Below are positions 1-64,000 of a stretch of 64,000 bases of DNA, piece after piece. The DNA is from Oculina patagonica. Lineage: Eukaryota. The translations under genes were made by a program, and so were the position numbers. The notes under the pieces are model-generated. The model was not told the DNA's origin. It did not search any database and saw only the letters and a program-made list of their open reading frames with translations. Where the stretch lies: positions 59,644,001 through 59,708,000 of the forward strand of contig NC_135761.1 in assembly GCF_052425735.1 (NCBI RefSeq). Direction: 5' to 3'. How positions within the stretch are numbered: position 1 is the stretch's first letter; every line of letters begins with the position of its first letter.

Positions 1-443
1 CGACTTAGTTAAATGTTTATGATATGCCATGCTGATGGCTGCGCCTACCCCTTCCATGGTAACTGGCTTGCGCATGCGTACAGGCGTTTTAGCCAAACAT
101 CGGAAAGGATTAGTATGACTATAGCCTCTTTCGGAACTGTTGTTTGGGCTCGTCAGGCAATGCTCCTTCCCCCGCCAGAAGGAGCGTTGCGTGACTTTCC
201 AAAAACAACGGCTGCAAAGATTAAATCTAGCATATATGATCAGAAGTTCGTGAACTTTGCGGTTGTGAGTCATCAGTTAGAATATTATTTTTGAGAGTGT
301 TGTTTCACCCTTACTTCTGATTTCTACAAACAGGATATAATCAAAATGTCAAGGATGCACAAATGCGAACATGAAAGACAAACTAATTTATTTTTCATGC
401 AGTATTTTATGTCACCAGAGGTTTCTGTTTCATTTAATTTCAG

Positions 444-1075
444 CTCGAGATTGTTCAGATTTATTTAAATCAGGTCAAACACAAAGTGGATTGTACTCTG
501 TCGACCCAGACGGAAGAGGATCCTTCTCTGTCTACTGTGACATGCGCACTGACGGTGGAGGTTGGACAGTGTTTCAAAGACGACAGGATGGTTCGGTAGA
601 CTTCTATCGGGGATGGAACGACTACAAAGCAGGCTTTGGTCAGCTGACTGCTGAGTTCTGGTTAGGAAACGATAAGATCCACAGGCTGACGGCCTCTAGA
701 CCCAGCTCTCTACGAGTGGAGTTGGAGGACTGGAGCGGAGGTAAAGCGTATGCCAAATATGGCACGTTTAACATCGGTGATGAGCAGGCGCTGTATCGAC
801 TTGAAGTGGGTTCATATTCAGGTACAGCGGGAGATTCGTTTATATATCATAATAACATGGCGTTTACTACTAAAGACAGAGATAATGACAGAGATAGTGG
901 TAGTAACTGTGCTGTACGTTTTACCGGAGCCTGGTGGTACAACAGTTGTCAGCACTCCAATCTTAACGGAAAATATCTGGGAGAAATTAATAATTGGAAA
1001 GGTGTCCGGTGGTACAACTTCAGAAGAGATCTTTCCCTCAAATTCGCTGAGATAAAACTGAGGCCATCATCGTAA
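444..1075 (+). CDS. Terminal exon of a fibrinogen-related domain (FReD; ficolin/tenascin/ryncolin-like) gene
   Basis: Canonical FBG motifs RDCSDL, VYCDMRTDGGGWTVFQRRQDGSVDFYRGW, FWLGNDKIH, FTTKDRDND, GAWWYNSC..SNLNG. Acceptor tttcag ends at 443. Upstream exons are not identified in the window. Confidence 0.93.
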
Positions 1076-1253
1076 AGAAAAATTACAAGTATCAAGTTTA
1101 GATGGTTTCAAGTCCCGTGTTATTCGAACAGTTTGAAAGGACAGTACGCTTTACAATTAGTTATGTAACGAAATCAGTGTTAATATAACATATACAAGTA
1201 ACTGGGATTCCGATCTTTTCTTCAATGCTTATCTCATCTGAAAGCATTAATAA

Positions 1254-1780
1254 TTGTTGTGTAAAAAAACGGTTTTTGTAAAAAAGCTGCTTTTTTACAT
1301 AAAAAAAGCAGCTTTCTTACAAATATATAATTGTAAAAAAGCAGCCTTTTTACAAGAATATATATTTGTAAAAAAGCCTTTTTTATGTAAAAAAGCAGCT
1401 TTTTTACAGTTATATAATTGTAAAAAAGCTGCTTTTTTACAGGAATATATATTTGTAAAAAAGCTGCTTTTTTATGTAAAAAAGCAGCTTTTTACAGTTT
1501 TATAATTGTAAAAAAGCAGATTTTTTACAGGAATATATATTTGTAAAAAAACTGCTTTTTATGTAAAAAAGCAGCTTTTTTACAGTTATATAATTGTAAA
1601 AAAGCAGCTTTTTACAGGAATATATATTTGTAAAAAAACTACTTTTTTATGTAAAAAAGCAGCTTTTTTACAAGAATATAATTGTAAAAAAGCTGCTTTT
1701 TTACCAAAATATATATTTGTAAAAAGCTGCTTTTTTACAAGAAATATCTTTGTAAAAAAGTTGCTTTTTTACAGAAAAAC
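1254..1780. repeat. Minisatellite of palindromic TGTAAAAAAGCWGCTTTTTTACA units
   Basis: More than 15 degenerate copies separated by short recurring AT linkers. Related units recur at ~2640-2720. Confidence 0.9.
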
Positions 1781-3186
1781 GGACAAGATGCTGCATAGAG
1801 TACCTTTAGAGAATTTGAGTTGAGAATTAGGGTATGCCAAAACCCATATACCAAAGCGCAACTGTCTTAAAGCCTCAGTCGAACACTGAGTCACAACGTT
1901 AATATTATGCGAAACGTGTAGCATTTCTAGATCTGTTTAGTTGCCTTGTTGCTACACTTTTTGAAGTGTTCGTGATAATGAAGCGATCTTGCATGCCCGG
2001 TACATCAAGCCTGTTTCATTTCGATCAAGATATTGATTTTCGTTTGCTAAAAAAACGAGGGACTGAAACAGGCTAATATGTTTCGACATGTGAATGTTTA
2101 CGCAAGGGTCATGCAGAGGTCACGAAAACTAAATCATTTGGTGAAATCAGGATATTCACTTTTTAAAATTAGCTCTATTTAAAATACATTCATACGAATC
2201 TCGTGCTTCGGTGATGCGAAAATTAAGAACGGAAGCGGTTTATTATTTGAGGCCAGCTGCTTCATCAAAACTAAACAGTCATCATTCCGGCGGCCTTCGA
2301 TCGGCGAGTTGAAATTTAAATCTGTTTGAAACAACAAACGTCTGCTTTTAGGCTAAGAGTTAGAATATAATACGAAGAACTTGCTCCAGTGTTTATCGAT
2401 TTAAATTTATTTCAAACAAACGAAAACACCTAACCGTTTTAATTAGTCTTTGCTGAGCTACATGTATAGCAGACAGACCTTTTTCTTGCAAACCTAATTT
2501 TGTAAAGAAACCGGCCATAAACATGTTCACACATTAAAATACAGAATGACACTGCCAAATAATTCAAGCCTTTTAAGCGTACAGAAAGATTCAGAACACT
2601 TGCTTTAATTGAAAGAAAGCTATAGCCTTCGAATCATTTTTTTTTTACAAATATATAAGTGTAAAAATGCAGCTTTTTTTACAAAATATATAATTGTAAG
2701 AAAACCGCTTTTTTACAATGCCGTTTTAGTAAAGATAAAATGTTTTTATTGATAGATGGATCTTACAGATAGAGACAAAACATGAAAATGACAGTTATAT
2801 GTAGAAAATAAAAAATATATTGGTTAGTCAATGTAAGAAATAAAAACTTAAATATATAAGCTTTGTATGGGAAAACGGTCTGTTCGAGAAACAATTCTAG
2901 GGATAAATTAATTGTATTAGCGAACAGATCGGATCATTCAGTAAGGAATTTTATTTTTTTTAAAAAAAGTCCGATCTATTGATAATTACAATAACAAATT
3001 GTACGATTACAATTTATTTTCTCGAAATTAAGGTTAATTTTACTTTAATTTGAATATACAATGCTACCGTAAATACGATCTTCTGAGACGCCTTCGGAAT
3101 CCAGCATTTTTTCATTTTTACACGAGATACGTGCCGGATGTCCTTTTGGCATTGATTCGCTCACCTTGGCTTTGAAGATGAGGTTT

Positions 3187-3710
3187 CTATTGAAAAGAAG
3201 TACCAAGGAGTACCGTAGTAGTGGAGTGCCCCTTCCGATAACCTGAGATGTTATCCTTAAAGATTGTACGAGTTTCGATGAACTCTACAACCTGGCGGTG
3301 TACCAGCTTCTCATACACTTTTGACAGGACCGGAAGTATAGATATTGGGCGCACGTCTGCATTTTCAATGGGGTGGCTGACTTTCGGAATATTAATTGGA
3401 GTTATTCTGGCTACCTTCCATGCTTCTGGAAATGATAGATTTTTTACGAAGGAGTTTATGATGTATGTAAGCGGGCCAGCAATGAGGTCAGCAACAAGTT
3501 TCAGGTATTTGGCTGGTAGCTGGTCAGGCCCCGTGGAGGTATCGGATCTTATTGCCTTTCTCTCTTTTTCCACTTCGGCAACGGTCACTGTACGCAGTTG
3601 GAATGAATCGATCGTTGGCTGTAAGGAATGGACGTAGTTGATCAAGTCTTCCTTGACGTCTACTTCAGAGTTTCCAGTGGTGCGCTCAGCGGTATTGGCG
3701 AAGAAATTAG
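3187..3710 (-). mobile_element. Non-LTR retrotransposon (CR1/L2-like LINE) reverse-transcriptase fragment
   Basis: GPDQLPAKYLK, FPEAWKVARITP, RPISILPVLSKVYEKLV, GYRKGHSTTT motifs from the N-terminal RT region; truncated. Confidence 0.88.
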
Positions 3711-4459
3711 TCTGTCGAGAGCGAAACGATAAAAAGCGCAGGTGGAAAACCTCCCACGGCCATTTTTACGCTCGGGGTTTTTTCCGCTTTAGGTTCCAAG
3801 GGCAAAGAAAAGGACTGCTCGTAGACAAGCAAATAATAAAGTAGGAAATGTAGGAAATGTAGGAAGGAAACAGAATTTTCTACAATGAGGGAAATTATCT
3901 ATGCAGTGAGAATAGCACATAAACAGTTATACATGAACAACTTATAAAGAATGACTAATAAAAGAATCAAGCAATTCTGGTCAGTTTATTTATGCTCCAA
4001 CAATGCTATTTTTCCGGTTTTATCTTGGAAAAAGCACCCAAGAAATAAAAATATTTATATATACATAATGTAATTCTTCATAAGAAACCTCAGAATTCTC
4101 CTTCTAAGGCAACTAAAACACGTTCTATTTATTCCAGCTACTAACCATAAACACGATTGAACACCAGATTTTTTATTGGTGACAAAAATCGATAAATATA
4201 AACGCTGAACAATCATCTTCAATAAATAATTTGTTTTCTTTGAAAAAATAAACTCTGCAATTGCGGTCTTTAAGCCACGCTCTAAGTACAAGTATATAAC
4301 ACCTGTTGTCGCCTGGGAAATACAAATTGCGAATATCAGCAGTAAAAAGTGATTTGATCACTGCAAGGTAACCTTTCGTTATGAACAAAATTTACAATAT
4401 TCGGACACGAGAATTCCAATGATAAAGCAAACGGCGTGACCAGGGTAAAAAAGCTGATC

Positions 4460-4491
<32 letters not shown>

Positions 4492-4506
4492 GAGAATTTT
4501 CAGTGT

Positions 4507-4811
4507 TTAGTTAGTCCTTTGCTCTGCTAAGCAGATGGCGATTCTTCTGCAGATTTCTGTGTCGATATGTTCTGGGAACAATAGCGTTTCGTTTTCCGTT
4601 GAACTGACTGCTTTGTATATTTGCGCTTTTTTCCTGAATATTGATTTCTTTCTGCCCGTTTTTCGCTTGAGTCCGTGCATGAAGTAATCCAGCTGGCCAA
4701 TGTCAACATCCACAAACAGAATCTGCGGTTTTGTGAACTAAAAAATAAAAAATAAAATAAAACAGTTTCACACATTGAGGAACTTTCAAAGCCAGAGTGG
4801 GATTTGCCACC

Positions 4812-4858
<47 letters not shown>

Positions 4859-6649
4859 CCTTTTAAAATAAATTGAGAGTGATATTCCCCGAGGCTGAGA
4901 AGAGAACGAAGGAGACACCTGAAACAGCTTTAGAGAAAATGACCTTAAAAGTCGGCACACACAAGGGGACCAGTCGGGACTTATTGCAGCGACAAATCGC
5001 CGGGATAAGTCCCCTGTAGTGTTTACTGGAAGTGCCAAGTCACAGGGACCGACCACTTTGGTTTTTGATTGATTGATTTGTTTTTAAAATATGTGGTCGC
5101 AGGGAATAGTCAAACAAACAGCACACACGAGGGGACATGCAAAATTGCATGGGATTTAAGTCCCTGTGACTAGTCCCACAAATTCAAACCAGTTTGAATT
5201 CATGGGACTAAAGATGGGCAGTTCACACGAAGGGACTTGGTCCCCAATGAAGTGGCTAGTAATATGGTAAATCCACCTGTGTAGGACGCTAACCCATAAC
5301 AGAATTTGTCTTGTCAGTTTACTTCTAAGGGGCACTGTTAGAGTAAAAGCGCCTTCTCCAAAAATGCAATAACCATCAGGCAGCCTGTTCCTTCCACGAG
5401 ACACACACAAAGCCTCTCACACATGTACAAGCTACACTGCACTGCCGAGACGCAACACTGTTTTCAGTAAGGGAGGACTTCAACCCTTAATCCCCAGCAG
5501 TGCTGCATGGTTATGCTTCTTAGCAAAGATGCCCTGATCAAGAACCATATTCTCTAAAGTATTTAAACACAAATGTACACTACATGATAAGGAGAAATTT
5601 TGTGCTGAATTTGGCTGGAGAAAGGCTAATTTGTACCTGTTCAGAGATGTGTTCCTCATCAATCGACGTCCCTGATACATCCACCAAGAATGCACGTGTC
5701 TGTAAGGCACTCTCATCTAAATGCTTGGCAAGCACTGAAAGAACATCCTCCTGCAGAATAAAGAACACATTTTTAATGACAGTAGGTAATGGTAAAGTCG
5801 GCGTTTGAGCGTAGAGGCCCATCAGGCTGTTTCAGTGGCGTAGAGCGACTTAAGGGGTATTTCTACTACCCACTGGGTGGGATGCTAGTCCATCCTAGCT
5901 GCATTAGATTCAACGGTACCCATTTATACACTTAGATAGAGAGGGGCACTGTGAGAGATAAGTCTGTGGCCCAAGAACACAACACAATGACCCCGGCAAG
6001 GGCTTGAACCCGGACTGCTTGATAAAATCCAGAGTCCAGTGCACTAACCATTTGTTAGGCCACTGTGCCTCCCACAATACATTCAAGTAGTTTTTTTCAT
6101 GAGGCATCAAATAATTATGCTTTGTAGCATGGCTAAGCGACGTGCCAGTGAGTGAAAATTCACTTTGACCAGTTAAAGCCAACCAAGTGCTAGGCTTCTT
6201 TATAGACAACAAAGTTCTAATAACTTTTGTGACAGCAGTGTTACTCCAGAAAATACCCTGACTCCCCCCCCCCCCCATGTCACAGAAGGTTATTTTTGGT
6301 TGAACATTCCATGCCACTGGAATTTGAAATTCCAGTTTTAATTTGCTTCATACATGTACTTTCCTTTAAAAGTTGTGGCTTTTGATGAGACCCCCCAAAT
6401 GCTGTCAGAATTTTCAGTGACCCTGTGTGGAGTGGGTATACATGTACATCGCTGTATCTTCTTAAAACGCATTCTCATTGCCATGCCGCATGCCACAAAA
6501 TTACTACGTGTAGATCTACCTACATGAAGTACTTATTTCATTTGTAACGCCCCAGCAAGAGGACTGACCGAAGGACTGCAGCGATGAAGGAGAGAAGAGC
6601 ATGACGCTGACCACAGGAGAGCGAGTGCGGATGGACGAGGAGCGCACAA

Positions 6650-6683
<34 letters not shown>

Positions 6684-9600
6684 ATCAGTGAATACTTACA
6701 GCAGGTGCCTGTGGCTGTTGAATGAGTTCATGAAGTAAGACTTCCTTCATGGGGTATCTGTTTGTGTCTATTGACTCAAATGTTTTCTGGTCTGTCAAAC
6801 ACAAGAGCACAAACTATCAGCACAACCTGCATCATGGAACTGAGTTTCACAGCATACTCCCACCAAAATTGAAAATACCCTGAGATTGTTATCATGAGTT
6901 TATTACTACCATAATCTTACTTACTGTTCTTAGAGCTTTAATTTAATTTAAATATGATAACAGGACACACAACTGTTAATTCCAGTGGTGATAAGTGTTA
7001 TTAATTATCTTGTTGTAACATACAGTAATTGAGCTTCATAAGATCTTAATAAAAAGAAAAAAAAAATATTTTAAGAACTGTAATTACATATACAGTACAC
7101 TGTACACTGTATGTTACAGGACTGGTCAAATTTAAATTCAGGTAAAAAAAAATAACCCAGCTTTTTTCCAACCTAGGTAAAATTTAGCATGGTTCGTACA
7201 TCTTCAGGCAAACAAACTTCAAGGACTTTTTCGGAAGAACAAAAAGTTGTTTGCAAGGACTGAGCGAGCTACATGTCTATGCACTATCAGCCATGTTGCC
7301 CCTTCTAACAAAACTGCATGGCAAAGAACACCACATCAGAGGCCTGGTGCAAGCCCTGGTGCATGAAATTGGGCAAAGATCTACATAATGCTTCATGTAG
7401 GCGTTCAAGTTTAAGAACAACATTTTCACAAGTTATTTTCGTATTTTAGAAGTTGTTCCTGACCAAACTTTCCTTACCAAAATAACTTAATTTATCAAAA
7501 AAGTAATAGGGCATGCAAAAAGCCCTAAATTTCAAGGACTTTTCAAGACCTAAGGAGGAAATTCAAGTCCTTTTCAAGGACTTAACCAAATTCAAGGCCT
7601 TTTTAAGACGACTGCTAAAATTCAAGACTGTACAAGATTGTACAAATCATGATATAGGGTTACTATTAGGATTAGGGTTTGCATTGGAGTCTTTTTCTTT
7701 TTAAAAAAAAATAGTGATTCAACCAATGTTTCTTCCATGTATCTGGAGGTCGAGCATTCAAATCCTAGAAGTGCAGGTCAGTGAAATGATAAAAAAAAAC
7801 TGGTTAAAACAAATAACCTAGGTTACAAGGTAACCTACAATGGAGGTCAACAATACTTGGGACACTTGTGAAGGAGCATTGAATAGCAAAAGAGATATTA
7901 CTCCAAGGATTGAAACTGTGGATTCTATGTGCTCCCAAGTCCCCAATTCCCCTCTCCAAAGCCCCCCTCCCCTGGTCCAAGCAATGTTGACAAACAAATA
8001 TGCCATGATATTGATGTGTGGGGTGGGCAATTTTCAACAATGCTTGGGGGGAGGGGGGAGGGGGGCTAACAGTCATTTAGCCCACAATTTGCTAAGTGTC
8101 CCAACATTTTTTGTTCTGCATTGTAGGTTGAAAAAATGAGCTCATTTTGACCTGTAACACATACAGTACATGGCAATTATGAATAAAAAGTCACATTGTG
8201 AGCTTGAAAATTACCAAATGAAAACAGAACCACTGTATTAATCACTTTATTTGCACTGAAATCCATTTCAGCAGCAAAGAAGTCCATCATGGCTTCCCAG
8301 ATGTGCTGCACTTGTGCTGCAGACGTGTCCACCCTGACTATTCTGTCTTCTACACCAAAATAGTGTAAGAAGTCGCTCACTGACTTCTCATAAAGCGCAA
8401 AGCGTCGCTTTGTTCTACTTGTATCCATTTCATCACCCTGGTCAGAAGATGCATCCTTGGGATCTTTGCTCGGCGGCTTGGCACAAGCAGGAGAGTGGCT
8501 GTTCTTAATGTTTTTGAGAAGAGTCTCTTTGGATAGTGTCAAATTTAATGCAAATGCACAAGGACACTGAAAGAATTTAAAACAACAACAAAAATTAATG
8601 TCAGACAAAACCTACAACACATTGCCAAACATACGTCTGCGTATGTGCGTATTTGCGTATAAGGTGCGTATACGATGGACGCTTATTTCTGGGGGGTACG
8701 TAGGTACATGTACATGAACAGTACAAATGGAACATTTTACCTTACATGTAAATATTATTACAGAAAATGNNNNNNNNNNNNNNNNNNNNNNNNNNNNNNN
8801 NNNNNNNNNNNNNNNNNNNNNNNNNNNNNNNNNNNNNNNNNNNNNNNNNNNNNNNNNNNNNNNNNNNNNNNNNNNNNNNNNNNNNNNNNNNNNNNNNNNN
8901 NNNNNNNNNNNNNNNNNNNNNNNNNNNNNNNNNNNNNNNNNNNNNNNNNNNNNNNNNNNNNNNNNNNNNNNTACTTTTTATACTTATATAAATTTTTTTT
9001 ATGTATGTATTTTGCAATTAACAACTACATTTCACGATTTTGACACGAGGTCCAATTTACTAATTTATCGTATCAATAACAAAATTCGAGGTAAGGAAGT
9101 CTTTGAAAACTTTTTTTGTGTAAAAATGCCAAAGATAAATTCTTAATTGGTTGTTCAAACAGTAGGAAAACAGCAAAAAGGGACCCATTTGAATGCATGT
9201 GATTGAGGCGCAAATAGCGTACTTGTCATAGGTGTCAATTTGAACAACTTCATTGGTCGTATTTTCCCCTTATGGGACAATAACGCATCAAAATCAAGAA
9301 TTTTGTTACAGATACGATTAATGGGGTAAAATTATAAAGGATTATGGTTGTGATTTCAGAATGTGGCCGTTGGCTGTACTGGGCGCTTTGTTGGGACAAA
9401 AAAGTGACCATTAATAACAAGGTGGCCATAAGGCAGGTTCCAGTGTAATTTGATAAAAATCCACCAAAATGAATAGCAAGTACAGTTGTCCTAGCACTCA
9501 TTTTCAGTAACAGTAGAACTGCAGTTTCACATTTTACCTTCCTTTCAAACTCTTCCATTTCTTTATCACATTTCTTGATGAAGCCATCCACTCTCATCAT

Positions 9601-12600
9601 AAACTTGAGATTTGGTATAAGATCCACTAATATTGGCTGATTTGGATACTTTTCAATCTCCTCTAGAAGAATCTCCATTACCCAGTCCAAAGTGAGATAT
9701 TCTGGGTTATCTTTCAACAGTTCAGCCAGACCATGTGTCCCCGAGACAGGTTCAGCTCCATACTCAGCCGCCTTTGTTGGAAGTTTCTGCAGGATCAGAT
9801 CTTCTGCTGATATAAATGCAAAGCCAAACATGGCTTTGAGGTCATTGACGATGCAACCTTTTGCGGATCCAGGACCTCCTAAAGATCACATATTTGAACA
9901 AGAATTGTTTGTTAGAATAAAGACAAGTAAAACTTTAATATGTAAAATGGTTGATTAAGGCTTGATGAAATAAAATTCCATTGAGTGCAGGTCTCAAAAT
10001 ATATTCACTCCCCCTCCCCCAATCAATTTTGTTTTTTCTTTAGTTGCAAACCCATTCTCCCACAAATTTCTTTTCCAAATAGCGTTTTTGGGGTCTACCT
10101 TTAGGCCCCAACTTCCTTTTTAGAATTATTTTAACTGACTTCTCATTGGGAGGGTTGTTAAAATTAAAATACTTAATTTTGGCCAAAAGAATATTATGTC
10201 ACTTGATGAACCACTGGTATTTTACCAAAAAAGGCAATTTACCTATAGGAGGGGCAGCCAACTTACCTAGTTATTGTTATTTATTATCGCGGGACTTAAT
10301 TTTCGCGATTTTTAAAAAATCACGAAATTAAAGACCTGCGAAAAAAGGTTCTCGCGAAAAATAACGACGCAAACTTTAATACCCCTTTATAAAATTTGTT
10401 ATAACTAATCAACGTTACGGTCAGTTAACTACACAATCATCTTGGTACAGTCGATAAACTCGTTCTACTTTGTTACAAAGGAACATGTCAAACTGTTTTA
10501 AGCTTTGTTTTGTTATATGGTTTTATTCAGTGTCATTGGAAACTATTACTGTGGAAAATTAAAATCACTTGTCTCAATTTTGACACTTAATGTTTGCTAA
10601 TGCAGATCAGTATTTAGACAATTTCCGCGAAATTTAGTTCCTTTTATTTTTATGAATTTTTTTGGCCAAATCGCGAAATTAAAGTTCCGCGAAATATGCC
10701 CGTTCCATTTTCGGGAAATTAAGTTCCTGCAAAAAATAAGTAACAATAAGGTAAATTAAAACAGCCTTATCGGATTATTTTATTCCTGGTCCAATATTTC
10801 ATAATTATCAACAGATACGCGCGCTGCCCATATATGGTCAAAATGTTAACGATATCGGTCATCCGTACATGTACATAACAGATATCCTGCGAAATTGGTA
10901 GGTTGCGAAGATTCGACCGAAATCTTGTAAGCGCTGCATAATTACAGTTTTTCTATGTCCAAAATGTGTTTCGTTGACAATTTGTAGCCTGCGTTGCAGA
11001 CGAACAAAACCTCGGTTACATGTATATGCATCTGCGAATTAGAGCACAAAAGCTTGTTCCGGCCCCCCGCGCGTTACCAGGGATTTCTATAATAACCTCT
11101 GATTGGCTCTTGAAAAGGGCTGTTCTTTCGAGCGCCGTTATTGGTCGGTTGATCTTGTGATACCATAGTTACGCATTCGATGAATACCAGATACCAGTTA
11201 CACCGAGGCGTTCTTGTCATATAATTTGTATATTTGCCGCTCTGTGAAATGGGTCATTCAATTTATTTCGCTTTTCACTTGTTTAGAAAGGGCACTTTAT
11301 GCTGTAGGCTGTATTATTTGGAGGCGTTTTAAATTGCGTAGAGCCATAAGACTGTCCATTTAATAGCAATTGTGTAGAGGCCATAGTCTGCACAGCTTTT
11401 TGTTTGTACATTTTGACTGTTTTGACACCTCTGTGTTAAATTTGTCATATGCAGTGATTAGGAAGGAAAACAGGCAAATGAGCCCATGGCCCCTGTCATT
11501 GGAAAGTTATGGGCCATTTATAAAACGTTTGGGCCATCAGGCTAAATGAATGGGCCAGGAAAAAAAATAAGCAAAGGTTACATAATGCTTTATTGCTTGT
11601 ATTTCACACTGGTTCAAGCAAAGTGAAATTGCAAAGTCGAAGATCTTATATAGCTAACTAGTGATACCTATCGGAGAAATGCCAACGAGTACAACGGGAC
11701 GCTTTATGATTTTGTCATTAATGCGCGTTTTCTGAAAATCTGAATGTTTAGAAAATGCGAATAAGGAACAGAAATACCGGTACTAATGTGAGAATGTACT
11801 TCATGAGGAGCAGCTGTTCCAGCCTGTTTCCGTGTTTTAGTCTTAGGTAAGTGGAGAGAACCCCGACAAGATGCCAAGCTCCCCACACTGCAGTGAACAA
11901 GCGAGAAATGAGTTGAGCGGAGAAGGCCCGACTCAAAATCAGTTTTGAGACCGCGGCCTCAAGGTAGGCCTCCCGACCCGGCGGCACCGGCGAGCAGTTG
12001 CACTCAGCACGAAGGTCCACCCCACCCCGAAGAGTGCGACGAGACACCGCGGCCAGAGCGGCCGGTCTCCAGAAGGCCTGACTCGTTGGCAATAAGAATT
12101 GCATATTAAGTACTGTAACTTACAGTATGAAATTATACAGGTTTAACGTTATTCCATCAAAAGCAACATTTCATTTCTAAAGATAAATTATAGATTCTGA
12201 ACTGGAACTGACATTTTCGTTACTCAGAACTAGAATGCTTGGAGGATACACTTTGATCGTGAGTCGTTTCACCAGACCTTCGTTTTCGTCATTGTTTACA
12301 GGATTACGATTCTGCTCAGTTGTGGCGGACTTGACGTTCGTGGTGAAAAATGTCGACAATTTTTTCTAAGAGCTGTCCAATTTTAGCACTTTTTTGGTAG
12401 GCATGTTGACTTTAAACAAATGAGGCTAATAAGAGATGTAAATAAATTTAAAGCAGCCTATTAGAATGACGAAATGGATGACAACACGAAAACACGGCCG
12501 GAAAGCACATGGAACTCTGAGCAAGAGCCTTGCTTGCAAGCAAAGTCCGGATTGAGGATCTGGGGACAAAAATAAAGCGACCGCGAAGCAAAGAGCGAAG

Positions 12601-15600
12601 GCACCGTGTTTTTCGCTTGTTTATCCGTCATTAAACTGAAAATTTACACATTAAAAACCTTTTCACAAAGTAGTGTATATTTTACTAGCTGTTTTGCGGC
12701 TTGGGCGCATCACAGGCCCGGTAAGTACTTTTTTAATGCGCCATTTTATAGCTTTATGCGCCATGTGCGCATGGCGCACGTCCTTCCTAATCCCTGCATA
12801 TGTATAATACCGTAACACCCGCGTAAGCCGCACCCGCAGATAGCCGCACCCCGAGTTTAACAACTCAAATGTTGGAAAAAAGTTTGAAAGTAATCAAAGA
12901 AAATCCATAGTCAAAATCCAAAGTTGAGTGAAGCCCCGTAAACAAAGAACAGAATACTCATCTACCCACATTGAGCTCTTTGAAAACCAACACATATTAT
13001 GAGTGATCTTTCGGCATTTGTTGACAGGTATTTCTCATCAACGCAGTTTCCAGAGGACAAGACGCGGCAGACGTTCGAGCAGTAACCAGGAGATCGGACG
13101 CGAAATATGGGACTAGGGCGAGAACGTAAAGCAAAACAAGATGGCGATGGAGGCGCGGGCGTGGACAAAAAAAGATTTGGGAGCCACAGAGATAAACTTG
13201 TTGCAAAAGAGAGCGCAGTTCGACAAATTCCATCAAAGTGAAAAAGAGAAAGAAAACCACACCGTGCTCGTGCATTTCTCGCCGTAAAAGTATCAATATT
13301 ACTGTTAAAGTTATAGGCCATGTCGACACTGCAAATAGTATAGGAGCTGTCAATGCAAAAGCAATGACCGGTGCTGTAGTTTATTTTGTTTATTTACATA
13401 ATTTCCATAAGTTAGCATCAGTTAACGAAAATTTACGGCACCCCGAATGTTCCCGCAGAAAGCCGCACCCCGCTTTCGAGCGAAAATTTTTGGAAAAAAG
13501 GGCGGCTTATCTGCGGGTTTTTACGGTAATTACTATTGCGGTTAGTCTTTGAACATCCTGGAACATTCATGTTTGCAAGATATTTTTTGCGCTCTCGAAA
13601 TTTTTGCTCTGGTCCTAAATTTTCCATGAAGATGTCGACTACTTGCATTCTGCATTTGTAACGCCGGGTTCGGCTGTTTATTTTATTGTGTTGCAAGGTC
13701 ATGTTGCTTCTCATCACGGATGACGGATGGTTCGTTGTGTGACATTCTTTCACCACAAGACAATGAACTTTTTGCTTTTCAGTTGTGTTTGCTTCTTGTT
13801 GTTATTGTTTTCTTTTTTTATCAGATAGTTCGGACCGGTTGCTTTTTTACCGCTTCCAACGTTTATTCTCACCGATCTGCCGTGATCGCCGCAAGTTTAT
13901 TGTGTATCTGTTATTCATCAAAAGCGTAGCTATGGTGTTACGAGATCCATTCGACCAATCAGGGCGCACGAAAGAACGGCCCTATCGAAGAGCCAATCAG
14001 AAGTTATTATAGAAATCCCTGGTAATGCGCGGGGGGCCGGAACAAGCTTTTGTAATCTAATTCGCAGACGCATATAACCGGGGTTTTGTTCGTCTGCAAC
14101 GCAGGCTAACAATTTGTTGAATAATTAAAAACAATTATCCTGTTCAATCTTGCGGAATATTGTCTCATTTTAGCCCACTCGGCCTACGGCCTCGTTGGCT
14201 AAGTATCAGGCGATATTCCGCACGATTTTCGCAGGATAATTGTTAAGTATTGCCTTACACTTGACTCGCCTTATAAGTTCGCCAAAACTGCAAGACTCAT
14301 CAAAAAAACATCCACCAATGCTACTGTACATGCGAAAATGTCAATTCTAAAAAGATTTTTTTGTCTTTTTCCACTGGGTTTAAAAGAGTTTTGGGTAGGG
14401 AGGTCACAGCATATTTATTGCTGCTAAATTAGAGCTTTTGTCTTATTCATTAGTATTAGTAATTGACATGATATGGCACCTGTTCAAACTCCAAGTGGTA
14501 AAATGACTTTTCAGGTCACATCTTCACCTAATTACAAACTTAAAAGCATGCACTTTGTAATATGTTGGTTCTAATATAAAAAAATGGTGAACAATAAAAA
14601 AAATTGTAAATTTGCCTCAACACACTTGTGTGACTAAACATGTAAGCTCACACTCTACAATCAAGGAAAACACTATTTTAATAAAATGCTTCTGTTTGGT
14701 AACAAAATTTATTCAATTAAGCTTGTAGACTGGAGCTATACTCAACTGTCTACACAGTGAAAGAAATAAAGTAAAGAGCGGTTTATATATAAATATCAAG
14801 CTTACAAAAGACACACTTGGAGTAGTTCGTTATCCAGTTACTAAACAATAGTGGTACAAAAGAAATAATTTTGGTGCCGAGGAAAGGTCCTTTCAATAAC
14901 TACGTTCCTTTATTGTACAATTTTAGTCTGTAATTTTGAAATGTTGAAAGAAAAGAAGGACATAAAGATTTTATATTGGCTTTTCAAACGCTTGACAATT
15001 AACAAAGACCTTCAATCAAATTAAGAGGTGATGTTGAATCAATATTCGTGGTACGTACGCCAATATCTATTGACATAAAATGACGGTGAGAAATCGATTC
15101 CTTCTATTACGAGCATCTGTTAGCCTTTTTGACTCCTTCAGATCGACTGCACTCGTATAAACATTAACAAAAAGCGGTACTAAAGGCAGAAGATTGCATC
15201 GAATAAATATAAAGCGCTGGCTATTAACAAGACTGGCCTTCTTCTGGAAAAGTCGACATCAGTTCATTGCTCGTCAAATCAAACAAGGCTTGAAAAATTG
15301 GAGCCACCATGAATAAAAGGAACGCCGGGTTGTAATTTGTGCTCCAACGACCACTCGAGACAAAAAGTCAAAATTTATACCCTCAAGTAAAATTTCCCCG
15401 TTAATGCCACATAAAATAATAGAAGTCAAGAGTCACCTTTTATGTTCAAAGTCAGCTTACATGAATTTCGCGATCGTTCTTGTATTAAAATGTTGTTATG
15501 ATAATGCAAGGCCGGTTGGATATCAAAAACATTCTGTGATTTACATATGGCGGCTGTTCTTGGATTATTTTCCCGGAAGAGTAAAATGGACAATACAACT

Positions 15601-15808
15601 AAAACAAAGGCTGGTTCAGTCACAGAAGAAAACAATTCTACCTACCGAATATGAACACAATTCGTCGCTGCGGGTCGATCTTCTTGACACCTTTGCCGAT
15701 CTCGACGACAACATTTGGCTTTTCAACTATCGTGTTTCGTCGACTAAAATCAAACTTGGAGCCTTCATTATCGTTGTCATCTTTCGCGGTACTTGTCCCG
15801 CAACCCAT
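4507..15808 (-). CDS. Adenylate-kinase-fold protein with N-terminal MGCG acylation signal, ~430 aa; exons 15808-15646, 9878-9538, 8566-8215, 6791-6700, 5750-5637, 4737-4507
   Basis: All six exons have GT-AG boundaries and join in frame (1293 nt). The exon 1/2 junction builds the P-loop [12 protein letters not shown]. An N-gap in intron 2 could hide an extra exon. Confidence 0.8.
4814..4860. repeat. Poly-C tract
   Basis: Run of ~45 C in the last intron of the AK-like gene. Confidence 0.9.
5790..6072 (-). mobile_element. tRNA-derived SINE copy (degenerate)
   Basis: Shares GGTACCCATTTATACAC..GAGAG..GCACTGTGAGAG..CCCAAGAACA..GCACTAACCA with the copy at 16775-17047. Confidence 0.7.
8770..8971. 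other. Assembly gap (N run)
   Basis: About 200 consecutive N. Confidence 0.99.
10264..10753. mobile_element. MITE with imperfect TIRs (TA-flanked, Tc1/mariner-like)
   Basis: TTATTGTTATTTATT..CGGGACTTAATTT at left is mirrored by AATTAAGTTCCTGC..AATAAGTAACAATAAGGTA at right; internal CGCGAAATT repeats. Confidence 0.65.
10985..14108. mobile_element. Non-autonomous hAT-type DNA transposon (3.1 kb) in intron 1 of the AK-like gene
   Basis: ~190-bp TIRs TAGCCTGCGTTGCAGACGAACAAAACC... and a perfect 8-bp TSD ACAATTTG (10977-10984, 14109-14116). Confidence 0.88.
12810..13526. mobile_element. Tc1/mariner (pogo/Tigger-like) non-autonomous element nested in the hAT element
   Basis: TA|CCGTAACACCCGCGTAAGCCGC ... 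GCGGCTTATCTGCGGGTTTTTACGG|TA; TA TSD. Confidence 0.8.
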
Positions 15809-16774
15809 TTTAGCGGTAACAGCCCGAAGCACGTCAAAATGGCTCAATTATCGCTGCCCAACCTCAGACTATAAAACTAATCTCCATTGCCGAACAAATG
15901 ACGAGTACAAACAAATTGCAAACGACCTTCCCGCCTCCAGGCCCGACACGGACAGCCAAGTTTCTATGGTAACGTTTTTTCGCGGCAAATTATCCGCCTG
16001 TTATCCGATCAACGAAAGGCAATTTTGAAATATTCCTTATTGCTAATTTCCGTTTTATTCTTCTCAAATTGATTGCCCACTTTGCGGATAAAAGCGATTC
16101 ATTTTTCGTTGCGAAACAATAGAGCAAGGTCTTTGAATAAGAACTAATGTATCCTTTTGTTTTTATGCAAAAATCTCAGCCCTCTTGAGAATTTGTGACG
16201 CTTGAGGCGTGAAAGGAAACCACGCAAGAGCCACCCGTCACATCCGGCTCGTGTATTTTTTCCTGTGTATATTGTAACTTTTAAGTAATCATAAAAAATC
16301 TGATTTTCAACATGTTTTTATATAGTTCTTGCTTGGTAAATTGTATCATCTTTTTCTTTGATTCCATCTGTAATAAAAATGGCCAAAATCCCAGGGCCTC
16401 AAGGCTGTATACATTGGGACTTCGTTGCGTGACATGTGAAATACCACAAGTGAAGGAATTGCATGTGCTGTCTGAAGACTATAAAATTCCCTTCCAAAGA
16501 GATTAAACTGGTTGTTTTACATCCCGTCTGTCAGCCTGCGAATGCCTCTGAATTTTCGCATGACTTGGAGTAGGACTGTGCTATCTCGAACTTCAAGGAG
16601 AAACAAGAACAACTTACTTTCTACTTATTTGATATGTTGTCATACTAGAAAAACAGGGCGCAAAAAAATGACCAGATGAAATGAAGAAAATACTAAAGCT
16701 AAGTAGGCATCATGTGAAAATAACCTTGGGGCACGGGTGGTAAATCAAAGTCTGGCCATGCTAGCTTTAAATCT

Positions 16775-17047
16775 GTGTCTGAGCCAAGTGGCCCATACAG
16801 CCGGAGCTTATCCTGGAGTACCCGGTATTTCTACTCCCCCTGGAGTGGGATACTAGTCCATCGGCAGGGTTACCCCCCAGCAGTAAATTCGCCCTGGTAC
16901 CCATTTATACACCTGGGTGGAGAGAGGCACTGTGAGAGTAAAGTGTATTTCCCAAGAACAAAATGCAGCGCCCTGGCCAGGGCTCAAACCTGGAACGTTC
17001 GATTTGGAGTCGAGCGCACTAACCATAAGGCCACTGTGCCACCCCAT
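16775..17047 (-). mobile_element. tRNA-derived SINE
   Basis: On the minus strand, A-box-like TGGCCTTATGG and B-box-like GGTTTGAGCCC at the head. Body shared with 5790-6072. Confidence 0.75.
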
Positions 17048-17597
17048 GCTAGCTTACATAACAGATAATGAGCAGAAAAAAGGGTCAGTTACAATGGTAA
17101 TAATTAAAAATATTGTTTATATGTACTTTGAAAGGCAAACACAACAAATGAAGTCTAGCCTTTTTTCTCATGCCTGGAAAGTGGAAAACCAGTCCAGATT
17201 TCCAGACACTGCATTAATCCTGAAGAATATGGAATTGATGCCACAGGTACACAAAAATAACAATGACACATTTTGATCTGATCTTCATATACATGTAGTT
17301 TATCGGTCTTCTTCTATAGCTTTCTTACAACTTAAAAGCCTTGTGGTTTCTCATGGGCTTCCTCACCACCTTTATTAAATTCTATCATTATTAAGCACTG
17401 TCTGGTAATCTCATTACGAGTGGCAAAAATAAACTTGAACTTGAACTTTCAAATGAATAGTCAAATACTTGAGGCTTCATATTACAGACTTAGAACAACC
17501 TTGAACAACATAAAAACATACGTTTTTGTTTTAATTTAAAATTATACTGCTTGAAGTAGCTTTGAAAGGAAAGGGCTTCATCCACAGAGGCACAGTT

Positions 17598-20500
17598 CTA
17601 TGTCCATGGGTAAAAGTTGCAATGTAACACAGTTCCAATGAAGAAGTACAACAAAAAATAACCCACAATTAACTTGGACCTCCACTTGCTGCAGTGCCTG
17701 TGTGATAGGTCAGCAGTATCTTTTATGATGACATGTGCACAGTACCAGTAAATGAGTGGAGAGGCAGAAGCAATGAATCTTGTGATGACCTACAAGCAGT
17801 GGAGAAGAATGAATTTATGAATTAAATAAAATTATGTCACAATGATAAAGGTGGAGGAAGGTAGGGAAACTTGGGTATTCCACAATGCTTAATGTGGGAG
17901 TCTTCTGCTGAGACTTACAAATCCCAACCCATTTCTGGTTACCGGGTAAATTACTTTTCTTTTCTGGCCCCATTTTTGACCAAGGCTCAGAAATTATGTT
18001 TCATGGTAACAAAGTGAAAAGTTGAAGAGGAAGTGTTCAACATGACTCGAGCATGGGACAAAGAAAAATTCTGAGTCCCCGACGGGAATCGAACCCATGG
18101 CCTCCAAGATACCGGTTGGGCGCTCTAACCAACTGAGCTACGAGAGACTCGTTGTGAGCTGGGCCATTTTACTAGGTTGATAAGTGACACGCGTCCTGCA
18201 TACTGCTGTCACTTAACAACCTAGTAAAATGGCCGAGCTCACGACGAGTCTCTCGTAGCTCAGTTGGTTAGAGCGCCAACCTGTATCTGGGAGGCCGTGG
18301 GTTCGATTCCCGTCTGGGACTCAGAATTTTTTTTTTCTTTGTCCCATGCTCAAGTCATGTTGAACACTTCATCTTCATTATTTATTACCGAGCTTAAAAT
18401 TTACCATCTTTATTATTTACTACAAAAGTGAAAAGTTATTGTAAAACTGCTGATACTGGAGTAGATACCCTATTTACCTGGCCATCGATGCATTAAGCCT
18501 TAAGGAACTCATTTTTTCACTGATGTCCCGAAATGCACACAATACCTTTTCTCTAGCTCTGTCAAATGTAAACCTTTGACAAAATTTCATCAAATTCACC
18601 ATTTTTGCTGAATTCTTTGAATTTGATGCCTTTGCGGTACCCCTTTCGTGAGCTCAATCTCTTAAACATCGACCTTGGCAAAATCTCATCAAATTTGCCA
18701 TTTTTGCCAAATTCGTCGTTTCCACTGAATTTGGCACCTTACTCCTCATTCTGCCAAACATTGACCTTTGGCAAAATTTTGTCAAATTTGCCATTTTTGC
18801 CAAATTCATCATTTCCATTGAATTTGGCACCTTACTCCTCATTCTGCCAAACATTGACCTTTGGCAAAATTTTGTCAAATTTGCCATTTTTTGCCAAATT
18901 CATTGTTTTCGGCAATTCACTAATTTTTGGTATTCCTCTCTCAAGCTCGTTCTGTCAAATGTTGACCTTTGGCAAATTTCATCAAATTCACCACTTTTGC
19001 CGAATTTGTCATTTTTGTCAAATTTGCCACTTTAAAGGTAACTTTTGGTGAAATTTTGTCAAATTAGTCATTTTCACTGTTGCATGTATTTCTTGACATA
19101 CATGTATCTATTTTCTTTATGACTCTGTATCAATATGACCGGAATTTGGATGTCACTTGGTGATAAAATCGACAAGTTTTTTACATGATCAAATTAACAG
19201 TTGTAAAGCTATTCCACATACTGACTTTTTGAAGTAAAAAATCTTAACACTGACCTGAACATGCATTGATGTGAAGCCAAACAGTGTCATAAAAGCAAGA
19301 TGGAAAACATACACCAAGACTGCAGGGCTGTGGTAGAAATCAGTGTCTGGTCTCCCACTTCTTCCAGCAGTTTGATGAATTGGTCTCCTTTAAAAAAATA
19401 AGTCTTTAAATATTACAAAAATGTAACAGGGGTGATTCAAGCATGCATTTTGCTGATTTAAAAAGCCTCAGTCTAACCCCCCCCCCCCTCCCAATACACT
19501 GTACACTGTACAAGGGATGAGGGATATTTCATATTTTATAGATTATTACAAGTAAATGTATATCTAGGTCTGGCCAAATGAAGTCATACATATAACTACA
19601 CCAAGTTGAGAACTCATGTCTACAGGAACTTGTGACTCCGTTTGGCCAGGACATTGACTTACATTTGCTTTGGTCAGGATCAAATTCATGTGCAAGTTGG
19701 AAAATGTTTTTCACCGTTTGGCCACCCCAATACAGGTCAATACAAGTTAATCACATATTACTCCTTACTTAAATATTAAGAATGGAAAGGTACAAATATA
19801 GACAGAAGGGAAGAACATGTATTAAGTATATGCACTAAATTTAGAGGAAGTTTGTTTGTTTGCTTGTTTCTCAAGCTGGTTCCTAGCACATACCTTGCCA
19901 TGTTATCAGGCTTGTCTTTTCTTTGCAACAGACCAAGTGTCTTGACCATTTCAAGATTTTCTCGATTACAACAATAAATCAGTACTGCATGTGAACTCAG
20001 AAAAATCATTGGTGTAGCAAGAAGGAAGTTTGGGATTTGCTTTAGCTCAAAGTAACGTAAAAATCCAACATTCCAATAACTGTCTTGAATATACGAATAA
20101 GAAAATGGTATCAATTTGTCACACCAAGGGCTGTGATTAACTGTATCTTGAGTTAATTCTGTTTGAGGCGTGCAATACAAACTGTATCCATAAAACTGGA
20201 AGAGGATAAACGGAGCCAGAACAATCCCATTTAAGATGATTATTTTAAGGAAAGCTCTTACTGCGTTATACACACGCAACAAGGTGAAAAGACTTTGTCC
20301 TGATTGTAATGAAGCCACTTCAGTGGAAACAAAGTTCTTTATAATTCTGTGAGTTACAAATCCACAAGATAAAACACCATTTGAACGTGTCGCACAGCCG
20401 AGACCAAAGAGCAACACTGCTATAGTAGGACATTCTTGTTCCAAATAACACAAAGCAGTGAATTGTAAACAAGAAAACAAGCTCTCTGTGTACAAACTTG

Positions 20501-21057
20501 ACATGAACACACTTGCAGGGTTAATGCAGAAAAGAAGCGACGAAACCAAAGCGACGTTCTTTTTCCCAAACAAGCCAAGAGTCAATCTGTAAAGTGACAC
20601 AGCTGCTAATGCAAAGAAAGCTGTATTTAATACCCATCCGCACGCCAGAAATAGACTGTGCTCGCTTATAAAATATCGAAGTGCTGGTTGTAGAGTCCGC
20701 GTTAAAAATCTTAATGTCCAAGGATATAACGGAAAGAAAGCCATGTACTGTTCATATTTATATCCTTCTTCTGCTATTTTCAGGAAATATGCAGCGTCCC
20801 ACTTGCCAAAACCTCCAAAAATCTGTTGAAGTACAAAGTCGCACCATCCAGTCTTTCGAACTCCACTTTCATCAACAAAACTCGATGTATCATAATCAGA
20901 GATGAATTCGTTAACAACAACCTACAAAATAACGCGCAACAGTTTAAAAGATATCATTGCAGATTGGAACAGGTACTTAGCACATATTTACCTGGAAGAG
21001 AAGCAACAGAAATCTTGAAAAGATTGCCAAGCGGACAACTGCAACTTCGTCCGCCAT
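17598..21057 (-). CDS. PIGV: GPI mannosyltransferase 2, ~472 aa; exons 21057-20992, 20921-19894, 19387-19255, 17789-17598
   Basis: In-frame GT-AG joined exons give KWDAAYFLKIAEEGY..EQYMAFFPLYP, NPASVFMSSLYTESLF, RSNG, YWNVGFLRYFELKQIPNFLLA, MHVQVITRF and C-terminal LHCNFYPWT, all hallmark PIG-V motifs. Confidence 0.95.
18024..18424. mobile_element. Retro-inserted hairpin element with two head-to-head tRNA-like units (18074-18148 minus, 18248-18321 plus)
   Basis: ~160-bp inverted arms; A-box TAGCTCAGTTGG and B-box GGTTCGATTCC on each arm; 13-bp direct repeat AAAGTGAAAAGTT at 18011-18023 and 18425-18437. Confidence 0.8.
18560..19090. repeat. Tandem repeat, ~87-bp units (CAAATTTGCCATTTTTGCCAAATTC core)
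   Basis: Two near-identical units plus several degenerate ones in PIGV intron 3. Confidence 0.85.
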
Positions 21058-21245
21058 GTTGAATTTTTGAACGATACCGCTGACGACCATTAACATCGTA
21101 GGCTCAAAAAAGACACGTGACTATCTGTATAACAATGCGCTCGATGCGCCTGCAGTCGCGTCGCGCTTGCAGTCTGTTTATGTTTTCGATCGCTGTGTCG
21201 ATCGCTGTTTCTTTTGTTTTGCAGATGAAGTAACTCACGGTGAGT
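21058..21245. promoter_or_regulatory. Probable bidirectional promoter PIGV / zinc-finger gene, with putative non-coding first exon (donor GTGAGT at 21240)
   Basis: CpG-rich patch directly upstream of the PIGV ATG; strong plus-strand donor CACG|GTGAGT; the ZNF coding exon has an acceptor at 24546 upstream of its ATG. Confidence 0.5.
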
Positions 21246-22811
21246 ATAAATCTCCTACTAGTATATACATTGATTACTTAATACTCAATATATTCGTTTT
21301 TCAGTTCAAATCTGGTGATTCTATTCAGTTCAAACTGTACTACTAAAACGTCGTCAGAAACGACATGAAGATCCGCCAAAGTAGATTCTGGCAATGTTTT
21401 CCAGTACAGTGAAGGACTTATAATTGATAGAGTCAGTAAATTGGTGTTTGCTTTGTTTGACAAACAATTCTTGACCCTTTTCGCGTAGTGGAGGTGTAAA
21501 CCTTGTATTTCAAAGGAACTGCATAAAATTGTTTGCCCTGTCGAATGTCAGAACTCTGAATTTGCCATCTAACATAGTGGCTTTGACTTCATGTGAAAAC
21601 ATTTTATAAAAGTGCCTGATGATGTTCGCTGTAGAACGAGGTACCTGATCATGAGTGGGTGGTGTGGCCGTGGGGGGGGGAGGGGGGGGGGGTGTCATTG
21701 AGCCCTTGAATCCGGATTTCGCCTACAAGTATTTTCGCCTACAGGTCGATCACCTACAGTGAAGTCGATCGCCACACCCTGAGTGTTTGCCACACCAGTC
21801 GACCCTACCAAGGAAAGAAGAAGAAAGAAATATAAAGTTATAAATTATCGAAAAGATATGAGAACAATTAGAAGTTCCTATCTCCACCCTAAAGTATACA
21901 ACACCCAAAAAGGGCCGGCGAGAGGATTAAAGAAAACCCATTTAATGAAAAATCAGCACCGAGGGGGAACTCGGTCCAGGGGTTTCCCTGTCCAACGGTG
22001 ACCAGGATAAACGATGTAGGCGACAACTCAGGTCGTAGGCGGACTCATGAGGCGCAATGTAGGCATCGGGAGAGCCCTACCCCTTCACTGCCGACCCTCT
22101 GTACCGCTCAGTGCGGCGCAGAAGAAAAATGAAAAATGAGAGAATGTTAATAAACTTGCTGCAAGCTAATTCAACATGTTTACCTCCATAGAATTACTTT
22201 TACAGCTTCGAAAGCCTCCCGACGCTCGATCTTCTGCATATATTTTTCCATAACGCTTTCACCAGCGGATTATTTTTCTGCTTCCCAAGTCCCACTAACA
22301 TCTATTTTCCATCGGCATTAAATACTCAATTATGTGATATGACACGTCTAAAAACCGGCCACGAGAAGAAAACAACAGGCGGAAGAAGTCATAATTCAAA
22401 AACCGGAGGAGCGGAGACGAGAGAGTGACCAGGCACCGAAGCTGGGTCACACTGCCGAGCGCTTTGAGTTCAGTGTGCCGGGGTTTCAACTGTGTCTTTT
22501 TGACGACTCAGCGAGGCACAGAGAGAAAGAGCCGGTCATAGAGGCAGTGAAGGGGTTAAGGAAACTCATTTCTTATGTACATAATGGTAACTGCCATCTT
22601 TTTGTGTGTAAGGCAAACATGTACATGTACCTGAAACATTCCATTACACTTCATACTTATTTGAATCATATTAGAATAATTAAACTTCTGTCAATCAATT
22701 AACTTGCATGAATAATGTTATGTTATGCTATATTATATCACTACATTACTGTATGCCAAAAATTCATGTGGCTTCCACTTTTTGTGTTTTCTTATTGACA
22801 ACGGAAAGTAA

Positions 22812-23338
22812 GGGCCTGATTACATGAGCCGGGCTGGCTCGGTTTGCCGAGATCTCGGAACGTCTGTTAAACGCAACAAAAATCAACTTCGCGATTACAT
22901 GACAACCGGGCCAGCCCGGTTAGCCGAGATCCCGGTATCGCGATGCCGGGATCTCGGCTAGCCGGGATGAAAATTTTCCATGTAATCTCGTTCACCGGGC
23001 CAGCCCGGCTAAGCGGGCCAGCATTAAATTTCTCTTCTGAGCACAATATCAGACGAAAAAATCAATGCAACTCCTTCTAAATAGGATGTAGAGGTAAAGT
23101 AACCCATCCAGATGCATAAGTGCAAAAAATTAACCACCAAATAATTTTTTTATTGCCGGAAAAAGGTGATTAAGATCATTCGTGCTCTGATCATTTATGC
23201 TAAAACCGGGCTGAAAGTCATCTCGGCAAACCGGGCCAGCCCGGCTAACCGGGCTCATGTAATACCGGGCTGAAAGTCATCTCGGCAAACCGCCACAGCC
23301 CGGCTAACCGGGCCAGCCCGGCTCATGTAATCAGGCCC
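22812..23338. mobile_element. PIF/Harbinger-type MITE
   Basis: TAA|GGGCCTGATTACATGAGCCGGGCTGGC ... GCCAGCCCGGCTCATGTAATCAGGCCC|TAA; internal CCGGGCCAGCCCGG repeats. Confidence 0.88.
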
Positions 23339-23384
23339 TAACCACAAAAAATATTCCCTTAAAAGAGTTTTCTGCAAGTCAGAG

Positions 23385-24021
23385 GCCTGGGGGAGATACT
23401 TGGGTCAATTTTTGTTGGGTATGTGCCGCTGGCTTCTCAGAACCCCTATCCCATTATAGTCATATTCTATGGCCAATTATAGACCCCATCTTAGCCACTT
23501 TTGGGTAAATGTAATTTTCACGACCCCAACTTAGTCACTTTCTGTTTTTGCGTCTACCGTATAAATCCTTTTAACTAAGTCATTTTAAAATGAAGTGACA
23601 CATTAAATAAACTGAATGAAGAACACTTTACTTTACAACCACACTATAAACATTTTGGTACCTTTAATATGCTTACCATAAACATTTACAAACATACCGT
23701 AATAAATAGTTGAAATGTAAACATTCTTCTCTAACGGTAACATTACACTAGCACTGACATTATAATAGCATTTTTGATTTGGATAAAAGCAATTTATAGA
23801 ACTTTCAGATCAGGAAATTTTACGGCGAACTTTCCGTTTATAAATCACAACTTGCCAGAATTTTCTTACCCTCAAAATCCCGGAAAAGTGTGACCCCATT
23901 CTAGTCACCCTATCAAAAATGCTTGAAAAGGCGACCCCATTATAGTCAGTCCAGTCGTGAAAATGCGACCCCATCCAGCAGCACATCCATTCATAGGAAG
24001 TGTCCCCCCCCCCCCCCCGGG
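23385..24021. mobile_element. Non-autonomous element with CCYGGG/poly-G termini
   Basis: CCTGGGGGAGATAC..GGGTATGTGCCGC left end and poly-C CCCGGG right end; a related left end is at 35913. Confidence 0.55.
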
Positions 24022-24179
24022 GTCAGAGGCAAATGATAGTGATACAAAAAGGAAAAAAAATAATGTAAAGCTACAACCAGACACGGCTCAGGAATAATTA
24101 AACTTTATAAATACTAGTTTAGTGGCTAGTGATATGTCAGATCATTTATTTTCACCAAAATAATCAGTAGTCAAATATA

Positions 24180-24375
24180 TAGACTGTTCACAGCCCTCTA
24201 TTTTTCCGATCGATGAAGAGCACTAGAGAGAACTGGACAGCAGCCCAAAATGGTTGGTGGGAGGGGGTGAGGGGTGGCGAGCTTCAGTCCCTCCCACTTC
24301 CATTGTGCTCATGCTCACTTTGCTTGCTGATTTTTGCGTTTTTTGCGTTGAAAAATAGAGAGGCTGTGGACAGTT
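24180..24375. mobile_element. Short MITE
   Basis: ACTGTTCACAGCCCTCTATTTTTC mirrored by GAAAAATAGAGAGGCTGTGGACAGT. Confidence 0.6.
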
Positions 24376-24574
24376 AACTTTTTAACTTTATGTGTCTTTG
24401 CATGTATCCAGTTCCATAAGCCCTCTTTCTGCAAATGATTGAGTAATGAAATCCTTTAGCTAACATACAAAGCTCAAAACTGACAGAAGCATTTTTACTT
24501 TTAGGATAGCTTTTTTGAAAACGTGTATTTCCATTTTTATATGTAGGTCATCTTATCATTTTGGGATTTCAAGG

Positions 24575-25921
24575 ATGGAAAGTAAGAAAAAGCCCTACAA
24601 CTGCTCTCAATGTGGTAAGTCTTTTAGCAAGTCAGCCAAATTGCAAAAACACCTGAGAAAACACATCAAAGAAAAACCGTACAGATGTAGACAATGTGAC
24701 AAGCATTTTAAAAAATCATCAGATTGGCTAAGTCACCTGAAGATTCACAATGGCGGGAAGTCGGCTAAATCCATTCAGTGCAACACTGGAGAAAAGCCAC
24801 ACAAATGTAGCCAGTGTGACAAACGTTTTGGACGCTCATCTCATTTGCAAGTGCACCTTAAAACACACACGGGAGAGAATCCTTACAGATGTACACGATG
24901 CAACAAGCATTTTAGCTATGTGTCAACATTGCAAAGGCACTTGCTAGAGGTTCACAGCAGAGGGAAGTATGGCAACCGTACAAGTGGAGAGAAGCCTCAC
25001 AAATGTATCCAATGTGACAAACGTTTTAAACGCTCCTCACATTTGCAAGTGCACCTTAAAACACATAAAGGAGGGAAGCCTTTCAAATGCACACAATGCG
25101 ACAATCATTTTGGGTATGTATCAACATTGCAAAGGCACCTGCTGAAGGCTCACGGTGGAGGAAAGCGTGGCACCTGTACAAGTGGAGAGAAGCCTTCCAA
25201 ATGTACCCAATGTGGCAAATGTTTTATAGGCTCATCGGAATTGCAAGTACACCTTGAAACACACAGAGGAGGAAAGCCTTACAAATGTACCCAATGTGGC
25301 AAATGTTTTATAGGCTCATCGGAATTGCAAGTACACCTTGAAACACACAGAGGAGGAAAGCCTTACAAATGCACAGGCGACAATAATTATGGGTATGTGT
25401 CAACTTTTCAAAAACACCTCTTAAAGGTTCACAACAAGTGCTCCAACTGCACAAGTGAAGACAAGCCTTACAAATGTACACAATGTGACAAGTGTTTTAG
25501 CCAGTCATCACACCTGCAGACACACCTGAAAATACACAGTGAAGATAAGCGGTTTAAATGTACAAAATGTGATAAACGGTTTAAGCAGCAATTAACTTTG
25601 CAAAGACACCTTAAGGTGCACCATAAAAAGGAATCCAACAAATATTCGAAATGTGAAAAGTCCTTTTCTCAAGAAACAGTCCAACTCAACAATGATAACG
25701 CAAGCCACCAAAAGACACCCCAGAAGTGTTCCCACTGTGGGAGATGTTTGCAAACTGAAAGCAGCTTATTGAGACACAAATGTTGGAGAATGAAGGACAA
25801 GTTCACCTGTTGGGTGTGCCATGAGTTTTGTGGTGATGAATGTGGACTACTTTACCACATGTATAAGCATTTGGAAACTGGAAGGGAAATGGCCTGGAAA
25901 TGTGCTGAAGCGATGCTGTAG
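24575..25921 (+). CDS. Multi-finger C2H2 (Kruppel-type) zinc-finger protein, ~448 aa
   Basis: About a dozen CxxC-x12-HxxxH fingers with TGEKPY-like linkers; first ATG at 24575 after acceptor at 24546. Confidence 0.93.
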   Translation: MESKKKPYNCSQCGKSFSKSAKLQKHLRKHIKEKPYRCRQCDKHFKKSSDWLSHLKIHNGGKSAKSIQCNTGEKPHKCSQCDKRFGRSSHLQVHLKTHTGENPYRCTRCNKHFSYVSTLQRHLLEVHSRGKYGNRTSGEKPHKCIQCDKRFKRSSHLQVHLKTHKGGKPFKCTQCDNHFGYVSTLQRHLLKAHGGGKRGTCTSGEKPSKCTQCGKCFIGSSELQVHLETHRGGKPYKCTQCGKCFIGSSELQVHLETHRGGKPYKCTGDNNYGYVSTFQKHLLKVHNKCSNCTSEDKPYKCTQCDKCFSQSSHLQTHLKIHSEDKRFKCTKCDKRFKQQLTLQRHLKVHHKKESNKYSKCEKSFSQETVQLNNDNASHQKTPQKCSHCGRCLQTESSLLRHKCWRMKDKFTCWVCHEFCGDECGLLYHMYKHLETGREMAWKCAEAML

Positions 25922-25984
25922 GCAACAGGGATAATTAAATTGTCAACCATAGGAATAGGAAGTGAAAGTTTACATGTGACAATA

Positions 25985-26155
25985 ATGCATTTTCGTATTC
26001 TCGGTATTGGACTGGAACTAGCTTGCAATAGAGGCTAATGCAGGGCAAGATCATAAAAAAGAGCGTCATGTCATTTGCATTTGAAAAGATTACCCGCATT
26101 AGCCTTCATTGCAAGCTAGTTCCAGTGCAATACCGAAAATACGAATATGATCTAT
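25985..26155. mobile_element. Palindromic MITE in ZNF 3' UTR region
   Basis: CGGTATTGGACTGGAACTAGCTTGCAAT..GGCTAATGC mirrored by GCATTAGCC..ATTGCAAGCTAGTTCCAGTGCAATACCG. Confidence 0.75.
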
Positions 26156-28261
26156 TTCTGGATTAATTGCATGCCTTGTCAACGAAAGGTTATCTTATTG
26201 TAGGAAAGTAACGCTTAATGTACTGGTGAGGTAGGGGATCCTGCCTGTCACCCACTACCTGTATAGGCGTGCTAGACGAGTCCTGCTTGATACTTGCTAC
26301 CAATTTAAATGGAAGGGTAATCTTGACTGCTACTAGCCACGTGTATACATATAATTGGGTTAGTTGCTTTATAGCATATCGATTGAGTAACACAAATTAC
26401 GAAAAAAAACGCTCAAAATGTAAATATTATAAGCGGTTCAAGCAGAGGGCCGGTAATATTAAGATATCGCGTGTTATCATTAGTATCTGATTTTAGCAAA
26501 TTAATGTAAATTTACAAATTTACAGTCAACGTTGGTAGTCAAAGTTATATCCGTACTTGTGGTATGTATTGAAATGAAGATGTTGTCGTTTAGCTTTATT
26601 TAGATAAAACGTTATTCGAGAATAAAAAGTCAAACGTTACTGAGGAACTTCGTTTTGTTCCCCAAACAAAATTGCCTGCGAAGTAGCTAGGCTTTAAAGT
26701 ATTCATTTATTTTCCGCCGGTAGAATGTCGACCAGAATAAGCCGGGTTCAGCCGTTTACGAGCATGTAGATATAGACTAGAAGCAGAAAAAGTCAAAAAC
26801 CCAAAGTGATAAAAACTAAATAAATTTATTCAAACATTGACTTGAATGTGAAAGCGTACTAGCGCCTGTGCAATCTGCACGTTACACAAGACAATGCAAT
26901 CTGTCTTGAAGCAGAGTAGGCCAATTAACGAGCAAAGTGCATCCAAGAAAGGACGAGCCCAGAGTGATCGTATGAAAAAGCAGGACGCGCCCGTTTCCAG
27001 CACTTTGAATAATAATGCTAAGAAGAGGATGAACCAAAGTAAAACAATTAAGTAACGGTCTTCTTTCGATATTTGTTCATTTCATTTCATGGTGCAGATC
27101 CTGAAAATTCAGGTCGTTAATAAATCAAATCTTGTAAGGCGTAATAAATCATCTAATGATAATACTACTACGTGAGTGGTATATTCAAAGTAGTTATTTC
27201 AGTTCCCGCGTCTGACCAAGACTACAATATTGTTTGCGTCGAAGTGAAAGTGAATTTAGAGCCGAAGGACAAAAAACTGTCAATAGCTACACGGATGGAG
27301 AGAAAGAGATTGCGCTTTCCAGATATAATTCACTGTCGGTGGTGGTCGAGTATACGAAAAATTGCCGCTTCGTCTCCGGTGTTCATTGCGCTCGTTCGAA
27401 AGCTTTGCCCTGCCCTTCTACTGAATATGCTTAGCCTATTTTTTTTTTTGAAAATTATTTATACTTTCTAAACGAAGTTGTGTCGGTTGTCAGATCTACC
27501 CGTTAATTTAATTTTTTATGCTTTAAAATAAGATGTGAGCTCGTCTTAGCTTGTTCTAGTTTGTTAACCGGCCGATGCAATCAAGGGAATATTTATTCAC
27601 TAAAAAATAGAAAGATTAAAAGCATCCGTTACAAATAAATTTCATGATTTTGGCATTTCAAATGACAATAAACGTTTATACTTCTGTTTCTCCCCAGTCT
27701 CCTCTTCCTTTTTTCCTTCTCCCTTTTCGTCCCTCCTCCTCCCCATTTGATGTCTGCCACGCAGACTAACATGTAAACTTAAAGAAACACTAAATACTAA
27801 CTTCTTTCTAACGAGCTGACTAACTTTATGAACGAGAGGGCCGAACTGGGGGTTATTGGCCCGAGCTCGTGGCGGTACGGACCGAGTCACCGAGAGCGCA
27901 GCGAGGTCTGTACGAAAAACACTCAACATTCTCCAATACATTCCCAAGCAAGTGAGGTTTATAAGTAGAATTGATATATGGCATTTGGGTGATAACGATA
28001 AAAATATCTGAGCTGACAAGTCTGCAAGCTAAAACGTTGCTCGTGGGTTGGTACGTGACAAATACTAACACCTGCAAAGCACAATTTTATTCTGAACTAT
28101 TAACGTTGAATCGAACGCCACCACTTACCATGACTTACACCATCTTTTAGTGTATACTATTAACAGAATTCAGTTGTTATTTTTCTCTTGTTTTATTCAA
28201 ACTTGGAAATTATTTCAAGACGACATCAAAGCCTTTTTTGGGTTTTTTGTTGTTCCTTTAA

Positions 28262-30210
28262 GGTGGCTCAACTGGATTTTCAAGGGGTAACACCGCTCAA
28301 GTTTGAGAATTAACTACGTCACCATTAACAATGCTATCGAAAACGATCACCACAGTTGTATTAGATAAAGATGAAATTTTTTTATGACCAGTGTTATATT
28401 GACATCGGAGTTGCCATAGCGACGAAATGACGTCATTACGTTTTTTACTTTCGCTGGTATTCCTCGGCACCAGGAGATTTTTTCGAAAATCGCTCAAAGG
28501 AGCTTGTACCACACATAGCTGCCTCAATGTTGCCAAAGTTTGAACAAATTCTATGAGAGCGTTTTCGAAATATTTGGAGATGAAATTTTTGGGGCTATAA
28601 ATACAGTCAAAAACATACTAACGAGAAAATGGGGTAATATGTAAAGAAAACGATGCGCCTGTGAATTGCAATTTCATCTTATAGTAGTTTGATTCCATTT
28701 AAAATCGTGTGTAAAACAGTGGTGGGGATTGCTTTGGTCGATTGCGAGAAAAGAGAATTTGATGAGCGTGCGTTCAGGTGCTCTTGTTGCCATTTTTGTT
28801 TTTAATTTGGTCTATGCCTGCAAAAGTGATAATAAATTAAAACCGCTCGATGATTTTTTTTTTAAATTTGACAAACTCGAGGATTGTCATCAATTGATAT
28901 AGCTTGCAAGTTTCAAGCTCATTGAAAACGTTTAAGGCAGTAAAATTGGGCCTCCAATGTACTGTTTTTTTTTTCTTGCAGATTTTGTGTTTACAAGCGA
29001 GTGTCCTCATTATTCACGGGTATTGTTTTAAAGTTTCATATCCACGTGCACGACTTCAGCAAAAAATTCATTTGCATTAAATAGGATGCTCGACTGCTTT
29101 CCGAACAATTTTCCGAAACATGGTTATATTGCTTAAAAAATTGTAACAGCATTTGTCGAGCTCTTGATGTCAAGGGCCTCTGTCCAGAAAACGAAAGCTA
29201 TTATTCTGCATATATTGTCATTGCTATTCTCAACCCAAGGCAGATTAGCATGCTTCGGAAAAATTGTTGGAAAGGGCCTCTGTCCAGAAAACGAAAGCTA
29301 TTATTCTGCATATATTGTCATTGCTATTCTCAACCCAAGGCAGATTAGCATGCTTCGGAAAAATTGTTGGAAAGCAATCGACCGTCCTGTTTAATGCAAA
29401 TAATTTTTTTTACGGGAGTGGTGCACGTAGATATGACACTTGAAAACAATACCCGTGAATAATGAGGACACTCGCTTGTGAACACGAAATCTGCGCGAAA
29501 AAATCAGTTTATTGGAGGCCCAATTTTATTGTCTTAAATGTTTTCAATGAGCTTGAAACTTGCAAGCTATATCAATTGATGACAATCCTCGAGTTTAACA
29601 ATTAAAAAAAAAAAATTCATCGAGCGGTTTTTAATTTATTATCACTTTTGCAGGCATAGACCAAATTATATACAAAAATGGCAACAAGAGCACCGAAGAG
29701 AAACGTTCATCAAATTCTTTTTTCTCGCAATCGACCAAAGCAATCCCCACCACTGTTTTACAGCGATTTTAAATGGAATCAAACTACTATAAGATGAAAT
29801 TGCAATTCACAGGCGCATCGTTTTCTTTAGATATTACCCCATTATCTCGTTAATATGTTTTTGACTGTGTTTATAGCCCCGAAAACTTCATCCCCAAATA
29901 TTTCGAAAACGCTCTCATAGAATTTGTTCAAACTTTGGCAACATTGAGGCGGCTATGTGTGGTACAAGCTCCCTTGAACGATTTTCGAAAAAATCTCCTG
30001 GTGCCGAGGAATACCAGCGAAAGTAAAAAACGTAATGACGTCATTTCGTCGCTATAGCAACTCCGATGTCAATATAACACTGTTCATAAAAAAACTTCAT
30101 CTTTATCTTATACAACTGTGGTGATCGTTTTTCGATAGCATTGTTAATGGCGACGTAGTTAATTCTCAAACTTAAGCGGTGTTACCCCTAAAAAATCCAG
30201 TTGAGCCACC
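28262..30210. mobile_element. Foldback non-autonomous Kolobok-type DNA transposon (~850-bp arms)
   Basis: TTAA|GGTGGCTCAACTGG ... CCAGTTGAGCCACC|TTAA. A TTAA TSD with RR..YY termini fits Kolobok rather than piggyBac (CC..GG). 100-bp tandem duplication in the centre. Confidence 0.85.
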
Positions 30211-32616
30211 TTAATATAACATGTCGAGGTAGCTAGAGACAGAAAAATAAGGTTATTGTGACTTTAACTGTCAAAATCATGCAAATAGCCCTTATGCAAG
30301 TTTACGTCAGACTGGCTAGTTTCACCACCAAGCCTTGCTTTCCAAGTGCATTGCGAATGTTATCATGAACAAATTCCCAAAGCAGCAAAGATGAAAAGAA
30401 TGGCTTCGTGAAAACTGCATGAAGGGTTGCAAATGGTTGAGAATAACTCGCGTATACGAGGCATGGTGGCGAATTTTGAGCTTATGACGTTATCATGCAC
30501 AAGACCTATTGTTCGAAAACAGGTGTTTATCCTATTCTATATTTATTTAATAAATTAACATTCCCTTTAGTTTGGCTGTTGACTGCGTCGCTAACAAGCT
30601 AGAACAAGCTAAGACGAGCTTTGGATCAACTTACGATCTTTGACTTAAGGTACAGTAGATTTTCGACCTATCTCAGATAACTCGAGTAATGGCTGCTTAG
30701 ACTCAGTCTCGCTATCTTGAACTGAAACTTTTTTTCCCAGTCGTGTGCTTAGCCCTTCTATAAAACGTATTTTCTCTGGGCTATCTCACTGAAACTTGCT
30801 TATACTAAATGAATTTGTCAATTATAATTTACAGTACACTTCGTTGATTAAGAATGAAAAAAAAAAAATTGCGGCTATAGCGAACAATCCGGCTTCATAA
30901 CAGGCCGAGCTCAAACCTTATTCTCTTTATTTCCTTCTGGACAATTTTCCGTTGCCCTCAACTGTCTCGATCTTAGGTTTACTTAGTTCTCGTTACTTGA
31001 ACTGGAAACCCGTTTCTCTTGGACGTTTTCGCTGTTTTACAGTAATGGGGTCATTAGACAATGTTATAAAAGGAGTAAGTCTCTTTTTTTTTATAGTGTT
31101 TTTAAAAGCTGTCTTTTCTGTGAACAAATTATTGCAAATTATTGTTATATCGCGTCGAAATAAGTAGAAAAAGAAAAACCTTATCCAAAAAGATCGAAAG
31201 AGATTTTTGTTATTTAAAAAACCCCCGTGTTTCAATAGTCGCCATTGAAATCCCAAATTAAAATATAGTTGTGAGTGTGATATCGATAAGCTATCGCCAC
31301 CCAAGCTTGCGAAATCAACTTGTCAAATTATCCCCACAGTTCATTATAAACAGTCTATCAAAGAACAACTGCCTCCCCCCTCTTTGACACTTCCGTTATA
31401 TGTTTAAAAAGGAGAAAGATAACAAGTGTCAATCTTTCGTAAAAAAATAAATTGAAACAGGAACTTGGTAAAACACAAACCGAAACCTGCTTGAGCAAAG
31501 ATAATTCGAATTTGCAAGTTGCTTAGAGCAAACTTTCCATCAATTTTATAGGGAAATTTACCACCGGGTCTTCCTGCGAGTACCGCAAACCGCAAATTTT
31601 ACGTTACGTTAGTCACAGTCGTCTATTTGCAGTTTACTACTATCAGTTTTTCTTTCAACTTCAAAATACCTGCTAGCGGTAAGTAAAACACGGCAGAGTT
31701 TCGAGGATATTTACACCTCTAACTACACGTTTACAGCTACAATCGAACCGAGTGTTCTTTTTGCGTGGAACTTTGCGATGTTGCTGCGTAATGTTCCAAT
31801 GTTGATTGACAGTTTGGTAGAAATAGCTTACGTACAACTTCAATTCAAATTTGCTCGAGCAAGTTGCCAAGTTCCGTTTGAGTTTTGAAAAATTCCGGTT
31901 TGATCTTTTTTCCGTTTTATGGAAATAATGCCACCTCGATCTGTGTAAAGAGGACAAAATAATTGCTTATTGGCGACTGTCTATCAACAGACTGCGAGAA
32001 AATAGCGACAGGTTGAGCTCAAATGAAGATTCAATATTCAATTTTGTTCTGCTAGTTGCAGCTTATGCTTTCAATATTAAACTCGCAGCCTTAACTCGGT
32101 ATCAGAAGGTTTGGAAAATGTGAAATATCGCAACTTTAAAGTGTTAGACACTATGAATCATGGATTGAAAAAAAAAATGGTGATCACCTAGCCACGGAAG
32201 GCTCGACTTGTCAAATTTACCCCGATAACTCGAATTCTGGTTCTTGCAGCTCGCCACGGATGCCCATTGAAATATCTCATTAGCTCTTCTTGTCGTGTTA
32301 TTGGATTTAAACACTAAAATTAACACACAGCAATTTGATTCTAATAAAAGCAACGAACAGAGCACGTATTTGACAGTCATTTCCACTCTTATCATAAAAT
32401 TGTATGATCGTGTTATAGTTTCTGACGAAATAAGTTTAATTTACACTGTTAGTGCTGAAAAACCAGTAATCTATTAATTATAACATGTAAAATTGAGTAT
32501 TCAATCGACCCCAAACAGAACTCAAAACCCCGCCAACTAAGTTTTTGTTTCCTTTCAGAGTCTGAGTTACCGGGGTTCTACTGTACAAACTGCTTGGACA
32601 AGACATTGTAATTTAA

Positions 32617-33690
32617 GGTGGCTCGTACCAGTTTTTCTTGCGTGGGAAGTCTGGTGACTAGCGCGCGCGTCACGCTTCATTTCCACGAGTCACGCGCGAG
32701 ATTTAAAAAGGAAAACAAACATGGCGGCCCAGCGCGAGGTTGCTTTTCTTCAATTTAAGAAAAAATTCCGCGTTCAACTGAAGTTGTTTCAACAAGAACA
32801 TTTTAAGTAAACTTAATGTTCGTCAGTCAAAATGTTTTCGGATCTCACTGCTCGAGTTACAAAAGCAAATTCGCATGTGCTACGATCGATCTTGTCGGAG
32901 ACGGAGATCGTGAGTCAATTCCACTTTTTTCGTTTCAGCTTATTTGAGTTCGCTGTCAAACACATGATTATTTAGACAAAGAAATACTTAAAAGTAAGAC
33001 CTAAGAGGCACAACTGGTGCCAACTGAAACTGGCTAAATCTCATGAAACTCCTAAGCCGAAAAGTTTCGCAGACAAAGCGAGGGGAAGTCCACGCGTGTT
33101 GCGCGCGTATGTGCCCGCAAAGTTAAGCGGTAGTCAGAACTGAGCATGAGTAAATGCCAAACTTTTAAAATCGAAATTTTGAAGTGCGCGGAAACGCGCA
33201 TGGGAATTATTGACTTCGCGAAAGCTTTCGCAAGAAAACTAACCCGATGACCCCTATTTTTTATTGCCCTAATATTTTCCTTTTATGTAAAGGAAACGTC
33301 AGAAAAAATTTTAAAAAATTCTACGAAAGGAATTTTTAATTATTTACAAATTGCCCTTTTTTGCATTTGCAAAAAATCCGCTTCGTAGAATTTTTTTAAA
33401 ACAATTATACAGTTTCTTCATCAGATGCCAAAAGTTATCACGAGAAAAAAAATGGGGGTCATCGAGTTAGTTTTCAAGATATAAGCACAGGAAGCTGAAA
33501 AAGGGTCCGAAAAATCATTGGTTATCGTTGCCATGGTAACCTCTGATGACATAATTATTGGTGTTTTGGATCAAAAACACAATGGGTAATGTAATCATAC
33601 AAAAATTTTGTTGCGATCTTTAATTGATTTTTTGGCCATTTTCTTCCAAACGTCGCACAGTTAAAAACCTGAAAACTGGTACGAGCCACC
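32617..33690. mobile_element. Non-autonomous Kolobok-type element
   Basis: TTAA|GGTGGCTCGTACCAGTTTT ... AAAACTGGTACGAGCCACC|TTAA. Confidence 0.85.
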
Positions 33691-33726
33691 TTAAAAGTGT
33701 TTGATTTTGCAGGTTTCAGTCTTTTA

Positions 33727-34827
33727 ATGGCAAGCTGCATGATGAACTCTACATTGACCAGAATTGATGTCTTCGCCCAGCAGCTAAAGGACCGAGGAAC
33801 GGCAATTCAAATTATCGAATCCTTTTTTATGCTCCTAATTAACTTCGCCTCCTTTGCTGGAAATCTACTTCTCGGAATTGCAGTGGTTAAGAACCCAAAT
33901 CTTCGCAGAACTGTTCCCAACATGTACATTATAACTCTGGCTGTTGCCGACTTTCTTCAATCTTTGCTGGGGATTCCATTTTCAGTGGCTGCTCTAATCG
34001 TTGGGAAATGGCCGTTTAACAACTTCACTTGCCAGCTTCAAGGATTCTGGATCCTTCTCATGTGCGCAGTGTCGTTACAAACTTTAGCCGTCACCGCTGT
34101 AAACAGATATTTTCGAGTGGTTCGTTCGCGCGCGCAGTATCAGAAACTCTTTAACATGAAGACAACAAAAGTAACAATCACATGTGTGTGGATCATGGCT
34201 TCCTTTGCGCCTCTTCCGTACATTGTTGCCGGGCACGAGTTTTTCTTTCACACGGGAAAGGCTTTTTGTGCGCACAATGTTGAAAGCTTGTTTCACGGTT
34301 ACGGAGCGTATCTGGTTCTTGTTTATGTGGCCATTCCACTAATTATCGTAATTATTTGTTACACAAGAGTGTACATCGCTGTGCGCAAACATAACCACAA
34401 TTTTCGACGTCGAATTCACGCCAGAACCCAATCAACTTCTTCTTCTTCAACTGAGAGCGGTTTATCTGTAGATGAGGTGAACATTACCTACATTCTCCTA
34501 GCTGTTGTAATAGGTTTCTTGACTTGCTGGACTCCTATTTTAGTGATTGATATGATCGACTTCATAAACGCAGACTGGAAGCTCAAACGACAAGTGTATG
34601 TGAGTTACACTTGTTTTGGATATGCCAGTACCTTCCTCAACCCCTTCATATACGGAGTCATGAATCGTTCCTTCCGCGCTGAGTACTTAAAAATCTTGGC
34701 GCCTTTGAAGATCTGGTCGTCCGCGCAGGGCGGTGTTCAAGATGAGATCGACGGTGGACGAAACCAGCAAAATGTGGCCAGAAAGGAAGCGGACGTGGCA
34801 CTTGAAATGGATGAGATAAAACATTAG
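33727..34827 (+). CDS. Class A (rhodopsin-like) GPCR, melatonin-receptor-like cnidarian type
   Basis: Seven hydrophobic segments; GN (TM1), LAVAD (TM2), NRY (TM3), CWTP (TM6), NPFIY (TM7). Acceptor at 33712 precedes ATG 33727. Confidence 0.92.
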   Translation: MASCMMNSTLTRIDVFAQQLKDRGTAIQIIESFFMLLINFASFAGNLLLGIAVVKNPNLRRTVPNMYIITLAVADFLQSLLGIPFSVAALIVGKWPFNNFTCQLQGFWILLMCAVSLQTLAVTAVNRYFRVVRSRAQYQKLFNMKTTKVTITCVWIMASFAPLPYIVAGHEFFFHTGKAFCAHNVESLFHGYGAYLVLVYVAIPLIIVIICYTRVYIAVRKHNHNFRRRIHARTQSTSSSSTESGLSVDEVNITYILLAVVIGFLTCWTPILVIDMIDFINADWKLKRQVYVSYTCFGYASTFLNPFIYGVMNRSFRAEYLKILAPLKIWSSAQGGVQDEIDGGRNQQNVARKEADVALEMDEIKH

Positions 34828-35912
34828 AGAGCAATATACAGCGACGATTTTTGGGAAGGCCGCGATTAAACTAAACTAAACAAACAAACAGAAAAAAAGT
34901 TCCTTGCAGATAGCAAATAAAAAGCTTATCTGTAGTGTCAGCATGTGATGTAAATGAAATATTAACAATTGTATACATTTATACATGAATGTATTTATAT
35001 GTGAAAGAATGTACATATAGCTATTCCGATTATAATGCTATTAGAATTACAATCGTCAAGCTTAGGCCTGGTTCAAAGTATATTTCATTGGATTACTGAT
35101 TAGTGGAAAACCCAAGACCCCGGGGTCTAAGGAAATTACGGGGTCCCGGGTGGGGAAAACACGGGATCCCGCTTTTTTACGCCAAAAAAGGAATTAATTG
35201 AACATTTGTTGTTGTTCTTGTTTTTTTTTTTTTCGAAAAAGGAATAGACAAAAATAGTACTTGGGTCTGGCCTGTATATATTTAAGATTAAAAAAACAAA
35301 CGCTCATCACTACGTGCAAAGGAAAGGAATCATCCTATTGTCTTGAACTGTCATTAAATTATGCATTAAATTTCTTTACAAATGTTATAATAAAGTCATT
35401 TCGATTTTTGCACTGAACTTTTTCGTTAAATCAAGTTAATGTAACAAAAATAAGCAAAAGCTTTGTAAACTGACAGTAGTTGCTTTAACAACTACTGTTT
35501 CAATTAAAGCTGTAGGGACCATATTTTTAATTGAAACAGAAACAGCAACTAATAAAGTGTTCAATAACCCAGGGTATACGGGCTTCTAGGTCTCGGTCGG
35601 CTTGAACATGTGCTTGATGGGGCTAGCGACCAGTCATTTACCGATGAGCCCGTAGGCTCTGGTAACAAGAATTCCTGATGACCCATAAGCTTAGCTGGAC
35701 TTCGGACCAACTAAGCTGTAAGGTGTAGGGAAACTGGTGACCAGACAGAATGCGAGCTAGGGCCTTACCTGCGGGGACTAGTGCCCCATCCACAGGAAGT
35801 AGTATTTTTACTCCTAGTTGCTCTCTGCTACAGAAACTAGGATACGCTTCAGCAGTTTAATCTAGCTTGGCTTACGACGAATGCTTGGTCCTGAATGAAG
35901 CAGAGTTACACG

Positions 35913-36360
35913 CCCGGGGGGGGGGGGGGGAGGGTACTCCCATATATGGGCTATATAGGTATGTGCCGCCCGATAGGGTATGGTTTTTGAGGTTCTCGGT
36001 CCTTAAATAGGGTATCATTTTTGGTCCTTTTGGCATTTTGTTCCTCGTGTGATCCTTAGATAGGGTACCAATATTCTATCAGCTTTAATAAACGCCCAGA
36101 TGAACGAAAAAAAGGTATCTTAAAACTGAACTACCCGTTCAAGTATTAGTAAAGTGATTTTATAAAGATTTGTGTTTGGTCGTGCGCGGTTAGCCGTTAT
36201 TTGGGTCGTCATGGAACGCTTCTCCTTCCCTTGAATAGGGTGTCATTTTTCGGTTTGGGGCCTTAAAAAGGGTATCAATTTTCGCTTTCTTTATCCATAA
36301 ATAGGGTAAGGGTTTAAGAACCTTGGCGGCACACTCCAATCCGAAATTTATGGGACAATT
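35913..36360. mobile_element. Non-autonomous element with CCCGGG-poly-G left end, truncated
   Basis: CCCGGGG..GGGTACTCCCATATATGGGCTATATAGGTATGTGCCGC; internal TAAATAGGGTATCA repeats; similar to 23385. Confidence 0.55.
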
Positions 36361-36372
36361 TATGAGAAAATT

Positions 36373-36647
36373 TATGAGAAAAGCCAACGTAGATTTAATA
36401 GTCGCTGCGTTTTTCTCCTTTTAATAATTCAGCTTCAAACTTTTATAAATCCCCTGTCGTTTCCTCGCGGAACTTGGAAAAAGAAATTACAACACCCGAA
36501 GTTCTGAGACAATGTATGAGAAAAGCCAACGTAGATTTAATAGTCGCTGCGTTTTTCTCCTTTTAATAATTCAGCTTCAAACTTTTATAAATCCCCTGTC
36601 GTTTCCTCGCGGAACTTGGAAAAAGAAATTACGACACCCGAAGTTCT
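36373..36647. repeat. 142-bp-period tandem duplication overlapping the GPCR stop codon
   Basis: Two near-identical copies of AAGCCAACGTAGATTTAATAGTCG...AAAGAAATTACRACACCCGAAGTTCT. Confidence 0.9.
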
Positions 36648-37678
36648 TCAGGTCCACCTTGAGTTCTCAAAACCGTATTTGAACGAAAAACACGCATTTC
36701 GACCTCTTCTGCTTGTTCAAGTCGTCTTCGGAACAGCAGATGAACAAATGCAACCCGAAATTGTCTGTTCCTAGCCGCGTAAATCAATGGATTCATGAGT
36801 GAATTTAATAATGTCAAAGCAACAGCAAGGAAGAAAACGATGTATGTAACGTTAACAACCATAGCTTCAATGAAATAAGAAATCGATATTGCAGGAAAGT
36901 ACCACAGAAAAACTGTTATGATAATAATAGTTGTTGTTTTCAACGCTTTCTTTTCTTTCACAAATTTTTGTCTTACCTCGAGTGAAACTTGCTGGGAAGC
37001 GATTTGTTTTTCGTGGCGACGTACCTCGATATAAACAACGATTTGGCATATAACAATTATTGGAACTGTACAAGGTATAATAACATGTTCAAATAAGACC
37101 ATAAGAAATTCAAAATGGATCTCTAGGAAATCCATGATTCCTGGGAATAACGCCAAAATCCAAGTTATCCCAGAAGCGATTATCAAACGTGTAGCTGTGA
37201 TGTGACTGTCGTGGTAAAAAGGATGTTTTACTGCCAAACAACGTTCCAAGCTTATCAACACCAAATGAAACAGCGACACGGCGCAGAACACGTTAAAAAG
37301 GACTCTGGAAATCTTTTCGAATGCACAAACCTCGTTAACGTTCTTTCCTTCAAGGAAGAAAATTGCCATTGCAATATAGGAAGGTTGAACAGTTAAAGCG
37401 ACCATAAAATCAGTCGCTGCTAAGCAAGCGAGCAAAATGTTTGATTTTGTTCGAAGTCGACGCGTAGATTTCACCGCCACAATCACCAACGCATTTAAAA
37501 AAATCGTAAGAGGCAGGGTGAGTAGTGAAACAATTGTTGTGAAAATTAGAACAGTGTAAACCTCGGCCGAAAGTCTACCTGATTTCCAAACAGGCAAAAA
37601 GGCTCCATAACATTTACTATCTGGTTCGTCCTCAAAGAACTGCGATGTTGCAGTAGAATTCATATTCCTTTGGTTCAT
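36629..37678 (-). CDS. Class A GPCR (adenosine/melanocortin-receptor-like orphan), paralogue 1
   Basis: LAATD, ERC (DRY variant), WYFP and NPLIY motifs; single coding exon. Confidence 0.92.
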   Translation of the reverse strand: MNQRNMNSTATSQFFEDEPDSKCYGAFLPVWKSGRLSAEVYTVLIFTTIVSLLTLPLTIFLNALVIVAVKSTRRLRTKSNILLACLAATDFMVALTVQPSYIAMAIFFLEGKNVNEVCAFEKISRVLFNVFCAVSLFHLVLISLERCLAVKHPFYHDSHITATRLIIASGITWILALFPGIMDFLEIHFEFLMVLFEHVIIPCTVPIIVICQIVVYIEVRRHEKQIASQQVSLEVRQKFVKEKKALKTTTIIIITVFLWYFPAISISYFIEAMVVNVTYIVFFLAVALTLLNSLMNPLIYAARNRQFRVAFVHLLFRRRLEQAEEVEMRVFRSNTVLRTQGGPEELRVS

Positions 37679-37793
37679 CGACTGAGTTAATTGTACAGAT
37701 GTTTTTTTTTTTAAAGTAGTCAGAATAAATTATGTGCAAACATTGAGACCGGCGGCGTATAACAATCTTATTATGCATAAACGGAACCGATTT

Positions 37794-37834
37794 AACTCTG
37801 ATGAAGGTAGCAGAGAGCTACCTAAAATTCAGTT
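37794..37834 (+). ncRNA. Degenerate minimal type-I hammerhead ribozyme (Penelope-type)
   Basis: AACT-CTGATGA-A-GGTAGC-AGAGA-GCTACC-TAAA-AT-TC-AGTT: CUGAUGA box, perfect stem II, stem I AACT/AGTT; GAAA box reads TAAA. Confidence 0.55.
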
Positions 37835-38372
37835 TTTATACGTTTTTAAAATATTTTTTAAGGTCAGTTACAATTTTTTTTTGCCGGATTCGAAAAAAAA
37901 AAAAAAAACATAAACATAATCATATGTAGTATGGTGGCCCATCAGTGCCATAGTATTTTACGCCGGTATTTTAACATTTTTCCCTTTTTTTATATATATT
38001 TTTTATTGTTTTATACTTATTTTATATTTTTTCTCTATTTTTTTTATTCTTTTTCATTTTATTTCTTTTATTTTTATTTTTATTTTTATTTTTTATTTTA
38101 TTTATCTTTTTTTCATTTAATTTTTATTTTATTTTTTATTTTTTTATTCTTTTCCATTTTATTTCTTTTATTTTTATTTTACTTTACTTATCTTTTTTCA
38201 TTTAATTTTAATTTTATTTTTTTAAAAAAATAAAAAAATAAAAACGGCTATGGCCCACAAGTGCCATAGCAAAAAAAGAAAAAAAAAAAAAAAAAAAAAA
38301 AACTCCGTGGCCCAGGAGTGATGCATTGAGAACAGGGAAGGAGTAGTCACCAGGCTTTTGGCCGTAAACAAC

Positions 38373-40755
38373 ATGGCGGCGCGGATAAGAAACGACTCGT
38401 GGAAATATGATGAAGAGCTAAAGCGGGATTTAGAGGAATACGTGAAGCAGATGCTGAAGAGGGACGAGGTTTTGGATTTTGTTTCCAAAAAATATCCAAT
38501 GTATTCCTGGAGTTTGCGTACTCTTTGTCGTCGTTTGCATTACTTTGATATAAAGTACATCGACTATGAAATAGAGCTTGATGATTTGGAAGAATCCGTG
38601 CGCGAAGAATTGAATGGTCCGGGAAAGTTGCTAGGTTATCGTGCAATGACTAAAAAGATAAGAGAAATTCACGGTCAGAAAGTTCCAAGAAACCTGGTCT
38701 ACGCTATGATGGAGCATGTCGATCCCAGTGGCCTTGAAGAACGAGGAGGTATCGGGCAACCAAAGCGAGCCCCAAAGGGTGTTTTTACCTCAAAGGTAAA
38801 CGTAGATTAAGCTTATTTTAAGCCTATTCTAACTACACTTTTAGATGTATTCATGAAACATTGTTTGCACCGACGGACGTGGCATAGTCGAAAATCTGAA
38901 CTGGACTCTGGACTGGACTCTGGACTCTGGACTATTTTTCAAATATTACTTAATATTGACTCTTCACTTCACACTCTTATTTTAGTTATACTGTTGTTAT
39001 ACTTTTATGGTCTTGTTTACAGGGTTCAAACTGGACATTGTCCTTGGATGGACATGACAAGCTTTGTGGCTTTCAAAATTCAACTTTTCCATTGTGTATC
39101 TATGGTGGGCTGGACACATTTAGTGGTAGAATGCAATTTCTTCGCATTTCAACATCTAACAGCAATCCAAAAATTGTTGGTCGATACTATTTAGAGTATC
39201 TATATGAATCAAGAGGTTTGTTCTCCAACTATTTTCCATTTGTTGATAGAGTAAATGTAAAAGATAAAATACTAGCTGAAATTTCATCTTCAAATCTGCC
39301 TTGAAAACTTAAGTTTAAAGACATATGATAGCAAATATCACCTCTTTATCTCCTCTTCTTTCTGTATGTGACATCTTTTTTTGTTGAATTGAAGTGGGAG
39401 GACGTTCATGAGAGAACTTTGTATTCTCATAATCAGCACAAAATTCAAATTTTAAATTTGCTTTAGGAATAAACATAAGGCAGAGTCCACGTTTTTGGTC
39501 TAAGATAATATGCTGCATTCATCTCTGTAAAGAAAAATCACAATCATCAAAGACATTTGGTACATATTAGAGCGTGTAAAATGTTGTTATTGAATTAAAT
39601 GCAATTTTTAGGTCTTCTTCAGTGTCTGATTATTCTTATAAAAACAAACCTTGTGATTGTTAGCTTGACACAATGTTTTGTATCATTTGTTCATGTTTAA
39701 TTTAGTTTTTGTGTTCTCTTATGTTTTGGACATAAGTGCTTCCATCAAGACTACGTGTTGACAAGGGCTCAGAAACAGGGATTATAGCAACCATGCACTC
39801 ATATCTTAGAAGTAAACATAAGGACCTCGACGATCCCACCGACAGTGTACTTTATGGACCTTCTACAGAAAATAGAATAGAGCGTTGGTGGAGAGAGCTC
39901 TTGGATCGAATGGAGAAGTTTTTTTAAAAATCAACTTAATCAGCTCTTGGAGGATGGCAGTTATGAACATGATAATGAACTGCACCGGTTAGTCCTGGAT
40001 TTCTTTTGTTTTCATTTTTTGGAATAGAAAACTGACAAAAACCTTGTCAAAATATAACTGCTTGGAATAATAATTGTGCCAAGGTAGATAGTGATTTTAT
40101 AGTTTAGGGCAACAATTTTTACCTTTGCCACATAACATAAAAGGGGCTGTCTCATGGTTATTTCTTTACTTTTGGCACATTTTTTTACTTGGTTTGGTCA
40201 AACATAAAATACCGTATTACAAACTACAGATGTATACTGTAATAAACTGAAAACAAATTTATAGCAACAGGCCCATTTTCTCATATTTTTGAGACCCAAC
40301 TAAAAGGATTCTTCAATGGTCCTGCTCATAGTGCAAGATTTATTTTTAATTACACCAATAATAGTGAAACAAATGATACTTTTTCTTTCGACAGAGATTT
40401 ACTTGCATTTGTTTACATCCCAGTTATCCAGAAAGAACTTGACCTTTTCAGAGAAACTGTATGGAATTCCCACCGTGGTCGCAAACAAAAATTGAAAGAG
40501 CTTCCAGCTGGAGTGCCAAACCACATTTACAATTTTCCTGAGAATTACGGGGGTGAAAACTGTGGTTTTCCTATCACTGAAGATCAGTTGGAGGAAGTTG
40601 CAGAACTGTCTGAAGTATTGGAGGACACTGATGACTTCTTAGAACCTGAATTTCGAAAGTGTTGTGAAGCAGTTATCTCAAACGTTGACAATATTGAGCC
40701 AGCAGATGCTGCTGATGCATATTTATATCTCAAAGCAAATATAAAGCTAACCTAA
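38373..40755 (+). CDS. DDE transposase / integrase-core protein; exons 38373-38795, 39023-39215, 39737-39987, 40395-40755; one +1 frameshift at T7 39919-39925
   Basis: HTH-like WSLRTLCRRL and LGYRAM; catalytic D in SLDGHDKL, D in LRVDKGSE, E in NRIERWW; WNSHR motif in exon 4; GT-AG introns with compatible phases. Confidence 0.88.
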
Positions 40756-40852
40756 ATGGTTGTAGTGCATGTTTTGCCCAAGGGCTTGTGTTTTCAAGAA
40801 TTGCAAAGAAAAGGCATTTTACTATTATCACTAGTGAAGCCGGAATGGTACT

Positions 40853-43800
40853 TGTAGCCACGAGCGTTCAATTTTTGCATGTTTGCGTGTTTGCGTTGTA
40901 ATTAGTTTGTAATTCCCGTCAGTATTTTTGTTCGGTTTTTGGTTTCTTTGTTAGCGTAGCTCATTATTATGTATTTCTCTGCTAGTTGGTTTCTCGGCCT
41001 AGTATTATGTAATCGTTTATTGTTAATTTTCGTAACTTCGTTAGCGCTATTGTTTGTTTTCAGTCAGTATAAAATCTCGCACGCTTTGCTTGTAAATTAG
41101 TTTTCGTTTTATCCGGTTTGCCGTACAATCTTGTAAGTATTTGTTTTTTCCTTGTATTTTCTCGATTTTGTTCTATTAATGTATTTCGTCTTATAGTTAA
41201 GTTTCAAGTTCTAGTTTATTTATTCTACGTTTTCTTTGTTTTACATGTCCTAGTGAATCGTAAAGTTTATTAAAAGGCGAATTCAAATTGTACAAGGAGT
41301 ATTTGCTACATTCATTCAAAGATTGTGTGGATGGATGCCGTGTGGTCCGGAGATGATGGTCTTGGAACTGAACCTCTAGGAAGACGCCGAGTCCATTCAA
41401 TGGAAGCCCTCGACAGTGTACGTCTCAAGAATTCGAGGGCAGGACATTTGTCCAGAGTAACGGCGCTGTGTCGTGCGACCGAAAATTTGCTTAGTGACGC
41501 GAAAAATGTTGATGGAGTCACGAACAAATTACAAGAAATCAATGAAGCTTTCTCCCGTTTCGAAAGGACCCACTACGACTACATCGCTTCTTTGTCTGGT
41601 GATCTGGAGGTGTGGGAAAGCGAAGCGCGTTATTTTCAGGAACATTACCGCCGAAAGATGAATTTTGTTTCGCGAATCGAGCAATGGATTCATCGCGCAA
41701 GATCATCCCCTGAGGTACGCGAAGTCAGTGAACCAAATCCGGAGGATTCCGTAAGTACTGCGAGTTCTTCGCAAAGTTCATATCTATCTATCAGACAGCT
41801 AAGGGCCAAGCAGGCATTGGCGCATTTAAAGTTGTACCAGTTGAAAAAGAAACAAGAATTGTTGCGTCGGGAAGAAGATACGAAATTGAAAATGGAGGTT
41901 CTCGATGCGCAGTGTGAAATCCGAAAAGTGGAACTTCAAGTAAACATGCTACAGGATGAGGGGCCGCCCGCTCAAGATGACTTGTCTAGCGTTTTTGAGG
42001 ATCTGAATCCGTTCAACGAACGTGTTGATGCCAGAGCTAGAAATGTACCGAAGCAGGAACATTTTGAACATCGAAACGATCAAACAACTGGTCCTCAAGA
42101 CGCCCCATTGCGATTCAATCCAAAAGCGCGGGAATTTGCAAGTTTGCCACCTGCTTCAACTGCAGCCTTTACTGGTTTAGGACCAACTGGTTCTATTATG
42201 ACTGGACAAATTATGGACAAGATGGCATTAACAATTAAGCAAGGATTTGCGTTGCCAAAAAAGGAGTTGAAGACGTTCGATGGTGATCCTCTCAATTACT
42301 GGAACTTTATTAAATCGTTTGAGAACAGTATCGTAAACAATGCAGCCAGTGAAAGTGACAAACTTATGTATCTTCTTCAGTACACATCTGGTGTAGCAAA
42401 TGACACGATCAAGTGCTGTTTAGTCATGGATTCTTCCCTGGGCTATCAAAGGGCAAGAGAACTGCTTGAAGAGCGATTTGGACACCCCTTCACAATTGCC
42501 TCGAAATACGTAACCAAGTTAACGGAAGGACCCCCGTTAAAGCCATTGGATCGCAAAGGATTGTTGGCATTTGCTGACCAGTTGAAAGATTGCGAACATA
42601 CACTAGAATCGATTGGATATCTGGATGAAATTAACAGCGCAGACAATCTGAGGAGAATTGTTCAGAGACTGCCGTTCCATCTCCGTACCAAGTTTATTGA
42701 AGTTGCGGACCAAATTCAGCAAGCTGGTCAGAGGACAAATATCAGTCACATTGCAGAGTTTGTCAAGGTTAAGGCGAGGGCCGCGAACAATCCTGTGTTT
42801 GGTTGCGTGGTAGACGTTGCGAGCCAGAGTGAAAGATCGGAAAATCAGAGGCGTAAACCAAAGTTTAAGAGCCCCACTTTACCTGACGAACGTGCCAGCA
42901 CATTCAATACACAAGAGACTGAATCCGGTGACAGACACAGTTTGCCTTCCAACAGAGTGATCCCAGCCATCAGATTTGCGAAATGTCAGGCGTGCAAAGG
43001 TGACCATCACTTAGTGAAATGCAAGAATTTCAAAGACAAAAACTTCGAAGAACGTCTTCAAGTGATGAAGAGAGCTCAGTTATGCCACAACTGCTTCAAG
43101 TATGGTCATATTGCAGTAGGATGCTTAGCAAAGAGTGCATGTGAAGTTCAAGGTTGCCGAAGAAGACACCATACTTTGCTCCACCCTCCGCCCTCCGCCT
43201 TCGCCCCCACGCCTCCGCCTTCACAGCAAACGATCGAAAGTAGAGAAAGAGCAGCAGAACAAGGAGCTCAAGTAGCCGGTAGCACTCCATTACAAAGTGG
43301 TCAGGCCAACAGTACTTCAGCAGGTGGAGGAAAGGTGTGCCTGAGAGTAGTTCCTGTAAAGGTGCGAGGACCTGATGACGCAAGCAAGACGGTGAACACT
43401 TACGCCCTTCTTGACAGTGGTTCAGACATTTCCTTGTGTGACAAGAATCTAGCAGTCGAACTCGGAGTACATGGAACCCAGAAGACGTTCTATTTAACAA
43501 CTCAAGAGAGAGAAGATAGCCCAAGAGTTGGTCTTGAAATCAGCCTAACCGTAGAGGCACTTGACGGAGCAGATAAAGTAGACGTTAAGAGACTGTGGAC
43601 TGTTGATAAATTGAATGCTTCAAGTCACAGTATTCCGTCACAAGATGATGCAAAACAGTGGCCTCACTTAAGAGACATCAAGCTGCCAAGTATTTGTGAG
43701 AAAGAAGTCGGGCTGATTATAGGCACCAACGCTCCTGACGCATTCTGGGTGCTAGAGGAAAGACGCGGTAACAGAGGAGAGCCGTATGCCATTCGTACAC

Positions 43801-46800
43801 CACTTGGCTGGACTCTCATGGGCCCCATGGAGAAGAGCGATAGCCATAACTGTCATCTGAATGTTAATTTTGTTCGCTCAGCGGAAGTTGAGAGAAAGGA
43901 TGATGATTGTCTCATGCAACAGCTTGAAAGGTTCTGGGCAGTAGAGAACTTTGGAGTGGTCCCTAACTGCAAAGCCAGTATGTCAGTGGAGGACAAGAGA
44001 ACCCTTGCAATCATGGAACAGTCAGTGAAACTTGAAGATGGGCATTATCAAGTGGCGCTTCCCTGGCGACAGTACCCACCATTCTTGCCTTTCAATCGAT
44101 CTATGGCAGAACGCAGGCTGCAAATGCTGAAGAAAAGGTTGCAGCAAGATGGCGAGCTCTTTGAAAATTACAAGGCCACCATGGAACAGTACCTTACCAA
44201 GGGTCACGGGAAAAGAGTGCCATTGGACGAAGTCCACACACGAGATAAGCCACTATGGTACTTGCCTCATCATCCCGTAATGAACAAGCCTGGAAAAACT
44301 CGCGTGGTTTTCGATTGTGCAGCTAAATACAAGGGAACGTCTTTGAACGATCAGCTCCTCACTGGACCAGATTTGACAAATTCTGTTGTCGGTGTGCTAA
44401 CACGGTTTCGTGAAGAACAAGTTGCGTTATCCGCTGATATCGAGTGTATGTTTCATCAGATAAGAGTTGCACCAGCTGACCAAGACGCCTTCAGATTCCT
44501 CTGGTGGCCGGATGGCGATCTGACCCAAGATCCAGTTGATCATCGCATGGAAGTCCACCTATTCGGTGCAACATCTTCACCAAGTTGTTCCAACTTTGCT
44601 TTAAGGAAAACAGCGGAGGACAACCAGGGCGAATTCTCAGAGGAAGTTGTTAAGACTGTCAGGAGGAACTTTTACGTCGATGACTGCCTGAAATCAGTTA
44701 AATCTGCTGAGAATGCTGTCGAATTGGTGCACCAGCTTCGAGATATCCTGTCCAAAGGCGGTTTTCGACTCACAAAGTGGTCCAGCAACTCATCAGAAGT
44801 CCTTAAGACCATTCCGCAAGTAGAGAGAGCCAAGTCAGTGTTAGACCTTGACTTAGACAAGGGAAAACTGCCGATTCAGCGTACCCTTGGGCTACACTGG
44901 GACATGGCGAGTGACAAGTTTTGGTTCAATGTGGATCTAAAAGATAAACCGAACACCCGTAGAGGTATACTGTCCGTGGTGAGCTCCGTGTATGACCCGC
45001 TTGGATTCGTTGCGCCAATCATCGTGCCTGCAAAGAAATTGCTGCAAGATCTTTGCAAACAGAAACTTGGATGGGACGACCCCATCAGTGAAATTGACGG
45101 AGAAAGATGGGAGAAGTGGAAGAGTCAGTTGGCAAGTCTTTCTCAGATTACAGTGGACAGATGCGTTAAACCAGCCAGCCTTGGAGACTTGAAGGTCGCG
45201 GAGCTACACAACTTTGCAGATGCGTCACAAATTGCATATGGAGCAGTCTCGTATCTCAGATTGGTAGATATCGAGGATAGAATCCACTGTACATTTCTCA
45301 TTGGAAAGTCGCGCCTTGCCCATTTGAAACCAATGACGGTGCCAAGACTAGAACTGTCAGCGGCAGTGTTAGCTGTCCAGCTAGACCAGACTGTCAGAGA
45401 AGAGCTGGACATCCCAATTTACCAATCGACATTTTGGTCTGACTCCACCTGTGTGATACAGTACATCAGAAACCAGTCTAAGCGTTTCCATACATTTGTT
45501 GCCAACAGACTATCAGTAATCCATGAGAATTCAGCACCTCATCAGTGGAGACATGTTAGTTCTGAACTCAACCCGGCGGATGAAGTCAGCAGAGGACTTA
45601 CAGTAGAAGAAATGAGTACAACCAGCAAGTGGCTGAATGGTCCCGAGTTTCTGAAGAAGAATGAAGAGTTTTGGCCTCCTGATCGTTCAATCTGCCAACC
45701 AGAAATACGAGAAGATGATCCAGAAATTAAGCGTGAAAACCAGTCCCACAGTCAGTCATTGACTCATCATCCAGGCAAAGAAGTTCTGTCCAGTTTGATG
45801 AAACGCTTCTCATCGTGGGAAAGATTGAGAAGAGCTGTTGCTTGGCTGTTGAGGTTCAAAACGTGGTTCATGGCGAAATACAGCCGTAGTCCAACTGACA
45901 CCAAAGCTCAGAGCAATCAAGAAAGAGGACCCCTCCTGTCCGTGAATGAAGTTCAGGGAGCTGAAAGAGAAATTATCAAGCATGTTCAAAGGTGTTCATT
46001 TCCAGACGTTATTCAAGCCATGCACAGAACCAGTTCATTGAAGTCTTCACGTCAACTAACCTCCCAGTTAAAGAACCTGAAGATACCAGCCCATATGTGC
46101 AAACTTCACCCGCAGTTGGACGACAGTGGAATCCTTAGAGTTGGAGGACGTCTTGAAAACGCTCTAATCGACTACAATGCTAAACATCCGATTATCCTGC
46201 CGTATCGTCACCAAGTTACAGATTTGATCATCTCTGAGCATCATCAGAAAACTGGCCACCTGGGTCAAGAGTACGTACTATCCAGTTTGCGTCAACTATA
46301 CTGGATAATAAAGGGGCGTTCAGCTGTGCGTCGAGTAATTTGTAGCTGTTTCCCGTGTAAGAGACGTGGTGCAGTACGTGGAGAGCAGCTGATGGCCGAC
46401 CTTCCGAAAGAAAGACTGATGTCAGGAGATCCACCGTTCACCTATGTAGGCGTAGATTATTTTGGACCCCTTTATGTGCGTCAAGGTCGCTCGAATGTGA
46501 AACGTTATGGGTGCCTGTTCACTTGCCTCGTCACCAGAGCAGTCCATATCGAGGTTGTACACTCACTTGATACCGACAGTTTCATTAATGCAGTGCGAAG
46601 ATTTACCAATCTAAGAGGAAGTCCGTCAACCATTTACAGCGACAATGGAACAAATTTCCATGCAGGAGAGAGAGAGCTACGAGAGTCGTTGAGAGATTGG
46701 AATCAGCAATCAATCCAAAAGTCCCTTCGTCAGAAAAATATCAGATGGAAGTTTAACCCGCCTGGCGCTTCGCACATGGGTGGTGCCTGGGAACGTACGA

Positions 46801-47934
46801 TAAGGTCCGTTCGTAAGATCCTGAGGGCCTTGCTAGGCCAACAGCTTGTCTCTGACGAAATTCTGAGAACCTTGATGAGCGAAGTTCAAGGGATCTTAAA
46901 CAGCAGACCGTTGACCCCAGTCAGTAGCGACCCAAAGGACTTGGAGCCTATTACTCCAAACCACCTGTTGCTGTTAAGAGCCAACCCAAATTTGCCTCCC
47001 GGTGTCTTCACCAACGAAGAAAATTACAGCAAGCGACGATGGCGTCAAGTCCAATATATGTCTGACATATTCTGGAAGCGCTGGTTAAGAGAATACTTGC
47101 CAACCCTACAAGAGAGAGCTAAGTGGATCAAACCTCGCCGTTGCTTGGCGATCGGAGACCTGGTATTGATTGCAGATGAAAATGTTCACCGCGGAAAATG
47201 GCCGTTGGGCAGAGTGATCGAAGTTTTCTATGGCAAGGACGGATATGTCAGATCAGCAAAGGTTCAAACGAGTTCAACGATTCTCACAAGACCAGTGACG
47301 AAACTTTGCTTCCTGGAAGGCGAGAAAGCAATTTGATTAAAGTAACTGAACTTTCCTTCAAACAAACGGAAACTACATGAACACTAAGGATATTCAAGGA
47401 GAACTTAACACTCGTGTCTTAAAATAGTGAAGCTGTTAATGAACTGTTAGACTTAAGTAGTTCATTGGGGCCGGCGTGTAGCCACGAGCGTTCAATTTTT
47501 GCATGTTTGCGTGTTTGCGTTGTAATTAGTTTGTAATTCCCGTCAGTATTTTTGTTCGGTTTTTGGTTTCTTTGTTAGCGTAGCTCATTATTATGTATTT
47601 CTCTGCTAGTTGGTTTCTCGGCCTAGTATTATGTAATCGTTTATTGTTAATTTTCGTAACTTCGTTAGCGCTATTGTTTGTTTTCAGTCAGTATAAAATC
47701 TCGCACGCTTTGCTTGTAAATTAGTTTTCGTTTTATCCGGTTTGCCGTACAATCTTGTAAGTATTTGTTTTTTCCTTGTATTTTCTCGATTTTGTTCTAT
47801 TAATGTATTTCGTCTTATAGTTAAGTTTCAAGTTCTAGTTTATTTATTCTACGTTTTCTTTGTTTTACATGTCCTAGTGAATCGTAAAGTTTATTAAAAG
47901 GCGAATTCAAATTGTACAAGGAGTATTTGCTACA
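40853..47934 (+). mobile_element. Full-length BEL/Pao LTR retrotransposon
   Basis: 458-bp TG..CA LTRs (40853-41310, 47477-47934) with no mismatch seen by eye; 5-bp TSD GTACT; GGGGCCGGCG PPT-like tract before the 3' LTR. Confidence 0.97.
41325..47336 (+). CDS. BEL/Pao gag-pol polyprotein (~2000 aa; real ATG probably 41331 or 41400)
   Basis: FDGDPLNY gag, three Cys/His knuckles, protease LLDSGS, RT YVDD, RNase H HNFADAS, integrase GVDYFGP/SDNGTNF/WER; uninterrupted. Confidence 0.96.
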
Positions 47935-48718
47935 GTACTAGTGGTCCAGTTATTCATGATTGAAGATAACAAATATATGTACACCTAGATGGAACTAACT
48001 CACATGTATTGTACAACTGTATCCTGCAACATGACAAAAAACATACATTTATTGTACTCTGTGAACAGAACTTTCGAAGAACAGTGATATTGCCTTAAAG
48101 TAGCAGCAACAAAAAAAAATTCAACTTACAAAGGTTTCTAAGTCTCGTACACTTATGTAAAACACACGTATACGTTTACACGTATGTAAAATAACCACAA
48201 GATAGCTGAATCCTTTACAATGATGTATATTCAACTATAAATTATACAACTGAATCACAATTGCCCAAATTCTTAACAGCAGAATGGCAAGTAAACACAA
48301 TATGACCTTAATATTTGAACAAATCAACATTGAACTTCTTAACTTTTCACTTATCAGTGGCCATCTCAGAGAAAGGGGGGAGGGGGATGGTGGGGAACCA
48401 CCAGGAAGACTTTCTCAAGTATATTTCTTGAATGTTTATGATGGGATGGATCTTTTATTTTTTTAAATGGTAGTGGTAACAACTCCTGTGGGTCTTTCCA
48501 TGTATAATAGCCTGATACAAAAGTGCACAAGTAATCCAATCAAGTATGTACCCAGAGTCAACCAGCCCCAAACCCACATCTAGGTATAGCCACTGCTAAG
48601 TGCACAAGAAAATTGAAAAGGAATCCTAACTTTAACTTTTAAAAATATTCAGATCCCATGCTACCCTCCTCCACCAACCTCACATGTCAAATAATTACAC
48701 CTAAGCAATGACAAAAAC

Positions 48719-49210
48719 CACAGGGAACCCGAACGCTGTATTGGCAAAGTTAATAATGAAAATAAAGATATGTTTGTTACCTGTGCTCCTGTGTCTTTCT
48801 TTGTCCTTAAAATGGTTGTGCTCTTGTGTCTTTCTTTGTCCTTAAAATGGTATTTGAATCGGTGCGAAAACGGTTTGAGCAAGCCTTGTCTGACGCTCCG
48901 TAAATAACGACGCAGTTAACACGTCTCGTATTTCCATTCATGTTATTAACTATTTCTTTCCATATTAACCATTAACACTCCTGGCAAAGTTAATAATGAA
49001 AATAAAGATATGTTTGTTACCTGTGCTCCTGTGTCTTTCTTTGTCCTTAAAATGGTTGTGCTCTTGTGTCTTTCTTTGTCCTTAAAATGGTATTTGAATC
49101 GGTGCGAAAACGGTTTGAGCAAGCCTTGTCTGACGCTCCGTAAATAACGACGCAGTTAACACGTCTCGTATTTCCATTCATGTTATTAACTATTAATTCT
49201 CAACGGGAGA

Positions 49211-49246
<36 letters not shown>

Positions 49247-49540
49247 CGTTAAATTGAAATACGAGATTATCTCCCCAGGAGTGTTAATGGTTAATATGGA
49301 AAGAAATAGTTAATAACATGAATGGAAATACGAGACGTGTTAACTGCGTCGTTATTTACGGAGCGTCAGACAAGGCTTGCTCAAACCGTTTTCGCACCGA
49401 TTCAAATACCATTTTAAGGACAAAGAAAGACACAAGAGCACAACCATTTTAAGGACAAAGAAAGACACAGGAGCACAGGTAACAAACATATCTTTATTTT
49501 CATATTTAACTTTGCCAATACAGCGTTCGGGTTCCCTGTG
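48719..49540. mobile_element. P-superfamily-like foldback MITE with internal 240-bp duplication and central (GA)n
   Basis: CACAGGGAACCCGAACGCTGTATTGGCAAAGTTA termini (CA..TG); 7-bp TSD CAAAAAC (48712-48718, 49541-49547). Confidence 0.82.
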
Positions 49541-51027
49541 CAAAAACCAAACCCTAACGGTCTTTCTATTGTATGGCTGGCAGCATGCAGGCTAAATAAA
49601 ACTAGTTCTAGCAAAACTGCAGGACATTGGCCAAGTTAAGGGGTTGTCATGAGTCACAACTGGTTTAGGGCGACAGGAATTACATGTAGGTGATACTGAG
49701 GAAATTTTCAACATTTAAGGTGGCTACTGACAGTTTAGAGTCCTCACTGTGTACCACTCCGCATAATCACTGATATGTGATACCAGTCCAAAGATCATAA
49801 CGCTAGCTAGCGCTTAACAGGTTACCATGGCAATGAGAAAACCATTTAAAAACAATCTTTGTTTACACTCTAGGGCTCATAACTCAAAAACTTCTGCAAA
49901 GTTTTATTGACTATTTAAATTTTAGGCAGCACAATCTAAACTTTGCAGAAAATTTAATTGTGGCATGCTAATGAATGATTTGCCACTAGTCGGATCCTGT
50001 GTTTTGCGTGGAGGATTCTGGGATCGCTAGGGGGCAAACATTGCAAGTCGCTAGAAGAAGATGTATGGCGAAAAGTTGTTTTGACGCTCAAAAATACGAT
50101 TTTGGAGGGAGATCAAGGCTTTTTCACCAGTATTTTATCAGAAATGGATTTGGGCAATGTTGGTACGTTGAAAGTGTTAGGTTTTGTTTGAATAGCCGTA
50201 AGATATGCGATAAAATCTACCGCTTTTATGAAGGTTTACATGTATTGTGAAATCGACATCGCGTATTAAACTGGGGTCTCGAAATATTATAAAATTGGAA
50301 ATAGCTCAATAAAGCCCTTCCAGTAGATATTTAACGTTTGCACAAGCTGTAAATTTATTAGTCACGTCTTTTATAAACAAATAATTATTATGGCTTCGTA
50401 ATATTAAAGGTGACAGACATTCACAGACTCCTACGATCGTGACTTGTAAATTTCCCAATCGCTTTTGGATTTGGTCGTTTATTAAATCTATTTTGTTTAT
50501 TACTAGTTTATAACGGGAACTATATTCTGTCAGCTGTATTATTAAGAAGTGTTTTAAGCTGAGTAGAGCCCTATCAATGCCGCCAGCAAATGTGTAGAGG
50601 TCGAAGGTCTGCGTTAAGTTCCACGGTAGTACACTTTTACACCTCTGCACTGTATAATTTATTGTTTATATATGAACTTTATGTATTGGCTATTGGAACT
50701 GTTGTGATTTATCTTGGCTCATTTATATTTGCAAGATGTGCTTTAAATTCGTTCTGAAAGGACAAGATCTTAAATTTTCCTTGAAGATGTTGATTAGTAC
50801 AGTGTTGCGTAAATGTGTTGCTTCGTATCGCGGATGACATGTTTATTTTTATTTTGTTTAGCCAGAGGCTGCTTAGCTTTACTTCGAGAAAGATATAACC
50901 TTGTTTTAGAGCCGGCCATGCTCATGACAAATCATCTTTTTTATTTTTGGGCGGGTAGAGTCTTAATATTCCATCGCGAGGAAGAATCTTTTGCCTCTCT
51001 GGGTACCTTCGATAGTTATCACGAATT

Positions 51028-51178
51028 GCAGTCACATCGTTCCAAGGTTACTTCGTTCCAAGTCACATCGTTCCAACTTTTGGTCAGATCGTTCCAAAAA
51101 AAAGTCACTTCGTTCCAACTAAAAGTTACTTCGTTCCAACTAATAGTTACTTCGTTCCATCGAAAAGTCAGATCGTTA
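51028..51178. repeat. Short tandem array of GTYACWTCGTTCCA units
   Basis: Seven to eight copies at 15-22 bp spacing. Confidence 0.85.
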
Positions 51179-52067
51179 TATTAATTTAATAAAGAGAATG
51201 TTTATAAGAAAACATTATCGAAAACATTACTACTCGATGTTGTTAAATTTTGTAATGCATGCGCTCTACCGTTCGTTACGAGCAATACGGTTTTTATTAC
51301 GTCTTAGTTTGCAGTTGTACCTTCCAAATTAATTTGTATGCCTTTACCTGTTTAGAATTCCTTGCGTAGTTTTTTTCTATCAATTGCTTAACACCAAGTT
51401 TATCGAATATTTTCGGTGTCTGTTACGTTATGCGTCGGTGTGATTGAGAAGAAAAGTTCGCCATGTTGAATTGTTTTTGAATCCAGTTCCCTACCGCGTA
51501 TAACGAAAAGTAAAGAAGGGAAGAGAGGGGTGGGGGAGACTTTGGTTATGTTAATGCATCAGTCAATTGAAACCCCGGCCCCCCGACCCCCGGGACTTAC
51601 CGGGGAATTTAACATTTACCAAGTGATAAAACCCGGCTTATTTCCCCGCCCTAGGGGCCTAGACGTCTGTTAAAAGCCCCGCATAGAGGGGGCATCCGAA
51701 TCGACTTTCAGGAAAAAAAAACGGACAAAAATCTTGATTTCGTTGCAGTAACTAACAGGTTTTTAAGAGAGATGCTCAGTGTGGTCTTTCAAGAAAGCTC
51801 GTTCTAATTCAATGGAAAAGATTCTCTTTTACTGATAAGCACATCAAACAGCCATGGGCACGACAATCGCGCAGTTTCTGCTGTCATGTCAAGGCCAAAA
51901 TAGAAAACAAAATAGAAGAAGGCTATCCTTTGGAAACGATTTATTGTCGACGTCTTTTAAACTCATGTGGGACACAAGAAGAGACAAAATAGAAGAATTT
52001 CATCTTAAGGTAAACAGCTTTCACCCTACGATATAATTCACGGCTGAAATCTCAGAAACAGAAGCTA

Positions 52068-53089
52068 CATCAAAGACACCACTCATTTTATAAACTTCGT
52101 TGAAAACACTCCACTTCCAGACAACGCGGTTCTAGTTACTCTAGACGTTTGCTCCCTCTACACTAACATTCCTCAAGAGGAAGGAATAAGTGTTGTTTGT
52201 CAATATTATGAAGAGCATTATCAGTCGAAACCACCGATCCCAACATCATTCTTGGGAGACCTCATGAGACTGATCCTAAAAGAAAACTCTTTTAAATTCA
52301 ACGACAAACATTATTTGCAAACGCACGGAATCGCTATGGGCACCAAAATGGCCGTAGCCTTCGCAGTCATTTTTATGGCTCACATCGAAAAACAGCTACT
52401 CCTAGCCAGCCCACACAAGCCTATACTCTGGAAAAGATTTATCGATGACATATTTTCAGTGTGGACTTTATCCGAGCGAGAAATCAGCGACTTTGTCGAC
52501 TTCGCTAATTTATTCCACGCCACTATCAAATTCACGCATGAAATGTCATCAGAAAAAAATTGTTTTCCTTGACACTGAAGTTTTCAAAGGACCGCGATTC
52601 ACTGACAGCAAAACTCTGGATGTTCAAACTCATTTCAAGCCTACAGAAACTTTCCAATATACGCACTTCTCTTCGTGTCACCCTTTCAGTGTTAAAAAGG
52701 GTTTTATCAAAGGAGAGGCCTTGCGTTTACTGAGAACAAACTCGGTTAAAGAAATTTTCGAGTTACGAAAACTAGAATTTCTGACTCGATTACTCGAGCG
52801 AGGTTACCCTCGGGAACTCGCCGAGAAAATCTTAGCCGAAGTAGACTTCTCAACACGATCTGAGGCGTTACTAAACAAAACTGCAACATCCAACAATGTT
52901 TTGCCTTTTGTCACTACTTTCAACCCGACTGCTCCGAATCTTAAAAAGATTCTAATGAAACACTGGCATCTCATAACTGAGAACAACAAACTCGCTCAAA
53001 CATTTTCTAAACCTCCAATTGTCGCTTATCGGAAGGACAAGTCTCTGAAAGACATTTTAGTCAGAGCAAAAATTCCTTCCCAGATTTAA
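52068..53089 (+). pseudogene. Penelope-like element reverse transcriptase, 5'-truncated, one frameshift at A7 52553-52559, no GIY-YIG
   Basis: IKDTTHF, LDVCSLYTNIP, QTHGIAMGTKMA, RFIDDIF, FLDTEV, KPT..QYTHFSSCHP; ends LKDILVRAKIPSQI*. Confidence 0.88.
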
Positions 53090-53804
53090 CAACAACATTT
53101 AGGAGTTATATACGGTAAGGGTCGAGTGACAATATTATAAAACATACCGCACAATGATGACAGTGATCGCTACCGGCTGGGCATACAAAATTATTTGTAT
53201 AACTTAGCATAGAAATAATCCTGTACACACGTAAATACAACCCAAAAGGCTTTATTAAGTAATTTCCTCCCGATATATACCTAACTTGTAATATTTCGAG
53301 ACCATTTTGAGATGTCAATTTCAAAATAAACCTTACGAAAGCAAGGAGACCAAGGAGGTTTAGGTTTATCGGTAAACTTGATCACATATTTTCACGGTTA
53401 TTCAAACAAAAACTTGCACTTTTGAGTATCAACAATGCCCAAATCCATTCCTGATAAAATACTCGCGAAAAAGCGTTGATCTCTCTCCAAAATCGTATTT
53501 TTGAGCGTCAAAACAACTTTTCGCCATACATTTTCTTCTAGCGACTTGCAATGTTTGCCCCCTAGCGATCCCAGAATCCTCCACGCAAAACACAGGATCC
53601 GATTAGTGGCAAATCATTCATTGTTCTCCAAGAATATATTAGGGGTCACCAATGTTGTTTTTTTTCTTTTGAGTTGCATGTATGAATTCCTATGGCCAAA
53701 ATGACATGCTTAAATGGTTCTCTAATTTCTATGGCAACCGAATAGGTCTTTCAAATGATGTTATATTTAAGGCAGACAAAAAGCATCGGGTTCCATCTTT
53801 GTAC

Positions 53805-55152
53805 TTAATCTGAAATTTGAAGGAGGTTGCAGTACTTATTGCATTTGTGGTCTGCTAAAAAGTTCGCAATGGCGTCCGTAGATAAATTCCCAGAACAGAA
53901 CAGAATGGAGTTGTCAGTGGCGTCAGTCAAGCTGGCACTTGCTATTTCTGGATCACAGAGGTCATAGTCAATGCCTTGTATATCTAAAACCATCAGTTGT
54001 TTGCTTGACTTAACGTAGGTAAAGTGAACGAACGCTTCAGCTTTGGAGATGATCTCGCTACTGCCGGCATAACTGCATCTTTTGAAAAGTGCCATCCAGG
54101 AAGTTTTCGACGGTAACGAATTCGCCGTTCAACACTGAATAATACACTTTTGTATAGGTAAAGCTTTTACCAAATTCTAAAGCGGGCTTATCCGTCTCCA
54201 TGATTTGGGCGAAATTACGTGCGAGCGCATTCATCTGAACAGCTTTCCTGTTGTGTGCCTCCGTAGAAACAAACAACTTTTCAATATCAGCGATTCGATC
54301 TTCTCTATACTTTTTCAGCACATATTTCCCAGGAGGTAGGCCAGACATCGAAGTCGCTATGTAGGCGTCACGGAAGCCGCCACTCGCAAAAGAACTCTTA
54401 TCCAAAGATAAGGTGACCTCGATAGGTTGTTGCCATTCTCGCTTTGAAATGGAAAACTCTTCCAAGTGCAACTTTACCACCTCGAATTTTGGCAGGATCA
54501 ACCGCCCCAACTTCAACATTTGACTAAGCGGAACAGAGGTCGCAACAGTACATGCTGCTTTCAGTTGGCTGGCCTTCTGCGGGCTAGCCGGGGAGCTATT
54601 CGCAACTACTCGAGTGCTTCGGCCAGGGAGGATAACTGAACTTCGATCCATGCCAGTGTTTACATTCTCAATGAAGCGAATGTGGACCAGTTTCCAATTT
54701 TTTATCTGTGAAGCGTCCGTATACGAAGGACCGCGTTCCCCCGCAAGCAAGTCAGGAAAGATTTCCGCACAGCCCCCTACATTAATTATGTATGCAACTG
54801 TTTCATACTATCACTATACACAAGCAGCAATCATGAAAAGAACGAATCAGTCAGAATATTGTATGCATAATTAATGTAGGGGGCTGTGCGGAAATCTTGC
54901 CGCAAGTCACATTCCATTTGCGTACCGAAATGCGCTTTACAGGCATCTTTGATGTTTTCTAATGTTGGTTCTTTTTTCCAGAGGAACCATAGTTAGAGGG
55001 CCAATTCTCGAATACTTTTGGCATTTACCCTCGACACTTGACGATAGCCTTTGCACAGTGATGTAATCAGTCGGCATGCCATCCTCTCGTTTGCCCATTC
55101 GTTTCTTCGAAGTCTTTTCTTTGAAGTCCGCCCATTTCCTTTTCCCAGACAT
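53805..55152 (-). pseudogene. Alpha-kinase (eEF2K/MHCK/ALPK family), intronless, ~400 aa when repaired; disrupted
   Basis: FASGGFRDAY (Gly loop), YVLKKY (catalytic Lys), VENFL, AEAFVHFTY, LMVLDIQG, LCDPEI, GNL and HKCNKYC zinc site. Lesions: +1 at 54972-54977, MITE 54755-54901, frameshifting deletion at ~54080. Confidence 0.9.
54755..54901. mobile_element. 147-bp MITE (GG..CC termini, 8-bp TSD; Merlin-like) inserted in the alpha-kinase CDS
   Basis: TIR GGMAAGATTTCCGCACAGCCCC(C)TACATTAATTATG; TSD GCAAGTCA at 54747-54754 and 54902-54909. Confidence 0.88.
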
Positions 55153-56156
55153 ACTCAGCAGTTTTATAAGATGTGTTTCAGGTCTGGTCAAGGGAAACAA
55201 GCACAAAAAGAGCGGGACGTAAATGAACGGTCGCGAGCGTGCGTTTAACAGAGAGCCTGGTGACTACTCCTTCCCTGTTCTCAATGCATCATGGGCTATG
55301 GCACTCCTGGGCCACGGAGTTTTTTTTTTTTTTTTTTTTTTTTTGCTATGGCACTTGTGGGCCATAGCCGTTTTTTATTTTTTATTTTTTTAAAAAAAAT
55401 AAAATAAAAATTAAATGAAAAAAGATAAGTAAAGTAAAATAAAAATAAAAGAAATAAACTGGAAAAGAATAAAAAAAAATAGAAAAATAAAATAAAAATT
55501 AAATGAAAAAAGATAAATAAAATAAAAATAAAAATAAAAGAAATAAAATGAAAAAGAATAAAAAAATAGAGAAAAAATATAAAATAAGTATAAAACAATA
55601 AAAAATATATCTAAAAAAAGGAAAAAATGTTAAAATACAGCGTAAAATACTATGGCACTGATGGGCCACCATACATATGTAATTGGGTCATTAGCGTGCT
55701 TAAAACTCGCGTATGATAAACAATTTCGAAAATTTCAGATTTAAAGACATCCTGCGAGCAGACTCCCTTTTAACTTTCCTGCGGCTGAAATTTATTTTCA
55801 AGCATATCAGTGAAAAATAAAATGGCTCTGCTCGCAGGGTGAATAAAAGATCGAACTTTAAAATGTTTTTCTCGATTTTGAGCGTTTGTAAGATGTTTTT
55901 ATTGAAAGCTCCAAAAAGAGCTAAGATTTAGTAACTAATTTTACAGCTTAAAAGGGGTTTAAAATGGTTTCAAACTCGGAGCGCAAATAAAATTTAAAAG
56001 CGTGAAATATTTCGTCTGATATCGACTTCAACAGTCAATGAGGTGGTGTTTTTTTAGATGAATGTTAAGAAGACATTTTAATGTCTCGGGGGAGTTAAAA
56101 TTCTGTCATAAATTGGAGCTCATTCAAAACCATTGTCTCTATTTAACAAAGGTTTT

Positions 56157-56427
56157 CTGAGTTTTATCTCAATGGCCTCTTTTACCCGGCGTTTAAAGGT
56201 GTTGATTTCGGTGGCTAACACAGTGCAACAAGGAGTACGTTGGCGAAACGTCTCGTTTACTGGAAACCAGAATGAAAGAACATCAGTCGAGAAACTCGTC
56301 AGTCATTCATGAGCATTGTCGACTGGAGGGCCACTCGGTAGACACAAGCAAGACAAAAGTGTTAGCCATCGAAATCAACACCTTTAAACGCCGGGTAAAA
56401 GAGGCCATTGAGATAAAACTCAGATAA
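56157..56427 (+). mobile_element. Penelope GIY-YIG endonuclease fragment with inverted 5' duplication
   Basis: 56221-56427 translates QCNKEYVGETSRLLETRMKEH..IHEHC..KVLAIEINTFKRRVKEAIEIKLR*; its last ~65 bp are inverted at 56157-56221. Confidence 0.82.
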
Positions 56428-56649
56428 GTTCGCCTGTTAAAGATCATTTCGACGAATTACTACTCGATTTGTTCCCAGGAAACCAATTTCCGAGAATATA
56501 ATGTAAGTATTGCAAATTGCTTTTGACAGCTGTTTGTATTAGCCAAACATAGAGGTTTTGTTCTTGATTACTCCGTGTCGCTACTTTTTCTGTAACTCAC
56601 TTTCCTATTTGCATCGTTTTAAATTCCATTTCCGCTTCTCTGTGTTTAA

Positions 56650-57205
56650 GAGCCTGTTTATATGAAAAAGAGTTGTCCCTGGTAGGAGGGTTACCCTCTC
56701 CCCCGAGCCAACTTTGGCCGAGCGTTTATATGAGAAAGTTGTCCCTGTTGACCGAGCCAAAACTTGGCCCTCTCGGTTCAAAAGACTGGCGAGAGTTGTT
56801 TTGAAACATCTATTATGGCTGCTTTTTCTAAAATCAGGAACGCTGAAACTTCGACCAAGACCACATTTTGGACAAAACTACCACCGACTTCGATTTCAAT
56901 TTATCTGCAACTTTGTTTTGGCTGATTGTAGCGTTTGCGCATGCTCCGTATGTGTCAACTTGTCCCTGGTAGGCGAGGCAAAAATAACCAAACTGTTTAT
57001 ATGGAAAAAAGTTGGCTCGCTCCCCAGGGTCACCCTCCCTTCAAAGCGAGTGACCCTCCACCTCCTAGCCAACTTTACAATTTCTCATGTAAACGGTTCA
57101 CAGCTATTTATAAAGAAGCGTATGAAAAGCTCTCTCGCCTGGGGTGGCTCTGTATGGAGGGTAACCCTCCTACCAGGGACAACTCTCCTCCATATAAACA
57201 GGCCC
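56650..57205. mobile_element. PIF/Harbinger-type MITE
   Basis: TAA|GAGCCTGTTTATATG..GAGTTGTCCCTGGTAGGAGGGTTACCCTC ... GAGGGTAACCCTCCTACCAGGGACAACTC..CATATAAACAGGCCC|TAA. Confidence 0.85.
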
Positions 57206-59068
57206 TAAGAAATACCAACTGAGTTCTCTAATATTAGTCATAATTTTAATTATTTTTTTCTTTGTTCGTGAGCGGGCGGTATTCTACAAATCCTGCGATC
57301 TAATTGGTTCCGGGAGCGGGGGGCGGTATTCTCCAATCCGGCCCGCTCACAGCGGGCGGTATCCGTTGCGAGATGAATCGTCGAGTGTGTTTTCCGCGCG
57401 AAATTATTTTGCAGCGTTGTACGAACGGTTGTGGTTGTTTGTCTTGTTTGTACATTTCGCAATTATTTTAACGCCATTGCGGTAAGCTGCACCGGGTTTT
57501 AACTTTAATTTTGAGTAACAACTGCCTTTTATCGGCCACTTTTTTGCCAAAACAAAACACTAGTTGACATCATTGAAGAAAATGAGGTTCTTTAATTAAA
57601 AACAGTCAAAATAATTCTCGCAATATTTCTCGCAAACTACGCATTTCATTCAGTTTCACTTTCGCACTGTTCTTTACAAAGAAATTCTGCTGGGAATCAA
57701 CGCAGAGTTTATTAATACGTTAAAAACAATTATGTTAAGCTGTACCGAAACTGTGTTTCAGGAGATAATATTTTTTAGTCCGAGAATTACTATCCTACGA
57801 ACACAATTCCTTTCAAAAAATTCATCGGGAAGCCGAAATCGATTTAAAAGTGTTCAGTTTTGTCAATGATATAAATGCTTTGCCTCGATTTTAAATAACA
57901 AACAGGCAGCATTTTTATTACAATCTTTCTAATCCGTCGATCGACACAACATTAAAATGACGCGCGTATACATACAAAGATTTTTTGAAAAAATCTTCCA
58001 AGGTTTCTTTTAAAAAATGTGCCCTCGGTCTTGGAACCGCCGTTGGCCTGCGGCTTTGGGCGGTATCCAAGACCTCGCGCGGGCACAGTTTTTCCCAATA
58101 CGGACCGACCAAGGCTGGAGAATAACCAATATGTCTGATTATTATATGGCTATAATAGTACGCGCGCTCTGATTGGCTGCTGAGCGGGCATATTTCTGTA
58201 TGACCGGGAATGGGAATTTCTCGGCTCGACGGTTGAGTGTGAGTAAAAGCACAGCGAGGGGGAAAAACAACAAAAAATGCCGACAAATTAACATCTTTCA
58301 ATACAGTAACTGAAAGAAAAAAAGCATACCGAACTTCTAGTATGAGCGACGAGAGAGCCACAGAGAGCGAGAGCGAGTTTACCTCCAGTGTCTGATATAC
58401 TCTGAATAGTGCAAGGCCTTTATCATACCCGCCCGCGGGGATCCGACCTCGACCTGATGAGCCCGCTGCGCCGGCAATACCAAGGCCGGGAGATCCCCGT
58501 GCCTCACCTCGGTTAATAAGTAGTATTTACTTTAAAAACTAGATTCCACAAGCAATTTTTATGAGACCATTTCTATTTGCTCGTGTAGATGAGGAAATGG
58601 CATTTTTTTGTGACAAATATATTCGCTGAGAAACAGGCGTGTTTGCTTTAATGGGTCTTTAATGTGACAAATAAAAGTGGTCTTAAACAAAACATTTTTT
58701 CGTGTAGACAACTTATCACATAAAATGTGACAAATCTAAATTTGCGTCAGCATATGTGGTCCCCAATCTCCTACTGGGTACTGTGCGCGCGTATCTCTGT
58801 GCGTATCTCAGCTGTCTAAGGTCATTACTGGAGCACTTAACTTTGGACTGCATAAAAATCATCACATGAAAAATAGAATTCGCTCCTCTAAACGCGGCTT
58901 AAAAGACTGAGAAAACTCGTTATCTATCTTTATCTTCCAAATTCTAATTTGAAGGTCTATGTTAACAGATGGCCGCTCTTTAATCTGTACCAAGTTGATT
59001 TTGGTACGGACATGGATCTTGACATCTTGTCTAGCCTCTACAACCTCTTGTCTAGCCTCTACGTAAGG

Positions 59069-60151
59069 TCACACTGACACGGGACGAACAACCCGCATTT
59101 CAATCTCTTCTGCTTGTTTAAGACGCTTTCGAAACAGTAGCTGAAGAAATGCCACACGGAACTGTTTGTTTCTTGCTGCGTAAATCAACGGATTAATAAC
59201 TGAATTTAGTAACGTTAACGTGATGACAAAAGAGAAAACTATGTAGGCAAGTTCGCCTCCCATTTTGTCCTCTAATAGTGGGAGAAGTGGAGTGGCCACT
59301 AATATTATCGAAGGGAAGTAACAAATAAATACTGCTAGAATAATAAAACTTGTTGTCTTCAATGCTTTCTTTTCTTTAAGAAAATTCAGTTTTGCTATAA
59401 GTGAAACTTGCTGCGAAATGATTTGATGCTCATGGCGACGTACCTCGATGTAAACAACGATATGAAGAGTTATAATTATAGGAATACTGGAGATAATGAG
59501 AAAATCATCGATTCCAATTGCGATGACTGGAAATTGCACGTGAACATCATAAAATTCCAAGATCGTTAAAATTAGCACTATCAACCAGGTAGTAGCAGAA
59601 GCGATTGCCAAACGTAAGGTAGTGATGTGATTGCCATAAAAGAAAGTATGTCTTATCGCCAAATAACGTTCCAAGCTTATCAACACCAAATGAAACAGCG
59701 ACACACCGCAAAGAATATCAAACATTTTTCCTGAAACCTTTTCAAGTGTACAAAACTGGTCGACAGTAATTCCTCTAAGGAAGTAAATTTTCATTGTAAT
59801 GAAGAGAGGCTGGACTGTCAAACCAACCATGAAATCCGTCGCCGCCAAGCAGACAAGCAAAATGTTTGGTTTTGTTCGAAGACGACGGGTGGATTTTACT
59901 GCCGCCATTACCAAAGCGTTCATGAAAATCGTAAAAGGCAGTGTAATTAGTAAAGCGGTCGTTGTGAAAACGAGAACAATGTCAACAGCGTAAAATAGAT
60001 TCGCGCTTCTTTCCCAGAATGGTGTAATGACTGTCAGACAGTCGTTGAATCCGACCTTGGTGAGCGGCGCTGTGAGATTCATGGTCGTGTACTTGCCTTC
60101 AGCTAGAGTATTGCCCAATATCTTTTCTTCTTCACGGATTGAATTTTCCAT
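59069..60151 (-). CDS. Class A GPCR, paralogue 2 of 36629-37678
   Basis: LAATD, ERY, CYFP, NPLIY; shares KEKKALKTT and YAARNKQFRVAF with paralogues. Confidence 0.92.
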   Translation of the reverse strand: MENSIREEEKILGNTLAEGKYTTMNLTAPLTKVGFNDCLTVITPFWERSANLFYAVDIVLVFTTTALLITLPFTIFMNALVMAAVKSTRRLRTKPNILLVCLAATDFMVGLTVQPLFITMKIYFLRGITVDQFCTLEKVSGKMFDILCGVSLFHLVLISLERYLAIRHTFFYGNHITTLRLAIASATTWLIVLILTILEFYDVHVQFPVIAIGIDDFLIISSIPIIITLHIVVYIEVRRHEHQIISQQVSLIAKLNFLKEKKALKTTSFIILAVFICYFPSIILVATPLLPLLEDKMGGELAYIVFSFVITLTLLNSVINPLIYAARNKQFRVAFLQLLFRKRLKQAEEIEMRVVRPVSV

Positions 60152-61601
60152 CGACTCGAATTAGGCTTTTTAGCGATGGCTTAAACAGCTGCTTAGTTTG
60201 TTTAAACGAGCAATTGCCAATTACAGGTAAGACCATTGCAAAAGAAAATGTCAAGACCTAACTTTTTCGGCATCAGCGTAAAGAATTATGTTCACGGAAA
60301 GTGAAAACCATGCCATGACTGATAAAAGATTTAATGTTCAAGAAACCTGTTGTCAATCACATTCTTCAGGCTCTGTTTGAATTTTCACTGTGCAAGTGCA
60401 TTTCGAGAACAAAAAGACGCATTTTAATTTTTTGTTGTGCTTGTTCAAAACGTTTTGAGAACAACAGCTGGACAAATGCTACGCAAAGCCAAACAAAAAT
60501 GAAGGAATTTTTTTAAAAAATGCTGTTTTCACACAATTAAACTTGGTGCTCTCTAGAAGCTATGTTTACCCACAGTCAGCCTGCCAATGGAAGTTTTAAA
60601 AGCAATTCAGTTAAAGATGTTTTAAATGACAAGGGCATGGAAAAAGTAGTTGACATGTTAAGTCTTAATTGGTCTTAATTTGTTTTTAACTGCTATCAAT
60701 GAAGTTTAGCAAAAACTAAAATTTAACATTGACAAAACGTTTCTTTCCTTTTGTCTAAGAAAAAGGCAGGTTAAAATCATGATGAATTTTTCAGTCGATA
60801 TCCGTTTGAACCAAGAGCGTATGGCCGTGCTTGTTTCGAGTCCAAGATTTTCTAAAATTGCTCACGGTCATCCCGTCCTTGGAATGAATATTTAAGAAAT
60901 ATATTTACTTTAGTGTAGGACCCGATTGCTTAATTGAACATTCTGACAGCTGAATCCATCAAACGCCATTAGATGACTCGGATTTGGTTAAAAGTGAATT
61001 TCAATTAAAAATAATATTTTCCCATCTTGGCTCTTTTAACTCGAAAAGCATTTTCGTTAGATACCATCGATGATTACAACAATGATGCTGAACGATATGC
61101 AATTAAACTGAACACGAAGTTGCCCATGAAAACAAAACATATTCCTCGCATGTTTGTACTATCTAACGTATAGATATAAATAGTTTTACAATGCTATGGA
61201 ACTTCCCCTCATCATAAAAATATTTTACCAAAGTCAAACGTTACGTGTAAGAATTAACTACAGCTGTAACTAGGGTCTTAACATTTTCACGACGCGTTAT
61301 TTTCAGAAATTAAAGTAGCACCTTAACTTATGCAACACAATTGTCTAATACACTGACTAAAAATTTTCAATACTGTTCTCATGTATCTATGTAAACAAGT
61401 TAGAAGCTAAATCTCATAGAAATCGACCACCTCCAGAACGCCAGCTCCTTAATGGTCACTAATGGAGGATATATATGACAACGTGTGCAATATTAAGCGG
61501 TAAGAATCCAGCTTGTACATTTCTATGGTAAAAGTTGTCAAATTGTGGAACATTGATAGAAAATTAAAAGATATTCAAGACTTCGCTCATTCAAAGCCAA
61601 T

Positions 61602-62617
61602 ATGAACCTTTCCACCGAGGTTGTATTCAACACGAATTGTGATACAGTGGCTTTGCCTTTCTTGCCAACAAGCGCGCATCTTTTCACTGATCTTTACGTT
61701 GTTTTCGTTTTGACAACGATCGCTTTACTGACTGCACTACCTTTTACGCTTTTATTGAACGCGTTGGTGATGATGGCAGTTAGATCCACTCGTCGACTTC
61801 AAACGAAATCAAATATCTTGCTTGCTTGCTTGGCAGCGACGGATTTTATGGTCGGTTTGACAGTCCAGCCTCTTTTCATTACAATGGAAATTTTCTTTCT
61901 TGAAGGAAACAGAGTCAATGGATTTTGTACTCTGAAAAACCTTTCGGGACACCTCTTTCACATTCTCTGCGTTGTGTCGCTGTTTCATTTGGTGTTGATA
62001 AGCTTGGAACGTTGCTTAGCAATTAAACATCCTTTTTACTACGACAATCACATCACATCTACACGTTTAATACTGCTGCTGCTATAGCATAGACAATTGC
62101 AATGTTATCCAAAATATTGGATATTTTTGCCATTACCAAGAAATCTTTTGTCATCACAACACATGATGTTTTAACAATTTTGAGTATCAGCCCCGTTATT
62201 GTTGCCTCTCATGTCGCAGTTTACATAGAGGCACGTCAACACCAACAACAAATCGTTTCGCAGCAAGTTCCACTTGAAGCCAAACAAGAATTTGTGAAAG
62301 AAAAGAAAGCACTGAAAACAACGAGTTTTATTATTTCAACAGTTTTACTTTGTTATCTTCCTTCAATAATATTAATGGTCATTAATTTAGTTGAGACAAT
62401 GGAAGTTAAATTCCCATACATGTTTTCTTTTCTTGCAATTGCTCTGTCGTTACTGAATTCGTTAATGAATCCGTTGATTTATGCGGCTAGAAACAAACAA
62501 TTTCGGGTGGCATTTGTTCAGCTGCTGTTCCGAAGACGTCTGGAACAAGCAGAAGAAATTGAAATGCGGGTTTTTCGTTCTGCGAACGTGGTTGTCAGAC
62601 TTCAAGAACAGCCCTAG
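61602..62617 (+). pseudogene. Class A GPCR paralogue 3, probable pseudogene
   Basis: Two ORFs in different frames make one receptor; frameshift at ~62075 plus TAG at the conserved TM4 Trp position (GCA TAG ACA). Confidence 0.82.
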
Positions 62618-63738
62618 GGTTATGATCGATAGCTGGTACAGTGTGTTTCCTTTAGCTCGTTCTTGTAGTTGTTGTTTTTCTCTAGTCTGCTTATTCTCAA
62701 TTTAATTTTCTCTAATTTATACTTGTATTCATTTGAAATTCTTTACCAACTAAAAATTAACTAGCATTTACTAGTTTTTGGAACCTATAGGTGTTTCTTC
62801 ATGTTAATGTACATTTCTTTTTTTTGACATTTTAAAATACTTTTTTAAAGATAAAGACTGTACGGGCAATACTCGAGTTTAACACACAAGGGGAACATCA
62901 GACTTTTTTGACATTTATAATAATACTACTAATAATAAAGTTTTTTGGGCGCATTTAAAGAACTCAATGAGCTTACATTTCTATATTAAAAAAGAGGTTT
63001 ATATTTTACTATATAATCTGAAATCACCTTGCTTTACCTACCATACCTACCATACCATTGCCTTTGATCTTTGATTTGCACGCTAATAAATATTTTATCG
63101 ACATTGAAAAGTTCTCTGTCGACAAAAGACCTCACAAAAAACTTAAGTATGTTTGTAAGTTTGCTGAAAAAAAATGACGAAAACAAGACGTTCTTTCCGT
63201 TTAAATTGTTCCTTTTCAAAATATGTATAAGTATATTATATTAACTAATGTAACTTATGTAAAGTTAGATTAAGTAATGTAAATAAGTTAATCAATATTG
63301 ACTAATGTAAATTTACAAATTTATTTGAAGGTGTAAAATTAATGTTTTTAAAACATAATTTCATGTTTGTTTGCCAATCAAGCGAATCAAACAACACACA
63401 TGGAACTGTCAAAACTGTTCAGAGAGGTAACGTTCCAAAACTTTGACTGCGGGCTCTATTACGTCATCACTGTAGTGGATGTGATCACGTGTTCCATGTG
63501 GCCAGGCAGCGGTCAGCGGGTACATATCAAGAACAGGAATTCCTGCCATACACATGGCGTTTGTTGCGTAGGTGTGGAACAGTTGGACTCTCTGAGGAAA
63601 AAGAAATAACGTTGCTTAGCTTTCTAACTAAATAGCAGCTGCTTATAGAAGCGTATTATTAATCCGAACGTTGAATCAAAGTACTTTTTGATTTTAATTT
63701 CTTTTCGCGGCCGAGAAATGGTCAACATGCGTTGATGT

Positions 63739-63800
<62 letters not shown>

Positions 63801-63901
63801 GCAGTGAATAAAACAGTCAAACAGTCAGTCAGTCAGTCAGCCAGCCAGCCAGCCAGCCAGCCGCCGCGCAGCCAGCCAGCCAGACAGACAGACAGACAGA
63901 C
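63739..63901. repeat. Compound tetranucleotide microsatellite (AATC)n / (CAGT)n / (CAGC)n / (CAGA)n
   Basis: Directly visible. Confidence 0.95.
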
Positions 63902-64000
63902 AACTCCTGTCACGGGAAAAAATTAACAATTATTATGCATCTCACCGGGCTGGTATGAAATCTCCATTTAGTTAAGTTATCTCCCGTATACATCTTTTTC

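Follow-up and report, generated by a model that had tools for sequence, protein, structure and literature searches.

The stretch of DNA analysed here (the window: 64,000 nt of Oculina patagonica contig NC_135761.1, positions 59,644,001 to 59,708,000 of the forward strand) contains, at 37929-55674, what is very probably a dead cut-and-paste DNA transposon of the IS3EU/GingerRoot superfamily, with an alpha-kinase as its regular second gene. Autonomous members of the lineage consist of a transposase gene and a convergent kinase gene within long terminal inverted repeats (TIRs; TATGG..CCATA), so that the kinase is the regular second gene of the superfamily, inherited vertically with the transposase in the element lineage, and not a local capture from the host. 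That genes for a transposase and an alpha-kinase are oppositely oriented in IS3EU families has been noted for fungal IS3EU (Kojima 2025, PMC12730594); new beyond this published layout are the pairing across phyla, the co-divergence of the two proteins together with purifying selection, a probable beta-grasp domain in the kinase, and the transcription and splicing of the element.

Structure of the element and its nested insertions

The features of the locus are listed below (strand in brackets where one applies).

37922-37928: left flanking direct repeat ATATGTA, matching 55675-55681
37929-38356 (plus): left TIR, terminus (G)TATGGTGGCCCATCAGTGCCATAG, with three GGCC..GTGCCATAG-like boxes and T-rich tracts between them
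38373-38795 (plus): transposase exon 1, N-terminal, HTH-like region, from the translation; RNA joint 38793>39021
39023-39215 (plus): transposase exon 2, first catalytic Asp (SLDGHDKL)
39737-39987 (plus): transposase exon 3, second Asp (RVDKGSET) and Glu (NRIERWW); Pfam rva_4, 4.7e-5
40395-40755 (plus): transposase exon 4, stop codon at its end; Pfam rva_4
40853-47934 (plus): BEL/Pao LTR retrotransposon, TSD GTACT; Pfam Peptidase_A17, RVT_1, Integrase_H2C2 and DUF5641
48719-49540: foldback/MITE, 266-nt arms, 99% complementary, CAAAAAC on the flanks
49970-53622: non-autonomous TIR element, 253-nt TIRs
53805-55152 (minus): alpha-kinase gene, a pseudogene in the window copy, from ORFs, Pfam and comparison with intact relatives
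54755-54901: 147-bp MITE in the coding region of the kinase ubiquitin-like domain, 43-nt TIRs, 8-bp TSD GCAAGTCA
55254-55674 (minus): right TIR, pairing with 37929-38356
55675-55681: right flanking direct repeat ATATGTA, read from the sequence

In a gapped alignment of the left TIR with the reverse complement of the right one (~425 bp), 398 columns match, 7 mismatch and 39 hold gaps, with all gaps located in T/A-rich low-complexity tracts. Ungapped repeat finding had put the identity too low (71-89%), the 7 mismatches being the only substitutions. The window contains just two exact copies of the 24-nt terminus TATGGTGGCCCATCAGTGCCATAG, one at each end of the element, where none would be expected. 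The termini of the window copy, TATGGTGG..CCACCATA at 37930 and 55673, have the TA..TA form (TAYGG..CCRTA) of IS3EU/GingerRoot. The 7-bp repeat ATATGTA adjoins the G-extended ends GTATGG..CCATAC, and placing the termini at TATGG, as in related elements, leaves 6-bp flanks that mismatch; the window copy thus differs from its relatives, whose flanking repeats are of 6 bp. Assignment to the superfamily is based on termini, target site duplication (TSD), gene layout and Pfam rva_4/HTH_21 matches.

Four other mobile elements are inserted in the transposon: the BEL/Pao element, the foldback MITE, the 3.65-kb TIR element and the 147-bp MITE. The LTRs of the BEL/Pao element (40853-41310 and 47477-47934) are identical at 458/458 nt and its ORF (41325-47336, 2003 aa) is intact; the insertion is missing in other samples, in which both RNA and DNA contigs join 40852 directly to 47940. 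The ORFs of the TIR element at 49970-53622 had no Pfam match. Once the nested inserts are subtracted, ~6.2 kb is left, in line with the 4.9-6.5 kb of intact relatives. The window copy is dead, as its kinase gene bears two frame breaks and the MITE and its transposase gene one extra T.

The architecture proposed in the initial annotation, namely TIRs of ~430 bp with a flanking direct repeat, a spliced IS3/IS481-like DDE transposase 17 bp inside the left TIR facing an alpha-kinase ~100 bp inside the right one, four nested inserts, ~6 kb holding only the two genes, and an IS3EU-type affiliation, is borne out by these coordinates and by the Pfam matches, RNA contigs and 6-bp TSDs of relatives described below. 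The breakage of both genes was absent from it.

The transposase gene is transcribed and spliced

The transposase ATG lies at 38373, 17 bp inward of the left TIR, and the gene comprises four plus-strand exons convergent with the kinase. Exon 1 shares 47-61% identity with exon 1 at related loci. The D..D..E motifs are conserved and the Pfam rva_4 "integrase core" matches exons 3 and 4, as in an IS3/IS481-like DDD/E transposase; among transposase relatives, precomputed matches to PF24764 and to the IS3-type HTH_21 (PF13276) were found. One extra T in an exon 3 T-run near 39919-39925 shifts the frame of the window copy, and four of four sequencing runs, the DNA run included, are one letter shorter than the window at 39919.

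The element is transcribed and its transposase spliced, as seen in assembled contigs from runs labelled "RNA?" whose organism label (B) is other than that of the source sample. Three GT..AG intron joints of the transposase were present in the RNA contigs of three runs and in none of the DNA run, and 10 RNA runs contained a share of 0.60-0.70 of the words of the kinase. Clusters of A>G changes were also seen in RNA of the element, suggesting that its transcripts form double-stranded RNA sensed by host pathways.

The second gene encodes an alpha-kinase with a probable ubiquitin-like domain

The start codon of the minus-strand kinase gene, an ATG at 55152, lies 101 bp inward of the right TIR, and the encoded protein comprises a basic tail at the N-terminus, a probable ubiquitin-like domain, a linker and an alpha-kinase domain. 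Three lesions interrupt the gene in the window copy: a 1-nt frame shift within an A-run (near 54972-54977), the inserted MITE (54755-54901), and a short deletion near 54080, through which the frame is shifted and the conserved K-Y-x-N-N-x-G stretch lost, while the surviving catalytic and zinc residues are intact; the protein annotated from it is a 280-aa fragment (P0001). Pfam Alpha_kinase (PF02816) was matched by the C-terminal piece (1.6e-20, 74.4 bits) and by the N-terminal piece (22.3 bits; cut-off 21.3), and an intact relative, P0023, scored 120 bits against the same profile.

The kinase of intact relatives is intronless, of ~400 aa, and appears catalytically complete by its residues: K229, D344-x-Q346-G347, D354-P355-E356, N376, H330, H389, C391 and C395 are 90-100% conserved among 32 full-length relatives. 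The AF2 model of P0023 (pLDDT 85) had as its best PDB match in Foldseek the TRPM7 ChaK domain 1IA9 (1.3e-19, TM 0.73 by target), followed by MHCK-A, eEF2K and ALPK1. A Pfam search of the N-terminus returned nothing. Modelled alone, the N-terminal domain (pLDDT 93) matched only beta-grasp folds of the UBL/PB1/RA type, with weak Foldseek E-values (0.02-0.1) that make this fold class probable and not certain; a conserved N-terminal ubiquitin-like (beta-grasp) domain is thus a probable, and new, feature of the kinase. As judged from substitution rates, the kinase is under purifying selection (dN/dS = 0.14, L002 vs L003), with values of 0.12-0.25 for transposase exons.

The transposase-kinase pair recurs across phyla

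A convergent transposase and alpha-kinase pair was found at 10/10 informative related loci; these belong to corals, to an anemone, to an acorn worm and to a sea spider, or come from other assemblies. Seven of these were retrieved by kinase similarity alone (L001, O. patagonica; L002 and L007, ENA assemblies; L003, Acropora digitifera; L004, Exaiptasia; L005, Saccoglossus; L006, Pycnogonum), and all have transposase exons downstream in convergent orientation, L006 with a transposase remnant only. The remaining three (L008, L010 and L011), retrieved by transposase alone, carry an Alpha_kinase match 2-3 kb downstream, again convergent; the query in this direction was a 169-aa single-ORF piece from Saccoglossus, the hits were fragments, and plant and fish members were left out. 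The pairing, new here, therefore spans Cnidaria, Hemichordata and Arthropoda in both search directions. Kinase homologues were also found in tunicates, whose loci lie outside the pair count.

Termini of the form TATGGTGGCC were present at six loci (L001, L002, L005, L007, L008 and L010), where the TIRs are 94-99% complementary and the 6-bp TSDs are all different: CTACTC in L001, GATTTG in L002, GTACAG in L007, GAGGAG in L005 and AACATG in L010, with five of six positions matching in L008. No TAYGG ends were found at L004 or L006; L003 ends in N runs, the ends of L003 and L004 being incomplete through Ns or truncation. Inverted repeats of 1.2 kb around L006 have no TSD and are probably part of something else. 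Given the different TSDs and hosts and the 40-60% divergence, the loci are not segmental duplicates of one locus.

Pairwise distances of kinase and transposase are strongly correlated over eight elements (Mantel r=0.97, p=2e-4). The O. patagonica element L001 is closer to L004 of Exaiptasia (67%/77% identity) than the two Oculina families are to each other (57%/62%), and the pair therefore follows an element phylogeny and not that of the hosts. Of the checks proposed in the initial annotation for its idea of a dedicated element gene, profile searches for both proteins, a count of loci with distinct TSDs, a comparison of kinase and transposase divergence, and kinase dN/dS turned out in favour of that idea. 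Its suggestion that no transposon family with an alpha-kinase had been described does not hold, and prior annotation of the family with this cargo, which it had named as grounds for rejection, is on record, because the layout is stated for IS3EU (PMC12730594).

Possible roles of the kinase

The Lys/Arg-rich N-terminus suggests that the kinase would be a nuclear enzyme. It would be needed for efficient transposition or for its control. It would most likely dock through its beta-grasp domain and phosphorylate the transposase, the transpososome or else, where insertion or excision takes place, a factor of chromatin or of repair. Regulation of the transposase and a counter to silencing were also among the possible roles named in the initial annotation. 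We tentatively put forward, as a possible reading short of an even chance, that the ubiquitin-like-domain kinase is a cofactor or regulator which the element itself encodes and on which IS3EU transposition depends, with conservation reaching from fungi to deuterostomes.

A different target, which we regard as rather unlikely, is the host itself, with the kinase as a counter-silencing or host-manipulating effector that might phosphorylate chromatin, piRNA/RNAi or DNA-damage-signalling proteins, or damp translation like eEF2K. The TET/JBP dioxygenases acquired by some other IS3EU families, read as anti-silencing cargo (PMC12730594), offer a precedent; the predicted protein-docking domain and basic, NLS-like tail are compatible with such a role, and so are the A>G clusters, in so far as they suggest double-stranded RNA sensed by host pathways. 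However, a pair that has been conserved between fungi and deuterostomes would demand a very conserved host target, and the tight co-divergence of kinase and transposase is explained equally or better by a direct partnership.

Two other accounts of the locus carry very little weight. Alpha-kinases are normally host genes, and at NCBI the relatives go under the names myosin heavy chain kinase-like or TRPM6-like, yet a single capture by the window copy, or a kinase lying between the TIRs by chance, is highly improbable against the recurrence of the pair at every informative locus in several phyla, the termini and TSDs at six of them, the co-divergence of the two proteins and the layout on record for fungal IS3EU (PMC12730594). 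Intact ORFs, purifying selection and transcription would also fit a domesticated two-gene host locus with incidental TIR-like repeats, but this is just as hard to credit in view of several divergent families within a genome (CM126638.1 carries both the window copy and L001), 90%-identity clusters that reach 96 sequences for the kinase and 134 for the transposase, a different TSD in each copy, a nested BEL present or absent among the copies of different samples, and the decay of the window copy itself.

Implications for alpha-kinase annotation

Annotators have given names such as "myosin heavy chain kinase-like" and "TRPM6-like" to these transposon genes, which inflates counts of host alpha-kinases in corals and other invertebrates. 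The expansion of intronless alpha-kinases anticipated in the initial annotation agrees with this, the NCBI names of such genes being "myosin heavy chain kinase A/B-like" and "TRPM6-like". Why a transposon has retained a kinase over hundreds of millions of years is a tractable question. Were the kinase an obligatory cofactor, IS3EU would be the first DDE transposon superfamily with mobility dependent on its own protein kinase, and transposon genes would make up a sizeable part of what is annotated as "alpha-kinases" in the genomes of cnidarians and other invertebrates.

Comparison with known systems

IS3EU has been a Repbase superfamily since 2012-13, with acorn worm, Hydra, coral and fungi among its known hosts. 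The window family, probably absent from catalogues, resembles it in its TAYGG..CCRTA termini, TIRs measuring from tens of bp to hundreds, an IS3-like DDD/E transposase that lacks the N-terminal HHCC zinc domain, a two-gene layout in which the kinase runs opposite to the transposase, and the 6-bp TSDs of its relatives. Described IS3EU elements likewise encode two proteins (PMC8232023). The window element has no TET/JBP gene, unlike the fungal IS3EU families whose kinase is mentioned in print; that mention is a passing remark, and we found no published analysis of the IS3EU alpha-kinase.

GingerRoot of Selaginella lepidophylla (Cerbin et al. 2019, PMC6839031) has a 6-bp TSD, TA..TA ends and long TIRs like IS3EU, with whose transposases it groups at 99% bootstrap (PMC10045372), and coral elements with similar termini have been reported as its relatives (PMC6839031). 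The GingerRoot paper describes no second gene and nowhere mentions a kinase (PMC6839031), and the kinase may thus be neither universal nor essential. Styx/REP9 of Zymoseptoria, derived from IS3EU, carries extra genes beside its transposase, with four genes in all, two of them genus-specific, and no alpha-kinase reported (PMC8232023, PMC10853768); these extra genes indicate that the superfamily stably carries accessory genes.

With the canonical alpha-kinases, TRPM7 ChaK (1IA9), Dictyostelium MHCK-A (3LKM), eEF2K and ALPK1, the element kinase shares its predicted fold (Foldseek E 1e-19 to 1e-10), the catalytic Lys, DxQG, DPE, the GN-loop and the His/Cys zinc module. Unlike them, it lacks the channel and the WD40, calmodulin-binding, SEL1 and ALPK1 N-terminal domains, and has in their place a short basic tail and a probable beta-grasp domain, in a gene that is transposon-encoded and multi-copy.

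Structure of the element in the window

The transposon spans 37929-55674, with a transposase gene (+) facing an alpha-kinase gene (-).

Features of the window element and its inserts
37929-38356, +, left TIR (gapped alignment)
38373-38795, +, transposase exon 1
39023-39215, +, transposase exon 2
39737-39987, +, transposase exon 3, match to Pfam rva_4 (integrase core)
40395-40755, +, transposase exon 4, match to Pfam rva_4 (integrase core)
40853-47934, BEL/Pao LTR retrotransposon, 458-nt LTRs identical throughout, TSD GTACT
48719-49540, foldback MITE, 266-nt arms, 99% complementary
49970-53622, TIR element insert, 253-nt TIRs
near 54080, kinase lesion 3, short deletion, conserved K-Y-x-N-N-x-G segment lost and frame shifted
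54755-54901, kinase lesion 2, 147-bp MITE within the N-terminal domain, 8-bp TSD GCAAGTCA
near 54972-54977, kinase lesion 1, 1-nt frame shift within an A-run
55254-55674, -, right TIR (gapped alignment)

Gapped alignment of the left TIR with the reverse complement of the right one gave 398 matches, 7 mismatches and 39 gap columns, and because the gaps all fall within T/A-rich tracts, the 71-89% identity obtained by ungapped extension is too low a measure of TIR similarity. The 24-mer TATGGTGGCCCATCAGTGCCATAG is identical at both element ends (2 matches, 0 expected), and a 7-bp direct repeat, ATATGTA, adjoins the terminal GTATGG..CCATAC. The transposase ATG (38373) lies 17 bp inward of the left TIR and the kinase ATG (55152, minus strand) 101 bp inward of the right one. 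Once the four inserts are subtracted, about 6.2 kb remain, with an intergenic spacer of about 1.49 kb that equals that of an intact relative, L001 (1,492 bp). These measurements bear out the initial annotation, which had described TIRs of ~430 bp, a flanking direct repeat, facing genes starting 17 bp and ~100 bp inside the TIRs, and a remainder of ~6 kb.

The BEL/Pao insert is very young; its ORF is intact (2003 aa, with Peptidase_A17, RVT_1, Integrase_H2C2 and DUF5641). Contigs of other samples connect 40852 straight to 47940, so this insertion is missing from other copies or alleles. The ORFs of the TIR element insert had no Pfam match. Just beyond the window element lie a 142-nt tandem duplication (36357-36640), a 349-aa minus-strand ORF (36629-37678) and two short inverted-repeat, MITE-like structures (56153-56427 and 56649-57206).

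State and expression of the two genes

The window transposase retains its D, D and E motifs (SLDGHDKL, RVDKGSET, NRIERWW), which are conserved in relatives. Its transcripts are spliced: GT..AG joints (38793>39021, 39213>39735, 39986>40394) were found in contigs assembled from three RNA runs and were absent from a DNA run with the same organism label, and read depth was high over exons and near zero over introns. At position 39919 all four runs, the DNA run among them, have one T fewer than the window, indicating that the exon 3 frame shift is either private to this copy or a homopolymer assembly error. Intron 1 contains a (CTGGACT)n-like microsatellite (38880-38935), over which assembler word depth in one DNA run rises from about 190 to 3,300-5,900, so the genome holds this motif in very many copies.

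One RNA run, X9, contains clustered A>G mismatches at partial depth (38877-38979, 39028-39030, 39549-39551 and 40433-40452), which neither the DNA run with the same organism label nor two further RNA runs show. They look like ADAR-type A-to-I hyper-editing of a double-stranded transposon transcript, for which convergent transcription could be a source; strain variation is a possible alternative cause.

The intronless kinase gene is damaged worse than the transposase, carrying three lesions, and the window copy of the element is dead. Its pieces still match Alpha_kinase (Pfam; C-terminal piece, 1.6e-20), and one fragment is 100% identical to the NCBI hypothetical protein ACROYT_G017194 (O. patagonica, CM126638.1, GCA_052425735.1). 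In ten RNA runs from three studies, kinase words reached a share of 0.60-0.70. RNA contigs 3.4-3.6 kb long continue from exon 4 beyond 40852 straight into the sequence after the BEL insert, which implies BEL-less copies or alleles, and plausibly extend toward the convergent kinase. As the RNA assemblies were unstranded and run type was guessed, the evidence is good for transposase splicing and weaker for kinase transcription.

Recurrence and co-inheritance of the pair

Seven loci were picked by kinase identity alone: a second O. patagonica locus (L001), two from ENA assemblies (L002, L007), and one each from Acropora digitifera (L003), Exaiptasia (L004), Saccoglossus kowalevskii (L005) and Pycnogonum litorale (L006). 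Transposase exons lie directly downstream and convergent in 7/7, as a remnant only in L006. Conversely, a search with a transposase piece gave three loci with sufficient flank (L008, L010, L011), all with an Alpha_kinase gene 2-3 kb downstream and convergent. Six complete elements have TATGGTGGCC termini, TIRs 94-99% complementary and 6-bp TSDs that differ from copy to copy (CTACTC, GATTTG, GTACAG, GAGGAG, AACATG, GTGGTC/CTGGTC). L001, a 6.5-kb element on the same chromosome record as the window, has an intact kinase gene (403 aa) and an rva_4 gene (411 aa); the 57% and 62% identity of their products to the window proteins places it in a second family within this genome.

Kinase and transposase distances are correlated across eight elements (Mantel r=0.97, p=2e-4). 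L001 and L004 (Oculina-Exaiptasia, 67%/77% identity) resemble each other more than the two Oculina families do, so the signal tracks element lineages and not host phylogeny. Between L002 and L003, kinase dN/dS is 0.14 (dS 0.55), in line with transposase exons 3 and 4 (0.12 and 0.25). The element lineage has stably passed on a catalytically complete alpha-kinase together with its transposase, and selection maintains the kinase. The kinase thus belongs to the element, as the initial annotation had supposed in calling it a dedicated element gene and proposing a count of complete loci with distinct TSDs, a co-phylogeny and a kinase dN/dS as checks.

In L006, 1.2-kb inverted repeats (12820-14022 and 24756-25994, 98-100% identical) bracket the kinase and transposase remnant; they begin CAAGGTG with no evident TSD, were rejected as IS3EU ends, and may belong to a larger element or have arisen by inverted duplication.

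An outer TIR box, TATGGTGGCC(Y)A..G(C/T)GCCA, is common to different families (window 37929-38356, L001 9551-9924, L005 9166-9751), its coral and acorn-worm versions being almost the same. Near the inner end of these three TIRs a similar GGCC..GTGCCATAG box recurs, and the spacer between boxes is family-specific and of low complexity. The boxes probably serve as transposase-binding sites. The Saccoglossus transposase core (L005 16064-16570) is 65-79% identical to hundreds of ENA and Logan contig proteins, unusually high conservation for a transposase, which could be due to slow evolution or to horizontal spread between marine animals.

The kinase protein and its possible role

Among 32 aligned full-length relatives (367-463 aa), the catalytic set (K229, D344-x-Q346-G347, D354-P355-E356, N376) and zinc ligands (H330, H389, C391, C395) are 90-100% conserved, and an N-terminal block, ITVQRLS...CDVLAGERGPS...HVRF, is also conserved. 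The AlphaFold2 model from this alignment (pLDDT 85) comprises, from the N-terminus, a Lys/Arg-rich helix, a beta-beta-alpha-beta-beta domain (residues 37-118), a disordered linker and an alpha-kinase domain matched best in the PDB by TRPM7 ChaK (1IA9, 1.3e-19), MHCK-A and eEF2K. The N-terminal domain has no Pfam match; modelled by itself (pLDDT 93), it matched only ubiquitin-like, PB1 and Ras-association folds, and a ubiquitin-like beta-grasp class is probable, not proven, at a TM of about 0.5 and E of 0.02-0.1.

The family comprises 543 clusters at 50% identity (E<=1e-3), with named members from Acropora, Exaiptasia, Paramuricea, Actinostola, Clytia, GoldUCD (a EukProt source label that we take to denote the Aurelia genome project), Ciona, Saccoglossus and Pycnogonum. 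A Basidiomycota alpha-kinase cluster in the ESM Atlas has as high a score as the cnidarian one (0.98), a lead consistent with fungal IS3EU kinases. NCBI names IS3EU kinase genes 'myosin heavy chain kinase A/B/D-like' or 'TRPM6-like' (L001, L003, L005 and relatives' proteins P0006, P0008, P0023, P0119, P0146), and transposon genes so named inflate the tally of host alpha-kinases for corals, acorn worm and Ciona.

We infer that the kinase would work in the nucleus, during or around transposition. The functional option we prefer, giving it about an even chance, is that it docks through its beta-grasp domain and phosphorylates the transposase or transpososome directly; the main alternative, an effect on chromatin, repair or silencing factors of the host, is less likely.

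Comparison with known systems

The superfamily IS3EU, listed in Repbase since 2012-13 and characterised by TA..TA ends and 6-bp TSDs, forms a single lineage with GingerRoot (PMC10045372); members described so far 'encode only two proteins' (PMC8232023). A full-text literature search returned one paper tying alpha-kinases to transposons (Kojima 2025, PMC12730594) and no further one, and the GingerRoot paper (PMC6839031) nowhere mentions a kinase. The initial annotation knew of no described transposon family with an alpha-kinase and had let its claim of novelty hang on that point; the claim fails, because IS3EU families are on record with oppositely oriented transposase and alpha-kinase genes (PMC12730594). 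The observation in the window is real, and its layout is exactly the one already described for IS3EU.

Follow-up and report, generated by a model that had tools for sequence, protein, structure and literature searches.

An alpha-kinase gene in four pieces

The minus strand of positions 53805-55152 in the 64,000-nucleotide stretch of Oculina patagonica DNA analysed here (the window) carries an alpha-kinase gene in four colinear pieces, designated A to D in the order of translation. Piece A (54976-55152, 59 codons) contains the start codon, a basic tail (MSGKRKW..KKRMGKR) and, according to its translation and the alignment of homologues, the first beta-hairpin of a predicted ubiquitin-like domain. 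It is 92% identical to the homologue P0038. Piece B (54903-54971, minus strand, 23 codons, EPTLENIKDACKAHFGTQMECDL) supplies the helix and the third strand of the same domain. Piece C (54061-54753) and piece D (53808-54095, followed by the stop codon at 53805-53807) overlap around 54080 and are read in different frames. Invariant alignment columns and an AlphaFold2 model place the end of the ubiquitin-like domain, which includes a near-invariant G-E-R-G-P-S loop, at 54667-54753 (DLLAGERGPSYTDASQIKNWKLVHIRFIE). An unconserved Ser/Pro-rich linker, predicted to be disordered, occupies 54538-54666. The Pfam profile PF02816 and an alignment of the homologue P0002 with the structure 1IA9 assign the region 54079-54537 to a conserved pre-kinase helix (SVPLSQMLKLGR) and to the N-lobe of the alpha-kinase, with its GGFR loop and the lysine of the YVLKKY motif. 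The C-lobe and the stop codon follow at 53805-54078, all on the minus strand.

For database searches, the pieces were used separately and unjoined, and folding was done on the intact natural homologues P0038 and P0002. Piece C alone retrieved relatives at E values of 1e-73 or better in a protein search, which rules out a chance pattern. The NCBI protein P0001 of O. patagonica matches it with 100% identity, and numerous proteins about 400 amino acids in length were retrieved from Acropora and other corals. Seven intact homologues align end to end with pieces A, B, C and D, and the sole gap in this alignment (A1) is found at K-Y-[IV]-N-N-x-G-x-x-C-G. We are highly confident of the identity of the gene and of the architecture described here. 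The intact gene very probably consists of about 405 codons, and encodes a K/R-rich tail of about 30 amino acids that is predicted to be helical, a ubiquitin-like beta-grasp domain of about 80 amino acids, a disordered Ser/Pro-rich linker of variable length, and a complete alpha-kinase domain.

An original prediction, made from the DNA sequence, held that the alpha-kinase can be rebuilt as a single intronless open reading frame. This is supported by the colinearity of the pieces, by a near-identical contig without the three lesions of the window copy (see below), and by intact relatives that are encoded in a single exon. Among the latter are P0022 (403 amino acids in 1212 nt, locus L001) and P0073 (434 amino acids in 1305 nt, locus L003). 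The gene model in Saccoglossus kowalevskii GL011254.1 (L002) separates the basic tail from the ubiquitin-like domain by a 414-nt gap (8097-8510). Whether a true intron or an insertion, this gap sets the model apart from the single-exon coral copies, so that the description as intronless may fail in parts of the family.

Three lesions and an intact natural copy

The coding sequence in the window is interrupted at three places. The first is an A6 homopolymer (54972-54977, minus strand) with one A too many, which causes a +1 frameshift inside the ubiquitin-like domain and splits pieces A and B. It is apparent from the reading frames, and from contigs of two public runs (X1 and X2) that are one base shorter at 54972. 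The second is a MITE of 147 bp (54755-54901) inside the coding sequence, which splits pieces B and C. It has 43-nt terminal inverted repeats that are 93% complementary, and is flanked by a perfect 8-bp direct repeat (GCAAGTCA, 54747-54754 and 54902-54909), the target-site duplication. A target-site duplication of 8 bp is typical of hAT-type elements. Together, the MITE and one of the duplicates amount to 155 nt. The third lesion is a 23-nt deletion between 54078 and 54079 (minus strand), which shifts the frame and removes the K-Y-I-N-N-x-G segment, as judged from the X1 contig, the gap in alignment A1 and the gap in the Pfam match. At the junction (54079-54078), the last bases of the missing 23 nt are AAAGT and those of the retained upstream flank are AAAAG, and the deletion may have arisen by slippage at a 4-nt microhomology.

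The X1 contig (3632 nt) carries the same species label as the window. It spans 53620-55260 with 12 substitutions, is about 99% identical to the window gene, and is free of all three lesions. Exactly the 155 nt from 54747 to 54901 are absent from it (joint 54746->54902), as is one base at 54972, and 54078 is followed by 23 nt that the window does not have. When reverse-complemented, these 23 nt translate in frame to Y-I-N-N-T-G-K, with two bases left for the following codon. In the X2 contigs, from a second organism label, the MITE site is likewise empty and the A run likewise shorter. The informative X1 and X2 contigs derive from public runs with no library type on record. The three lesions that the original prediction had postulated, namely an extra A, a MITE together with one copy of its target-site duplication, and a deletion near 54080, were thus borne out exactly.

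Within the open reading frame, 7 of the 8 substitutions that distinguish the X1 contig from the window are synonymous. If a quarter of random changes were synonymous, a rough binomial estimate for this small sample would be about 6e-4. The pattern indicates that the window copy and the X1 copy diverged while they were under purifying selection, with the reservation that few changes could be counted. At 53620, the X1 contig ceases to match the window, which contains another insertion there, with inverted repeats at its ends. In view of this divergence at the insertion edge, the contig probably represents a paralogous intact copy rather than an allele.

The comparison with the X1 and X2 contigs raises the question of whether some of the lesions could be assembly errors, in which case the window would show more damage than the real locus has. 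Homopolymers such as an A6 run are classic sites of one-base errors, and the lesioned form of the window is found in no X1 or X2 contig. However, contigs drop rarer variants, which makes the absence of the lesioned form uninformative, and the X1 contig probably derives from a paralogous copy in any case, since it also diverges at the nested insertion. Moreover, assembly artefacts do not typically take the form of a 23-nt deletion, or of a MITE flanked by a perfect 8-bp duplication. Hence, it is unlikely that some of the lesions are assembly errors. We conclude that the window copy is a dead pseudogene: three independent lesions destroy its frame, and the transposon that hosts it is riddled with nested insertions.

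The MITE family is present in high copy number. Contig depth is 125-490 on the MITE and about 18 on the kinase gene, and the MITE contigs have many different flanks and many loose ends from other copies. In the polyA RNA run X17, 6 reads were mapped, mostly on the MITE, and in the small-RNA run X14 the count was 0.

The NCBI model of the locus treats it quite differently. P0001, a hypothetical protein of 280 amino acids that ends at the frameshift stop, would imply a live spliced gene with an intron that extends from a GT in the ubiquitin-like domain to an AG in the MITE. The splice sites are canonical, and the identity of P0001 to piece C is perfect. Yet in the model, MITE-derived codons replace some 40 conserved residues of the best-conserved domain, and translation stops ahead of the catalytic C-lobe. 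The postulated joint (55026->54783) is present in no read or contig, and the empty MITE site is the sole joint seen at the gene. A live spliced gene of this form is extremely improbable, and we take P0001 to be a detour of gene prediction around the lesions of the pseudogene.

The alpha-kinase domain

The Pfam Alpha_kinase profile (PF02816, curated cut-off 21.3 bits) matches piece C over profile positions 1-103 with 22.2 bits, and piece D over positions 114-185 with 74.4 bits. Positions 104-113 are missing between the two pieces. Intact homologues score 116-128 bits against the same profile. The catalytic and metal/zinc motifs YVLKKY, DIQG, DPE, GNLS, FVHFTY and HKCNKYC are present in the window, with equivalence to the TRPM7 motifs taken from the alignment of P0002 with 1IA9 and from alignment A1. 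Those of the C-lobe (D-I-Q-G, D-P-E, G-N-L-S, F-x-H-F-T-Y and H-x-C-N-x-x-C) are all intact. The window has lost the K-Y-x-N-N-x-G segment that lies between the two lobes, but the X1 contig has it, as do all intact homologues, with N308 and N309 as invariant residues. Its loss makes the window copy a pseudogene, while the assignment to the alpha-kinase family stands. The earlier suggestion of a dead copy without the KYxNN motif is therefore upheld by the 23-nt deletion, by the unmatched profile positions and by the intact segment in the X1 contig.

The solved structure closest to P0002 is the TRPM7 kinase (1IA9, E 2.6e-16). P0002 shares with TRPM7/ChaK1 the aligned motifs YxxK, KYxNNxG, FxHxTY, DxQG, DP, GNL and HxCNxxC. 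In contrast to TRPM7/ChaK1, the transposon-borne protein is soluble, has only about 400 amino acids and starts with a beta-grasp domain, and it has neither a channel nor a TRPM7-type dimerisation arm. Kinase fragments of TRPM7 have been reported to act in the nucleus. The catalytic domain also resembles that of the Dictyostelium myosin heavy chain kinases (MHCK) A and B (PDB 3LKM, E 1.4e-12), but no coiled-coil or WD40 domain was detected in the transposon kinase family. The MHCK label of many homologues is a transfer from the catalytic domain only. As had been anticipated from the sequence, the architecture is unlike that of eEF2K, ALPK1-3 and TRPM6/7, and Alpha_kinase is the sole Pfam domain in full-length members. 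A full-length AlphaFold2 model of P0002, based on an alignment of 20 sequences, has a mean pLDDT of 58, with values below 50 in the C-lobe. This model is poor and says nothing on contacts between the ubiquitin-like domain and the kinase.

A predicted beta-grasp domain at the N-terminus

Every full-length relative has the N-terminal segment, which the original prediction had described as an uncharacterised domain, in well-conserved form (alignments A2, A3 and A6). A Pfam search with residues 1-125 of two members identified no family at E<=10. In a profile search of PDB sequences with the N-terminal domain, the best match was a designed coiled coil (E 4.1, not significant). Nothing on this domain was found in the searchable literature.

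The closest intact N-terminus, P0038:1-125, is 92-94% identical to the pieces in the window and was modelled with AlphaFold2 from 28 aligned sequences. The model has a mean pLDDT of 78.5, with values of 83-93 for residues 31-110. A helix in the basic tail is followed by strands E32-43 and E48-59, helix H66-77, and strands E82-86 and E106-111, in a beta-beta-alpha-beta-beta arrangement. The best PDB matches in a Foldseek search are the UBL of HOIL-1L, SUMO, ubiquitin and NEDD8, with E values from 2e-3 to 5e-2. In an exhaustive structural search against 48,161 chains, the top 50 matches are all beta-grasp proteins (Z 4.7-6.0), and comprise UBLs, PB1 domains, Ras-binding domains, FERM F1, DWNN and CIDE-N domains. 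Structural comparison among the 1000 best Foldseek matches again placed only beta-grasp proteins in the top 50, among them ISG15 (Z 6.6, with an rmsd of 2.4 Å for 70 residues) and ubiquitin (Z 6.0-6.5, 18-21% identity). By the tool's own calibration, Z values up to 6.6 are middling, so that the fold class can be claimed, but not a subfamily. On the basis of the model, the N-terminal domain of about 80 amino acids probably adopts the beta-grasp fold. The predicted likeness to ubiquitin or PB1 domains thus holds at the level of the fold: the core has a pLDDT of about 90, the AlphaFold2 and Foldseek check gave a confident beta-grasp fold with all top matches in this class, and ubiquitin and ISG15 scored slightly above PB1.

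With ubiquitin, ISG15, NEDD8 and the built-in UBLs of Rad23, parkin and HOIL-1L, the model shares the beta-grasp topology (Z 6.0-6.6, rmsd 2.4-2.9 Å over 68-74 residues, 16-21% identity). The transposon domain differs from all of them in having a family-specific invariant G-E-R-G-P-S loop, and it belongs to none of their families at the sequence level. It ends in H-[IV]-R-F-[IV]-E, followed by the linker and the kinase. A C-terminal Gly-Gly is absent, which identifies it as a built-in domain and not as a conjugatable modifier. The combination of a kinase and a ubiquitin-like domain in one chain is reminiscent of TBK1 and related IKK-type kinases, and the ULD of TBK1 matches the model with Z 4.7-4.9, but this is an analogy only. 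TBK1/IKK-type enzymes have a conventional protein-kinase fold with the ULD placed after it, whereas in the transposon protein the ubiquitin-like domain precedes an atypical alpha-kinase.

Other beta-grasp modules come close to the model as well. The domain could be a homotypic or scaffold module of the PB1, RBD or CIDE-N type, through which the kinase would oligomerise or bind a small GTPase, and it would then have no ubiquitin-like docking surface. The PB1 domains of p40phox (Z 5.3-5.4) and p62 (Z 5.3), CIDE-N domains (Z 5.8-5.9) and RBDs (Z 4.9-5.3) all lie within about one Z unit of the best ubiquitin and ISG15 scores, and gaps of this size are treated as ties by the tool. Nevertheless, the top ranks go to ubiquitin proper, ISG15 and NEDD8, which also lead in structure-based identity (18-21%). 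Even at E<=10, Pfam gave no match to PB1, RA or CIDE-N, and when alignments A2 and A3 were inspected by eye, the conserved G-E-R-G-P-S-x-T loop was seen to have no acidic cluster of the OPCA type. Such a module therefore appears less probable, though it deserves more weight than the other alternatives considered here, and we continue to describe the domain as ubiquitin-like.

Distribution and constraint of the protein family

A search of 1.84 billion cluster representatives with the profile of the ubiquitin-like domain gave 786 matches at E<=1e-3, and 383 at E<=1e-10. Alpha_kinase was present in 17 of the 39 long matches, and one further match was a chimera with a retroelement integrase (rve); there was no other partner domain. 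Intact colinear homologues of about 400 amino acids occur in Acropora, Oculina, Exaiptasia, Paramuricea, Dendronephthya, Actinostola, Sanderia and Saccoglossus, and in a "GoldUCD" set. The "Seg...GoldUCD" entries are presumably from an Aurelia (jellyfish) genome set. The database labels of the family include MHCK-like ("myosin heavy chain kinase-like"), TRPM6-like, ALPK1-like and eEF2K. Fungal sequences were found neither among the cluster representatives matched by the domain profile nor among the named family members.

The degree of conservation differs between the parts of the protein. For 17 members, down to 33% identity, the mean pairwise identity is 52% in the ubiquitin-like domain, 45% in the C-lobe, 38% in the N-lobe region, 26% in the basic tail and 11% in the linker. 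The linker varies in length from 34 to 88 amino acids among these members, and has a pLDDT below 50 in the full-length model. Judged by sequence identity, the orphan ubiquitin-like domain is under stronger constraint than any other part of the protein. The N-terminal tail is always basic, with a median of 11 K/R against 5 D/E in 37 amino acids. Of 102 full-length members, only 43 conform to a strict bipartite NLS pattern, as does the window copy. It is reasonable to infer from the sequence of the tail that the kinase may be nuclear.

The host transposon

The kinase gene is located within an element of 17.7 kb (37929-55674) that is delimited by long terminal inverted repeats. The left repeat (37929-38356) pairs with the right one (55254-55674) through the inverted repeats I4-I14. 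The start codon of the kinase lies some 100 bp inward from the inner edge of the right repeat, which is about 420 bp long. Both ends carry the identical sequence TATGGTGGCCCATCAGTGCCATAG and begin with TATGGTGGCCCATCAG..., and a start with TATGG... is compatible with TA termini. Elements of the IS3EU/GingerRoot type have TA..TA termini and a 6-bp target-site duplication (PMC10045372). No clean 6-bp duplication was identified in the flanks of the 17.7-kb element.

An IS3EU-type transposase gene is found at the left end of the element, with exons at 38373-38804, 39023-39217, 39736-39924 and 40393-40743 on the plus strand, so that it is convergent with the kinase gene. The exons were identified by tblastn against the protein encoded next to P0022 in L001, which carries the Pfam domain rva_4, and they also match L002 and L003. 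The convergent pairing of transposase and kinase is thus seen in the window, in L001 (Oculina), in L003 (an ENA assembly) and in L002 (Saccoglossus). The inverted repeats and the convergent pairing with an rva_4-related transposase show that the element is a transposon of the IS3EU/GingerRoot type, with the kinase as its second, convergent gene.

A similar arrangement has been described in fungi, where IS3EU families carry an alpha-kinase gene opposite to the transposase (Kojima 2025, PMC12730594). The fungal and the present kinases have in common that they are encoded by a second gene in opposite orientation to the transposase. However, the kinase is mentioned only in passing in that work (PMC12730594), for fungi and with nothing on an N-terminal domain, whereas the hosts here are cnidarians and a hemichordate.

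The public names of the homologues ("myosin heavy chain kinase-like", "TRPM6-like", "eEF2K"), and the NCBI annotation of the locus as a host hypothetical protein (P0001), would suggest an ordinary host gene that is merely located near transposon debris. This is difficult to reconcile with a gene that begins about 100 bp inside a 420-bp terminal inverted repeat, the partner of which flanks a homologous transposase, and with the recurrence of the convergent pairing at three other loci (two coral-type contigs and one from a hemichordate). In addition, the hundreds of cluster representatives at 50% identity, many of them fragments, fit a multi-copy repeat, and the domains that accompany the kinase in MHCK, TRPM6/7 or eEF2K are all missing. 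An ordinary host gene is therefore highly improbable. We estimate the probability at roughly 85% that 53805-55152 is a decayed copy of an intronless accessory gene of an IS3EU/GingerRoot-type cut-and-paste transposon of O. patagonica.

Several other features were noted in the vicinity. A BEL/Pao LTR retrotransposon with an uninterrupted open reading frame of 2003 codons (41325-47336, plus strand) is nested in the IS3EU element. The frame has Pfam matches to Peptidase_A17, RVT_1, Integrase_H2C2, DUF1759 and DUF5641, and the BEL/Pao element looks young. Immediately downstream of the kinase gene, a stretch of 3.65 kb (49970-53622) with 197-nt inverted repeats (95% complementary) holds reverse-transcriptase-like open reading frames at 52252-53089, and the one that was tested had no Pfam match. 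As the X1 contig diverges exactly at its edge (53620), this stretch is a further nested insertion. A foldback with arms of 266 and 213 nt (99% complementarity) and internal 35-nt repeats is located at 48719-49540. An intact intronless open reading frame for a rhodopsin-family GPCR of 349 amino acids (36629-37678, minus strand; Pfam 7tm_1, E 8e-23) lies beyond the left end of the transposon, at a distance of about 250 bp.

Discussion

The role of the intact protein can be addressed only tentatively. The basic tail could take the kinase to the nucleus or to DNA. There, the ubiquitin-like domain might serve as a docking module that selects a partner, either the transposase of the element itself or a ubiquitin-reading factor of the host. 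The flexible linker would let the alpha-kinase phosphorylate this partner or its neighbours, with the transposase or a chromatin or repair factor of the host as possible substrates, and phosphorylation could in turn regulate transposition. We regard this scheme of docking and regulation as possible, but would not expect it to be correct in full. A more far-reaching version, in which the ubiquitin-like domain and not the kinase is the functional heart of the protein, and plugs the transposon into the ubiquitin-reading machinery of the host, is clearly more speculative and seems doubtful at present. If it were true, IS3EU/GingerRoot elements as a group would control their transposition via ubiquitin signalling, and the lineage with a ubiquitin-like domain and an alpha-kinase would have added phosphorylation to this control.

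The pairing of a kinase with a transposon is already on record. The architecture of a ubiquitin-like domain with an alpha-kinase, and the strong constraint on the former, are modestly new, and the small alpha-kinase family thereby gains a new arrangement of domains. The accessory genes carried by eukaryotic DNA transposons have seldom been understood, and the present kinase is a clear and testable case. The findings also have a consequence for annotation, because dozens of cnidarian entries that are named "myosin heavy chain kinase-like", "TRPM6-like" or "eEF2 kinase" are transposon genes. The copy in the window, although a pseudogene, is valuable as a pointer to its family: a two-domain protein of about 400 amino acids, conserved in corals, jellyfish and a hemichordate and invariably encoded next to the same transposase, the best-conserved part of which is ubiquitin-shaped and stands without a family assignment.
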